The notes under the pieces: generated by a model
Told to the model about the DNA's origin: nothing
Databases searched by the model: none
Seen by the model: the letters and a program-made list of their open reading frames with translations, nothing else
Source: Isurus oxyrinchus
Taxonomy: Eukaryota
Length of the DNA: 64,000 nt
Direction of reading: 5' to 3'
Assembly (NCBI GenBank): GCA_026770705.1
Contig: JANJGN010000007.1
Span: 179,428,001-179,492,000, forward strand
Program-made: the position numbers and the translations under genes
Part shown: piece by piece, positions 1 to 64,000 of the stretch
How the letters are laid out: every line of letters begins with the position of its first letter
Position numbering within the stretch: the stretch's first letter is position 1

Positions 1-1510
1 GCACGTGGTCACACCTAACCTGGCCTGAACTTAAGAGGTTGAGGGTTGTACAGATTTTCAATGAAAGGTTGAAACCTGAGACTTCACGACGTGGGTCAGT
101 GGTGTGGTTGGTGATGTTTGCAGCCAACCAGGAGATGTCCATCGAGTGGTGGGGATGTCCATCAGGGTGTGGAGTGTGTTCCAGTCAGGGTTATGGGATT
201 TCAGACGAGTGCTTGGGTATTTTTTTGTGGCAATGGAAGTGCTTTTTTAGCTGTCAGTGATGGTGTTCTTTGAGATCGATGTTTTGATGCAGACATCAGG
301 AGGCTCAATGTGTGCGAGCACAGGGAGCCACTCAAGCTGCATTGGTCTCAATGTTCCAGAAATAATTCTCATTGACCATGTTTATGTGCTGGCTCCTGAG
401 CCAGATTGAGGAGTTCCGCAGGGGTCAGTGTTGGGACCACAACTTTTCACTTCATACATTAATGATCTAGATGAAGGAACTGAGGGCATCTTGGCTAAGT
501 TTGCAGATGATACAAAGATAAGTGGAGGGACAGGTAGTATTGTGTGGAGGCGGGGAGGCTGCAGAAGGATTTGGACAGGTTAGGAGAATGGGCAAAGAAG
601 TGGCAGATGGAATATAACGTGGGGAAGTGTGAGGTCATGCACTTTGATAGGAAGAATAGAGGCATAGACTATTTTCTAAATGGGGAGAGAATTCAGAAAT
701 CTGGAGTGCAAAGGGACTTGGGAATCCTTGTCCAGGATTCTCTTAAGGTTAACTTGCAGGTTGAGTCGGTGGTTAGGAAGGCAAATGCAATGTTGGCATT
801 TATTTCCAGAGGACCAGAATATAAAAGCAGGGATGTGCTGCTGAGGCTTTATAAGGCTCTGGTCAGACCACATTTAGAATATTGTGAGCAATTTTGGGCC
901 CTGTATCTCAGGAAGGATGTGCTGGCCCTGGAGTGGGTCCAGAGGAGATTCAAGAGAATGATCCCAGGAATGAAAGGCTTAACATTTGAGGACTCTGGGT
1001 CTATACTTGATGGAGTTTAGAAGGAATAGGGGGGATCTGATTGAAACTTACAGAATACTGAAAGGCCTGGATAGAGTGGAGGTAGGGAAGATGTTTCCAT
1101 TAGTAGGAGAGCCACAGCCTCAGAGTAAAGGGAAGACCTTTTAGAACAGAGATGAGGAGAAACTTCTTTAGCCAGAGAGTGGAGAATCTATGGAATTCAT
1201 TGCCACAGAAGGCTGTGGAGGCCAGGTCATTGAGGGTATTTAAGACCGAGATAGATAGGTTCTTGGTTGGTAAGGGGATCAAAGGATAAGGGGGAGAAGA
1301 CGGGAGAATGGGGTTGAGAAACTTATCAGCCATGATTGAATGGCGGAGCAGACTCGATGGGCCGAATGGCCTAATTTCTGCTCCTATGTCTTATGGTCTT
1401 ATTGAGCAGCAGTATTCTGTTATTGGGTAGACCAGACCTAAATGATGTCTGTATCACTTGATCATTGTGGGGGACTGATGCTTGCAGCTCAGACTGTAGG
1501 CTTGTTAAAT
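1..1510 (-). mobile_element. Vingi/Ingi-like LINE, 3' part, interrupted by the CR1 at 411-1400
   Basis: Minus-strand remnants GLVYPITEYCC / IWLRSQH / MRIISGTLRPMQLEWLPVLAHIEPP / GFNLS..TTLN..SGQVRC resemble the Vingi C-terminus. Confidence 0.6.
411..1400 (+). mobile_element. CR1-clade LINE, 5'-truncated (RT C-terminus and 3' tail)
   Basis: [17 protein letters not shown] and [29 protein letters not shown] motifs; typical CR1 3' end; target-site duplication ATTGAG at 405-410 and 1401-1406. Confidence 0.92.
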
Positions 1511-4500
1511 TGGTGATGAACATCCACCTATCACCGAGACATCACAAGATCCAAAAGTCCAAGAGGAAGAAGATAAATGTCATGGACCGAAAGGAGGAAT
1601 TCCAAGTGAAGCTCAAACCAGTGTGGAAAATCTTCACACATCTAACTCAATTTCAAAACAGTTGGATCAAATAAAGTCAGCTGTACTCGACTCCTGTGCC
1701 CAGACCATTGGGTTCAAGCATTGTCGTCTCCAGGACTGGTTCGACGAAAACCATGCCGAAATGTGTGACCTGGAACAAAAAGAAGCAGCTTGCGTTGCTT
1801 AGTAGAACAACCCAAAAGGTCTCACAAGTCAAGAAGGCACCATTCCAACAGCTCAAGGCTAATGCCCAAAGACAAATCTGGAAGATAAAGGCCATGTGGA
1901 TGGGAAGAGAGAGCCTGAGAGATCCAGCTATAGGCTGACCATCATGATATGTGAAGCTTTTATGAAGCCACAAGGATCACCTATAGACCAATGTCAAATG
2001 GACAAAATCCCCATCGCTCATAGGATAGTGTTTCTCTTCTCAAGGTTAAAAATGTCATCCATCAACATTGGAAAGAACATTTGGAGTATCTCCTCAACTG
2101 TGAATCCACAGTGGCAGCTTCCCCCAGTACCCTGGGAAATACCTTGATTGTTTCCACAGCATGATTCATCTCCTCTCCTGAAGATAGTTACAACTGTCAC
2201 AGTCCTGAGTCATGGAGACAGAATCTTTGGATGAACCACCATCAATGAGAGAGCTGCAAAAAGCAATCAAGAGGATGAAAAGTATAGAATCGATGGTATT
2301 CCAGCTGAGGTCTTCAAAGCTTATTCTCACATTGAGATTCCACGCACTCATCCTATGGATTTGGGAGGAAAAAGAACTCCCTGTCCCCATGACTCAGGAC
2401 TGTGACAACTGTAACTATCTTCAGGAAAGGAGATGAATCATGCTGTGGAAACGATCGAGGTATTTCCCTCGTGTCCATGCAGGGAAAATCCTGACATGCA
2501 CTCCTGAATCCTAAATGTCTTGTGGCTGAGGAAATCCTCCCAGATACAGTGTGGCTTTAGACCTTCCACAGGAACCTTTGATTCAGTCCATATAGCCAGA
2601 AATCCTAGAGAGATGTCAAGAACACCACCAGGATCTCTTCATTGCATTTATTGACCTGATGACATTTAATTTGCAAGGCTCTGTGGATTGTGCTCCAAAG
2701 GTTTAGATGTTCATGAAACTTCATCATAATTCTGCACCTGCTTCATGATTTTTTAAAAAAATGTGTTCATGTGATGTGGGCATTGCTGGTTAGGCCAGTA
2801 TTTATTGCCCATCGCTAATTGTCCTGGAGAAGATGGTGAACAGCCGCCTTGAATTGCGGCTGTCTGTGGTGTAGGTATGCCCACAGTGGTGTTAGCGAGG
2901 GAGTTGCAGGATTTTGACCCAGTGACAGTGAAGAAAACGATATATTTCCAAATCAGGATGTTGTGTGGCTTGTAGGGGAACTTCCAGGTAGTGGTGTTCC
3001 CATGTGTCTGCTGCCCTTGTCCTTCTAGATTGGAGTGGTTGTGGGTTTGGAAAGTGCTATCTTAAGATGGCTTGGTGAGTTCCTGCATTGCATCTTGTAG
3101 GTGATGCACACTACTGCCACTGTACATTGGTGGTGGAGGGAGTGAATGTTTGTGGATGTTGTGCCATTTAAGTGGACTGCTTTGTCCTGGTTGGTGTCAA
3201 GCTTCTTGAGTGTTGTTGGAGCTTCACTCATCCAGGCAAGTGGGGAGTATTCCATTGCACTCCTGACTTGTGTTATGTAGATGGTTGTCAGGCTTTGGGG
3301 AGTCAGGAGGTGAGTTACTTGCTACAGAATTCCTAGACTCTGACCTGCTCTTGGAGCCACAGTATTTATGTGGCTAGTCCAGTTCCGTTTCTGGCCAGTG
3401 GTAACCCCCCCAGGATGTTGATAGTGGGGATTCAGAGATGGTAATGCCATTAAAGGTCAAGTTGCAATGGCTAGATTCTCTCTTATCGGAGATGGTCATT
3501 GGCTGGTACTTGTATGGTGTAAATGTTATTTGCCACTTGCCAGCTCAAGCCTGGATATTGTCCAGGTCTTGCTGCATTTGGACATGGACAGCCTCAGCAT
3601 TTGATGAATTGCGAATGGTGCTGAACACTGTGCAAGCATTAGCGAACATATCCACTCTGACCTTATGATGGAAGGAAAGTAATTGATGAAGCAGCTGAAG
3701 ATGGTTGGGCCAAGGACACTACCCTGAGGAACACTTGCAGTGATGCCCTGGAACTGAGATGATTGAACTCCAACAACCACAATCATCATTTTTTGTGCTA
3801 GGTATGACTCCAACCAACAGAGAGTTTTCCCCCTGATTCCCAGTTTTGCTAGGGTTCCTTGATGCCATGCTCAGTCAAATGTTGCCTTGATGTCAAGGGC
3901 AGTCACTCTCACCTCACCTCTGGAATTCAGCTCTTTTGTCCATGTTTGAACCAAGGCTGTAAGGAGGTCAGGAGCTGAGTGGCACTGGCAAAACCTAAAC
4001 TGAGCATCAGTGAGCTTGAAAGCACTATTGATGACCCCTTCCATCACCTTACTGATGATCGAGAGTAGACTGATGGGGTGGCAATTGGCTGAGTTAGATT
4101 TGTTCTGCTTTTTGTGTACAGGATATACCTGGGCAATTTTCCATATAGCCGGATCGTTGCCAGTGTTGTAGTTGCACTGGAACAGCTTGGCTAGGGACAC
4201 AGCAAGCTCTGGAGCACAAGTGTTCAGTTCTGTTGCTGGAATATTGTCAGGGCCCATAGCTTTTGCAGTATCCAGTGCCTTCAGCCATTTCTTGACATCA
4301 CGCAGAGTGAATTGAATTGGTACTTGTGATGCTGGGAACCTCCGGAGGAGGCCGAGATGGATTATCTACTCGGCACTATTGGCTGAAGATGGTTGCAAAT
4401 GCTTCAGCCTTGCCTTGTGTACTGATGTGCTGGGCTCCCCCCATCATTGAGGATGGGGATATTTGTAGAGCTGCCTTCACCAGATTTTTGTTTAATCGTC

Positions 4501-6530
4501 ATGATTGAAATTGTTCCATCTATCACTTGCTAATTATACTGTTTTACACTCAAGTAGTCCTGTGTTGTATCTTCAGGTTGACACCTCATTTTTAGATATG
4601 CCTGATGCTGCTCCTGGTATGCCCTCCTGCACTCTTAACCAGGGTTGATCCCTGGTTTGGACATAATGGTAAAGTGGGTTACATGCCGGGCCATAAGGTG
4701 ACAGATTGTGGTTGAGTACAGTTCTGCTGATGGCCCACAGCACCTCATGGTTGCCCAGTGTTGAGTTGCTAGATCTGTTTGGAGTCTGTGCTACTTAGCA
4801 TTGTGGCAGTGCCACACAACATGATGGAGGGTATCCTCAATGTGAAGGTGGAACTTCGTCTCCACAAGGAATGTGCAGTGGTCACTCCTACTGACAGTTA
4901 CGGATAGGTGCATCTGTTGCAGGCAGGTTGGTTAGGATGAGGTCAAGTGTGTTTTTCCCTCCTGTTGGATCCTGCACCACCTGCTGCAGACCTAGTCTGG
5001 CAGCTATTTTAGCCAGTTCAGTCTCTCATGGTGCTGCCAAGCCACTCTTGGTGGCCCCCACCCAGAGGACATTTTGAGTCCTTGCAACCCTCATCACATC
5101 CTCCAAGTGCTGTTCAATGTGGAGACTGATTCATCAGCTGAGCGGTATGCTAAGTGGTAGTTACCAGGAGACTTCCTTGTTCATGTTTGATCTGACGCCC
5201 TGAGACTTCATGGGGTCCGGGGTCGATGTTGAGGACTGTATACCACTGTTCCGCCACCTTTGCTTGGTCTGTCCTACTAGTGGGAGGGAATGGTGGTTTC
5301 TGGGACATTGTCTATAAGGTATGATTCCGTGAGGATGAATATGTCAGGCTGTTGCTTGACTAGACTGAGAGACACCTCTCCCAATTTTGGCACTAGCCCC
5401 CCAGGCAAGGAGAATTTTGGAGGGTTGAGAGGGCTGAGTTTGCCGCTGTTGTTGTTGTTTCTGGTGCCTTGGTCGATGTCGTGTGGTCTGTCCGTTTCTT
5501 TCGGACTTGGCAATGGTTTGATACAACTGAGTGGTTTGCTTGGCCAATTCAGAGGGCATTTAAAAGACAAATGTAGGCCAGACCAGGTAAAGACTGCAGA
5601 TTTCCCTCCCTAAAGGACATTAATGAACCAGATGGGTTTTCATGACACTCGACAGTCGTTTTGTGGTCATCATTCGACTTTTAATTCCAGGTTTTTATTG
5701 GTTTCAAATTTCACCACCTGATGTGGTGGGATTCGAACCATGTTCCCAGAGCATTATTCTCGGTCTCTGGATTACTGGTCCAGTGACAATACCACTATGC
5801 CATTACCTCCCCTAAATGATATTCTGACTGCAACAGTCTCAAGTGGGAGGTCTGAAACAGATGCCGTCAAAATCCAGACCGATGTCGAGCAATACTGTGT
5901 GATCGCCTCCATACTATTCACAATCTACCTGACAGTGGCTACTCACCTCATCAAAGATAATTGTACTTCTGTGTGAATATCAACACTACCTAGATGGAAA
6001 ACCCTTTAACCTCTGTCCGAAAACTAAACTGCTGACTATAGAAATAAATAATCTAAGGTTTGCAGATGACTGCAGTGTCATTGTCCACTCTCTAGCAGAT
6101 TTGCAAGCCACTCTATCTCTTAAATTCTGCCTACAAGAGGCTTGGCTTGTCCTTGAATATTTCCAAAACAAAACTCATTAACCACACCTGGTCAGCCAAA
6201 TATTTAACCTTGCATATATGTTGAAGGAGAGACTCTGGAATATGTTGAGACCTCCCATACCTTTGCAGGTACCTCTCTCAAAAGGCTACAGTTGACGAGG
6301 TGATGCAACACTGGATCAACTGCACCAGCTAAGACTTCTATAAATAATGGCAGAGAGCCCGAGTGTGAAGAGCAGTTGTCATCATCACTTTCCTGTACTA
6401 CAGTGAGACCTGGACTGTGTATCAATGACACAAAAACACTTGAGAAATTCCATCAGCAATGCCTCTGCTGCATCCTTTGGATTCAGTGGGAGGACTGTTG
6501 AACAAATGTTTGTCCTTAGACTCAGACATT
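1510..6530 (+). mobile_element. Decayed RTE-clade LINE, split by the LINE inserted at 2750-5815
   Basis: RTE-like remnants (DWFDEN, FIDL, LLHD|ILTATV across the insertion, FADD, SETWTVY, ILWIQW). Confidence 0.7.
2750..5815 (-). mobile_element. Full-length single-ORF CR1-group (Crack/L2-like) LINE with a tRNA-derived 5' head
   Basis: The minus strand starts GGGGAGGTAATGGCATAGTGG...GGTTCGAATCCC, followed by APE (QQPDIFILTESYL), RT ([29 protein letters not shown]) and an A-rich tail. TSD ATGAT at 2745-2749 and 5816-5820. Confidence 0.88.
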
Positions 6531-6539
6531 TACAGCACA

Positions 6540-8275
6540 ATTGGCTCATCGTGTCCGGAATGGTCTACAAAGATCTGACTACGCTGATCCCATTTTCCAG
6601 CGCTTGGCCCATAGTCCTGGAGGCTATGGTAACACGAGTGAATATCTAAATACTACTTAAATGTTACAAGGGTTTGTGACTCAACCACCCTTTCAAGCGG
6701 TGAGTTCCAGACTCCCATCACCCTCTGGGTGAAAACATTTCTCTTCAAATCTACTCTTATCCTTCCACCTCTTATCTTAAATCTCTGCCCACTCTTTATT
6801 GACCCCTCTACTAATAGAAAAAGTGCATTCCAATCCACCCTATCTATGCCCCTCATAATTTTATACAATTTATCAGGTCCCCTCTCAACCTTCGCTGCTC
6901 CAAGGAAAACAGCCCCAGCCTATCCAATCTTTCCTCATAGCTCAGACCCTCCAGCCCAGACAGGATCCTGGTAAATCTCCTCTGCACCCTCTCTAGTGCA
7001 ATCACATCCTTCCCATAATGTGGTGACCAGAACTGCACGCAATACTCCAATTGTGACCTAACCAGCTTTTTATGCAGTAACATCATAATCTTCCCACTCA
7101 GCTAATAAAGGCAAGTATCCCATATGCCTTCTTAACCACCTTATCTACCAGCCCTGCTACCTTCAGTGATCTGTGGATATGCAGACCAAAGTCCCTCTGA
7201 TCTTCAGTACTTTCCAGGGCCCTACCAATCATTGTGTAATCCCTTGCCTCGTTAACCTTCCCCAAGTGCGTAACCTCACACTTTTCCGGGTTGAATTCCA
7301 TTTGCCACTGCTCTGCCCACCTTACCAGTCTATTGCTATCCTCCTGTAGTATACGGCTATCCTCCTCACTATTTATCACCCTACCACTTTTTGTGTCACC
7401 CGTGAACTTCTTAATCATACCCCCTACATTTAAGTCCTAATCATTTATGTACACCACAGACAGCAAGGGCCCCAGCACCGAGCCCTGTGGAACCCCACTA
7501 GAAACAGACTTCCAATCACAGAAACATCTCTCTGCCGTCGCCCTCCGCTTTCTGCCTCTCAGCCATTTTTGGATCCAACATGCCACTTTGCCTTGGATCC
7601 CCTGGGCTCTTACTTTCTTGACCAGTCTGCCATGAGGGACCTTATCAGAAGCCTTGCTAAAGTCCATGTAGACCACATCAAATGCATTATCCTCATCAAC
7701 ACTCCTCGTTCCTCAAAAAATTCGATCATATTTGTCAAACACGACTTTCCCTTATCAAACCCATGCTGACGATCTCTGATTAATCCATGTCTCTAAAAGT
7801 GCAGATATATTCCGTCCTTCAGAATTTTTTCTAGTAGCTTCCCCACTACCAAGGTTAGACTGACTGGCCTGTAATTTCCTGGCCTATCCCTTCCTCCCTT
7901 TTTGAATAATGGGATGACATTAGCAGTCCTCTGGCATCTCACCTGTGGCCAGAGAGGATTTGAAAATTACTGCCAGGGCCCCTGATATTTCTTCCCTTGC
8001 CTCCCTCAACAGCCATCCCGTCCGGGCCTGTAGATTTATCCAATTTTAAGGCTGCTAAACCCGCTAATATCTCCTCTCTCTCTCTATGTAACTTCCTCTA
8101 ATATTTCACAGTCCTCCACCCTGATGTCTATACCTGCGTTGACTTTTTCCATTGTGAAGACCGACTGAAAGTACATTCAGTACTGACCCACGTCTTCCGG
8201 GCCCACACACATTACCTCTATGGTTCCTAATTGGCCCTACTCTTTTCTTAGTTATTCCCTTGCTTTTTATATATT
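6540..8275 (-). mobile_element. CR1-clade LINE, 3' half
   Basis: [41 protein letters not shown] and [11 protein letters not shown] remnants. Confidence 0.9.
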
Positions 8276-8280
8276 TAAAT

Positions 8281-11200
8281 GGGGAGGTGATGGCGTAGTG
8301 GTATTATTGCTGGATTAGTAATCCAGAGACCCAAGGTAATGCTCTGGGGACCCAGGTTCCCACCTTGGTGGGGTTCAATAAAAATCTGTAATTAAAGGTC
8401 TAATGATGACCATGAAACCATTGCTGATTGTTGTAAAAACCCATCTGGTTCACTAATATCGTTTAGGGAAGGAAACCTGTCGCCTACATGTGACTCCAGA
8501 CCTACAGCAATGTGGTTGACTCTTAAATGCCCTCTGAAATGGCCTAGCAAGCCACTCAGTTGTAACAAACCGCTACAAAGGCACAAAAAGGGAATGAAAG
8601 CAGATGGACCACGCAACATCAACATAGGCACTGAAACGACAAAGGCAATCGCAGCCCTGTTGAGAGACCTCCTTACTAACATCAGGGGGCTAGTGCCAAA
8701 ATTGGGAGAGCTGTCTCACAGACTAGTCAAGCAACAGCCTGACATAGTCATCCTCATGGAATCATACCTCACAGATAATGTCCCAGACTCCTCCACCACC
8801 ACCCCTGGGTATGTCCTGTCCCACCGGCAGGACAGACCCAGCAGAGGCAACGGCACAGTGGAATACAGTTGGGAGGGAGTTGCCCTGGGAAACACCAACA
8901 TCGATTCCGGACCCTGTGAACTCTCATGCCATCAGATCAAACATGGTAAGGAAACCTTCGGCTGAGTACCACGTACTGCCCTCCCTCAGCTGAAGAATCA
9001 GTACTCCTCCATGTTGAACATCACTCGGAGGAAGCATGGAAGGTGGCTAGGACGCAGAATGCACTCTGGGTGGAGGACTTCAATGTCCATCACCAAAAGT
9101 GGCTCGGTAGCACCACTATAGACTGAGCTGGCCAAGTTCTAAAGGATTTGGCTGCTACACTGGGTCTGCAGCAGCTGGTGAGGGAACCCCCCTTCCCCAA
9201 TTAGGAACCATAGAGGTAATGTGTGTGGGCCCGGAAGACGTGGGTCAGTCCTGAATGTACTTTCAGTCGGTCTTCACATTGGAAAGGGACAACGCATGTA
9301 TAGGCATCAGGGTGGAGGACTGTGAAATATTAGAGGAAGTTACATAGAGAGAGAGGAGGTATTAGCAGGTTTAGCAGCCTTAAAATTGGAAAAATCTACA
9401 GGCCCGGATGGGATGGCTGTTGAGGGAGGCAAGGGGAGAAATATCAGGGGCCTTGACAGTAATTTTCAAATCCTTGAACATACTTGACCTCACCCTCACC
9501 AACCTGCCTGCTGCAGATGCATCTGTCCATGACAGTATTGGTACGAGTGACCACTGCACCATTATTGTGGAGATGAAGTCCTTCCTTCACATTGAGGGTT
9601 CCCTCCGTTGTGTTGTGTGGCACTACCACCATGCTAAATGGAATAGATTTCAAACAGATCTAGCAACTCAAGTCTGGGCATCCATGAGTTGCAGTGGGCC
9701 ATCAGCAGCAGCAGAATACCACTCAAACACAATCTGTAACCTCATGGCCCGGCATATCCCCCTCTCTACCATTACCATCAAGCTAGGGAATCAACCCTGG
9801 TTCAATGAAGAGTGCAGGAGGTCATGCCAGGAGCAGCACCAGGCTTACCTAAAAATTAGGTGTCAACCTGGTGAAGCTATAATACAGGGCCAAACAGCAT
9901 AAGCAGTAAATGATAGACCGAGCTAAGCGATCCCACAACCAACAGATCAGATCTAAGCTCTGCAGTCCTGCCACATCCAGCTGTGAATGGTGATGGACTA
10001 CTAAACTCACTGGAGGAGGAGACTCGACAAATATCCCCATCCTCAATGATGGGGGAGCCCAGCACATCAGTGCAAAAGATAAAGCTGAAGAATTTGCAAC
10101 AATCTTCAGCCAGAAGTGCCGAGTGGATGATCCATCTTGGCTTCCTACAGAGTTCCCCAGCATCACAGATGCCAGTCTTCAGCCAATTCGATTTATTCCA
10201 TGTGATATCAAGAAACGGCTGAAAGCACTGGATACTGCAAAGGCGATGGGCCCTGACAATATTCCAGCAATTGTACTGAAGACTTGTGCTCCAGAACTTG
10301 CTGCACCCTTAGCCAAGCTGTTCCAGTACAGGCATCTACTCAGCTATGTGGAAAATTGCCCAGGTATGTCCTGAACACAAAAAGCAGGACAAATCCAACC
10401 CGGCCAGTTACTGGCCCATCAGTCTACTCTCCATCATCAGTAAAGTAATGGAAGGGGTCATCAGCAGTGCTATCAATTGACACTTGCTTAGCAATAAAAA
10501 CCCAGTTTGGGTTTTGCTGGGGCCATTCAGCTCCTGACCTCATTACAGGCTTGGTTCAAACATGGACGAAAGAGTTGAACTCCTGAGCTGAGGTGAGGGT
10601 GACTGCCCTTGACAGACATAAAGGCAACTTCTGACTGAGTGTGGCATCAAGAAGCCCTAGCAAAACTGGAGTCAATGGGAATCGGGGGAAACTGTCAGCT
10701 GGTTGGAGCCATACCTAGCACAAAGGAAGATGTGGTTGTTGGAGGTCAGTCACCTCAGCTCCAGGACGTTCCTCAGGATAGTACCCTCAGCCCAACTATC
10801 TTAAGCTGCTTCCTCAATGACCTTTCTTCCATCATAAAATCAGAAGTGGGGTTGTTTGCTGCTGATTGTGCAATGTTCACCATTCGCGACTCCTCAGATG
10901 CTGAAGCAGTCCATGTCCAAATGCAGCAAGATCTAGACAATATCCAGTTTGGGCTGACAAGTGGCAAGTAACATTTGCACCACACAAATGCCAGGCAATG
11001 ACCATCTCCAACAAGAGAGAATCCAACCATCACCCCATGACATTAAATGGCATTACCATCACTGAATCCTCCACTATCAACATCCTGGGGGTTGCCACTG
11101 GCCAGAAACTGAATTGGACGAGCCACATAAATACTGTGGCTATAAGAGCAGATCAGATGCTAGGAATCCTGCAGCGAGTAACTCACCTCCTGACTCCCCA

Positions 11201-11740
11201 AAGCCTGTCTACCATCTACAAGGCACAAGTTAGGAATGTGATGAAAACTCCTCATTTGCTTGGATGAGTGCAGCTCCCACAACACTTAAGAAGCTTGACA
11301 GTGTCCAGGACAAAACAGCCCGCTTGATTGGCACCACATCCACGAACATTCAGTCCCTCCACCACTGACGCACAGTAGCGGCAGTGTGCACCATCCTCAA
11401 GATGCACTGCAGGAATTCACGAAGGCTCCTTCGACAACACTTTTAAAACCCACAACCCCTACCATCTAGAAGGATAAGGGCAGCAGAGGTTCCCCTCCAA
11501 ATCACTTGGAAGTTGCACTCCAAGTCACTTACCATCCTGACTTAGAAATGTGTAGCTGTTCCTTAACTGTTGCTGAGTCAAAATCCTGGAACTCCCTCCC
11601 TAACAGCACTGTGGGTGTACCTACACTGCAGCGTTTCAAGAAGGCAGCTCACCTCCACCTTGTCAAGGGTAACTCTGGAAGGGCAATAAATGCTGCCCCA
11701 GCCAGCAGAGCCCACACCCTGTGAATGAATAAAAAAAAAA
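8281..11740 (+). mobile_element. Full-length single-ORF CR1-group (Crack/L2-like) LINE with a tRNA-derived 5' head, second copy
   Basis: Starts GGGGAGGTGATGGCGTAGTGG...CTGGATTAGTAATCCAG. APE (TNIRGLVPKLGEL..QQPDIVILMESYL, DFN, SDH), RT and C-terminal region follow. Ends CACACCCTGTGAATGAATAAAAAAAAAAA. Confidence 0.9.
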
Positions 11741-11880
11741 GATTGGGCACTTTTTAGGACTGAAAGTGCAGCCTTAGGCCCATTCATGAGTGTGAGTGAT
11801 ATACAGTGAGCAATGATGTGATCAGGGTAGCCATTATCCCGCAGGATGGCTTTGATGCGCCCTACTTCAGCTTCAGGCTT
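11741..11880 (-). mobile_element. Penelope-like element fragment (RT C-terminal region)
   Basis: The minus strand translates AEVGRIKAILRDNGYPDHII, the L..NGYP motif found in PLE reverse transcriptases. Confidence 0.6.
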
Positions 11881-11884
11881 GCAT

Positions 11885-13060
11885 GGGGAGCAAATGGCTT
11901 GGGGCCTATTTACTTGGTTGCTGTGCCACTTCCTGTTGTGTTCAAGGGCTTGACAAGCTTGTCTATGGTGGGGCAGTCTTGAAAGACTGCATCGGGGCCA
12001 TTTTTGCTTCCAGCTTATTTTCTCTGCTGGTTATTGTCTTTGAGTTTATTTGGAGCCATGGAGCGATGGCATCGCCGTCGATTCTGCGCCACTGATGTGC
12101 TTGTTGCTCGGCTGCTCCCAGACAACCCAGGAGTTTCCACACTTTTCGGCTTGAGTGTTTGAAGTCTATCTTCTCCGCCATCGTATAAGGGGCCCTTCGT
12201 CAAGGGATGAGGAGTGCTGTAGCAACGTGGGTTTCTTCACTTTCCTTTTATTTTTCCAGGATGTGTTCATATTCTGTGGCCCAGCAGGCAATCAAAGTAT
12301 TTTTGAAGCTCTGGGAATGAATTTGATGGCTGCCTGTTTGAGAAATGTTTGTAGCTTTTGGGGAAGGCTGGGATCCAGTTCATGGTGGTTTGTAAGTATC
12401 CACTGTAGGCATCTCAGTTGCCCTCACACAGAATCCAGTTTGGTTTTGGCTTTGGGTTTATGGACAGTAATTAAAGGGTGGTGCGAGTGAGAGTTGGATG
12501 ACGTTGGGAGAGGGAGAAGATGGGATGAACTTAGTGGGTGCACATCAGTGGGCAGTGGTGAAGCAAAGATCAGGTGATTAGCCCTTCTTTCCATCTGGTG
12601 GAATGGAATGTGCCAAGCTGCTTTGCATTGTACATGAGCATTAGGCCCAGTCTGACAGCTGCTTTCCCGTGGTGGTGTTGAGCTACCTCCACATGTGGTA
12701 TTGGCTGTTGAAGTCACCAATGTAGATGATTGGCTGGCCTGCAGGCTGTACAGTGATGTTGGTCCACAGATCATTTGGTGGCTTATAGACATTTGTGATG
12801 GTCAGCTTATCTACTTTTATGGGGAGGGAGTTGGGGTTTATCTGGTTTTTGGTCTCCTTTGTCTTTGGTGACACTTTCCTTGATGTGAGCGGCCGAGTCC
12901 TCTGTCTCATTTTCCCTGAGTTGGCACCTGGGAATTTGGGCTCGATGGCTGGAGTTGTCCATGCAGTGGCTTCGTTATAGGCTGATTGCCCACATTCCTG
13001 TTGGTGTTTTTTTTCACAAGCAACTCACAGGGAGACAGCAGCCTTCACCTGACCCTCCTT
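11885..13060 (-). mobile_element. Vingi/Ingi-like LINE, 5' part (endonuclease)
   Basis: TITNVYKPP...IYIGDFNSQYHMW, HHPLI and IDFKHSSRKVWKLLG motifs. Confidence 0.65.
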
Positions 13061-14387
13061 TTAAAGTAAGTTTTCGAACTTCGAAGCCCTGTGAACTAAT
13101 GCTGTCAAAGAGGCGATTGAACCCCAGCCATTAGCAGTAAAAACCCACTGGAAAATTGGCTTTGGTGAATTAGATCTGTATCTACAGGGAGAGAGAGTAT
13201 ACAATATCAGGCAGACAGAAACTTTTTATTTTTCAACATTTCTTTTGACAAATCTTATTTGTGCTGGTGAATAGTAGTGTGATTCTCCTTTTAACTTTAC
13301 AGCTTTGTAATAGTGTTTGGAATCAATCATACGGCAGAATGTGACTTGGATAGAACAATGTGTGTAACACACTGAGCTGACTTAGATAAGCTTATCTCTT
13401 TTACTTAGCAAATTCTCTGGAGAAACCAGAACTGTTGCCTAAGACTTGGAGGGCTTTCAATTCCCAGTCATTGCATGGGCTTTTAACTAATTGGCCAATG
13501 CACCACCTCCTCTTCTGATCTTCCATCCCATTTGCGTCTTACCACTGTTGTTTTAACTGGTTCTACCAACTCAGTTTAGCACATTACCTCCGAGCTGATG
13601 TTAGGTTTGTCAAGATGTGTTTGTCATTTTCAGGTTTCTTGCTGATTTTTTTCTCTCTCTCTGTGTGATGAAGAGTGTGATTTTTGAGTAAACGCCACCA
13701 CCTGGGAACAAAGCTCATGGCATAGTTCCTTTGTGGCACTTTCATTCGCATCAGATTATTTGCTTGTTCCTTCAGGTAAAATGAAGAGGAGGTTGGGAAT
13801 GTGTGAAAACGGAAGAATCTTTCAAAATCAATTGTTGTCTGCTTCTGTGTTTGACTATGTTGCAGGAATGTGACTGTAATCCTCAGGGTCAATGTGAGGA
13901 GTGCAATTTTTACTTGGCCTCGAGTTTTATTGTAACTGGTTTGTCACTGTGCCAATCGCATTGTGTGCAGCTCCCTCTCGTGGTGCAAAGGATTATTGTT
14001 TGTGGATTTTATTTGTTAATCTACATTTGTATGGGAGTAATTATATTACTCCACGCTTGTTTCTGATGTATTATGTCTATACGTATAGAGCAGTTTCTAC
14101 ATTCAGATGCAATATTGTTAAAATCGTCTGAAAATCTCCATTTAAAAAAATGGTTTGAAATTGGAGTTGCCTTCAATACAGGACTGTCATCAGGATCGTG
14201 TTAAATGATGAGCTGTGAGACTTAAGGTTCTCTCTGCTTCAGGTATTATGGTATTATGTTACTCTGTGTTTCACCAAAAGTGAAAGTGGTTTGGGAAGAA
14301 AAAAACCCAACTGAATTTAGCACACGAGGAAACCAGAATTTTATTTAATGACCTCGAAGGAGCTTTTAGTTACTTTGATGGATGTAT

Positions 14388-14566
14388 CAGGTAGCACTCT
14401 CACTTTTGAGTCAGATGATTGTGGATTAATGTCCCACTCCAGAGAGTTGAGCACAAGTCTAGACTGAAACTCCCAGTGCAGTACTGAGGGTTACTGGAGG
14501 TGGTGTCCTTTGGATGAGATGTTAAACTGCAGCCCGATTTGCCCTCAGGTGAGTGTAAAAGATCCT
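14388..14566 (+). mobile_element. Deu-domain (SacSINE1-like) SINE, 5' fragment
   Basis: GTAGCACTCTC...GAGTCAGA head, then GGAGGTGGTGTCCTTTGGATGAGATGTTAAAC...GTAAAAGATCC. Confidence 0.65.
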
Positions 14567-14697
14567 TACTCTGTGCTGCCTAGCAAGCTTTGTCCTGAAA
14601 TTTCTGTGTCTTGATTGCTTTTAATGTGTGTTTTCTATATGAAATTAAAATAGCTGTCAACAAACTTTAATAATTTCCTCACTCCCTCCTTTTCCAG

Positions 14698-14864
14698 GAA
14701 TGATTTTGGTCCGGACAGAGAGTGGGCAGCTTGTCATGGTTCCTCAACAAGCATTGGCCCAGGCTCATGCACAGGTTCAAGCCCAGACCCAACGGCCAGG
14801 AAGCATCTCTCCCAAGCCTTCTGCTCCTACAAGTGGTGCGACATTCCGCCTAGCATCAGCCCAG
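14698..14864 (+). CDS. TAF4: TAF4-family exon (equivalent to exon 2): (G)[55 protein letters not shown]
   Basis: Polypyrimidine tract with ttttccAG acceptor and CAG|GTATGA donor. The peptide matches the TAF4 motif GMVLVRSENGQLLMIPQQALAQ. Phases 1 and 0. Confidence 0.93.
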
Positions 14865-17800
14865 GTATGAATTGACTGAATTCTCTTGCTTGGTCAGATG
14901 GTTAATCAGTTAGAGACAATGAGTGGTGCTTGCAGACACATACTGGGTACTCCTTTGCAGTGCGAAGACTCCTTGTTTCACACTTACTATTCTATCTGTG
15001 CCATTGTTTTTATACACTCTTAATTGCTCAGGAATCTCATGCAAAACCCTGTTTTGTTTAAGGTTTTCAAGATGCTGCCCTGATACAAAGCCAGGAAAGG
15101 TGGTGGCATGCTGGGATTGTTCAGTCCCTGGGGAGCACAGCAATGGGATGGTGGGCTTGCATTTGTAGTTGACTGCATTGCATTTCTGATCTTGTCATGT
15201 TGGTTCAGGGAGCTGGGGGTGCTGATCCTTCAAGTCATTTGCCAAAACCTCCCCTTCTCAAAAAGGGTGTCAAAATGGAAATCATTCGCCTCTGACTGGT
15301 AACTGGTTTAAGTGGGGCATGGGCAGAGGCTTATAATTGGGCTTATTAACAGTAGTGTGAAGTATCTGGGGCAGAAACATATCAACAATACAGAGGAAGG
15401 AAAAGATCAGCTTTTTATACTTGGGCAGTGTTAGAGCAATGGGTCCCTGACATCACTGTGAAATCTAGCTCCCTTAACCTGAGAGCAGATTCATAGACTC
15501 AGTTGAAAGTATCTGCCCACCCTCTGCTTCCTCTAACCCTTTTCCCCCACCATTCAGCTCTTTCCCCACTCCGCCCCCAGGCTTTTCTACTTCTGGTTCC
15601 TTCTCATTGGAGTTATTGGAAGGAATCATACTCTGGTTGTGCATCACCTCCCTCATGACTGGCAAAGAAATTTATCATTAGAAACTTCTTCCTTGTTCTG
15701 TTTTCTGGCTGAGTGGCTACCTCGGTGAAGTTTGTAAGGGTGAAAGGGGAGCTTCAGGTTCAAAACTTTCTAAACCCACCTCCCCCTTCGAAGGTGATGG
15801 TGTTTGGGCACTTCAACCATGTTGGTCTATTTATATAGGTTATCAACCTTTGGAATGCAGGAGTCAGCCATGACTCAAGGGTGGAACTCTCACCTTTTGG
15901 CTAGAAGTTAATGGATTCAGACTCCACTCCAGGGATTTCAGCGGAAAATGTCGGCTGACACTCCCTGTGTGATGCAGTCAAAGGTGCTGTCTAATGATGA
16001 AATGTTTAAACGGAGCCTCATCTGACCCCTCAGTTGGATGTAAAAGATCCCATAACACTATTTCAAAGATGAGTAGGGGAGTTCTCCTAGTGACCTGGCC
16101 AACATTTGTCCCTCAACCCATGTGACTGGAAGAGAATATCTGGTTACTATCACTTGTGTTTGTGGGAGATTGTTGTGAATAAATTGGCTCTCGCGTTTCC
16201 TACATGATAACAGTGACTATATATCAAAAGTATTTCAATGGCTGTATAGCACTTTGGGGCCTTCTGAGGCCATGAAGGGCACTATATAAATGCAAGTCTT
16301 TTTTCTAAGATAAATGTTGAATCCTTGAGTGTGGAGTTGGGGAGGTGGGTCTATGAAAAGTAAGTTGTTTATTCTCACCCTCTGCGTTCTCCATTCCTAC
16401 CCCTGCCCCACATAAGGAGAAAAAATAATCAAAATTGGAATCAACGCCAGCCTGTTACTAAATTCAAGTGGGACATGGGTCGAGGTTTGGAAGCAGAGGA
16501 GGGAATGATATACTACATGAAGGAGTGGAGGGACTTGGACGAATATCTAAAAGGGGAGGGAAGAAAGGAAAACCCTAAAGAGTAACTACAAAGAAAGTTG
16601 GATGGAATGGACAACCCCTGTTCAACACAGAATCGATTGTTTTCTGGTTAGTTTTGAAGGGTTCTGTGAAGAACTTTCATTATGGCTCTGAGCATCTCTC
16701 TCTCACTCTTAAGTAGTGGGAAAGCTGATTTTCAGAAATTACGGATAAGATATCTCAAAAACAATTCAGTTCTTTATTTTCAACAGATGCATCCATTGGG
16801 CCAGTCAGAAATATCATCCATCAGGTAGGAAAACTTACAATTTGCCCACAAGCAAAATACACATTTCACCAACATAAACCCCTCTCCCACTTGGCCACCC
16901 TCTCCCTCCAGCTTTTTGGATTGTTTAACAAGGGATAGAACTAAAGTCATTGGGATAAAAATGTCCCAGGTTTGGTTGAGGTTCATGTTAATTAGTTCAA
17001 CTCGGCTGAATACAGATGTACCAGGTGGAGAAGCCATCATAAGCTTTTCAGATGTAGGTGCACATATGAATACTCATTCTGTGATGTAAATCTAACAGGC
17101 ACTTGTGTCAGTGCAATCGGCCTGAAAGGAAAAAAATAAATTGGTCTCACTCTGGATGCTTTTCCCCTGGGAATTGCACGATTTGGGAAGACAAGGCTCA
17201 GCTGTGATACTCTTTGTGGTGGAACAAACCACTTACCACTTATAATCGGGGTCTCAGTTGCAGCATGTTCATTTGGATGGTGCAGCAGAGGGCATCTGAT
17301 GCCAGTGGCTTTTGGTAATAAGTGTGCTTGGGAAAGGATTATGACAGCACGGAAATCTGACCAAGAGAGTCTGATAAAGATTTTCGGTGGGCGGAGAAGG
17401 CTGGATTTGGTCGGGGAGCGTCATAGGGCCTTCACTCTCAGTGGTAACTGGGGTGTGGGGAGAGGGAGTGATTACATGGAAGGTGTTTAGAATCTGAATT
17501 GCAGGAAACAGGGCAGTTGTTTCAGATTTTACCTGTCCCTGGGAAAATTTAATCAAATGTGAGGCATGAACTTTGTGTCACAGTGTACCCATTGGCTGCT
17601 TGTTTTTGTTTTATTTCTTTTGATGTTTTGTTTTAACTAAAACAAAAGTGAAATTTGGTTAATAAAGTCATATTTTCTTGGGAATAAAATTCTTCTGAAA
17701 AGTGCTGGACCTATATATTTATGCATTTCTCATTTCACCTATTATTGTCTGTAAATTTTAATAAATCATGTTTATACCTTCATTTTTGTTCTAGTAATGT

Positions 17801-20800
17801 TTTATTCTTTCTCATGTATTTGAGAGGACACAAACTCTCCAGACCGCCTAAGATATCAGCTCCCTTTTCAGCTGTAAGGGCTCACCAAGCCAAATCTCAT
17901 CACTCAGAATATTAGCTTCCTTGACAGCTCAGTGTGTGCTGTCTTGCTTGATGTGGTGCTGAGTCATAGAAACCATCAAGGGCCCAGATTTGACCCTTGG
18001 TCTGTAGTGAGCTCAGCTGGCTGGGGCAATAGTAAGTGTGCTTCATTAGGTCTTAGGTTATGGAGGGCAAAAAAGCAGACAGCGCTTCACCCCCTCGCCA
18101 TATTGATGCGCAGCAAACCCTGTTGGAAAGTAATAGCAGAACGTAGGACACTAACATTTGTTGCATCAAATCTGTGCTTGTAACTTCCTCCACATGAACC
18201 CCACCCCTTAATCTCAGTCATCTCATTCTCAAGCGGTGACCTGCAACAACAGCTTATTTGTATCCAGTACCTTTAATGTCATAAAATGTGCTAAAATATT
18301 GCACTGGAGCGATTGTCAAACAAAATTTGGCACAGAGCCTCAAAAGGGGTGATAGTAGGACAGGTGACTAAAAGCTTTGTCAAAGAGCTAAGTTTTAAGG
18401 AACATCTGAAAGGAGGAGAGAGATGTGGAGAGGGTGGTAATTCCCTATTCAAAGCAGTTTTAGCACTGCTTTAACTGCATGCATGTGTAGAAAATTACGT
18501 TTTCTAACCATCTACTGTGTAAGAATGTTTTAGCAAACCACCTCTTGGAAATTTGTTTGTGATGATCTGAAACATGTGCTCCCTTGTCACCTATCACTGA
18601 ATCCCCTTTTAATCCTCCACAATTATAAAGACCTCTTCCAGGTCACCTCTTAAATCTTCCCAGCTTTACTGAAAAAAAAAGAATTTCATAATTTTTGCTC
18701 CTAACTGACCCCTTATTCCCAATAATGCTCTTGTGAATTGTTATTAGATCTTGTTCCATTGTTTTTACACCCTTTCTGTAATGGATACCGGAAACAAAAA
18801 TCAGACTGCTGGTCCAATAAATTACTGTACAGGTTTGCTTCTATGCTTTACATTCTATGCCTCCAGTACAAAACTAAGGATTCTGTTCGCCTTTTATGGT
18901 TGCATTTATTTCACATAAAGTTATATAGAATATAGAGAATAAAAGATAGGCCATTTGGCCATGTACTTAACCAGCTTCTGATTAAATGTATCTATATGAT
19001 TTGCCTCAGTAACTCCCTGTGGTAACAAATTCCACTTTCTTGCATTGTTTGGTTAAAGACATTTTTCTGAATATGTTACTTGATTGATAACTATCTTATG
19101 TTGTTGGCCCTAGTTTTGCTGTTCCCCACAATTAGAAGTACCCTGTGTCTACTGCATTAAAATCCTTGATCATTTTAAAGACCTTTGTTAGCTGAGCCCA
19201 TAGCATTCCCTTTTCAAGAGAAGAGGTGTAGCCTGTTCATCATCTTTTGATAGGTATAACCCTGCATTTCCGGAAACATCCTTGTAAATCGTTCTTTGTA
19301 CCTTCTTCAGTGCCAATCTATCCTTTTTATAATATGGCGACCAAAACTGTACACAGTAATCCAAGTGTGGTATAACCAAGGTACACTTCAAGTTGAACAT
19401 GACTTTTCTACTTTTTGATTCTATCCCTCTGGAAATGAACCCCAATAATTGATTTACTTTTTTATGACTTTATTGATTTGTGTTATAATCTGGAGTGATT
19501 TGTATATTGTAATCCCAGATCCTTTTGCTTCCCTTGCTGTTTCAGATACTTATTTTCCAAGCAATATGTGACCACCTTATTTTTCTAATCAAAATGTAAT
19601 ACCTCATACCTAACTGTTGCAATTCATTTTCCAATTATATGGCCAGGCTGCAAATTTATTAATGCTATACTGTAATTTGTTACAGTCCTCCTCAGTATTG
19701 CCTGTCCTTCCACAATTTAATGACATCTGCAAATTTAGAAATTGTATTTTTGATTCCAAAGTCAAGATTGTTAATATAAATTGTGACCAACAGTAGTCCC
19801 AAAACCAATCCCTGTGGGACTCCACTTTTCACCTCCTCCCATCCTGAATATCCAAGCTTTATCCTTGCTCTCTGTCTGTCTACTTGTCTGACTCCAGACG
19901 CTACATCCTCTGACCTTCAACTCATTAGTCTATTGTGTGGCATTGCATTGATGGTGCTTGGTAAACCTGGATAAATTCTGCTGCATTACCCTTCTCTGCT
20001 ATCTATTTTATCTTCAAGAATTACATGAGGCTGGTCAAATAAGCCTTCCCCTTTTGAAATGCATGTTGATTATTCATGACTATATTTTTGGTCTTCATAT
20101 GTTTTTCTATTTTCCCCTTTAGTAGGAATTCTATTATTTTCCTTACCAACGATATTAAGCTCTGGGCTTCAGTTCCCTGGACTTGTACTATCTTGTTAAG
20201 CGTCTTCCTTATTTACAGTGTTGATTTGCAACACAAGTAGATTGGACTAAATTTATAATTTGTACCCTTGGAGAACCAGACACACCCAGCAGTTTGTCTG
20301 GAACATGTGATTTGATCCAATGTCGGGGCAGGCAGAATTTAGATTGCTATTATGATTTTGTATTATTTATTTTTGCAAAACTGTACTTTATTCATAAAAT
20401 ATCTGAAAGAACATTACAAAACATTTCAAAATGGCCATCACAGAGAGTGCTATCAGATTCATCTTTTCCACATAGGTCATGTTGCACCCTGAATTGCTTC
20501 AATGCAGTCAAGGAACATTACAGACATTTCGAAATGGTCATAACAGTCAGTGTAATGGTATTTACATTGTTTACATAGATCATGTTACACTTTGAGGCGC
20601 CCCAATACAACTATGATGCAAGCATTCATTGTGAGTCATACAGCCCGAGGGATTCTATACAGTTCACAGCCCCTCGGTGCATTATGACTGAAAGGCCTTA
20701 GACAGCGACTTTTCCCCATTGCGTCTTTGCCCCAAGCTTTAGTTAGTCCTTTAGCCCGTAGTCCTTGGAATGTACCAGTCTGCACAGTCTGGAAGACCAA

Positions 20801-23800
20801 CAAGTTTTGGGCAGACCAAAGAGCGTTTTTTACCGAGTTGATAATCTTCCAGCTGCAGTTGATATTTATTGCGCTGTGTCCCCCTGGGAACAGCCTGTAG
20901 AGCACAGAGTCCTGTGTCACAGAGCTGCTTGGGATGAACCTCAACAAAAGCTATCGCATCTTTCTCTCCAGACCTTCTTTGCAAAGGCACATTCCATAAG
21001 GAGGTGAACAACGGTCTCTTCCCCACCAACAGCCACCTCGAGGGCAACGTGCGGAGGAGGTGAGAAGGATCTGGAGTGTAGGAAGGATCTGACGGGGAGA
21101 GAGGCTATGCCTTGGTGCTTGTTGGAGAGTTCTGGCGATGAGGCATTTTGCCACATGTCTTTGACAGTCTGTTCGGGGAACCATCCAATAGAATCCACCC
21201 TCTCCTTTTCCCTCAGGGCCTCTAGGACATTATGTGCCGATCACTGCCTGATGGACTTGTGGTTGAAGGTGTTTCTCTATATAAATTTTTCCATGAGGGA
21301 CAGGTGGTGCGGCACGGCCCAACTACTTGGAATGTTCCACGGCGACATAGCCAGACCCATTCTTCGCAGCACCGGGGACAGGTAGAGCCTCAGCTCGCAA
21401 TACCAAGGGTCGACGCATAGCTTAATGCAGCCACACACATAGGTGGCCATCAGGATGAGGGTGATGTTGGGCACACTTTTTTCTCCCTTTATCCAGAGGT
21501 TTGTACATTGTGTCCCTGCAAACATGGTCCACTTACGACCTTCAGATAAAGTGGCATATGGTTCGAGTGATTGTCACAGCGTAGGAGTGAGGAATGAGCC
21601 AGACCTGCCCCACATATAGCAACACCGAGAGGGCCTCACACCTGATGACCAGGTTCTTACTTGCAATGGAGAGGAACTGTCGCTTCCACATGCCTCGTTT
21701 TTTTCTTCACCATGACTACTCGCTCCTTCCAGTTTCTAACGCATGCCCTGGCCTTTCCGAACCATATCCCCGGCACCTTCAGGCAGTCTGACCTGACAGC
21801 GAAGGGGACAAAGGATCGGTCCGTCTAGTTCCCAAAGAACATGGCCTCAATTCTTGCCGCGATTTACCTTGGTATCCGAGGCCATGTTGAACTGATTGCA
21901 GATGTTAATCAGTCTGCATACTAACAGTGGATCTGAGCAGGAGACGGTGACATTGTCCATGTAGAGGGAAGCTTTGACCTGAGTGCTTCCATTGTTTGGG
22001 ATCGTCACTCTTCTTATGCCTGGATCCTTCCTGATGGACTCAGCAAAGGATTCTATGCAACACATGAACAGGAAAGGGGAGAGATGGCAGCATTGCCTGA
22101 CTCCAGATTTAATTGGAAAATTCCCACCCACTGATTGAAACTGCACTACAGATGTTTGTGTAGAGCAGTTGGATCCATTTGTGGGTTTCCCTCCCCAAAT
22201 CCCATTTTGGAGAGCACATCCACCATGTAGGTGTGTGATACTCTGTCAAAGGCGTCTTCCTAGTCCAGGCTGATGAGGCAAGTGTCCACACCCCTGTCCT
22301 GTACATAGGCAATCGTATCCCTGAGTAGCGTGAGGCTGTCAGAGATCTCCCTGCTGGGTATCGCGCAGGTGTGGTCAGGGTGGATCACCAACTTCAGAGC
22401 AGACTTGACCTGATTGGCGATGACTGTGGACAGAATCTTATAGTCCGCATTCAGCAGTGAAACAGGTCGCCAATTTCTAATTTCCTCCCTTTCCCCCTTC
22501 TGCTTGTAGATGAGGGTAATGATGCCTTTCCTCTCGGATTCTGATGTGCTACCGGCCAGAAGCATACTCTTGTACACTTCCACCAGGTCTGGGCCGAACC
22601 AGTCCCACAGAGCCGAATACAACTCAGCCGGCAAGGTGTCGCTTCCGGGAGTTTTACTCTTATTGAAGGACTCAAGGGCCTTAATTAGTTCATCCAGAGC
22701 TGATGGTTTGACCAGACTCTCCGATGTACAACACAAAAACAGAATTACCTGGAAAAACTCAGCAGGTCTGGCAGCATCGGTGGAGAAGAAAAGAGTTGAC
22801 GTTTCGAGTCCTCATGACCCTTCGACAGAATTAAGTAGAAATAGGAAAGGAGTGAAATATAAGCTGGTTTAAGGTGTGTGGGTGTGTGGGGGGTGGTGGG
22901 TTGGGTGGGGGAAGAGAAGTGGAGGGGGGTGTGTGGTTGTAGGGACAAACAAGCAGTGATAGAAGCAGATTATCAAAAGATGTCACAGACAAAAGAATAC
23001 AGAGGTGTTGAAGTTGGTGATATATATCTAAACGAATGTGTTAATTAAGAATGGATGGTAGGGCACTCAAGGTATAGCTCTAGTGGGGGTGGGGGGAGCC
23101 TAAAAGATTTAAAAATATTTAAAAATAATGGAAATAGGTGGGAAAAAGAAAAATCTATATAATTTATTGGAAAAAAAACAAAAGGAAGGGGGAAGAAACA
23201 GAAAGGGGGTGGGGATGGAGGAGGGAGGTCAAGACCTAAAGTTGTTGAATTCAATATTCAGTCCAGAAGGCTGTAAAGTCCCTTGTCAGAAGATGAGGTG
23301 TTGTTCCTCCAGTTTGCGTTGGGCTTCACTGGAACAATGCAGCCAGCCAAGGACAGACATGTGGGCAAGAGAGCAGGGTGGAGTGTTGAAATGGCAAGCG
23401 ACAGGGAGGTTTGGGTCATTCTTGTGGACAGACCGCAGGTGTTCTGTAAAGCGGTCGCCCAGTTTATGTTTGGGGTCTCCAATGTAGAGGAGACCGCATT
23501 GGGAGCAACGAATGCAGTAGACTAAGTTGGGGGAAATGCAAGTGAAACGTTGCTTCACTTGAAAGGAGTGTTTGGGCCCTTGGATGGTGAGGAGAGAGGA
23601 AGTGAAGGGGCAGGTGTTACATCTTTTGCGTGGGTATGTACTGTTGTCTAAGACCTCTGTGGTAGAGGACAGGAAGGCCTGGGAGGCTGTACTGTTTGTG
23701 GGCTTCATGTCATACAATCCAGTATAAAAGGATTTGGGATAAGATTGTGTCCATTAATGTGCATAGTGTTAAATTTGTGACGCGATGCGTTGCGAACTTG

Positions 23801-26800
23801 GATTACCTTGCCAAGGTCAAAGCTGACGTGTTTCTGCAGGAGTGTATGATACAGCATCTCAGCTCCTACAGGCAGTGGTCATGAAGGTGCTCCCATGGCC
23901 ATCAATCTGGTCAGGAGGAAATGACTCACGTTCCTCCGGCGTGGGTGTTCTAATGCCAGGAGGCAACTTCACCATCTCCAAGGTGATGGGTAAGCACCTC
24001 CTTGTAGCAGACGTATTGTACAAGAATGTTCTGCTCTGGCAAAACAGCAAGTGGTTGGTGGTCCTTCAGCTTGCACTGCTGCTGGTGACTTCCAGGCCGG
24101 TCATTCTGTGTGGTGACTTCAACTGCATCATTGATGCAGCTGGACGATCCGGCAGGGCTGAAGGCAGATTGAACGCCACGTCCAGACTCCTGATGGAAAC
24201 AGTAAAGGATGCCAAGCTGCACGATGTCTTCAGTAACCCTGCAGATGGAGCACTGTGAAGATACACCTGGTCGCGGCCAGACAGGCCTATCCGGTCCAGG
24301 ATAGACTTCCTGTTTGTGCCCTGGGTGTTCACGATCAGATCCACCGATGTCAAGCCAGTGTTCTTCTCTGATCACTGCCTCCTACTGGCTGACTGTCACT
24401 CACAGGAAGACCAGGAAGTTGGCAGAGGAACGTGGAAGCTGAATGTGCAACTGCTGACCCCAGAGAACGTTGAGGAACTCAAGGAATTACAAAGGTTGGA
24501 AAATCGTGAAGCCCCTTTGAGTCCCTGACAAGCGATCAAGGAGAATGTCAAGAAGGTTTTCATCCTCAAAGGTGTTCAGAATGCTAGAAAAGAACAGAGG
24601 GAAATATCCCGACTCCAGAAAAACATGCAGAACCTGCTCCGGCTGCAGATGACAGGGGTCGATGTCAAAGAGGACCTCCAAGAGGTGAAGAGCCTTCAAG
24701 CCTCGGTCTTTTGTTCGGAGGCTTCCAAGATCATCTTGCGGTCCAGAGTCTACCCTGTGGTGCAGGATGAGGCGTGTTCACATTTCTTCTCCCAGAAGGT
24801 ACATGGAGAGAACTCTGTGATCAGCCTGAAGGAAGAACATGGTTTACTAAAGTCCTTGCAGTCCGATATTTTGAGTATCAGCAAATCCTTTTATGTCGGA
24901 TTGTATGACGTGATTTCATAGCTGAGGAAGGCACAAGTCATGTGAGAATGGTGAGATGGTAGAATGTGACGGTTCTTTTGTCTAGGGTTCTGCAATTCTA
25001 ATTATTGTTGTCTTTGGCTGGTAAAATAAAATTCTTCATACTTTCGTGGGTTAGTTACTTCTTTGGAGTTTTATTTTTTCTCGTTCTGCAACTGATAATT
25101 CATCAATTCAGACCCATGGGGCAAAGGTTACAACTTCAAGGCAGAAATGTTAATTAAAATTCAGCAACCTGGTGTGACATATGTGCAGCCGCAGTGGTGA
25201 GCAGCTCTTGTGGTCAGGCTCATGTGACAAGGTCGTCCTTTGCCTATTGTTAGAGCTTGACTGGCTGCCAATGTATCTACATGGGTGAGAAGCCTTTTTT
25301 TGCATTGTCAAGCCTGTGGCAAGGGCTTCACCTCATCAGGCACCCAAAACAAGTCAAAAGCACATCACGCAGAGGGGAAGCTCCTCGGCATTATGGAACG
25401 AACATGGTTAACGACAGGTCTGCTGAGTCAGAGGACGGAAAGTGGTCTGCCTCTCGCAGCTTTTGCTGTAATTCTGCTGAGCAGCTTCACATGTTTGCCA
25501 GCTTGCTACTACCCAATGCATTCCTCTCAAGCAGCTCTTGGCTCAGAATTGGCTTTTTTGGGCCTCAGTACCTACGCGCAGTCCTGAAACAGCCACCTTT
25601 TATGAGAGCACATGAGCAGAGGGACCGATAGGCATTGCAAAAAATCGCTCGGTATGATTACCATCACTGAATCCCCCACTATCAACATCCTGGGGTTTCC
25701 ATTGACCAGAAACTGAACTGGACTAGCCATATAAATACTGTGGCTACAAGAGCAGATCAGAGGCTAGGAATTGTGTGACGAGTAACTCACCACTTGACTC
25801 CTCAAAGACTGTCCATCATCTACAAGGCACAAGTCAGGAGTGTGATGGAATACTCTCCACTTGTCTGGATGAGTGCAGCTCCTACAAAACAGAAGAAGCT
25901 GGACACTGTCTAGGACAAAGCAGTCTGCCTGATTGGCACCCCTTCCACAAACATTCATTCCCTCCACCACCAACGCACAGTAGCAGCAGTGTGTACCATC
26001 TACAAGATGCACTGCAGGAATTCACCAAGGCTTCTGAGACAGCACCTTCCAAACCCATGATCACTACCATCTCGAAGGACAAGGGCAGCAGATAGATGGG
26101 AACACCACCACCTGGAAGTTCCCCTCCAAGCCACTCACCATCATGACTTGGAAATATATCGCCGTTCCTTCACTGTCGCTGAGTCAAAATCCTGGAACTC
26201 CCTTCCTAACAGCACTGTGGGTGAACCTACACCACATGGACTGCAGTGGTTCAAGAAGGCAGCTCACCACCACCTTCTCAAAGGGAACTAGGGATGGGCA
26301 ATTAGTGCTGGCCTAGCCAGCAAAGGTCACATCCCATGAATGAATAAAAAAAAACTCAGTATAATGTTTGCTATTTGCAAGTCCTCTGATGGTACAATTT
26401 TTTCTCAAGTATTAATAACGAAATGTAATCTGCTTCTGCTATCTCTTTTCTATATCCAAACATTTTAAAAGAATTTCATGTGTCCAGACCAGGAATTTGA
26501 TCCTCTTCGAGTTTGGTTAGTTGATTGAATATTTTTTAGTTTAAATGCAGTTATATATTCTGCTTTCTTGCTATCATTGCCTGTGATTTTGTACTATTTA
26601 TCCCTTTATGGCCTGACTTCCTTGTTTTTACAGAAACATAAGTTTAAAAATGATACTATTTTGTTTTACGCCCCTTGGTAATTTAGTTTCATTGTTTCTC
26701 TTTGTCTTGCTATTTTTTTTTTGCTTCCTTCCTGACCTGTTCATATTCTCCTTTGTCTTTCACTCCCTGCTGTCTCAATACTTAATGTACATGTAGCACC

Positions 26801-29800
26801 TCGGTCAATGTTTCCCTTAAACCTTTATTCATCTGTGGTGTCTCATTATTGTTTTGTTTGGCCTTGTTTTTCAGCAGAACATTTTTTTCCAGGACACTGA
26901 ACACCATTTTAAATATTCCCCATTGCTATTCTACATCGTTGTTTGCCAATATTGTTGTCCATTTTATTTTTCTAAGTTCTATTCCCCGTCCCTTGAAATC
27001 AACTTTTCCCCAGGCTGTTAGCTGGTTGTCTTCATAATTATGGCCTCAATTATTACCTTAGAACATATTATATTATGGTCACTATTTCCTAGATGTTCCC
27101 CTACTCTTAATTGTTCTGGCTCATTCTCCATTTGTCGACCCCTTCTTGGGCTTCATAAATAATGGATTGAAAGGAGTCCTGTACACTTTGTAGGAACTCT
27201 ATTCCTTTACCCCTTTACCTGCCTGTTCTGGCCAGTTAATTTCAAGATCTGGGAGATGGTGGCATAGTGGTAATGTCGCTGGGGACTAGTAATCCAGAGA
27301 CCAAGGCTAATGCTCTGGGGACTTGGGTTCAAATCCCACCGCGACATCTGGTGGAATTTGAATTCAGTTCATAAATCTGGAACGTAAAGCTAGCCGCAGT
27401 GATAGTGACCATGAAACTACCTTCGATTGTCGCAAAAACCTAAATGATTCACGAGTGTTCTTTAGGGGAGGAAATCTGCCATCCTTAACTAGCCTGACCG
27501 ACATGTGACTCCAGACCCACAGCAATGTGGTTGACTCTTTGCTGCCCTCTGAAATGACCTAGCAATATTAGTTCAAGGGCAATTAGGGACGGGCAACAGC
27601 CTTGCCAGTGCTGCCCACATCCCATGAAAGAATAAAAAAAAGTTAGAATCTCCCATGATTCTATTTTTTTGATTTATTTTCCTAGTTCATCTGTATATTT
27701 CTTCCTGCACCTTCCTTCCTCCTGAGAGGCCTGTAGACGACATCTATTATTGTGATTGATACTTGATCATCTTTTACCTCTATCCATGTGGCTCTATTTC
27801 TGCCTTACTGACAGCTGTCACTTCTTTCTCCTGCTATTATGTTACATCTTAATTAAAGTGTCGCGACTCCCATTTCCCCTTTTTTCCCCGCTCTATCTTT
27901 TACAAATGTTGTATTCTGCAGTGTTTAATTCCCAGTCCTCATTACGCTGTAGCCATGTCTCAGTAATCTCCACTATATCTGCCTCCAGGCAATGTGTTAT
28001 TGCGATGAAAGTAAAATATTTCAGATGCTGGAAAGCTGAAATAAAAACAAATATTGCTGGAAAAACTCAGCAAATCTGGCAGCATCTGTGGAGAGAGAAA
28101 CAGAGTTAATGTTTCTAGTCTGTATGACTCTTTAAAGCTTGCATTTATAATGTATTATTGCCCCCAGTTTCCCTGTTCTATTACCTGCATTGCTGTACAG
28201 TTTAAGTCAGTTTGAATAGAAGTTCTTTTCATTTTATTCCTTTTGCACTTCTGTTCTATAACTATATATTCTTTGACCACTTAGCTCAACCTGCCCTGTG
28301 GTCTCATTTTAAGTTTGGTTTATATTTAGACTTTTGATTTGTTGTGAATCCTCCACTATCTTGCCCAATCCTACCACTGTATTTGTAGTGCATCTTTATT
28401 TAGCCTTTACATTAGGATAGTGGTCCCATTCTAGTTTAGGTGAAGCCTGACCTATTGATACAATTCCCTCCTGTCCCAGTACTTGTGCCAGTGCCCTGTT
28501 AAAAAAAACCTTTCTTTACTGCACCAACCTTTTGGTCACTTTTTAATTCCCCTGATCTGTCTGTAAATGTGCATGTGGCTTGGGCAATATCTAGTGATCT
28601 TTACTGTTCAGGTCCTGCTTTTGAATTTAACTCTTAACTCCTGTTACTCCCTCAGCAGATCCTTCCCCCTGTTTCTACTTGCGTAATTTGTTCTGATGAG
28701 AACCACAACAAATTGATTTTCCCCCACTCTTTCCAAATTTGATTCCAGCCGCCTCGAGCTATCCCTTACTCTGACACTGGGTAGGCAACACACGCTTTGG
28801 GACTCTGATTCATGGCTGCAGACGATGCTATTTATTCCCCTAATTATACAATCCCCTATCAATACCTCATTTCTGTTCACTCTCCACCAGCCTAATCCTT
28901 CCTTCCGCCAAACCTTCTAGACCATGATGCCTTGGTCTGCACTGTGGCTGTCCTGAATACAGCCTTGCTGTTTGCCTTCGCAGGCAGCGAGCACATTGTA
29001 CCGGTTAGACAGGACCAATGCCTATGGGGCCTCCTTTACAACCTCTCCTAAGCTACCCCGCTCTGACAGTCACACTCTTCTTCCTGAACCTGTGTTTTTC
29101 CCAAGGGTGTGACTGTGCTCTGGATAGAACTATCCAGAAATTTATCTCCCTCCCTTATGCTTCGGAGTGTCTGTAAATCTCACTCCAGCTGAAAGACCCT
29201 GAGCCAGAGTGGCTGAAGGCAGAGGCATTTTTTGTATGTGTGACAATCCAGCACAGTGACAGCCTGTCTGTCCATAAACTCTCAGATGCTATAGTTTCAA
29301 CATAGAGCTTGTCCTGCCATCTCTCATCTTTTTATTTATTTGTTTATAGATAACTTGAAATAAAATTAGGTATATCTGATGTGACTAAGTGACCACTGAA
29401 GGCAGTTGTGTGCCAACCACGTTGGTGAAGCACTGGAGTTACTGATTGATGAGGGTTGTTTACAAGGTAATGTGGAGCCGCCTTTTTGAACCACTGCATG
29501 TAGGTACACCCACAGCGCTGTTAGGGAGTGAGTTCCAGGATTTTGACCCACCGACAGTGAAGGAACGGCGATATGTTTCCAAGTCAGGATGGTGAGTGGT
29601 TTGGAGGGGAACTTGCAGGTGCTGGTGTGCCCATGCATCCGCTGCCCTTATCCTTCTTGGTGACAGAGGGTGCAAGTTTGGAAGGTGATGTTGAAAGAGC
29701 CTTGGTGAGTTGCTGCAGTGCATCTTGTAGATGGTACTCATTGTTACCGCTGTGCGTCGGTGGTGGAGGGAATTAATATTTGTGGATGGGGTGCCAATCA

Positions 29801-32800
29801 AGCAGGGCTGCTTTGTCCTGGATGATGTCGAGCTTCTTGAGTGTTGTGAGAGCTGCACTTATCCGGGCAAGTGGAGAGCATTCCATCACACTGGAGACTT
29901 GTGCCTTGTAGATGGTGGACAGGCTTTGGGGCGTTAGTAGGCGTGTTACTTGGCACAGAATTCCCAGACTCTGACCTGCTCATGTAGGCACTATATTTAT
30001 ATGGGTTATTTGGGTTATTATTCAAAGAGAGGTGTGACTGAAGAAATTATCTACATGTAAGATGGACAAGCTACATGTGGACAGTAAATGCTGATTTTGC
30101 TAACTATGTCTCCATTCTGAGAATAAATAACAAAATTCACTGTTTTGGCTTGTTTGTGAAAATTAGCCATAAGAACCAAGCTTCAGTAAGGAATTTGCAT
30201 CTTCAGATGAAGACGGGGCAAAATTCGTGAGGGCTGGGGGAAGAAAGGGTCAGGAAATTGCAAAGATTGATACATCTCAGTTTTTGTTTCATTATATCAG
30301 GTTCAACCAAAGAAACTGATCAGAAATTCTTTAAGATTCTCAAGAATAAATCAGTAAAAACGAAAGACTTCAGGTATTTGCCACTGTACTTCTGCCAGTT
30401 CTTCACAGGAGTGGTTTAAATGTTCACCATTTTGGGTTATCTTGTTAGCCACACCTAGTATATTTGGCTGAATACCTCACTGCTCCTTCTATTGCCAGCT
30501 TCCTCCTATTCTCCCTGTCCTGTGGCAGTACCAGTTCTTGCTGGGGTTAGAATTTCAATGATGTCTCCCGTCCTTCAGTACCTAACCAAGTGACCATCCT
30601 GTGTGTGTGAATCTGGGCAGAGAATGTCAGGGTGAGGCCTGATCTCCCCATTATGTTTCAGCAGAGGGATCACAAAATAGTAATCAGAAGCAGAACCCTG
30701 GCTCTCACCCACTCCTTTCATCCAGCAGGCCCAGGGACGCTAAGATAACTTGAAGTTACTCCCCAATTCAGCACCAATAGGTTACTTCCTAAATAATGGT
30801 GCTCTCCTTTCGAATAACACCTTGTTTAATTGTCACATCAGAATGGATCCCTCTACCACTGATATCTCATCGTCTAATGGACAAATTAAGTAGTTGCAAT
30901 GTCTTGGAGCTGTAACACGTGATATTTGAGCATGAATGCTGCCCTCTAGCTGTGCTTTTCTTCTGTATGAAGTGGACACTAGCTGGATGTCAGTGTCGAT
31001 GGCACAATCCAGGCAGTAAGTTCAAATGATCTCTTAAGCTGCAGTTTTTGAAACACCCAATTGGGTTTCTGCCTGTAGCCATGGGTCGTTCAGGTGAGTT
31101 AATATTATTTTACCTGTTACTATTGTTGGTTTTGGTGGTAGCTTACCGATTGAGGTGATTTAATAATTTCGGTCATAGATTGGGTGCAGAGGTGTGACTT
31201 GATTGTTTTTATGCACCTCCTGAGTCAGAGCTTCAGGTGACTGTACAATTCACAGCTGAGACAATGTCTAGTGCATTACTGCGCCAGACAGGTTGGGAAT
31301 GTTCCAGGTTTGTTGACCATTGGATTAGATTTAGCCAGTGTTGGTAGAGTTGGGTCAGGAGCATTGTACCATATCCCTGCATTAGAGAGGAAAAGAGCAC
31401 CCAGTGTGAGTGATCTTGCTCATGATCTGCTGAGTACCGATAAGTGATGAGGGAGAGGAATCCGGGCTGATGTCAATATTTGCACCCCAGCTACTACAGC
31501 AACACATTGTTAAAGCTGCATCTGTTATATTCAAGCTGAGTAGGAGAGTATAGGACAACAACCTGACTGAGAACACCAACCTGCGAGTCTACCAAGCCTG
31601 CATCCTCAGCGTAGTCCTCTACAGTAGTGAGACCTGGACAACATATAGTAGGCAGGAGAAAAGACAGAACAATTTAGATCTTCGTTGTCTCAGACGTACC
31701 CTTGCCATCTCTTGGCAGGACAATGTAACCAACTCAGAGGTCCTGGATTGTGCTAATTCCATCAGCATACACTCATTGCCAAACCAACTATGTCTGAGCT
31801 GGCTCGACCAAGTTCATCAGATGGATGATGACCATATACCCAAAGACCTTCTGTATGGTGAACTGGCCACTGGGTCATGACCCGGACGTTCATACCTTCA
31901 TTACAAGGAAACTTGCAAGAAATGAAGTTGGCAGACATTGGCACTGACAACTAGGAGACAGTCGCTGACAGTTGCGACTTCTGGAGGCTGTCTGCTTGGA
32001 AGAGCATTGGAATAGGTGAACAGAAATGAATAAAGTTCAGCTAGCTGAGAAGATGGCCCAGAGAAAACAGGCGAGTTGATCATGCACCTTCCCTGCCTAT
32101 TGTCTCTCTCTGCTGCAAATGCAGCAGAGCTGGCAATGCCAGAGTGGGGCTCCTGTGCCTTACCAGGTGATGCTTAACACCAAATTGGCCAGCATAGCAC
32201 AAACCATCACTTCATCGAGACATAAGGCTGCCACTCCACTAACTGCATCTGTACTGCCCAGTACCACATTTGACAATGCCTTTCTCCACAGGGTCATGAG
32301 TTGATGCTAAATGTTGGGCCCTTGAGACACTTTAGAATATACAGTAAACTTGAAGGTATGAATGGAACTGTATTATATCAAGTTGTCCTAAAACATTTCA
32401 CAGTTAATCAGTCAATCAGAGAAAGCAATCACTGTTTTGCAGTCAAGTCAATTTTCCCTCAGCTGAATTGTACAAAATAGTGTTGAAAAAAGTGACCAGT
32501 TAATATCTGTTCTTTATAATTTCAGTTGAGGGGTGAATGGCGGCCAAAACACTGGGTCGACATGCCACACTTATTTGAACATTGTCTTGGAGCCTTCAAA
32601 ATTACCTGTGCAGGCAGCAGGGACCTTCAGCTGCCTAAGCTCTGTAATTCCCTCCCAAAACATCTCTGCCTCCCCACTTCATTTTCCTCTGTTTAGATGC
32701 TCCTTAAAACCTACTACTTGGACCAAACATTTAATCATCTGGCCAAATGTCGTCTTGTGTGGCTCGGTAGTTTGGTGTCAAATGTTGGTTGACAAAGTTC

Positions 32801-35800
32801 CTATGAAGCACCTAGGAATGTTTAATTAGGTTGAAGGTACTATTAAATCAACAACTTGTATTTATACATTCCATCAGAAAGGCAATACAGTACTCTTCAT
32901 TGCATCTGTTCAAAACATCATAAAGTCATAATTATGTTCTGCAGATTTTTAAAAAACTCTGCTTCTCTCCCTTTTTAGAGGTGTGATGCTTGCTAGGTTG
33001 CAGTTCCAAAGTTCACTGTTGTCTTAACGTGCATCACACACAAGACTGCAATGTTGCTCAGTTCCTGCTGATGGTGCTCTAGAGGTGTGGAGGCATTCCC
33101 ATAATCAGCTGTGTGATCAGCATGAAGCGTATGTTACTGCAGCTCTTATTCCAAAGCATTTTGTGAGTTGTGAACTGAGTTGGTTCGCTTGTTGGAAGCA
33201 TTGAACATCTGAGTTGCAAAGACCAGAAGTTCCAGATTCAGCTCCTGATATGCTTGCATTAATGTAGGGCCATTCACAACCTTTTAATTGCAGCTCCAGC
33301 AACATTCAAAAGCTTGACGTCATCCAGGACACAGCTGCCTGCTTTATTTGCACCCCATTCACCACCTTAAACATTCACCCACTTAACCACTGATGCACAG
33401 TGACAGCTGTGTACACCATCTACAAGATGCACTGCAGCAACTCACCAAACCTTTTTTGACATTCAGGCTTGGGCTGATAAATAGCAAGGAACATGCTTGC
33501 CACATGAGTGCCAGGCAATAGAGAATTTAAACATTTCCTCTTGACTTTCAATGGGATTACCGTCGCTGAATCCCCCACTGTCAACATCTTGGGGGTTACC
33601 ATTGACCAGAACCTGAACTGGACTAGCCATATAAATACTGTGGCTACAAGAGCAGGTCAGAGGCTGGGAATTATGTGACATGTAACTCATCTCCGGACTC
33701 ACCAAAATCTGTCCACCGTTGCTACAAGGCACAAGTCAGGAGTGTGATGGAATACTCTCCACTGTCTTGGATGAGTGCAGCTCCCACAACACTCAAGAAG
33801 GTCGACACCATCCAGGACAAAGCAGCTTGCAGGATTGACATCCAATCCACAAACGTTCACCACCGACACAGTGGCAGCAGTGTGTACCACCTACAAGATG
33901 CATTGCAGTAACTTGCCAAGCCTCCTTCGATAGAACCTTCCAAACCCACAGCCTGTACCATCTAGAAGGACAAGGGCAGCAGTTGCAAGGGAACGCCACC
34001 ACCTGCAAAGTTCCCCTCCAAGCCACATTCCACCCTGACTTGGGAACTATATTGCTGTTCCTTCACTTGCTGGCGTCAAAATTCTGAGACTCCCATCCTA
34101 ATAGTGCTGTGGGTGTACCTACACCACATGGAATGTAGTGATTCAAGGAAGAGACTCATCACCACCTTTTTGGGGGCAACTAGGGATGGGCAACACCAGC
34201 GACGTCCACACCCTGTGAATAAAAAAACGAAGAAAGCGTTCAGGATGTCTCAAAGCATTTTACAGCTAGTTATGTACTTCTGTTCTAAAGAAGAGTATTG
34301 GTCTTGAAGCGTTGACTCTCTTTCTCTGTTTGCAGATCCTGCCAGACCTTCTGAGTTTTTCCATCACTTTCTGTTTTTATTTCAGATCTCCAACATCTGC
34401 AATATTTTCATTTTATATAATGTACTTCTAAATATGGGCACTGTCGTGATGTAGAGATTTGCAGCAGCTAGTTTTTGCACAAAGAGATAATTGACCTGTT
34501 TTTGATCGAGAGTCTTAGGATCTGAAAAATGAACTGTACCTGCTTCTACACAGATGCTATTTCGTAAATCGTACACTTCCAGTATCTGGAGTAATATACT
34601 TTAAATTTGGCTGAGTGGGAGACTGACCAGAAATTGGGAGAAAAATGGGATAGGTATGTTATGGTTCGAGGGGTATAAGTTAGGAAAAGGTATGACAAGG
34701 TTGAAGGCGCTTTGGAACAGAATTTGAGTGCACAAGTATAACAATAGTTTCAGGCAGGAGACCTTTGATCCTTCGTGCCCACCTACCTGCAGTCCATCTG
34801 TGTCAGCCATGGCTGAGTGGTAGCACTCTCGGCCCTGAGTCAGATTGTGTGTTCATTTGTTTTTTTCACTCACGGAATGCCAAGGCCAAGATTTATTGCC
34901 TTTGAAGCTGGGGGTGGGACACCTTCTTGAATGGTTGCAGTTCTAAGATGTGGCTTGGTACAGCTGAATGGCTTCTTCGGCCATTTCAGAGTCAGCCACA
35001 TTGCTGTGGACCTGGAGTCACATATAGGCGAGACCTGGTAAGGCTAAGGAAAGGACTTTAGTGAACCCAGATGTTTTAAACAATCTGGTAGTCAGATAGT
35101 CACTGTGACTGCAAACTTTTTATTCTAGACTTATTTAATTAACTGAATATAAGTTCCCAGCTACTGTGATGGGATTTAAAGCCGTGCTTTTTGATTGGTA
35201 GTCCAGGCCTCTGGATTTCTAGCCCAGTGACATAACGACTATGCTACCAATCCAGAGATTTGAGCCAATAATCTAACCTGTCACTCCAGTTACAGACTCA
35301 GGGAGTCCTGCACTGTCAGAGGTACCGTCTTTTGGGTGAAATGTTAAACTTCCTGCGCTCCCATGCTGCAAGTTCTTTCAAATCTCAGGAAGGATATATT
35401 GGCCTTGGAATGGCTGCAGCAGAGATTCACCAGAATGATACTGGGACTTAGAGTTAAACAATGAGGACAGGTTGCATCGCCTTGGTTTATATTATCTCAA
35501 ATTTAGAAGGTTGAGGAACAACCTAATCAAGGCCTTGAACATGTTAAAGCAATTTCATTGTAGCTGAAAAACAAGTCACAGTGTGTTCCTACAGGCATTT
35601 GGCAGCAGCCCTGAGGGTAACCTTGCTGGATTTGCATTAAGGTACATCACTGGGCAAACACAGAGCTGAACTAGCCTAGCAGGTTTACTTTGCGGCTGCT
35701 GTGTGTTGAGACCTAGCACAACGGTTGCAGTTGGGATTTTTTTTGTTGTCAGTTGATGAGCTGGTCAGTATTGTGTATTGAAGGCTTTGAGCCCTCACTG

Positions 35801-38800
35801 CTTGAGTCTCTCCATCATAAGCTTTTTCCTTTTCGTTTTCCCGATGGAGTTGGACATGTCTCCATCCCCAGGCTTTGTGCTTTGAACCTAGGTGATGAAA
35901 GACCTCTTGACGTAAGGTTTCGGAAAATCTTAAGCTTTCGGAGCAGATCAGCTTTGTTCAATTGTCAGTTGTTGTCCCTGCAAAGCTGATTGACATGTGG
36001 TTAAGGAGCTCCCTCTTCAGTTTCCTTTGCTATTTGTATCTAGTGCCTAGGGTGTAAAATCTGCCTCCAGACCAGTGGATTGTTCTAGAGATGGTTACCG
36101 GAGCAACCTTGATCCAACCCGCTTGCCTTGCTTTTTGAGTGACTGTATAATTCCTGTTGTACATTGGAGGCAAACTATCCTTATCACTTCCTAATATATG
36201 TCTGTAGGGGAAAAAGGGAAAATAAGTTTTGAATTTCAACTGTGGCTGAGAAAAGTGTGTGTTTTCCATACATTGCAAGCAACTGGGGTCAGGAGTTGTA
36301 TTTCTACATTGTAGCTGCTGTAGAGCATACAATTGGGGGGAGTATTCGTTGCACTGGGGAGTTGCGTCACAAAGCACTGACAAGGGCTCAAAAGACTGGG
36401 CATATCACAAAAATTGGGATGGAGTGCAATGTGGAAGTTAGAGGGAATATGTGTGTTCTGCAGCATGTGATGAAGATGGAATGAGTGAAGGTTTGATGTG
36501 TTGATATTTGGCACTTGGGTATGGGAGTTTTGGTTTAGAGGAGAATGGGAAGGTGTAATATTAGTTTAGATTTGCGATTCCACGGAGGGTCGTACCCCAG
36601 AGGTAGCCCTGAAGATGTGCTGGAGACCCCTTTGGAAGTCCCCATGCAAGGATTGCATGGGAATTGCCCACAAAGTTTCAACTTGAGTGGGCAATTATCC
36701 TGGGTCTGGAACACTATGAAACTCCAATTTAAAAGTTGGAGACTTTGGATGATTCCAGCTCACTTAGCAGAACAGTTACCCAGGAAAAGCTAGAAGGATT
36801 AAAACCTGGGTAACTATAGTATTGATCACATACCACACCTGCCTCCCTTAGCTGCACCATCCCTGTCTGCATACCCCCCTTCCCGCCATCGGCACACCCC
36901 TGCCTGCACCTTCCCCCGACTGCCCTCCCCTGACCACTCTCCCAACTACTCTCCCTTGACCACCACCACCACCTGAACCATCCCACCTGAATACCTCCCC
37001 AGTGACACCTTTGCTACTCCCTGACAATTTGACCCGTTCTAGTTTCTAGAAGTGGCTGGGATATTTAAAATTAGCGGAATATAGCAGCTAGCGCTGTAAA
37101 AAGATTGCATGGCTCCTTTTTCCCCAACGATCCTGCACTGCACTGAAGTCCTACAGGAGCAGCTATGCTGCACATTTCCTAGCAGGCCTGGCTTGGAAGT
37201 CCAAGCGAGAAATGTGGAGTTCCAGACTAAGGTAGGAAAAAAGGAGCGGAGTGACAATCCAACGGTGATTGCTACTGCATTGAAGATTCAGGCCATAGTG
37301 TTGGTTTGTTTTGCAGCCAATGACTTGATCATGGTTGTGCAGAATGGAACAGCAGAGCTGGAAATTGTCCTCTTGGCATAATGAGGCCATGTGAGTTTTG
37401 GTATTGATACCATATTTGGGTAACTTGGAAGGTTTTAAATTGGGTGCTTGACCATTTGAGTTGAAAGCACTGCAAATCTGGAATCCATTATGAAGGAAAT
37501 AGTAACAGGATATTTTGAAAATTATAATACAATCAAGCAGAGTCAGCATGGTATTATGAAAGGCATGTATGACAGGGACTCTCCTCTTGCGTCTCTCCTC
37601 TCGGTCATCAGTAAAGTGATGGAAGGGGTCATCAAAATTGCTATTAAGTGGCACTTGCTTAGCAATCACTTGGGACTGAGGCTCAGTTTGAGTTCCAGCA
37701 GGGTCACTCAACTCCTGACCTCATTACAGCCTTGGTTCAAACATGGACAAAACAGCTGAACTCCCGAGGTGAGGTGAAAGTGACTGCCCTTGACACCAAG
37801 GCCGCATTTGACCATGTGGCGCATCAGGGAGCCCTAGCAAAATTGGAGTCAATGGAAATTGGGGCATGGCGAGGTGGTGGTGGGCTGCTGTTTGGAGTCA
37901 TACCTAGAACAAAGGAGGATAGTTGTGGTTATTGGAGGTGAATCATATTGGAGGTGAATCATTATCTCAATGGACATCACTGCAGGACTCCCTCAGGGTA
38001 GTGTCCTTGGCCCAAACCTCTTCAGCTGCTTCATCAATGACCTTCCTTCCATATTAAGGCCAGAAGTGTGGATGCTCGCTGATGATTGCACATGTTCAGC
38101 ACTATTTGCAACTCCTCAGATACTGAAGCAGTCCATGTCCAAATGCAGCAAGACCTGGACAATATCCAGGCTCGGGCTGACATGTGGCAAGTAACATTCA
38201 TGCCACATGTGCCAGGCAATGACCATCTCCAACAAGGGAGAATCTAACCATCGCCTCTTGACATTCAATGGCATCACCATCACTGAATCCCCCACTATCA
38301 ACATCTTGGGGGTTACCGTTGACCAAAAACTGAACTGGATTAGCCATATAAATAGTATGACTACAAGAGCAGGTCCGAGGGTGGGAATCTTGCGATGAGT
38401 TGCTCATCTCCTGACTTCCCAAAACCTGTCCATCATCTGAGGCACAAGTCTGGAGTGTGGTGGAATGTTCTCCGCTTGCCTAAGTGAGTGCTGCTTCCAG
38501 AACACTCAAGAAGCTTGACACCATCCAGGATAAAGCAGCCCACTTGGTTGGCTTCCCATCCACAGATATTCACTCTTTCCACCACCAACGCACAGTGGCA
38601 GCAGTGTGTACCATCTACAAGTTGTACAGCAGGAACTTAGCAAGGCTCCTAAGAAAGCACCTTCCAAACTCATGATCACTATCTTGCAGAAGGACAAGGG
38701 CAACAGACACATGGGAACACCACCACCTGGAAGTTCCCCTCCAAGCCATTCACCAACCTGACATGGAACTATGTTGCCTTTCCTTCACTTTCGCTGGGTC

Positions 38801-41800
38801 AGAATCCTGCAGCTTGCTCCCTAACAGCACACTGGGTGTACCTACACCACATGCACTGCAGCAGTTCCACCAAACATTGACCTAATAATGATGGTCAATA
38901 AATGCTGGCCTAGCCAGTGTTGCCCACATCTTATGAATGAAGAAAAAAAAATGTAAGTGTTGTCTTATGAGGAAAGGTTGAGCAGGTTGGGCCTACAGTG
39001 GAACTTAGAGGAATGAGAAATTGTCTTATTGATTATATGATTCTGAAGAGACTCGACAAGCTAGATGCTGAGAGGATGTTCCCCTCATGGGGTAATATAG
39101 AACTAGAGGTCACAGTTTCAAAATAGGAGTCTCCCTGTCATCTAAGATGGAGATGAGGAATTCCTTCTCTCAAAGGGTCATTGATCTTAGGAATCCTCTT
39201 CCCAAAGAGCAGTGGAGGCCAGTTCATTGAATATATTCAAGGCAGAGTTAGACAGATCTCTGAACTACAGCAAGATGAGGGTAATGGGCAGTGGCACGCA
39301 GGGTTGGTGGGGGGTAGGTCATGGTGTGGGCAGGAGAGTGGCATTAAGGTCACCATGAGATCAACCATGATCTTATTTGAATGATGGAGCAGGCCTGACA
39401 GGTGAAATAACCTACGCCTCCTCTATCTTATATTAAGCAAATATTTTCCAAGTTAAGTATTGTTGAAAATAATGATTTTCCCTTGCACTGTTTCCCTTAT
39501 AATGCCAATGGAAAGCCTTAAACTCTTAATTTGTTTGAACTGCATGTATGCTACCAAATTGTTGGTAGTCCCACTCTGCTTGATTGAGTATACCCCCGGG
39601 TTACATGGTGTCTCAATTGGGAAAGCACGTCGGTGCCATGGTACAAACAAATGACACTGGGCTGTGTCCAAGTCTTCACTTGACCAAGCTCTTCGGTCTT
39701 GTTGTTCAGTATTGGATTGGTGTATACACTGCACAGGGGTGACTGTATGCATATACCCACTCTCTTGTCTCCAACTGATGAGATTCTTTTGATTCCTGTC
39801 TGTCACAACAGAAAGTTTGTGTCACTTTTTTGGGACGTTGACAAACTCCACTTTCTCCAAGACTTGGTTTCTTTCTCAGATGCTTTGAATTGTATGAGAG
39901 GTTTGGACAAGCAGAGATTGTTTAGTCCTCTGGTATCTTTCCTTGCCAAGGAAAGCTGCTCTGGAACTTGAGGGAAGAACCTGAACCATAATAAACCTTT
40001 GGACATAACCACAGACTCAAGTTATTAAAACGAGAGAGATGGTAAATTGTTCAGATTTAACTAATTTTCACAGTGATTGTAGATAGCTCAGACAGGAAGA
40101 TCATGGTAATTCCAAGAGGGAGCTGGATACTTTAGAGGTAAGAGAAGAGACTGAAATTTAGGACTAGCCATATGGACCACAGTGATCTATCCAGCATGGT
40201 ACCAGAATCTTAAAAAGGTTTAATTGTGAAACCAGGGCGAAGAGCTTTGCAGTGCAGGGCATCGAGGTTGAAGCTAATAAAGAGATGAGATAAATGAGGA
40301 GATTGTGTTGCTGTTGCTTCCCGAACAGTTGATGTTCCTAATTGGCTACACATCATAGAGTTTGCCAGCTTGGTGTCGGCTGGCCACCTAACTTTTCAGA
40401 GTCCCATGTTCAAGCAAGCAATTTTCATTCTGGTGCTTTCTTGGTGTTCTGGAACCTCCTCCCTTCCCCTTATCCAGGTGTGGAATTGGCAGACCATCCT
40501 CACTCAAACCCTCTTAGCTCACTGCGCTAGTTTTTGGCAGGACTACCACTTAAAGCCCGGTGTGTTGGAGAACACTGAGCTAAATGGCCTCTAATGTGAT
40601 AAAGCCAGTGACTGGATGGATGAATTAAATTATTTATTAGGAAACCAGGGTCAAAAGTCAGGGAATTCAAGATTTTAAGAGTAAAAGAAGCAAAACATAC
40701 TAGGAAGCTGTGGTTCAGTGCGCCAAAGAAATTCACCCAAGATAACCAGTGCCTTGTGTTAACCAATGGTTTGAGGTCTTGTGTTTTGTTCTATTAACTG
40801 GCGTCTATGGTTTCAGCCGGCCATGACCATCTCTTCAATCAGGCCAGGACACCCAGTGCAAGCCAAAGTAGTTCAACCTGCAGCTATGCCAGCTAACGCA
40901 GTGTCAGTTGCTGCTTCACAGCCTGCCTACACAGCAGCTCCCACTCTGGTAAGTGCAACACCAGCCCCTGCATGATCCATATTGTTAAGGGTGAGTTTTT
41001 TTTCCATGTCTCCAGGACAGGAATGGTGATGTCATGCATCCAGTGACAAAATGACTTGCCATGCAAAGCGTCATATCACTCCACCTGCTCATGGCCTTGT
41101 GTGTGAAAGTGCAACACCTGTTGTTGGGGCTGCTTCTGGAGCAGAAGTTTCCACTTAATGAGAATGGTGGGCAAGCGTGTGAGTGAGCTCCTCAGTGGGG
41201 CACCAGAAAAGCCTTTACCTTGCTGAGCATGCGGTCAGAGGCAGCAGGTAAAATTAATAAGCTTCCTTTTGCTTGCTCCCCCTTTCCTTTTTCATTAGCT
41301 CACCACATTAATTGAACCATGGCTGACCTGTATCTCAATCCCATCTACCTGCCTTGGTTCTAATACCCTATGAAACCCTTAGCAAAAATCTGTCGATCTC
41401 AGTTTGGGAAATTGCAGCTGTCTCCAGCACCCACAGCTTTTTGTGGTGGGAGGGGCGAGGTGGAGGTGGGTTGAGTTCCAGATTCCAGGCCAATCATCTC
41501 AGCCTGGACATTGCTGCAAGAGTTTCTCAGAGCAGCGTCCTCAGCCCAGTCGTCTCCAGCTGCTTCATCAGTGATTTTCTGTCCCTCATAAGGGCAGAAG
41601 TGGGGATGTTTGCTGATGATTGCACAATTTGCTACTCTTCAGATACTGAAGCACTCCTTGAACTTATGCAGAAAGATCTGGGCAATATTCGGGCTTGGGC
41701 TGATAAGTACAAGTAATGTTCTCGCCACACAAGTGCCAGGCAATGACCATCTCCAACAAGAGGCGATCTAACCATCTCACCTTGTCGTTCAGTGATATTA

Positions 41801-44800
41801 CCGTCGCTGACTCCCCCAGTACTACATCCTGGGGTTGGTGGGGGGGTGATGTTATCATTGACTAGGAGCTGACTTAGAGCAGCCATATAAAGACTTTGGC
41901 CGCAAGGTCAGAGGCTTGGATTCCTGCGGCAGATAATTCACCACCTGACTCCCCAAAGCCTGTCCTCCATCTACAGGGCACAAATCTGGAGTGTGATGGA
42001 ATACCTTCCGCTTGTCTGGATGAGTGCAGCTCCAACAGCACTCAAGAAGCTTAATACCTTTCAGAACAAAGCAGTTCTTTTGATTGGCATCTCATTCACC
42101 ATGTTAAACATTCACTCCATTCTCACAAGTGCACTGCGGCAGCAGTGTGTACCATCTACAAGATGCACTGCAGCAACAAGTCAAGCTTCCCTTGACAGCA
42201 CCTCCCAAACCTGAGAACTCTGTCACTTAGAAGGACAAAGGGTAGCAAGCACATGGGAACATCACCACCAGCAGGTTTCCCTCCAAGTCACACACCATCC
42301 TGACTTGGAATTATATGGGCGTCCCTTCACTGTCGCTGGTTCAAAATCCTGGAACTCCTTTCCCAACTGCACCACGTAGACTGCAGAGGTTCAAGAAGGT
42401 GGCTCACCACGACCTTCTCAAGGGACATTAGGGATGGGCAACAAATGCTGGCCTTGTCAGCGATGCTCACATCCCGTTGTTAAGATGCAGCGGATGACGT
42501 GTGGCAGGTGGATCAAATCCACAAGGGAAATTCGATCATGCTATCACAATGGCTTTGCAATTTGTATTTATTTTGAGATGCGTGCCCTGAATTCAGAAAT
42601 AATAAGTCAGAGATTTTTTAAAAACTAACATTAAAATATTAATTAACAAAAGAGAAGATTTCAAGCACATACATAGGACTACAGATCACTACTATAATAA
42701 CTCGTAAAATCCCTAATTAACCTGGCTCCCAGTTACACCCCCTTTAAGGCAACAGTCCAAAAATAGATTTTTTAGATGTTAAACAGATCCAGCAAGTTTC
42801 CACTATCCAGGGTGTTGTGCTATTCGAAGTGGCTTTCTTCAACTTTGGTTTTTGTAGACAGCAGACTTCATGCACAAATCCTGGAGACTTCACACTCTTC
42901 TGTTAGATCTTACGATGCCTTCTCCTGACACACAGCCTCATTCTCCTTTATATAAGTTTCAGTCTTTTTAATATGTAAATTCCATTGTTGTACTATCTCT
43001 TTGGAACTTAAACCTTTCTTATAATGTTACTATTGTTCTCATTAACCTCTTTGAAATTCACTCCCCCTCATCTATCTAAAAATGCAAATTCCATTTACAT
43101 CTTACATGCTAAGACTCCAAACATGTTTACTCATTAGCATATTAAAGACACGTCTACACCTTACTACCTTTGATAACTTCAACTTGCAGTCTGCTTGGCT
43201 ACAAAATGTAATTAAATCTCTCTCACACACGCAAAAACACAACCCCCATAAACTCACCACAATAAACTAGAAAAATATTACGAAAATTATTATACACTCA
43301 TAACACCCATGAAAGAGCAAAAAAAAATTCCCCTGCCCTTTGTGTGGGGAAGGTCCTCCTTAATTTTGTCTCATGATTAGCTCTAATTTTAACGTTGTGT
43401 CCTTTTGTTCTAGATTCCAAACCAGAGGAAATAATTTCTCTGGATCAGTTTTATTTCCTTACCTCTCCTTTAGTGCATGGAATATAAGTCAAACCATCTT
43501 CAGCCCAATGCACATCTGTGGCCTGCACTCAGCCAAAAACACCATGGCTGTACCAGACTCCATGTTTAACTTGCTGAACAGAATCTTCCTGAAACAGACC
43601 ATCACAGGTCCTCCATTTTAAAACAAGGAAAGGAGTAGCCTCCATTTTTAATTTGGGTTGCTTGAATCCAGTTAATATATTAATGTTCATGTCTGTGCAC
43701 AATTTGTCAACACTTTGCACTTATGGATTCTGATGTCAGATGAAAATGTAATCTTATCTGAAGTTGGGAGTTGCTGTAATTATATCCTTAAATTGAAGGT
43801 ACTGTAGCACGATTACTGGTGGAGTGTGTAACTTTTTAAAATTAATTTACGGGATGTTGGCTTCGCTGGCTGGGCCAGCTTTTATTGCCCATCCCTAGTT
43901 GCCCTTGAGAAGGTGGTGGAGAGCTGCCTCTTTGAACCCCTGCAGTCCATGTGGTGTAGGTACACCCACAGTGCTGTTAGGAAGGGAGTTCCAGAATTTT
44001 GACCCAGCGGCAATCAGGAACAGCGATACATTTCCAAGTCAGGATGGTGAGTGACTTGGAGGGTTACTTCCAGGTGGTGATGTTCCCATCTATCTGCAGC
44101 CCTTGTCCTTCTAGATGGTAGTGATCGTGGGTTTGGAAGGTGTTGTCTAAGGAGCCTTAGTGAATTCCTGCGGTATGACAAGTTTATGTAGCATTTTTCC
44201 ATTAAAATTATGGCCATAGAATTTATAATAAAAATATAAGGAGGACAGAATTTATGACTTCAAACTGGAAGCTGAGTGAGAACACGTACTTTGTAGCAAC
44301 GATCCCTTCTAACCCTGCTTTACCCGATGACGGTACTGGATTCAGACTCTTTTTGTGCAATTCCAAGGGAGATTGGTAAGGATTTAAAATACCTATAAAA
44401 AAAAAAAATCTAGCAATGCCAAAGTTCCCTTTTTGTCAACTTGTCAAGGATTTTACTTGAATACTGTTGTACAAATGTTTGCTTCTGGTGATAAAGTTGT
44501 ATAAGTGGTCCTATTACTGCGCTATTAATCCAGAGAGCAAGATTTCAAACCCCACTTGGACAGTTTGAGAATTTGAATTTGGTTTCAAAAATCAGAAATA
44601 AGGAAAACTTGCCTCAGTAAAAGTGACAATGAAGATGTTGGATGATTGTTAAAAATTCAACTGGTTAACTAGTTCTTTCAGGAAGAAAATCTGTATTTAA
44701 CCCGTCAGGGCTTATTGTATGTATCTCAGTCCCACAGCAATGTGGTTGACTCTTAACTAACCTCTTGTGGCCTGGCAAGGCACTCAGTTGTATCAACCTT

Positions 44801-47800
44801 CTACAACAAGGCCAGCCATCACATTGACAGTGTAATGTATAATTGCCAATGAGGTCTACATCCTGAAAATAAAAAGAAGTCTCGAATAGAGCATGAGCAG
44901 AAGAAATAGGAGCAGGAGGAGGCTATTCTGTCCTTCAAACGTGCTTGGTTATTCAATGAGATCATGGCTGATCTACCTTGACTCCACTTTGCCGCACTAT
45001 CTCCATATCCCTTAATACCCTTGAAACCCAAAAATCTATTAATCTCTGCCTTGCGTATACTCAACAACAAAGCATGCATAGCTCTCTGGGTCAAGAATTC
45101 CAAAGATTCATAACCTCCTCAGTCCAAAATGGTCAATATCTCTGCCATTTCTATACCAGACTGATTCCTGGGATGGCACAATTGTCGTATGAGGAGAAAT
45201 TGGGCTGACTAGGCCTGTATTCACTGGAATATAGAAGAATGAGAGGAGATCTCATTGATAAGTATAAAATTCTGACAGGGCTGGACAGACTGGATGCTGA
45301 GATGATATTTCCCCTGGCTGGGGGATCTAGAACACAATCTCAGGATACGGTTTAGGCCATTTGGGACTGAGATGACGAGAAGCTTCTTCACTCAGAGGGT
45401 GGTGAAGCTGTGGAATTCTCTACCAAAAGGCTGTGGAGGCCAAGTTACTGAATATATTTAAGAAGGAAATAGATTTCTGAACTCTAAAGACGTCAGTGGG
45501 GATGGGGAGAGAGCGAGAGTGTGGCATCGATAGAGGGTCAGCCATGATCATATGGAATGGCAGAGCAGGCTCAAAGGGCCAAATGACAATTGTGGTGTCA
45601 TGACTGTGATCCCATGTTCTAGGCTTCCCAGTCAGGGAAACATCCTCCCAGCAAAAAGGACCCTGTTAAGTCCCTTAAACTGGCCAGCAGGCTGCATGAG
45701 TGTTAAAATTCTGCTCTGGTCAGTTCTGATGAAAAGATCATCAATCTGAAATCTGTATCGCCCTCCACTGATGTTGCCAGGCTTAATGAGTGCTTAAAGT
45801 ATATTCTGTTTTTATTTTGAATAAGAATATTTTCCACCAGTTGGTGAGATTTAAAGTTGCTGTTATTTGTTGCAGATATCTGGCCGTACCAGCACTTCCC
45901 AGACTGTATACACAACAACCTTAACTGGTGTGGGCAGCCATCACACCATTATGTCTCAAGCCCCAACCCAGACCACCGCTTCACTTCAGCCCCAATCTGC
46001 AACCAAGACACAACTGCAAGTCCATCCTCAAGTTATACCCAGTTCCCCGCTGCCAGGAACACCCGCAGTTACACAGGTCTTTGTGGTCGCATTGATTTCT
46101 TTAAGAAATACTTTTCTTAAAAATTGACTTTACCAATTCTCTTCAAGAGATCCAGGATGTGGTGGTGAATGTGTTTAACCTTATTTGTGTTCTTGTCTCC
46201 TCCTCTACCCTAGGTTTCCCTGGCACCACATCCTGCTGCACCCCTGGCGAAAGCTGGACAGGTAACCTAGCCTGAGCTGATGTCACTCTTCAGCTGGCTG
46301 CTGGGACGCATGTGATCTGATCTGATCTGGCAGTGACTGAGACACAAATCTTCCCTTTTCCTGTGGAGGAGGTGCCTATGATTAACCTAGCAACGTCCTG
46401 TAGCTCTGTGCTGCCGGACACGCTGCCCAAAAAGGAACTTGCAGAGCTGACAAATGAACCCCTCGTTAATTCCTGTTCATAATGCCTGAGACGTCGACTA
46501 AATTTTTTGTTGAGGGAATTTGAACTGGTTCGTTCAGTAGATGAATACATCACCCAGTGCCAGACTCATTCTTGGAGATCAGGATGAGCCCAGACTCTCT
46601 CAGCAGTCTGTGCTATGATAACTCAACTCAGCCAGAGCAGCAGCACTGGGTCGAGTAGAAGTCAAATCAGCCAGCGTCACCATTCCTGCTCATTTCCCTC
46701 TGTTCCTTGCTGTGTGTGTGTGTGTTTTTGTCTGTCCATATGTGTGAGGTTTCAGTGGGATCAAGTTTGGCAGCGATGCCACATGCAGTTGAATAGGTTG
46801 TGATGTCTTTCACACTTGAATGGTGTGCCAGTGCTCTCATGGAGTTAAGTGAGGTACCGAATGTTTGACAGTGCTTAGGGAACTGAGTGCTAGCAAAAGT
46901 AACAACCTTCAGGAGTAGAAGGGAGAGCAATCCAGAAAAATGAATGGAATTGTGTAGGGATGCTTTTGGTGTTAGAGAATTTAGATTGTAAAGTTTAACA
47001 AGAAATCCATTCTTTGTGAGAATTTTACTGTATTGTTTCTGCAAACTGGAATTGTCAACAACCTTTTAACAAAAACCAAATGTTGATGGGGCAGCTTGCT
47101 GGGAGGGCTTACTGACTGTGTGAGCGAGCTGGATTAACATCAGTAGTGACTTGGTCAGTAACGAGGCTCCTAGGAGAGAGATGCTCATAATTTTGCTTCC
47201 CTGGCCTTGGAAGTGGAGAAACTTAAGCTTGGGTTTCTGCTCCTGATTGCTTTCTGGCAGTCCGAGTTTGGCACTTCCTTTGGATATTCCTTCAGTGAAA
47301 GGTGCTATATAAATGCAAGTTGTCATTGTACATGTGTATGGACAACAAGCAAGGGTAGCATTGGATTGCTGTAGTCACTGTTTGTACAGCCAGGACTACT
47401 CAACTCAGAGGAGGCTATTTGGGCTGTCATGTTTCTCCGCTTTCTCCATAGCCCTGTATCATTCGCTGATGCAAATGTTTATTTGATCTTCCTTCAAAGA
47501 ATACAATGATTTCTGCCTCAGTTGCTCCCTGTGGCAAAACGTTTGATGTTCCAGTAATCCTCTATCTAGAGGTTTCTTGTCTCTCTCTCTTCACTTCCTT
47601 AGTGACAGTGCTAAATTCATGACCCCTTGTCATTGACGCTCCGACCAGAGGAAATTGTTTTTACCTGTTTACTCTATGAAGACCCTTGGAAATTTAAATA
47701 TTGCGATTATAGCTCTGGCTTGCAAGCCTATAACAATTTAGAGGCTACATGGAGCTGAATAGAAAGCGTCTCAATCCTTGGTTTCTGGGCTACACATTCA

Positions 47801-50800
47801 GATTTTATTAGAGAGCATGGCTGGTTGCTCGATAATTGGCACCAATAGTACCAAGTTGCCAACTCTGCCATGGGTTATCTTGGTTCCGAACTTGTATCAG
47901 GAGGTGTGTCACCTCATTTCTGTTTGAACCCTGGAGCCACTTGTATGACCCCAGCCCAACTTAACCCTGTTTCATCTCGCTGAGGCGATCATCTTTGCCT
48001 GATGACTGACCAGAGACTAAACAATGACGAGTTGAATTTGAGTCATTTTTGGGTGAATAACCGAAATGAGTACCACCTCGCAAGTAGCATTGTGAGCAGC
48101 ACAACTCCTCATATGTGGAGACAGTACTTCTATCCTTCTAAGCATAGAATATTGACATCCAGATCCTTCAGGAGATCAGGGAAAAAGACTCGGGAAAGAA
48201 GTACAAGAGAGGGAAATAAATACTTGTGATTAATGCTCATGTTTTCGTCTTTTAAATCTAGGAAATGCAGGAAAATGTGAAGAAGTGCAAGAACTTTCTT
48301 GCAACCTTGATTAAACTTGCATCACACAGTGGACAGTCTGCAGACACTTCCCGGAATGTGAAGAGCCTTGTTCAAGATCTGTTGGCAAGTGGCAGAGCTT
48401 GCTTCTAACTGGTTTTATAGTAGTAATTGTAATTTTCACGGAATATCAGACTCCCGCAGTGTGAGGTTAGCCTGAATATGGACCAAAGTTCCAGGATTTG
48501 CTGATGGCTGCTGCCTATTTAAAATGGACTGTTAAGCTCAGTGTGTTCTTGTGTTGCTGGAAAAGCAAAGAATGTATTTGCACCATGTGAGCAAATAATT
48601 ACAGCAGTAAATAAGAAATCAGTCATATTGTTTGCATTGAAATTGCCCAATACATGCATACTTGAGTGATAGTAAGAGGTTGCAAGTGCTACCCTTCACT
48701 TTGTAATCTACAGAACCACTTACAAGTTTCAAAAAGCATCTGATAGTGTTCTTTAAGAGACTAATGAGTAGAAAGCACAGAGTAGGAATGAGTAACTTTT
48801 CTCACAAGATGGTGATGGAGCTGGTGCTGGGAGTCGAACCTGCACTTGTCTTGTATTCCTGTATACACAAAACATGGACATGGGGATGGAATGAATGTGA
48901 CCTTTTGCTGCTGTTGAATTGGGGAGGAAGATCATAGGAGGGCACAGAGTACAGGAGAGTGAACAGGTCTGTGGCAAATGCTGTTAAACATGAATTAACA
49001 TAAAGTAATACATTTGGTGGAAAATAATAATAGAAATACAACCTAGTTCACAGTAAAAAAAAACAGTGCAGATACACAGTCTTTCAAAACAGGTTTACAG
49101 ATTGAAAAAGGGCGAATTATAATTATATAGTGGGATACTATAGAAGAGCAAGATGCTATATTTGTAAAGCACAGGTTAGGTCAGAGTAATGTGCAGTTTT
49201 GTAGATCCTTTTACAAAAAGGATCTTGGCACTGTGAAGGCGGTACATCATAGATCACCTAAACTGAAATAGGGGTGGACAGGATAAGCTTACAATGACAG
49301 ATTATACATCTTGAAGCAGAAATGATTGTGGGGATCTATAAAGTTATTCCATAAAAATGAAAACGTTTGCAAGAGTGAAAGATTTGTTCAACTGGGCAGT
49401 GAATTCATAAAAGACTCAGGATCAGCACAAGAGACATGGTAACAGGAATTAGCTATTCAGCCCTTTGAGCTGGTTCTGTCATTTGCTGTTTGATCATGAC
49501 TGATCTGTAGCACAGTTCCATTTTCCCCCCTTAGTTCCATATTCCTTGATACCCTTGCCTCAAAAAATTCAGTTGAACTCTGTTTTGAAAGCTCCAGTTG
49601 ACCCCTAAATTTCACAGCCTTTTGTGGTGGTTATGTGGGGGCACTGAGTGAGGTGCAGGGGAATGTTTCCAATTTCTGCTACCCTTTGTGTGAAGAAGTG
49701 CTTCCTGACGTCAATCCTAACTGGCTCAAATGGGAAGGATTTGGAATGCATCGCTGTAAGCGCACAATAAAACTGAAAAATTTAACCCTTCAATACTTAA
49801 AGGTTTTAAAAGCGTGGACGAACATACGACTTAGCAGGAGTAGGCCACTCGGCCCCTCGAGCCTGCTCCGCCATTCAGTAAGATCATGGCTGACATTCCC
49901 ACCTACCCCTGATAACTTTTCACCCCTTTGTTAATCAAGAATTTATTTAGCTCTTCCCTAAAAATATTCAAAGACTCTGCTTCCATAGCCTTTTGAGGAA
50001 GAGAGTTCCAAAGACGACAGTCAAAAAATTTCTCCTCATTTCTGTCTTAAATGAGCGACCCCTTATTTTTAAACAGTGACCCCCCCCAGATCCTCCCACA
50101 AGAGCAAGCCTTCTCTTCAAATCCACCCTGTCAAGAGTCCTCAGGACCTTGTATGTTTCAATCAAGTCGCTTCTCAGTCTTCTAGATTCCAGTGGGTACA
50201 AGGCTAACTTGTTCAGCCTTTCCTCATGAGACAACCTCCCTACTTTTGTAATCAATTCCCCTCACAAATAATAAAATTCTATGAGCTTTCCTAATTGCTT
50301 GCCGAACCTGCATACTAACCTTTTGTGATTCATGCATGAGGGCACCCATTTGCCTCTGAATCTGAATTCTGCAAATCTCTCACCATTTAGATAATAAGCT
50401 TTTTCATTCTTCTTGCCAAAATGAACGATTTCACACTTGCCCACATTATACTCCATTTGCCAGATCTTTGCCCACTCACTTAACCTATCTATATCCCTTT
50501 GTAGCCTCCTTACGTCCTCTTCACAATTTACTTTCCTACCTATCTTTTGTTGTCAGCAAATTTAGCCACCAGTCCTTTGGTCCTTTTATCCACGTCATTT
50601 ATATAAATTGTAAAAAGTTGAGGCCACAGCACTGATCCCTGTGGCACACTACTTGTCGCATCCGGCCAACCAGAAAAAAGACCCATTTATGCCAACTCTC
50701 TGCTTGTTAGCTAGCCAATCTTCTATGGCAATATGTTATCCTTCATACCACGAGCTTTTATTTTCTGTGATAGCCTTTCATGTGGCACTTTGTCAAATGC

Positions 50801-53800
50801 CCCCTGGAAATCTAAGTACAGTACATCCACAGGTTCCCCTTTATGTACAGCACATGTGACTCCTTCAAAGAACTCCAATAAATTGGTTAAACATGATTTT
50901 CCTTTCACAAAACCATGTTGACCCTTCCTGATTGCCTTGACTTTTTCTAAGTGCCCTGCTATAACATCTTTAATAAGAGCTTTTAACATTTTCCCTATGA
51001 CAGATGTTAGGCTAACTGGCCTGTAGTTTTCTGCTTTCTGTTTCCCTCCCTTTTTGAATAAAGGAGTTGCGTTTTCTATTTTCCAATCTAATGGAATTTT
51101 CCCCAAATCTAGGGAATTTTGGAAAATTAAAACCAGTTAAAACCAATCAATCAGTATTATCGACTATCTCACAAGCCACTTCTTTCAAGACCTTAGGGTG
51201 AAATCCATCCGGACCTGGGGATTGGTCAGCCCGCAGCCCCAACAATTTGCTTAATACCACTTCCTTGGTGATTGTAATTTTCCCGAGTTCCTCCCTCCCT
51301 TCCATTTCCTGACTTACAGCTATTTCCAGGATGTGACTTGTGTCCTCTATAGTGAAGACTGAAGCAAAATACCTGTTTAAATTCATCTGCCATCTCCCTA
51401 CTTTCCATTCTCAATTCCCAGATGCACTCTCTATAGGATCAACGCTCACTTTGTTCACTCTTTAATTTAAATATCTATAGAAACTCTTACTATCCGTCCT
51501 TATAATACTAGCTAACTTTCTTTCGTACTCGAATTTTTCACTCCTTATTAATCTTTTTGTCATTTTTTGCTACTCTTTATATTCTTGCCAATCTTCTGAC
51601 CTGCCACCTGTCTTTGCACAATTATATGCTTTCTCTTTAAGTTTGATACTGTCTTTAACTTTGTCAGTTAACCATGGATGATGGACCCTCCCCTTGGAAT
51701 TTTTCTTTCTCATCGGCATGTATCTATTCTGTGTATTCTGAAATATCCCTTTAAATGTCTGCCGCTGAACCTCTATTGAACTATCCCTTAATCTCATTTG
51801 CCAGTTGACTTTAGCTAGCTCTGCTTTCGTACCCTCATAATTGCCCTTATTTAAGTTTAAAATACTAGTCTTAGATGCACTCGTTTCTCTATCAAAATGA
51901 ACGTAAAATTCAGTTATATTATGATTTCTGCTACCGAGAGGTGCTTTCACTGTGAGAGTGTAAGTTAATACTATCTAATTGCTCAATATCATATCTCGTG
52001 TCGCTTCCTCTCTGGTAAGCTCCAGAAACTATCCCAAAAACATTGTGAACTCCTCATCTACGCTACCTTTGCCTTTCTGACTTTTCTAGTCTATATGTAG
52101 TTTAAAATCCCCCATGATTATTACTGCACCTTTCTGACAAGCTTCCATTATTTCTTCTTTTATATTCTGTCCTACCATGTAGTTACAATTATAGGGCATG
52201 TACACCACTCGCACAAGTGACACTTTGCCTTGTTCATTTCTCATCTCAACCCAAACTGCTTTTACATCCTGGTTTCCTGAACTTGGACCAACCCTCTCTA
52301 ATTTTTAAAAAATTCATTCAGGGGTTGTGGGCTCGGCTGGCCAGGCCAGCATTTATTGTCTATCCCTTGAGAAGTTGGTGGTGAGATGCCTTCTTGAGCC
52401 GCTGCAGTACATGTAGATAGACCCACAGTAATGTTAGGGAGGGAGTTGCAGGATTTTGACCCAGTGACAATGAAGGGACGGCAATGTAGTTCCATGTCAG
52501 GATGCTGAGCGGTTTGGAGGGCAACTTGCAGGTGGTGGTGTTCCCTTGTCTCTACTGCCCCAGTCCTTCGAGATGGTAGTGATTGTGGGTATGGAAGGTG
52601 CTGTCTAAGGAGCCTAGATGAGTTTCTGCAGTGCAACTTGTGGATGGTACACACTGCTGCCACTGTGCATCGGTGGTGGAGGGAGTGAATGTTTGTGGAT
52701 GGGGTGCCAGTCAAGTGGGCTGCTTTGTCCTGGATGGTGTCAAGCTTCTTGAGTGTTGTGGGAACTACACTCATCCAGGCAAGAGGGGAGTATTCCAACA
52801 CTCCTGACTTGTGCTTTGTCGATGGTAGAAAGGCTTTGGGAAGTCAGAAGCTGAGTTACTGGCCACAGGATTCATAGCTTCTGACCTGCTCTTGTAGCCA
52901 CAGTATTTATATGGCTAGTCCAGGTCAGTTTCTGGTCAATGGTAACCCCCAGGATGTTCATAGTGGGAGATTCAGTGATGGTAATGCCATTGAATGTCAA
53001 GGAGTGATGGTTGGATTCTCTCTTGTTGGAGAAGGTCATTGCCTGACACTTGTGTGGCGCGAATGTTACTTGCCACATCCACAAACATTGGCTCCTCTCA
53101 CCACCGACGCACAGTAACAGCAGTGTGTACCATCTACAAGATGCACTGCAGGAATTCACCAAGGCTCCTTAGACAGCACCTTCCAAACCCACGACCACTA
53201 CCATCTAGCAGGACAAGGGCAGCAGATAGATGGGAACACCACCACCTGGAAGTTCCCCTCCAAGTCACTCGCCATCCTGACTTGGAAATATATCGCCGTT
53301 CCTTTACTGTCGCTGAGTCAAAATCCTGGAACATCCTTTCTTAACAAAACTGTGGGTGTACCTACACCACATGGACTGCAGCGGTTCAAGAAGGCAGCTC
53401 ACCACCAGCTTCTCAAGGGCAACTAGGGATGGGCAATAAATGCTGGCCCAGCCAGTGAAGTCCGCATTTCCTAAATGAATAAAAAAAATCTGGTTTGTTT
53501 CAAACGCTACGTGCATTTAGTTACAGAGCCTTTAGCTTTGTTGGCCTATTATTTTTGTAGCATCTAGTCTTAGCTGCAGATTTACTTTTAGGCTTGTACA
53601 CCCTGTCCATTCCTGTCATAGTCCATTTATCATTTGCCATATTAATACCTTTCTTTCTTGCCTTGTTTGTACTCTATGGTTTACTACATCTTCCCAAATT
53701 TGATCCGTTACCCTCATTATTCAGTTTAAAACTCTCTCTACTTCCCTAGTTAAGTGTTTTGCAAGGACACCAACCCCAGCACGGTTCAGGTGTAGACTGT

Positions 53801-56800
53801 CCCAACTGTACAGATCCCATTTTCCCCAATATTGTGCCAGTGCACCACAAACCGGAACCCACTTCTCCCATATCAATCTTTGAGCCGCGCATTCATTTCT
53901 CTCATCTTAATTGCCCTTTGCCAATTTGAAAGTGGCTCAGGTAGTAATGCAGAAATTATTATCTTTGATGCTCAGCTCCTCATCCTGCTTATGTCGTTGG
54001 TACCTTAATGCATCACAACCACTGGTTCCTCCCTTCCTACTGCAAGTTCCTCTCTGTCCTGAGCAAATGTCCTGAACTCTTGTACCGGGCAGGCAATGTA
54101 GCCGTCTGGTCTTTTGCTCCTTGCTCCCTCTCACTATACTGTCCCTTACTACCACTACATTGCTTTGTGCTTCTTGTACCACAGAGCTTTGGTCAGTCAG
54201 CTCATCCACCCGGCAGCCCCCGCTGTCATCCAGACAAGCTGAAACAGCCTCAAACCTATTGGACAATTGCGGAGGCTGATGTTCCTGCTCTCTGGTCCCC
54301 CCTTCACTGCCTCAGCTATAGTCACACCTTTGTGTCCTGACCATCTCCTAAATCAGAAGATTCTATCCTTAATGGGTGTGACTGCCTCTTGGTACAAAGC
54401 ATCCAGGTAATTTTCCCCCTTCCTAATGTGTCACAATGTCTGCCTCTTGGTACAAAGCATCCAGGTAATTTTCCCCCTTCCTAATGTGTCACAATGTCTG
54501 CAGCTCAGTCTCCAGTTCGGTGACCCTGAGCCAAAGCTCCTCAAGTAGCAGACACTTAATGCAGATGTGCTTGGCCTGGATTACGCTGGCATCCAGGAGC
54601 TCCTGCATGCTGCAGCCACAACAACTGTCTTGCCATACTTACGTGCTTTACTTAATTACTTAATTATTTTATTCAGTTATTTATTTTCTTTTATATATTT
54701 AATAACCTTATCACAAATTCCTGTGCTATTTTAAAACTTAGGAATTGACGCTGGCCACTTACCAGATACTCACCGAACAGCTAGCATTTTTCCATGTTGT
54801 TGAGAAAGAACTGGTTCCTGCTGGGTGAACAAAGTTAGAAAAGCAAAGGAGCACCTCCCTGCACTCCTCACCTCCCACAGCTCACCAACGCTCATTCTGT
54901 TGAGGTTGCACACTCAGTGTTGGTTGCACTGAGAATGTCTGAATTTATATGTTCTAAATCAAGGGACTAGCTGAGCCCAGGTACAGCAAGACCAGTTCAA
55001 GCTGGTTTTCTTAATTAGCTATTTCAGCGGCTGCCAGTGGAGAGCTCCTAATAGCCAAGTGGTTTTGGTACTGGGTTTGTAACCCCCAAGATTAAGAGTT
55101 CAAATCTCACAATGGCAAACTATCTAACTTCATCTGAAACAGATGGAAACGGGTTTGTACTCGAAAGAGTTACCTCCCTGCTTAGGCCCTTGATGAGACT
55201 TCTAATTTAAACAGTCCTTGCAGTTAAACAGTATTTGTAGTTAAATGTTAATTACAAGCAATATTAGATTTTTAGAAAGATATTTAAGTTTCCCTCAGCT
55301 CATCAAACTCTCTCACTCCGTTGAGGTCGCACACTCATAGGGACGAAGCAGGGAAGTGGGACGAGTGTGAATGGTTTCAGTTGAAGAGCTGGCAAAAGTG
55401 GATTGGTGAGCGGCAAGATTGGGGGGAAGTTATTCCGTGCCCAGGCTTAGCCCTTTTTTACTGACCTCTTCCTTGTGGAGACAAATGGCAATCCCATCCA
55501 AGAGAAATGGACAAAATAACCTGAAATTGAAAATGTTGCTAACTCTGAAAAATCCTAACTGTCTGTCTTTTTCTCTTTTGAAGGACTCTAAGATTGAACC
55601 AGAAGAGTTCACAAACAGACTTCAGTCAGAACTTAAATCATCCCCACAGCCATACCTGGTGCCTTTTCTCAAGGTGTGGTACGAATAGAAACAGGATGTA
55701 TATTTTTATACGGCGATCTGTGTGCACTTTATGTACATCTACAGGTCCTGTAAGAATTGGACACTCTGCAGCTTCTTTCATAGTAAGAAAACCCTGCTAG
55801 ATACAGAGTAAAGCTCCCTCTAGCCTCCCATTAGACTCTCCCAGGGCAGGTGTAGTGTAGGTTCCACAGAGAGTGAAGCTGAATTTGATAATGTAGTTTG
55901 CCCTAAGTCTCAGAGAAGTGAGATTTTAATTGCTCATATTAGTCACAATCAAAAGAATTAGTGTGGGTAAAGGCTGAGGATGAACTCGACAATGTAGCTG
56001 CTGTAAGAGACCCTGTCTCTACCTGGATCTAAGGAGGGAGTGATTTTCCAATCTTAAGTCCAACTGTTATCATTTTGACTAAAGTATGCACGGAATACCC
56101 ACATTTGGGATTGTGTTGAGGTTGTGACCTTCACTTTCAGTTGTGGATAATTTACACTGTTGTATCTTGGGGGTGGTCGGGAGCTGGAGAGAAGGGATTG
56201 GCAGTTCTGAAGCTTGTAGTTGCACTTGAATAAGAAATTCCCAGTTTCAGTCCTCGTTCTGTCTTCAATTTGTTGGATGGTAATTGGAGAGCAGTGGGGA
56301 TGCAAGTTTGATCCAGTGCCCTGGAAGGTATAAAATCCCATGGGTTCCTGCTGCTGAGGATGATCTGCTGGAAAGTGAATGTGTTAATAGTAGTAGAAGA
56401 GAGGATCAGGTGGGATGTATTTCTCTAGTTTAACAATCTGCAGGCTTTCCCCATGGACACATATGAATATTGAGCAGGAGAAGACAGATTCTCCATTTAT
56501 TCTTTGCAAGTTTTTAAGCAGTTGTGGACCCTTTTCCCCCTGTTGGTCAGAGATTTTTGTCTGTCACTGTGATTGAGATTGCGAATTTACACGTTAATAT
56601 TTGCCGGAGCCTTGGCCTTGGACAGAGACTGTAGTCAGCTCCCTAAATCTTGAGGGAGGCTTTGGAATATTAAATGTTTATTGAGCCTATGCCCTTTTCC
56701 TCTGTCAAAAGTTCTTGTGTATGGTCCAATTAGTTTTAGCAACGGATGTATATCTTGTTTAAAAAGAAACATTTGCCTGTTGAATTACATTTAAGCATTA

Positions 56801-59800
56801 TCTGCTTGTTGTTTTCCTGCAGAAAAGTTTGCCAGCCTTGAGGCAGTCCCTGGCTCATAATCAGCAGTGCATCCTGCAGGTGAATCAGCAACCTCAGCAG
56901 CCGCAGGCAGTGGCCTCAGCACAGACCACATCTGCACCACAGTTGACAGCGACTGTCAGCACACTCGTGGCCAGACCATCTGTACGAATACGGCAGCCCA
57001 TCACTGATAACACAGCCTCAGGAACAAATGCAGTGACACAGGCACACATCAACTTAGCCCAGGAAGGACGGAGCACCCATCTGGTATGTGGTGACATGGA
57101 CTAACTTATACATGGTAGTGCATGAATGGTTGAGTCTGGGACAGTTTGGAGGGCTGAAAGGCAAAACTAACAGCTGGAAATCTGAAATAGAAACACTGGA
57201 AATTTACACAAGGTCCGTCAGCAGCTGGAAGAGATAAGGCGGCTTATAAGTTCCATGATTGGATTGAGGCTGGCAGACACACTATTTTATAAAACCTACC
57301 AAAATGCACCGGGCTGGGAAAACTAAAGGTGAAGATGAGGAAGACATGTACTGCAGTTGGAAAGGAGAAACCAATGGTTTTAACAGCCTGTGAATACAGG
57401 TTAAGAAGCTGGAAACGGTGTAAGAGTGCTCTTCTAAATGTTCGGCTTTGAAAAGCTTCAGACGAAAGGGAGCCAAACACTAAAAAATGAAAGAGAGCAG
57501 ACATTGGAGTTTTATCTTTAACTGACGAGTTCGTGCACAGGAATGATTGCAAGATACGTGTACACTTCTCATGTACGTTCCACCAAAGGAGTAACTGAAA
57601 TCCTTGATTGGACAAGATGTTCATCCTATGTGCAATTTGTTCTTGCGTCCATTATACACCAAATAACTTCTTACAATAGAGTATAAGCCAGCCACCGCAC
57701 GGGATACTTGCTCTCAAGGGGGAAAGGACATTTATTATGTGATTCGAAAGCTCCCTTTCAGAGGCAGTGCTGCATTGCAATAATAGTGTATTAATGAGGA
57801 AACCATAGCTGATACATAGAGCTACCCTGTATCATGGGCTGTATTCCATGCATTTGGGGCGAAGTAGAACTTAGCAGTCTATAGTAAGTAGTCTTATAGT
57901 CACTGCTGAATTTTATGGGGTGCTTCTCACTTCAAGTGTAACAAGTGCTGCCTGTGAGAGTTACACAAGCGTGTTGGAGAGTACAGAGTGCTTTAGCAGG
58001 GGTTTAGTCCCAGGGCATTGTTCAAACCTTGCTGCTCGGTTGGTTGAGAGTCCCTGAAGCGAAACCTTGCCTTAAAAAGCAGATTTGAAATTGATAGATC
58101 GATCAGGTTGCACCCCTGGCAAGCATCCCGTTTTCAGCAGCAAACTTTCAATCCTGCTTGAAAGGGGAAATCTTTAAGAAGGAACCTGCTGCATTTAAAT
58201 TTGAAACCAAGTCAGAAAGAATTTACTCTTATCTCAAACACCTTTCATCCTCCTGTTGAATGGCAGTCTCTAACTCAAGACTACTTCAGTGACCTTATTG
58301 TTTCCAGGTTTGATTGTTAATCTGGACCCCTGGATCTGTCAGGTTTCAGCATGACAGACAGTTTGCACAATCAGGCAGTCACCAAACAAAAATATTCGGG
58401 AACAAATGGGGAACAAAAAAAAGTACTTTACTCTTCAATATTTAGCAGATGCCAAAGGAGTGGTGGGGAACACCCCTGTTTCACCAAGTTGAAGGGAGAG
58501 TGGTGGTATCGTCCCTGTTTCATTGGTAAGGTGGGGCGCCACTGTTTCATGGTGGGCGGGGGGGGAGAGCGGGAAGGTGGAATGTTTCAGTTTCATAGTC
58601 GTGGGTGGGGGAGGTGGTGGGGTTCCTCTGTTTCACGGTGGGGGTGCGGTGGAGTGCTGCGGTTTCATGGTGGGGGAGGTGGTGGGGTTCCGCTGTTTGG
58701 TGGTGGGGGAGGTGGTGGGGTGCTGCTGTTTGGCGGTGGGGGAGGCGGTGGAGTGCTGCGGTTTCATGGTGGGGGAGGTGGTGGGGTTCCGCTGTTTGGT
58801 GGTGGGGGAGGTGGTGGGGTTCCGCTGTTTGGTGGTGGGGGAGGTGGTGGAGTTCCGTTGTTTGGCGGTGGGGGAGGTGGTGGGGTTCCGCTGTTTGGCG
58901 GTGGGGGAGATGGTGGGGTTCCGCTGTTTGGCGGTGGGGGAGGTGGTGGGGTTCCGTTGTTTGGCGGTGGGGGAGGTGGTGGGGTTCCGCTGTTTGGCGG
59001 TGGGGGAGGTGGTGGGGTGCCGCTGTTTGGCGGTGGGGGAGGTGGTGGGGTTCCGTTGTTTCGCGGTGGGGGAGGTGGTGGGGTTCCGCTGTTTGGCGGT
59101 GGGGGAGGTGGTGGGGTTCCGCTGTTTGGCGGTGGGGGAGGTGGTGGGGTTCCGCTGTTTGGCGGTGGGGGAGGTGCTGGGGTTGCGCTGTTTGGCGGTG
59201 GGGGAGGTGGTGGGGTTCCGCTGTTTGGCGGTGGGGGAGGTGGTGGGGTGTTGCTGTTTGGCGGTGGGGGAGGTGGTGGGGTTCCGCTGTTTCACAGTGG
59301 GGGAGGTGGTGGGGTGTTGCTGTTTGGCGGTGGGGGAGGTGGTGGGGTTCCGCTGTTTCACAGTGGGGGAGGCGGTGGGGTGCTGCTGTTTGGCGATGGG
59401 GGAGGTGGTGGGATGCTGCTGTTTGGCGATGGGGGAGGTGGTGGGGTTCCGCTGTTTGGCAGTGGGGGAGGTGGTGGGGTTCCGCTGTTTGGCGGTGGGG
59501 GAGGCGGTGGGATGCTGCTGTTTGGTGATGGGGGAGGTGGTGGGGTGCTGCTGTTTGGCGATGGGGGAGGTGGTGGGGTGCCGCTGTTTGGCGGTGGGGG
59601 AGGTGGTGGGGTGTTGCTGTTTGGCGGTGGGGGAGGTGGTGGGGTGCCGCTGTTTGGCAGTGGGGGAGGTGGTGGGGTTCCGCTGTTTGGCGGTGGGGGA
59701 GGTGGTGGGGTGCCGCTGTTTGGCAGTGGGGGAGGTGGTGGGGTTCCGCTGTTTGGCGGTGGGGGAGGTGGTGGGGTGCCGCTGTTTGGCAGTGGGGGAG

Positions 59801-61206
59801 GTGGTGGGGTGCTGCTGTTTGGTGATGGGGGAGGTGGTGGGGTTCCGCTGTTTGGCGATGGGGGAGGTGGTGGGGTGCCGCTGTTTGGCGGTGGGGGAGG
59901 TGGTGGGGTTCCGCTGTTTGGCGGTGGGGGAGGTGGTGGGGTTCTGCTCTTTGTCGGTGGGGGAGATGGTGGGGTTCCGCTGTTTGGCGGTGGGGGAGGT
60001 GCTGGGGTTGCGCTGTTTGGCGATGGGGGAGGTGGTGGGGTTCTGCTCTTTGTCGGTGGGGGAGGTGGTGGGGTTCCGCTGTTTGGCGGTGGGGGAGGTG
60101 CTGGGGTTGCGCTGTTTGGCGGTGGGGGAGGTGGTGGGGTTCCGCTGTTTCACGGTGGGGGAGGTGGTGGGGTTCTGCTGTTTGGCGGTGGGGGAGGTGG
60201 TCGGGTGCTGTTGTTTCAAGGAGAGGTCAGGTGGAGCACCAGCATTTCATGGTGAGGAGAGGTAGTATGGCACAACTGTTATACGGTGGGGGGGAGGGAA
60301 GTGCGGTGCTGCTGTTTCAAGGAGGCAGGGCAGGCGGTGCTGTGGGAGGTCGGGCTCCCCCACTTCCTGGGAAGGCGGCAGGGATGCTGCGGGAGATGGG
60401 GCTCCCGCACTTCACTAGGTGAGAGGCAGGTGGTGCTGCTGAAGGTGGGGTGCCCCCACTATCCGGTGTGGGAGGTGGGACGCCCATGTTTCACAGGAGG
60501 TTGGGTGCTGCCTTTTCAGGGGTGGTGCTGCAAGAGGAGAAACGCCTCCAATCTCACCGGGTCCATGGAACGTGGGATGCTCATAAATATGTTTGGTATT
60601 AAGTCAGTGACGAATGATGTTAAAAAACGATGTTTATTTTGTTGCCTCAGTAAAATGTGCAACTTTGCTCTTGGCTGAGAGTTAACCTGCAGGCTTTCCA
60701 AGGAATTTTCATTTGGAGGAAGAGGAGAATTTTGCTTCAGTGAAAAGCTGTGTATTTAAACTGCAGTATGTGGGATTGTCGTTTATTTTATGAGGTGAAG
60801 ACGGTGCTGGTTTTTCTGATAATGTGCATCATATTTGGAACTTCTGTACTTGTGAAATGTTGGAGAAACACTGAATTCTTCAATACAGTGTCCCCTTGTG
60901 TCCAATGACCAGGACTCACATGAAGGGCCAAGGTATATGTGCAGGAGGCTGCACAAAAACTCTTCAAGGTCTGTTATCAGTGTGCACAGTAGGCTGAGTG
61001 GAATATAGACACAAGTAGACTGTGAAGCCTTCAGTCATTAAGGGTAAAGAATATTATGAATAATTATATTATTATTAATTATAAAATCTCATGTCATCTG
61101 TTCTTTTAACAGATCGTACAGTCTCCAGTACAGACAGTGAAAAGGCAACCTGGTCTAGGAGCTCAAGTGAGATTGCCAGTGGTTATTACCCCATCTATCA
61201 GACCAG
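14698..61206 (+). CDS. TAF4: TAF4-family gene (TFIID subunit 4/4B-like), partial: join(14698..14864,40817..40948,45876..46076,[46214..46261],48262..48384,55584..55673,56823..57083,61113..61206); both ends of the gene lie outside the window
   Basis: The spliced exons keep one open frame and encode the TAFH/NHR1 domain ([18 protein letters not shown]...[36 protein letters not shown]). Exon order and sizes resemble vertebrate TAF4 exons 2-8 as I recall them. Which paralog this is remains uncertain. Confidence 0.9.
15861..16304 (+). mobile_element. Deu-domain (SacSINE1-like) SINE, full length, with L2-type tail
   Basis: tRNA-like head; Deu core (GTAAAAGATCCCAT..CACTATTT..GAGTAGGGGAGTTCTCC..CCTGGCCAA); tail GCACTATATAAATGCAAGTCTTTT. 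Confidence 0.75.
17922..18180 (+). mobile_element. Old SINE-like repeat (related copies near 31255-31500, 47090-47325 and 56230-56470)
   Basis: GCTCAGTG head and a shared downstream block (GAGCT..GCTGG, CCCTG.TGGAAAGT) recur, highly diverged, at several places in the window. Confidence 0.4.
18240..18435 (-). mobile_element. L2-like LINE 3' fragment
   Basis: Reverse complement of an L2-type 3' end (CTCTCTCCTCCTTT..TCCTTAAAAC..CTCTTTGAC.AAGCTTTT). A similar + strand copy lies at ~32600-32850. Confidence 0.5.
18520..20190 (-). mobile_element. Old decayed CR1 fragments
   Basis: [16 protein letters not shown] and [12 protein letters not shown] remnants on the minus strand. Confidence 0.7.
22730..23635 (-). 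mobile_element. Penelope-like element, 3' part (GIY-YIG endonuclease and pLTR)
   Basis: CNTCP...[23 protein letters not shown]...RFTEHL...VACHFN...GLNIEF. TSD ATGTAC at 22724-22729 and 23636-23641; removing the insert restores the host frame (VLDNSTSESL). Confidence 0.9.
22791..22832 (-). ncRNA. Minimal hammerhead-ribozyme-like motif of the Penelope pLTR (core variant)
   Basis: Minus strand reads CTGTCGA-A-GGGTC-ATGAG-GACTC-GAAAC-GTC. This is a CUGANGA box with one substitution, stem II, a GAAA box and a GUC triplet. Minimal hammerheads are a known feature of PLEs. Confidence 0.55.
25657..26353 (+). mobile_element. 3' fragment of the tRNA-headed LINE family
   Basis: [13 protein letters not shown]...[13 protein letters not shown]; tail CACATCCCATGAATGAATAAAAAA. 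Confidence 0.88.
27251..27640 (+). mobile_element. tRNA-headed SINE sharing both its 5' head and its 3' tail with the 8281-11740 LINE
   Basis: A box TGGCATAGTGG, CTAGTAA loop and B box GGTTCAAATCC. The body matches LINE positions 8281-8560 and then joins directly to the LINE tail (TCAAGGGCAATTAGGG...CACATCCCATGAAAGAATAAAA). Confidence 0.88.
28010..28135 (-). mobile_element. Short Penelope pLTR-derived fragment (similar pieces at ~34280-34410, 45721-45820, 57160-57250, and 61310-61385 plus 61785-61830)
   Basis: Shares GCTGGAAAAACTCAGCA..TCTGGCAGCATC.GTGGAGA...GAGTT with the end of the PLE at 22730-22830. Confidence 0.7.
29470..30010 (-). mobile_element. 3' fragment of the tRNA-headed LINE family
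   Basis: [29 protein letters not shown]. Confidence 0.85.
31520..32232 (+). mobile_element. RTE LINE 3' fragment
   Basis: [46 protein letters not shown]. Confidence 0.8.
33290..34230 (+). mobile_element. Two adjacent 3' fragments of the tRNA-headed LINE family
   Basis: [26 protein letters not shown]; tail CACACCCTGTGAATAAAAA. Confidence 0.82.
34802..35350 (+). mobile_element. Deu-type SINE interrupted by an antisense tRNA-headed SINE (~34857-35250)
   Basis: Head GGCTGAGTGGTAGCACTCTC at 34811; body resumes TCCAGAGATTTGAGC...GGTACCGTCTTTTGGGTGAAATGTTAAAC at 35251. The insert is the reverse complement of the LINE head plus tail. Confidence 0.7.
37590..38950 (+). mobile_element. tRNA-headed LINE family, RT and 3' half
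   Basis: [37 protein letters not shown]; A-rich tail. Confidence 0.88.
38960..39430 (+). mobile_element. CR1 3' fragment
   Basis: [11 protein letters not shown] and a CR1-type 3' UTR. Confidence 0.7.
40817..40948 (+). CDS. TAF4: TAF4-family exon (equivalent to exon 3), 132 nt: [44 protein letters not shown]
   Basis: tttcAG acceptor, CTG|GTAAGT donor, phase 0-0. The P/A/T/Q-rich peptide is typical of the TAF4 N-terminal region. Confidence 0.82.
41485..43327 (+). mobile_element. tRNA-headed LINE family 3' fragment, tail split by a solo LTR
   Basis: [10 protein letters not shown] and [14 protein letters not shown] motifs; tail CACATCCCGT|CCCATGAAAGAGCAAAAA. Confidence 0.82.
42478..43305. mobile_element. 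Solo LTR (828 bp) of an LTR retrotransposon
   Basis: TG...CA ends with short inverted termini TGTTAAGA / TCATAACA; 5-bp TSD CCCGT (42473-42477) and CCCAT (43306-43310); AT-rich and non-coding. Confidence 0.75.
43835..44172 (-). mobile_element. 3' end of the tRNA-headed LINE family
   Basis: Reverse complement of the family tail (GGGATGTTGGC..GCCCATCCCTAGTTGCCCTTGAGAAGG). Confidence 0.85.
44500..44880 (+). mobile_element. Degenerate tRNA-headed SINE
   Basis: CTATTAATCCAGAG..TTCAAACCC head; CCCACAGCAATGTGGTTGACTCTTAA body; tail-like end. Confidence 0.6.
44885..45585. mobile_element. Two CR1 3' fragments in opposite orientations (- 44885-45130; + 45140-45585)
   Basis: [17 protein letters not shown]; CR1 3' UTR present on both strands. 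Confidence 0.75.
45876..46076 (+). CDS. TAF4: TAF4-family exon (equivalent to exon 4), 201 nt: [18 protein letters not shown]...[10 protein letters not shown]
   Basis: ttgttgcAG acceptor, weak CAG|GTCTTT donor, phase 0-0, T/Q/P-rich open frame. Confidence 0.8.
46214..46261 (+). CDS. TAF4: Probable 48-nt cassette exon: [16 protein letters not shown]
   Basis: Strong pyrimidine tract (ttgtgttcttgtctcctcctctaccctAG) and CAG|GTAACC donor. In frame, phase 0-0, with composition like the neighbouring exons. Confidence 0.62.
48262..48384 (+). CDS. TAF4: TAF4-family exon, N-terminal half of TAFH, 123 nt: [41 protein letters not shown]; ends at a GC donor
   Basis: Clear TAFH motif; tctAG acceptor; donor TTG|GCAAGT. 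Confidence 0.95.
52300..53488. mobile_element. Back-to-back fragments of the tRNA-headed LINE (- 52300-53077; + 53074-53488)
   Basis: Both fragments carry the family 3' end with A-tails pointing outward; they join through CCAC. Confidence 0.85.
54382..54501. repeat. Perfect 58-bp tandem duplication inside CR1 ORF1
   Basis: CTGCCTCTTGGTACAAAGCATCCAGGTAATTTTCCCCCTTCCTAATGTGTCACAATGT occurs twice, with CTGC microhomology. Confidence 0.93.
55044..55117 (+). pseudogene. tRNA-like sequence (Thr-TGT-like), probably repeat-derived
   Basis: A box TAGCCAAGTGG; anticodon arm GGG-TTTGTAA-CCC; B box GAGTTCAAATCTC; poor acceptor stem. Confidence 0.45.
55584..55673 (+). CDS. TAF4: TAF4-family exon, TAFH, 90 nt: [30 protein letters not shown]
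   Basis: TAFH motif [12 protein letters not shown]; ttctcttttgaAG acceptor; AAG|GTGTGG donor. Confidence 0.96.
56823..57083 (+). CDS. TAF4: TAF4-family exon, end of TAFH plus Q-rich linker, 261 nt: [15 protein letters not shown]...QEGRSTHL
   Basis: KSLPALRQ continues the TAFH domain; ttttcctgcAG acceptor; CTG|GTATGT donor. Confidence 0.92.
58601..60220 (+). repeat. G-rich minisatellite, 33-bp unit GGTGGGGGAGGTGGTGGGGTTCCGCTGTTTGGC, roughly 49 copies, with degenerate flanks reaching ~58480 and ~60530
   Basis: Directly visible tandem array with variant units. Confidence 0.96.
61113..61206 (+). CDS. TAF4: TAF4-family exon, 94 nt: [31 protein letters not shown](G)
   Basis: ttcttttaacAG acceptor and CAG|GTATGA donor; open in phase 0 and ends in phase 1. 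Confidence 0.78.
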
Positions 61207-61387
61207 GTATGATCAGCAATAACCTGCACTTGGTGACCGGTAACATCACTTCAACACTGTCTCGTCAAATTCAGCCCTGTTTGATGACTAATCCCCAACT
61301 CTAACCAGAGCAAAATGCTACGCATGCTGGAAACCTGTAATAAAAATGGAGAATGCTGAGAATAGTCAGCAGAATTGGGAGCATCTA

Positions 61388-61780
61388 ATTTTATTCTTCC
61401 ATGGGATGTGGGTGTCATTGGCAAGACCAGAATTTGTTGCCCATCCCTAATTGCCCTTGAACTGAGTGATTTGCGCCGACATTTCAGAGAACATTTAACA
61501 GTCAACCACATTGCTGGGGGCCTGGAGTCACACGTAGGCCAGACAAGGCAAAGACACATTTACTTCCCGAAAAGGCATTGGTGAACCAGATGAGTTTTTA
61601 AGACAATTGAAGGTTTCGTGGTCACCATCACTGAGATTAGCTTTCAATTCCTGGTTTTATTATTTAATCTAAATTCCGATTGCTGCCTCGGTAATATTTG
61701 AACACATGCCTGTCCCCAGAAGATTAACCTGTGCATTTGGATTACCAGTCCAGTGATGTTACCATTATTGCACCGCCTCT
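61388..61780 (-). mobile_element. tRNA-headed SINE of the same type as 27251-27640, inserted in a PLE-derived fragment
   Basis: The reverse complement shows the head CTGGACTGGTAATCC, the body GACTCCAGG..CAGCAATGTGGTTGAC, the junction CACTCAGTTCAAGGGCAATTAGGG and the family tail. Confidence 0.8.
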
Positions 61781-62154
61781 CACCCTCTCTGGAGAAAGAA
61801 ACAGAGTTAATGGTTCAGGTCAATGACCTATCAAACCTCCTGCATTCTCTGACTTTCTCTTACTTCCTTCTTTTTAGCTGTTTTTTCCATTTCCTTTCAT
61901 CCTTTTTCTTTTTTTTTTCTTGTCTTGGAATCATAATATTTGAAATTTTTGGCGAGTTTAGGATGAAATGGGGTCGAAGAAGACTGGGTGGAGCAAGCAC
62001 ACGGTGATATAAGTTAAGAGCTGGACCATGTTCCTTTAAACTTGCTCCACCATTCAGTAAGATCATGGCTGATCTTCTCCACCAAATCTTTCCCACCTGA
62101 TCCCACATCCCTTGATTCCCTGAGTGTCCAAAAATCCATTGAACTCTGTCTTGA

Positions 62155-63965
62155 ATTTTTAAAAAAAATTAATTCATGGGATGTGGGCTTTGCTGGCTGG
62201 GCCAGCATTTATTGCCCATCTCTAGTTGCCCTTGAGAAGGTGGTGGTGAGCTGCCTCCTTGAACCGCTGCAGTCCTTGCGGTGTAGGTACACCCACTGTA
62301 CTGTTAGGAAGGGAGTTCCAGGATTTTGACCCAGTGAATGTGAAGGAACGACGATATATTTCCAAGTCAGGATGGTGAGTGACTTGGAGAGGGAAGCTTC
62401 CAGGTGGTGGTGTTCCCATCTATCTGCTGCCCTTGTCCTGCTAGATGGTAGTGGTCGTGGGTTTGGAAGGTGCTGATAAGGATCCTTGGTGAATTCCTGC
62501 AGTGCATCTTGTAGATGGTACACTCTGCTGCTACTGTGCATCGGTGGTGGAGGGTATGAATGTTTGTGGATGTGATGCCAATCAAGTGGACTGCTTTGTC
62601 GTGGATGGTATCCAGCTTCTTCAGTGTTGTGGGAACTGTACTCCTCCAGGCAAGTGGGGAGCATTCCATCATACTCCTGACTTGTGCCTTGTAGATGATG
62701 GTCAGGCTTTGGGGAGTCAGGAGGTGAGTTACTCGTCGCACAATTCCTAGCCTCTGACCTGCTCTTGTAGCCACAGTATTTATATGGCTAGCCCAGTTCA
62801 GTTTCTGGTCAATGGTAATCCCCAAGATGTTGATAGTGGGGGATTCAGTTATGGTAATGCCATTGAACATTAAGGGGCGATGATTAGATTCTCTCTGGTT
62901 CTAGTTGGTCATTGCCTGGCACTTGTGTGGCACGAATGTTACTTGCCACTTGTCAGCCCAAGCCTGGATATTTTGCAGGTCTTGCTGCATTTGGACGTGG
63001 ATCGCTTCAGTATCTGAGGAGTCGCGAATGGTGCTGAACATTGTGCAATCATCAGCAAACATCCCCACTCCTGACTTTATGATGGAAGGAAGGTCATTGA
63101 GGAAACAGCTGAAGATGGTTGGGCCTAGGACACTACCCTGAGGAACTCCTGCAGTGATGTCCTGAAGTTGAGATGACTGACCTCCAACGACCACAACCAT
63201 CTTCCTTTGTGCTATGTGTGACTCCCACCAGCTGAGAGTTTTGCCCCTGATTCCCATTGACTCCAGTTTTGCTAGGGCTCCTTGATGCCACACTCGGTCA
63301 AAAGCAGCCTTGATTGTCAAGGGCAGTCACTGTCACCTCACCTCCGGAGTTCAGCTCTTTTGCCCATGCTTGAGCCAAGGCTGTAATGAGGCCAGGAGCT
63401 GAGTGGCCCTAGCGGAATCCAAATTGGGTATCAGTGAGCAGGTTATTGATAAGCAAGTGTCGCTTGATAGCACTGTTGATGACCCCTTCCGTTACTTTAC
63501 TGATGATCGACAGTAGACTGATGGGTAATTGGCGGGTTGGATTTGTGCTCCTTTTTGTGTACAGGACATACCTGGGCAGTTTTCCACATTGCCGAGTAGA
63601 TGCCAGTGTTGCCATGCCCCTAGCCAAGCTGTTCCAGCTACAAGTTCTGAAGCATAGGCCTTCGGTACTATTGCTGGAATATTGTCAGGGCCCATAGCCT
63701 TTACAGTATCCAGTGCTTTCAGCCCTTTTTTAATATCACTTTGAGTGAATCGAATTGGCTGAAGACTGGCATCTGTGATGCTGGGGACCTCTGAAGGAGG
63801 CCGAGATGGATCATCCACTCAGCACTTCTGGCTGAAGATTGTTTCAAATGCTTCAGCCTTATCTTTTGCACTGATGTGCTGGGCTCCTCCGTCATTGACG
63901 ATGGGGATATTTGTGGAGCTTCCTCCTCCAGTGAGTTGTTTAATTGCCCACCACCATTCACGATA
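62155..63965 (-). mobile_element. tRNA-headed LINE family, RT and 3' half (well preserved)
   Basis: [67 protein letters not shown]; A-rich tail at ~62155. Confidence 0.9.
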
Positions 63966-64000
63966 TGCACAGCAGCCCCCCCGGGGTGGGGAGTTGTACC

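Follow-up and report, generated by a model that had tools for sequence, protein, structure and literature searches.

A shark LINE that begins with a SINE-type head and body, and a partner SINE that matches the LINE with its reading frame taken out

How SINEs and their conserved bodies originate is a question that can be addressed through LINEs that themselves carry a SINE-type head. Partnership between a SINE and a LINE is defined by a common 3' tail. Within the 64-kb stretch of shark DNA analysed here (hereafter, the window), a LINE on the forward strand begins with a tRNA-like head and continues into the reading frame of an apurinic-type endonuclease (APE) and a reverse transcriptase (RT). 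This locus raises the questions of whether the head is the genuine 5' terminus of the LINE, how the LINE relates to SINEs with the same head, and which RNA polymerase might produce its template.

We identified two full-length, decayed copies of this LINE, copy A (8281..11740, +), which comprises head, leader, APE-RT frame, 3'UTR and A run, and copy B (2749..5812, −); these are the two full-length copies read, both from the 64-kb window. The head motif GGGGAGGTRATGGCRTAGTGG is found exactly at 8281 (+) and at 5812 (−), with shuffled sequences predicting 0 matches, and recurs with three mismatches at 27250 (+), where a SINE copy starts. Aligned to each other, copies A and B are collinear from their initial G onwards, across head, SINE-like body and LINE-only leader and into the start of the APE, with an identical head-LINE junction and flanks that are unrelated to each other. 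A sequence-only reading of this DNA had proposed two independent full-length copies sharing a 5' head, and the common first nucleotide, the collinearity and the unrelated flanks uphold that proposal, supporting the head as the genuine 5' end of two independent copies. Inverted segmental duplication of a single copy is ruled out by the same unrelated flanks. The target-site duplication assigned to copy B in that reading fared less well, as the claimed 5-mer sits 3 nt off the head and is not convincing, and no such duplication is visible in the flanks of copy A.

The constant head could in principle reflect chance, if two 5'-truncated LINEs had each received a separate SINE insertion immediately in front of them. 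This SINE family is extremely abundant, each DNA run having yielded approximately 630,000 contig pieces that align to the stretch, but copies A and B have the same junction and the same ~115 nt of LINE-only leader, and neither a SINE tail nor an A run intervenes. Chance neighbourhood was rejected on these grounds, and the probability that we leave to it is negligible.

The two copies belong to an old LINE family of about 3.2 kb that is very abundant in shark and has a single ORF. From 5' to 3', the family layout comprises 258 nt of leader, a single APE-RT frame of approximately 950 codons, some 60 nt of 3'UTR and an A run. In copy A, the head (8281..8375) is followed by the part of the leader that is common to the SINE body and constitutes a conserved SINE-type core (8376..8538), by a candidate start codon in a GAAATGG context (8539..8541), whose frame is broken in this copy, and by an APE-RT coding remnant (8675..11663) that contains stops and frameshifts and in which the K-G-N-stop end of the family has decayed. 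A foreign patch of 278 bp (9197..9474), with 94% identity to the inverted stretch 7955-8234, stands in for about 18 bp of LINE, and the copy closes with its last codons, 3'UTR and A run (11664..11740), the tail in common with the SINE. An AATAAA near the 3' end of the LINE is compatible with Pol II as well.

Besides copies A and B, the window harbors eight clear 5'-truncated copies, at 25657..26354 (+; tail present, no SINE head or body upstream), 29459..30004 (−), 33469..34227 (+), 37594..38951 (+), 41539..42477 (+), 43833..44174 (−), 52312..53076 (−) and 53073..53488 (+), the last of which adjoins its predecessor in opposite orientation. One further copy (62168..63961, −), which may or may not be truncated, reaches to within 39 nt of the window end. 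All nine reach one common tail. This distribution bears on the notion of a target-specific LINE that homes to a fixed site within a SINE, in the manner of Tx1, so that head and body on one side and tail on the other would represent the halves of a split SINE. Homing would also generate a constant junction, but the truncated copies share the tail and A run and none is preceded by SINE head or body, and the tail itself contains the final codons and stop of the LINE ORF. Homing was consequently rejected, and we regard it as very improbable.

As anticipated in the sequence-only reading, head and leader lead straight into the APE-RT frame in both full-length copies, leaving no room for an ORF1, and the head is followed by APE, RT and, at the end of copy A, the A run. 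Searches with full-length LINE proteins (tblastn) returned matches at 8504-11407 (residues 29-853 of P0135) and at 3037-4992; across copies A and B, the matches extend as far as residue 853-897 of P0135. A phmmer search with a 189-aa piece retrieved 158 proteins at E ≤0.001, six of them full-length (885-983 aa) and matching at residues 4-100. The apurinic-type endonuclease is thus present at the ORF N-terminus by phmmer and tblastn, and Pfam detected no endonuclease in the stop-free pieces of the window. The RT domain is likewise present by tblastn, and precomputed Pfam RVT_1 annotations exist on many homologous fragments; one of the seven stop-free pieces of the window matched RVT_1, at 23.4 bits and under the cut-off of 29.6. 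No ORF is intact, copies A and B being full of stops and frameshifts, and the family proteins were found only as fragments. Differences between copies A and B are spread over the three codon positions (0.173, 0.161 and 0.189), with 71 synonymous versus 148 non-synonymous changes, a neutral-looking pattern that demonstrates neither selection on a headed master element nor autonomy.

The continuity of leader and coding region recurs beyond the window. The family is very large in two shark organisms, as judged by contig sets, and is present also in whale shark and sevengill shark; an exact 21-mer scan and a protein-alignment pattern scan of metagenome contigs returned no relative. Gene-model fragments in eukprot read from the SINE-type body into the APE, both of the named ones (P0004 and P0005) being from whale shark, and one whale-shark gene model begins at the candidate ATG position 8539 and reads into the APE. 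That ATG lies in a good scanning context, yet eight ATGs precede it, an arrangement that fits neatly with neither Pol II nor Pol III.

The firmest and most informative result of the analysis concerns the partner SINE, which corresponds to the LINE with almost exactly its ORF taken out, so that SINE and LINE have both termini in common. This relation was underplayed in the sequence-only reading. In the window, the SINE essentially joins a leader of about 258-281 nt to the end of the LINE, from the third-last codon through the stop and on across some 60 nt of 3'UTR, and both alignment and contig skips indicate that it is built solely from a 5' part and a 3' part of the LINE. On the 5' side, SINE junctions either directly precede the candidate ATG or follow it by 23 nt; on the 3' side, the junction is CAAGGGCAAT-TAG, that is, the K-G-N-stop of the LINE ORF. 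SINE positions 331-402 show 73-85% identity to the 3' ends of seven LINE copies. A SINE copy at 27250..27637 (+) contains head, body and LINE tail, and another at 61385..61790 (−) has its junction directly after CACTCAGTT, the major class in reads. Two variants depart from this architecture, one at 34860..35250 (−) that retains more of the LINE leader together with roughly 110 nt from the 3' end of the LINE, and one at 44544..44870 (+) that has no head and presents another, different junction.

Sequencing-run data reveal the same junctions. These data, including those of presumed RNA runs, are assembled contigs and, as such, are blind to RNA starts, strands and 5' chemistry. Contigs skip from 8535/8538 to 11679/11681, with the 8538 to 11681 skip occurring in 5, 8 and 3 contigs of sets X1, X5 and X18, and loose ends are seen at 8538 and 8561; for those after 8561, 1103, 1320 and 82 records of the same three sets run into the SINE tail. 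Continuity across the junction is also represented, by one contig from the second organism that covers 8519-8713.

The head shared by SINE and LINE contains recognizable promoter elements. In a Pol III type-2 unit, some 8-20 nt separate the start from the A box, and the B box follows after another 30-60 nt. An exact A box (TRGCNNAGTGG) occupies element positions 11-21 in copy A (8291-8301), in copy B (5792-5802) and in the SINE at 27250 (starting at 27260), a position that places the element start 3 nt ahead of tRNA position 1. The B box is exact in copy B (5729-5739, element positions 74-84) and in the 27250 SINE (at 27326, element positions 77-87). The spacing of a type-2 unit is therefore found in copy B and in this SINE, and copy A has the A box alone; the proposal that the heads carry both boxes holds for copy B, and in copy A for the A box only, the B box being lost. 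The tRNA(Thr)-like identity that had been ascribed to the head was not recovered, as ARAGORN called 0 tRNAs and no Rfam model matched at gathering scores. The best of the three heads, that of the 27250 SINE, reached 16.4 bits (E 0.42) against the Rfam tRNA model, compared with a gathering score of 29, and the head of copy B scored a sub-threshold 13.5 bits with the tRNA-Sec model. Neither heads nor tails were predicted to fold better than shuffled sequences (heads, z = −0.47, −0.90 and +0.06).

Runs of T on the sense strand (T4) bear on whether Pol III could traverse the element. Their density is 0.65/kb in the family versus 4.9/kb in five other LINE fragments of the window, a 7.5-fold difference, and T content is 0.21 in the family versus 0.25 in these controls. 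Much of the low density is attributable to composition, with a two-fold gap left once composition is kept. In dinucleotide shuffles, the nine T4 runs observed in 13,778 nt compare with 16.5 expected (6 of 300 shuffles as low), and in-frame synonymous-codon shuffles give five against 11.1 (20 of 1000 as low); the statistics are modest, and the family copies overlap, share ancestry and are not independent samples. The control LINEs show no depletion by either measure (28 versus 23.4 for dinucleotide and 22 versus 19.9 for synonymous-codon shuffles). The T4 scarcity noted in the sequence-only reading thus persists, at about half of the shuffle expectation, as does its count of four T4 runs in the CR1 fragment, of which we counted four in 404-1400.

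The individual T4 runs suggest an ancestor with at most one. Copy A contains three, at element positions 1183 (within the foreign patch), 2232 and 3161, and the latter two correspond to the two runs outside the foreign insert (~10512 and ~11441) that had been described as absent from sister copies. That description is accurate for 11441, which is found in 0 of the 10 other copies; the run at 10512 is present in copies A and B and absent from the two other covering copies (2 of 4), its presence in both A and B being explained by CpG decay of TTC/TTT-CGC. With eight of the nine T4 runs private to single copies and one in two of four covering copies, the ancestor would have had either none or one. 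Judged copy by copy on the alignment rather than on a full-length consensus, this amounts to an estimated ≤1 T4 versus about four expected (p ~0.02-0.09).

Together, these observations make Pol III transcription of the LINE plausible. In the reading that we tentatively favor, and that we hold at somewhat short of an even chance, a headed, single-ORF LINE would have a template made by Pol III, with its SINE related to it through shared termini and the head acquired by template switching or the SINE formed by deletion. Since the internal type-2 promoter of the SINE corresponds to the first nucleotides of the LINE, TFIIIC and Pol III would initiate on LINE copies at the start nucleotide used for the SINE. 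An ancestral sense strand free of T4 could then be traversed by Pol III over its whole length, and the family RT would take up the full-length Pol III RNA via the common 3' tail, as with the SINE RNA. We consider the more likely source of the protein to be a small share of the transcripts, either capped and made by Pol II or arising by read-through; a bolder alternative is that the Pol III RNA is itself translated independently of a cap. The head itself may have originated when the RT switched template from the 5' end of the LINE RNA to a tRNA or SINE RNA; alternatively, an already headed LINE may have lost its ORF and given rise to the SINE.

A stronger form of this proposal is possible but doubtful. 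It would posit a vertebrate LINE whose template is made by Pol III from its own tRNA-derived 5' promoter, with T4 purged from some 3.2 kb of mostly coding sequence, a SINE that arose by loss of the ORF, an ancient SINE body that was or became the LINE 5'UTR, and either cap-independent translation or a division of labor in which Pol II provides the protein and Pol III the template.

The same promoter and T4 results can be interpreted in terms of a Pol II element with a fossil head, in which the leader would be an ordinary internal Pol II promoter starting at position 1, the head a relic of the origin of the 5'UTR, the SINE a bipartite non-autonomous derivative, and T4 scarcity a product of composition or codon use. 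Pol II is the normal polymerase of LINEs, and bipartite deletion derivatives are likewise regarded as its transcripts (PMC5786205); the Kozak-like context of the candidate ATG, the AATAAA close to the 3' end, the weak tRNA likeness of the heads and the removal of most of the 7.5-fold T4 gap by composition, which leaves two-fold, all agree with this interpretation. It accounts less well for the retention of exact A and B boxes at tRNA-like spacing, for the start nucleotide shared by LINE and SINE and for a residual T4 depletion that is seen in the family and in none of the five other LINE fragments, and the eight upstream ATGs would impede scanning. We consider a Pol II origin of the template a serious but less probable account.

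It is also conceivable, if unlikely, that the headed copies are passengers, a single template switch or recombination having placed the 5' part of a SINE on a LINE without its own 5' end, to yield a headed side lineage mobilised in trans by a conventional relative whose own 5' end would lie outside the copies sampled in the window. LINE 5' ends are known to undergo template switching to small RNAs, for instance in U6-L1 chimeras (PMC4494074), the neutral differences between copies A and B would be compatible with a single source at one time, and only two full-length copies were read. Against this, the best-supported of approximately 14,000 loose ends include no alternative junction on the upstream side of the APE start, and the gene-model fragments, the two named ones from whale shark, show the same continuity between body and APE. 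Contig depth, a weak measure, is similar in the LINE-only leader bin (8547-8668) and in the APE bins.

A LINE with SINE head and body as its 5'UTR, paired with a SINE that equals it minus the ORF, offers a concrete route between the two classes of element, in either direction. If full-length RNA is indeed a Pol III product, the family would represent the first such autonomous-type retrotransposon, and how a 3-kb uncapped RNA is translated, or escapes that need, would become testable; the size of the family in two shark organisms and its presence in whale shark and sevengill shark mean that material for such tests exists. Such a LINE would also connect with Alu, which requires ORF2p alone when transcribed by Pol III and ORF1p in addition when driven by Pol II, so that the need for ORF1p is set by the polymerase rather than by the element (PMC2666806).

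Searches of the literature, mainly of freely accessible papers, returned no tRNA-headed or Pol III-driven autonomous LINE, and three short motifs from the SINE body and head retrieved unrelated matches only. The absence of ORF1 is not special by itself, since ORF1-less L2 LINEs are known (PMC3880073). Among these, the zebrafish L2 LINE ZfL2-2 is likewise a compact, stringent-type LINE with a single APE-RT ORF, and retrotransposes without ORF1p in an assay that uses a CMV promoter; the description cited here mentions no tRNA-like head, which is a feature of the present LINE. R2 and other LINEs that do not rely on a Pol II promoter of their own, but depend on transcription of the rRNA gene and cut their 5' end with a ribozyme (PMC5786205), provide a precedent for LINE RNA that is made by another polymerase and has no normal cap. 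In the present LINE, in contrast, an internal promoter would set the 5' end, and no ribozyme was detected at Rfam gathering scores.

Chimeras of U6 and L1, among other chimeric retrocopies produced by template switching, resemble the headed LINE in that a small Pol III RNA is joined ahead of LINE sequence (PMC4494074), but they are one-off events with variable LINE breakpoints, whereas here the junction is constant and a complete ORF lies downstream. Another parallel is provided by short elements that combine a 5' and a 3' part of a LINE through internal deletion, as does the SINE described here: Bov-A/Bov-tA with Bov-B, SINE2-1_ACar with Vingi-2 and the hagfish SINE2-9/10 with RTE-4 (PMC5786205, PMC7245038 and PMC4494074). 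In these systems the tRNA head belongs to the SINE alone and the LINE has none, whereas here the LINE is headed. Bipartite derivatives have so far been reported from the RTE, Vingi, Ingi or R2 clades, and the Repbase-wide survey by Kojima detected LINE 5' parts in SINE bodies for RTE and Vingi only, and no LINE counterpart for the conserved bodies (PMC5786205).

Related systems are the HE1 SINE of sharks and rays (V-SINE superfamily) with its partner HER1 LINE, and SacSINE1 (Deu) with an L2-2-type LINE, both pairs in which the SINE shares its tail with a LINE (PMC3747384 and PMC5499810). Like the SINE analysed here with its tRNA-like head, they are described as tRNA-headed shark SINEs with a conserved body and a 3' tail common to the partner LINE. 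Compared by description only, those pairs share the 3' tail alone, whereas in the present family the 5' end of the LINE also corresponds to the head and body of its SINE.

The window is repeat-rich DNA (45% GC, no N); among proteins, whale shark gene models and sequences of Heptranchias perlo match it most closely. A BLAST comparison of the LINE at 8281-11740 (+; copy A) with the window identified one other copy attaining position 1 (copy B, 5812 down to ~2749 on the minus strand), nine copies of the 3' part only, eight of them clearly 5'-truncated and one stopping 39 nt short of the window end, and four short elements with a match confined to the first 270-300 nt. Copies A and B, the two full-length copies read and both dead, open with the same 21-mer (matches expected from shuffles, 0) and align from the first base through a tRNA-like head of ~95 nt, a SINE-type body of ~165 nt and a LINE-only leader of ~115 nt to the APE motif LLTNIRGLVPKLGEL. 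Their flanks are unrelated, indicating separate insertions, and the sequence-only reading of two independent full-length copies with a common start is thereby confirmed. Scans of metagenome contigs with one exact 21-mer and one protein-alignment pattern found no relative.

Several copies present rearrangements. Copy A harbors a foreign patch of 278 bp (9197-9474, +), a piece of another LINE that replaces ~18 bp of the element and is 94% identical to an inverted stretch just upstream of copy A (7955-8234, -), with which it shares its starting end point; no duplication is present, and the patch looks less like a new insertion than like templated repair from a source 1 kb distant. Truncated copies at 52312-53076 (-) and 53073-53488 (+) adjoin by their 5' ends in opposite orientation with a 4-nt overlap, each with its own tail directed outward. 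Ahead of the truncated copy at 33469-34227 lies another short piece from this part of the LINE (33289-33461; copy A positions 2989-3156 before 2669-3453), an arrangement that reflects either partial duplication at the site or nesting of one insertion in another.

The N-terminal piece of the element retrieves full-length LINE proteins of 885-983 aa with APE at residues 4-100. In tblastn searches with full-length LINE proteins, 8504-11407 in copy A corresponds to residues 29-853 of the database protein P0135, and 3037-4992 in copy B to residues 206-897. Many stops and frameshifts disrupt the frame in both copies, and Pfam RVT_1 was recovered in only one of seven stop-free pieces, with a score under the cut-off. 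At the 3' end, homology to a second database protein, P0079, extends to residue 958 of 962 and is followed by K-G-N-stop in two better-kept copies. At the 5' end, the eukprot gene-model fragment P0001 opens with the ATG found at 259 of the element (8539 in the window; sequence context GAAATGG), continues into APE and matches copy A positions 259-384 with an E value of 3.5e-07. This ATG is a candidate start codon; leader frames differ among copies, and in copy A it is preceded by eight other ATGs. Together, these matches suggest a layout in which a leader of 258 nt precedes an ORF of ~950 codons, with ~60 nt of 3'UTR after it. The earlier claim that there is no room for an ORF1 is upheld. The absence of ORF1 is not in itself unusual, because L2 LINEs may have one or two ORFs and ZfL2-2, devoid of ORF1p, still retrotransposes (PMC3880073). 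The nearest full-length relatives, P0135 and P0079 (962-983 aa, N-terminal APE), lie on contigs of just 3.6-4.0 kb, indicating that compact single-ORF relatives exist elsewhere. Five predicted proteins (P0014, P0060, P0072, P0120 and P0136) match only query residues 1-57, which the SINE-type body encodes, and are probably SINE copies absorbed by gene models.

The short elements at 27250-27637 (+) and 61385-61790 (-) consist of head and body, the stretch as far as CACTCAGTT, which lies 23 nt beyond the candidate ATG, and then CAAGGGCAATTAGGG..., corresponding to the last three codons, stop and 3'UTR of the LINE; this tail matches the 3' ends of seven LINE copies. Judged by these junctions, the SINE amounts to a LINE that lacks almost precisely the ORF. 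Contigs from two runs of DNA and two of presumed RNA (631,654, 653,010, 22,104 and 11,034 aligned pieces), mapped to the stretch at 80% likeness, point the same way: loose ends after 8561 continue into the SINE tail (1103, 1320 and 82 records in runs X1, X5 and X18, respectively), another class, with 29 records in X18, breaks off at 8538, immediately ahead of the ATG, and a skip from 8538 to 11681 is present in 5, 8 and 3 contigs. Two variants, at 34860-35250 (-) and 44544-44870 (+), keep a longer portion of the leader, in one case together with more of the 3' end, so that at least four junction classes can be distinguished. Many contigs of both DNA runs (up to 50 per run) also go back by 41-53 nt at 11579-11631, implying either that most family members are ~48 nt longer than copy A in this 3' region or that a short tandem duplication is present.

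The head-to-LINE junction, which the initial reading had proposed would differ between copies if the heads were independent SINE insertions, is identical in copies A and B. A single contig from a second organism covers 8519-8713, gene-model fragments continue from the SINE-type body into APE, and the loose ends near the APE start revealed no other upstream sequence among the best supported of ~14,000, a weak result. Homing of the LINE into a pre-existing SINE was rejected, since truncated copies carry the tail but are not preceded by the SINE body, and the tail itself holds the end of the ORF. A chimeric side lineage mobilised in trans is an unlikely rival. The differences between A and B follow a neutral pattern and so do not demonstrate that a headed master was under selection.

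Of the promoter boxes described in the sequence-only reading, the A box matches exactly in copy A, copy B and the SINE at 27250, each time at positions 11-21, placing the first base of the element 3 nt ahead of tRNA position 1, and the B box is exact in copy B (74-84) and the SINE (77-87) but lost in copy A. An arm resembling that of an anticodon, with AGT in its loop, is present as described; its assignment to tRNA-Thr is putative. The tRNA likeness of the heads is nonetheless weak: ARAGORN detected no tRNA in them, Rfam at gathering scores returned nothing, and they fold no better than shuffles. Under permissive thresholds the tRNA model gave 16.4 bits (E 0.42) for the SINE head and the tRNA-Sec model 13.5 bits for that of copy B, with nothing tRNA-like in copy A. 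A less probable but serious rival to Pol III transcription is a Pol II internal promoter with a fossil head, set against boxes that persist in copy B and the SINE. The window contains nine A-box matches (1.2 expected); three exact matches, at 15706, 34608 and 34810 (+), have the form TGGCTGAGTGG, unlike the LINE/SINE head, and may represent another tRNA-type SINE family.

Sense-strand runs of T4 or longer, counted in this one 64-kb window leaving out the foreign patch and A tails, number nine in 13,778 nt of family copies (0.65 per kb), compared with 28 in 5,752 nt (4.9 per kb) in five other LINE fragments. Dinucleotide shuffles predict 16.5 for the family (as low in 6 of 300) and 23.4 for the controls (276 of 300); synonymous-codon shuffles of in-frame segments predict 11.1 against 5 observed (20 of 1000) and 19.9 against 22 (795 of 1000), respectively. 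A-runs match expectation in family and controls alike. The claimed scarcity of terminators is genuine and particular to this family, though statistically modest; base composition by itself accounts for some of it, and copies that overlap do not count as independent samples. Every T4 is private to a single copy save one (A position 2232, B position 1820), which reads TTT-TGC in A and B and TTC-CGC in two other copies (FGFR motif of RT) and is explained by CpG decay. The ancestor accordingly had zero or one T4, against ~4 expected (p estimated at roughly 0.02 to 0.09).

A type-2 promoter at the first bases and an ancestor apparently free of oligo-T favour a full-length RNA made by Pol III as the retrotransposition template, a reading we hold tentatively, at somewhat under even chances. 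An intact promoter would recruit TFIIIC and Pol III regardless of downstream sequence; the first oligo-T would set the reach of Pol III, and the ancestral element apparently lacked any; the resulting RNA would be taken up via the shared tail, like SINE RNA. Such a Pol III-made template accords with Alu, for which PMC2666806 reports that ORF2p suffices when the RNA is made by Pol III, whereas Pol II-driven Alu also needs ORF1p. As the protein source, rare capped transcripts seem likelier than translation of uncapped RNA.

An autonomous-type LINE with a tRNA-type head was not found in the published papers searched, and an earlier description may exist. The coral metatranscriptome run X20 holds 7% of the words sampled from the shark stretch; a conserved SINE core may account for this, as may contamination or environmental DNA. 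The shark HE1/HER1 SINE-LINE pair is described as sharing 3' tails (PMC3747384) and the shark SacSINE1 as sharing an L2-2-type tail (PMC5499810). A Repbase-wide survey (PMC5786205) reports conserved SINE bodies with no LINE counterpart, and 5' LINE parts in SINEs from RTE and Vingi only; SINEs that join the 5' part of a LINE to its 3' part are already known, with the tRNA head there on the SINE alone.

Follow-up and report, generated by a model that had tools for sequence, protein, structure and literature searches.

In the standard picture, the heads and bodies of SINEs arise apart from the partner LINE, and the tail alone is shared. The locus described here, a 64,000-nucleotide stretch of Isurus oxyrinchus DNA (the window), raises the question of whether a whole SINE can come from its LINE: head, body and tail of the SINEs found in it all lie within the partner LINE. 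These SINEs consist of the first ~316 and the last ~75 bases of a tRNA-headed Zenon LINE. We consider it likely that this LINE gave rise to them through internal deletions in the course of its evolution, on no fewer than two and probably on three occasions. If this is true, internal deletion of a headed LINE is a one-step route to new SINEs. New SINE families could then be placed on the LINE's own history as dated, repeated, one-step origins in a family of ~1e5 SINE copies.

SINE copies and the headed LINE

The window contains four short elements with the first ~300 bases of the headed LINE (Table 1). Against the LINE majority sequence, derived from 16 full-length copies, the 27251 copy aligns at 3-305 and then at 3217-3292, and the 61389 copy at 5-316 and then at 3217-3288. 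The local scores of these two copies were 378 and 296 for the head and 91 and 96 for the tail, against shuffled maxima of 29-34. This confirms that the SINE at 27251-27641 is the two ends of a 3.3-kb, single-ORF headed LINE joined together. An earlier note on this DNA had described both copies as the start of the LINE joined straight to its end. This description was borne out, except that the 5′ part measures ~316 nt and not ~280 nt. The junction CACTCAG-TTCAAGGG, given there for the 61389 copy, is present as stated; in the 27251 copy, the junction has a variant form (J1b).

In the 34856 copy, the head extends to ~320 and the tail begins at ~3161 (tail score 61 against a shuffled maximum of 35), so that it retains more LINE sequence on each side of the junction, as had been noted. 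The 44487 copy had been said to differ again. Its head is indeed clear to ~333 (score 197); its tail scored 44 against a shuffled 32 in one alignment and was below threshold in another, and is so badly decayed that the junction cannot be placed. With the 34850 and 44490 copies as family queries, only partial matches of 68-90% identity, mostly heads, were obtained. The long junction of the 34856 copy, searched for as a pattern, had only 2 exact matches, and no family is therefore assigned to it.

Table 1. Positions of the SINE copies, their parts and the LINE copies in the window
Feature	Position	Strand	Remarks
SINE, J1b junction, A-type head	27251..27641	+	LINE nt ~1-316, then LINE nt 3217-end; join at 27572/27573
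tRNA-like head of the 27251 SINE	27251..27345	+	A box TGGCATAGTGG, anticodon-like arm (loop CTAGTAA), second arm-like hairpin, B box GGTTCAAATCC
LINE-derived tail of the 27251 SINE	27573..27641	+	final ORF codons, short 3′ UTR stem-loop, A-rich end
SINE, J1 junction (LINE 316 -> 3217), A-type head	61389..61782	-	
Old SINE, C-type head	34856..35257	-	long junction ~320 -> 3161 at common TGTA[T/C]C word
Old decayed SINE-like copy	44487..44878	+	clear head (A or C type), weak tail
Full-length headed Zenon LINE, B-type head	8281..11739	+	broken ORF (frameshifts, stops); foreign sequence of 288 bp inserted at 9189-9476
Full-length headed Zenon LINE, B-type head	2748..5812	-	broken ORF
Headless LINE fragment	62168..63963	-	longest of ten in the window
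Nine further headless LINE fragments	25657-26354, 29464-30004, 33289-33461, 33461-34193, 37594-38951, 41487-42475, 43833-44174, 52312-53076, 53073-53488		

The headed LINE is a real unit. Among 20 fetched loci, which were the best matches to the head plus the start of the ORF, the LINE body follows in all 20, and 19 extend as far as the 3′ region. The majority sequence (14 fetched and 2 window copies) is 3293 nt long, and the copies are 87-94% identical to it. It contains one 932-codon frame with two stops, and the ORF ends at 3227. Pfam Exo_endo_phos/_2 and RVT_1 were above the cut-off in open stretches of all four LINE copies scanned. The headed LINE has no ORF1, just ~430 nt before the endonuclease motif, and its 3′ ends are A-rich. 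A protein search gave RT/APE relatives at 32-43% identity, few of them named, which did not indicate the clade. Compared by eye with the first 400 nt of published consensuses, the element appears to be a Zenon LINE (CR1 group). Its body types follow the head types described below: the A and C majorities differ from the B majority by 4.6% and 11.5%, respectively, where covered.

The insert in the 8281 LINE (288 bp) matches an old CR1 sequence immediately upstream of this LINE (7955-8234) at 94% identity, in inverted orientation. Because other CR1 copies match it at ~70% only, the insert is a local inverted duplication younger than the LINE insertion, perhaps produced by a repair template switch. 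At the edge of an older canonical CR1 fragment (- strand, 6500-8275) lies the 8281 LINE. Another short local inverted duplication (2134-2221 and 2381-2468; 88 bp, 93%) lies within sequence that resembles a LINE fragment by eye. The window further contains three related ~100-bp repeats of another small family (22735-22822, 28005-28132 and 34303-34416), a 58-bp direct tandem duplication with 98% identity (54379-54501), and a GT-rich tandem array of 1.8 kb, built of ~33-nt units (58530-60340), in which spurious long open frames gave no Pfam match.

In the head, the A box is followed by an arm with the loop CTAGTAA and by another arm-like unit of 21 nt, with the B box last. An A box with at most one mismatch to the consensus is present in 72 of 92 SINE heads and 72 of 84 LINE heads; for the B box, the counts are 78/92 and 70/84. 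ARAGORN at a relaxed threshold called tRNA-Thr(AGT) on the majority head, and standard tRNA detection over the whole window made no call. The Rfam tRNA family was the top match on two single heads, below gathering (E 0.56 and 0.14). In 21 heads the hairpins are 84% paired, with a covariation score not above shuffles (30/500), and the folds of single copies are weak. Between head types, the boxes are no less variable than the head positions around them (5/22 vs 21/88), a point against Pol III transcription of the LINE. The anticodon-like arm seems to be tandemly duplicated at head positions 30-71 (window 27280-27322), most clearly in C-type heads; in the second arm copy, two pairs are changed on both sides from type C to types A/B, at a covariation that is not significant.

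Junctions, head types and the number of births

In LINE coordinates, the junctions are J1, 316->3217 (with the variant J1b); J2, 293->3218; J4, 316->3215; and J3, 319->3189. Exact junction 26-mers gave 2013, 2114, 263 and 32 matches for J1, J2, J4 and J3, respectively, and reversed controls gave 0; these counts do not rank the families by size, since exact matches drop with age. Thus, the SINEs have at least four amplified junction types, and the suggestion of more than one breakpoint holds. Junctions longer than these, with no demonstrated family, are found in old copies (window 34856-35257, L184, L186, L286, L331 and L332). Microhomology at the junctions is 0-2 nt in J1, J2 and J4 and ~6 nt in the 34856 copy.

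Abundance was estimated from an unbiased sample of 80 evenly chosen 10-kb stretches (800 kb) of the 4.98-Gb genome. The sample contained 16 SINEs with head and tail, 3 headed LINEs, 37 5′-truncated LINE copies and 7 head-only pieces, one of which (L087) is an internally deleted LINE. Extrapolation to the genome gives ~100,000 SINEs (57,000-160,000) and ~19,000 headed LINEs (4,000-55,000). Seven of the 80 stretches (L115, L119, L123, L133, L138, L142 and L157) are nearly all repeat by self-comparison, probably satellite. Target-site duplications were not above chance: a match of at least 6 nt flanked 6 of 58 copies, against 4.5 in shuffled pairings. The SINE copies tested are old, and CR1-group insertions often have no clear target-site duplications.

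The LINE heads fall into three types, B (64), A (12) and C (8). When the 92 SINE heads were compared with profiles made from LINE heads only, all 28 J2 heads were assigned to B, all 16 J1b and 25 of 30 J1 heads to A, and 11 of 13 long-junction heads to C; five SINEs with other junctions were mixed. Among the loci found by pattern (15 J4 and 12 J3), those with full heads were B in 5/5 J4 and C in 6/6 J3.

A head tree was built from 53 heads, up to seven per class, leaving out incomplete heads, five unclassified SINEs and seven discordant SINEs (five J1-called with C heads and two long-junction with A heads). LINE_B, J2 and J4 form a starred clade (100/98), as do LINE_C and J3 (100/99; 5 of 6 LINE_C rows). 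J1 and J1b fall outside a starred clade of LINE_A, LINE_B, J2 and J4, with the exception of one J1 row, the window 61389 copy. The AU test rejects a single SINE clade (p 1e-85), J1+J2+J4 (3e-5) and J1+J3 (2e-5), and does not reject J2+J4 (p 0.40); the split between SINEs and LINEs was set beforehand, and the subgroups were chosen after a first tree. An 8-nt head deletion is present in 51/54 LINE_B, 27/28 J2 and 5/5 J4, and in 0/42 J1/J1b.

The diagnostic sites form a ladder. The oldest states are common to LINE_C and J3. J1 shows the step-1 changes but is still in the C state at 158 and 282. In LINE_A, sites 158, 161 and 282 have all reached the later state, and LINE_B, J2 and J4 add seven substitutions and the 8-nt deletion. 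None of the LINE heads obtained is exactly at the J1 stage. These results show three successive LINE head types, C being the oldest, followed by A and B, and a pairing of SINEs with LINEs in which J3 goes with C, J1 lies between C and A, and J2/J4 go with B. Consensus heads of other species fit C as the oldest: by eye, the dogfish head is type C and the white-shark head type B.

Paired subfamilies are similarly diverged from their own majorities: 15% in LINE_C and 16% in C-type SINEs, 13% in both LINE_A and J1, and 10% in LINE_B and 9% in J2. These values are biased downward, as most copies were collected by similarity search with queries specific to each class, a procedure that favors near-copies. 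The earlier note had proposed that SINE heads nested within the LINE-head diversity would support an origin by deletion, and had counted against it either a single shared junction together with SINEs much older than every headed LINE copy, or non-homologous heads. The nesting holds, and the single SINE clade is rejected; the junctions are several and amplified, the heads are homologous, and the divergence of SINEs and LINEs is similar.

The tails give a corresponding picture. The site after GGCC. is T in LINE_C (2/2), J3 (18/25), J1 (21/25) and J1b (15/16), and A in LINE_A (5/6), LINE_B (19/19), J2 (27/28) and J4 (13/15). Four sites, three in the head (158, 161 and 282) and this one in the tail, thus distinguish LINE_A from the J1 stage, and in J2 and J4 all of them are in the later state. 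J1-specific states at two other tail sites (C 22/25 and A 22/25) are missing from most J2/J4; they occur in LINE copies and not in J3. At one tail site, J3 has T (21/25), yet both LINE_C copies have C.

Since J2/J4 have LINE-A/B states in head and tail that J1 lacks, there were likely at least two births, probably three. Both ends of J2/J4 come from the later LINE lineage, so that one deletion from a B-stage LINE explains both; J2 could be a 25-nt deletion of J4. J1 is likely to be a third birth: its head is unlike that of J3, and at two tail sites it departs from J3 and matches some LINE copies; this reading depends on few LINE tails (2 LINE_C and 6 LINE_A). To judge from the sequences, the descent of J1 and of J2/J4 from within the LINE diversity appears firm, and J3 is paired with LINE_C without polarity. 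The repeated birth of SINE subfamilies by deletion from the headed LINE, one of two origins that the earlier note had offered, is therefore the best reading of the several junctions and nested heads. The other, an ORF captured inside a SINE, is disfavored as worded. SINE tails begin at 3189-3218, within the final codons of the LINE ORF, and the SINE 3′ part is thus native LINE sequence.

The deletions themselves would result from a template jump of the LINE reverse transcriptase or from DNA repair at microhomologies of 1-6 nt. For products that keep the A and B boxes and the 3′ stem-loop, Pol III would supply the transcript and the LINE endonuclease-RT would copy it in trans, and each such product would be a ready-made SINE. 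Selection would favor products that retain the boxes and the stem-loop; the need to keep the latter may be why the 3′ breakpoints cluster at 3161-3218. The majority tail has a fold of -23.7 kcal/mol, a value without a shuffle control. Headed copies are often internally deleted with both ends kept (e.g., L064, L075, L262, L298 and L301), as in the single LINE copies L298 (1247->3196) and L301 (1817->3197).

An alternative is that the SINE came first: a J3-like tRNA-SINE with a Zenon tail would have given its head and 250-nt body to a 5′-truncated Zenon, creating the headed LINE, and only the later SINEs would be deletion products. The absence of an in-frame ATG before the endonuclease motif, as in a truncated LINE with a grafted front, agrees with this order of events, as do the lack of the head in the first 400 nt of the hagfish and coelacanth Zenon consensuses and the age of J3, which equals that of LINE_C. 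However, old copies (34856-35257, L331 and L332) reach farther into the LINE on both sides than J3 does, and no SINE class older than LINE_C was found. We regard this order as unlikely. It touches the first event only; the births of J1 and J2/J4 stand either way.

A single old SINE lineage is improbable to a still higher degree. Here, nested deletions would shorten the junction, and head and tail would be renewed from LINE RNA of the same period, through recombination or template switching, so that the pairing of heads with junctions would reflect exchange and not new births. Such module exchange is documented for SINEs (PMC5499810, PMC5786205), J1, J4 and J2 have nearly one 3′ breakpoint (3214-3218), as nested deletion would give, and J2 and J4 are not separable in the AU test. 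Yet J2/J4 differ from J1 at both ends, toward LINE_A/B, so that exchange must have replaced both and left nothing of the old SINE. Moreover, J4 has two more LINE tail bases than J1 and is not derivable from it by deletion, and the J1 tail states are found in LINE copies but not in J3.

Transcription and translation of the headed LINE

In the usual view, LINEs are transcribed by Pol II and SINEs by Pol III (PMC10886601). We infer that the headed LINE and its SINEs have a promoter in common. The A and B boxes, together with the near-absence of TTTT on the sense strand, suggest Pol III transcription of the whole LINE; that the full-length element is transcribed from the Pol III promoter of its head has, on these sequence features, about an even chance of being right.

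The sense strand of the LINE majority has 0 TTTT and 15 AAAA runs, and the A and C majorities have one TTTT each. Raw LINE copies contain 0.5 TTTT per kb, against 4.1-4.7 in seven overlapping CR1 control sets; the T-run controls are all canonical CR1s with 23-27% T, and no C-rich headless LINE was found when such a control was sought. With amino acids and codon usage fixed, the ORF contains 4 TTT runs vs 12.5 expected (0/2000 shuffles), and the deficit in four control CR1 ORFs is slight at most (P 0.04-0.54). For TTTT, 0 was observed vs 2.0 expected under the same constraint (P 0.09) and vs 3.7 with only third-position composition kept (P 0.013); under a first-order model, P was 0.21. Four presumed-RNA contig sets cover the LINE and are uninformative on strand, start or polymerase.

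The head may instead be a relic. The LINE would then be made by Pol II, from a promoter in the 250-nt body or by read-through, and Pol III would be used only by the short deletion products. The scarcity of T-runs would follow from C-rich codons, and the third codon positions are in fact C-rich; the TTTT absence is weak by itself, and capped RNA is the usual route to translation. We give this reading somewhat less than an even chance: the deficit of TTT runs and the low TTTT density set the LINE apart from other CR1s, and consensus-conforming boxes are kept in types C, A and B and across five species.

No in-frame ATG was found before the endonuclease motif. An ATG at LINE 349, present in 54/64 B, 8/12 A and 1/8 C copies, is offset by one frame from the endonuclease frame. 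The latter remains open upstream, with many Arg codons, in types B, A and C alike (LINE 349-460; window 8594-8700). A non-AUG start, a frameshift or reinitiation would be needed to translate the endonuclease frame. A C-type headed LINE copy (L280:1493 onward) is without the ~120-nt linker between the head and the endonuclease motif.

In its widest form, the proposal is of an autonomous coding element whose transcription, all through the evolution of sharks and rays, would have been by Pol III from a promoter derived from a tRNA. It would be translated with neither a cap nor an in-frame AUG and would act as a SINE factory, shedding new families in each LINE generation by a single internal deletion. 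We put this forward tentatively, as a possibility that falls somewhat short of probable. One reporter pair would allow a direct test both of the birth of SINEs and of whether Pol III transcribes a coding element.

Comparison with known elements

The head is already present in published Zenon consensuses (Stuart et al. 2026, PMC13343379), where the main text passes it over. All seven elasmobranch consensuses from five species (CarCar_, RhiTyp_, ScyCan_ and HypSab_Zenon-1 and SquAca_Zenon-1 to -3) start with the same head, and two hagfish and one coelacanth Zenon consensus have no such head in their first 400 nt. CarCar_Zenon-1 matches the B-type majority by eye over the first 400 nt, has nearly the same length (3288 vs 3293 nt), lacks an ORF1 and ends A-rich. 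In the main text of that paper, the words 'tRNA', 'polymerase' and 'promoter' occur 0 times and 'SINE' in a reference title only; the head, the scarcity of T-runs and derived SINEs are not described there. Our literature search, with Repbase, Dfam and most subscription papers outside it, found no description of a tRNA-headed or Pol III LINE or of these SINEs.

Like the shark SINEs, the R2 SIDEs are non-autonomous elements in which the 5′ end of a full-length non-LTR element is joined to its 3′ end (Eickbush and Eickbush 2012, PMC3414825). However, they have a ribozyme at the 5′ end and are rare rDNA inserts, whereas the shark SINEs have a tRNA-type head and ~1e5 copies. Comparable, too, are the bipartite RTE/Vingi elements and the SINEs built on them (Bov-A/Bov-tA, AfroSINE and SINE2-1_ACar), in which, as here, the body comes from the 5′ part and the tail from the 3′ part of a LINE (Kojima 2018, PMC5786205). 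That paper describes the origin of conserved SINE bodies as unknown, lists only RTE, Ingi, Vingi and R2 as makers of bipartite elements, and has two steps even with a LINE-supplied body, the tRNA head being added after the deletion. For the shark SINEs, one step suffices because the CR1-group parent already has a tRNA head, and for the same reason the deletion product is at once a tRNA-SINE by structure. RTE-1_DAn and related elements are LINEs with a tRNA-like sequence matching SINE2 elements, as here; the passages of PMC5786205 that concern it treat this sequence as an accidental hit and leave its position, function and derived SINEs undescribed.

SacSINE1, which occurs in sharks, and the DeuSINEs likewise have a tRNA head, a body and a LINE-derived tail. 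ZenoSINE-type partners of Zenon have the same three parts. SacSINE1 is reported to share only the tail with an L2 (PMC5499810). Identity with SacSINE1/Deu was rejected: allowing 3 mismatches, the SINE bodies contain neither of two short Deu motifs from the alignment supplied with PMC7245038, and by eye there is only a faint TAAA..CCCA..TGG..CACT likeness. Meta and UCON3 SINE alignments look unlike the shark SINE body by eye. Several features of a SINE2 are present in the shark elements, namely a head with A and B boxes, a short non-coding sequence, amplification as a unit and a tail in common with a LINE.
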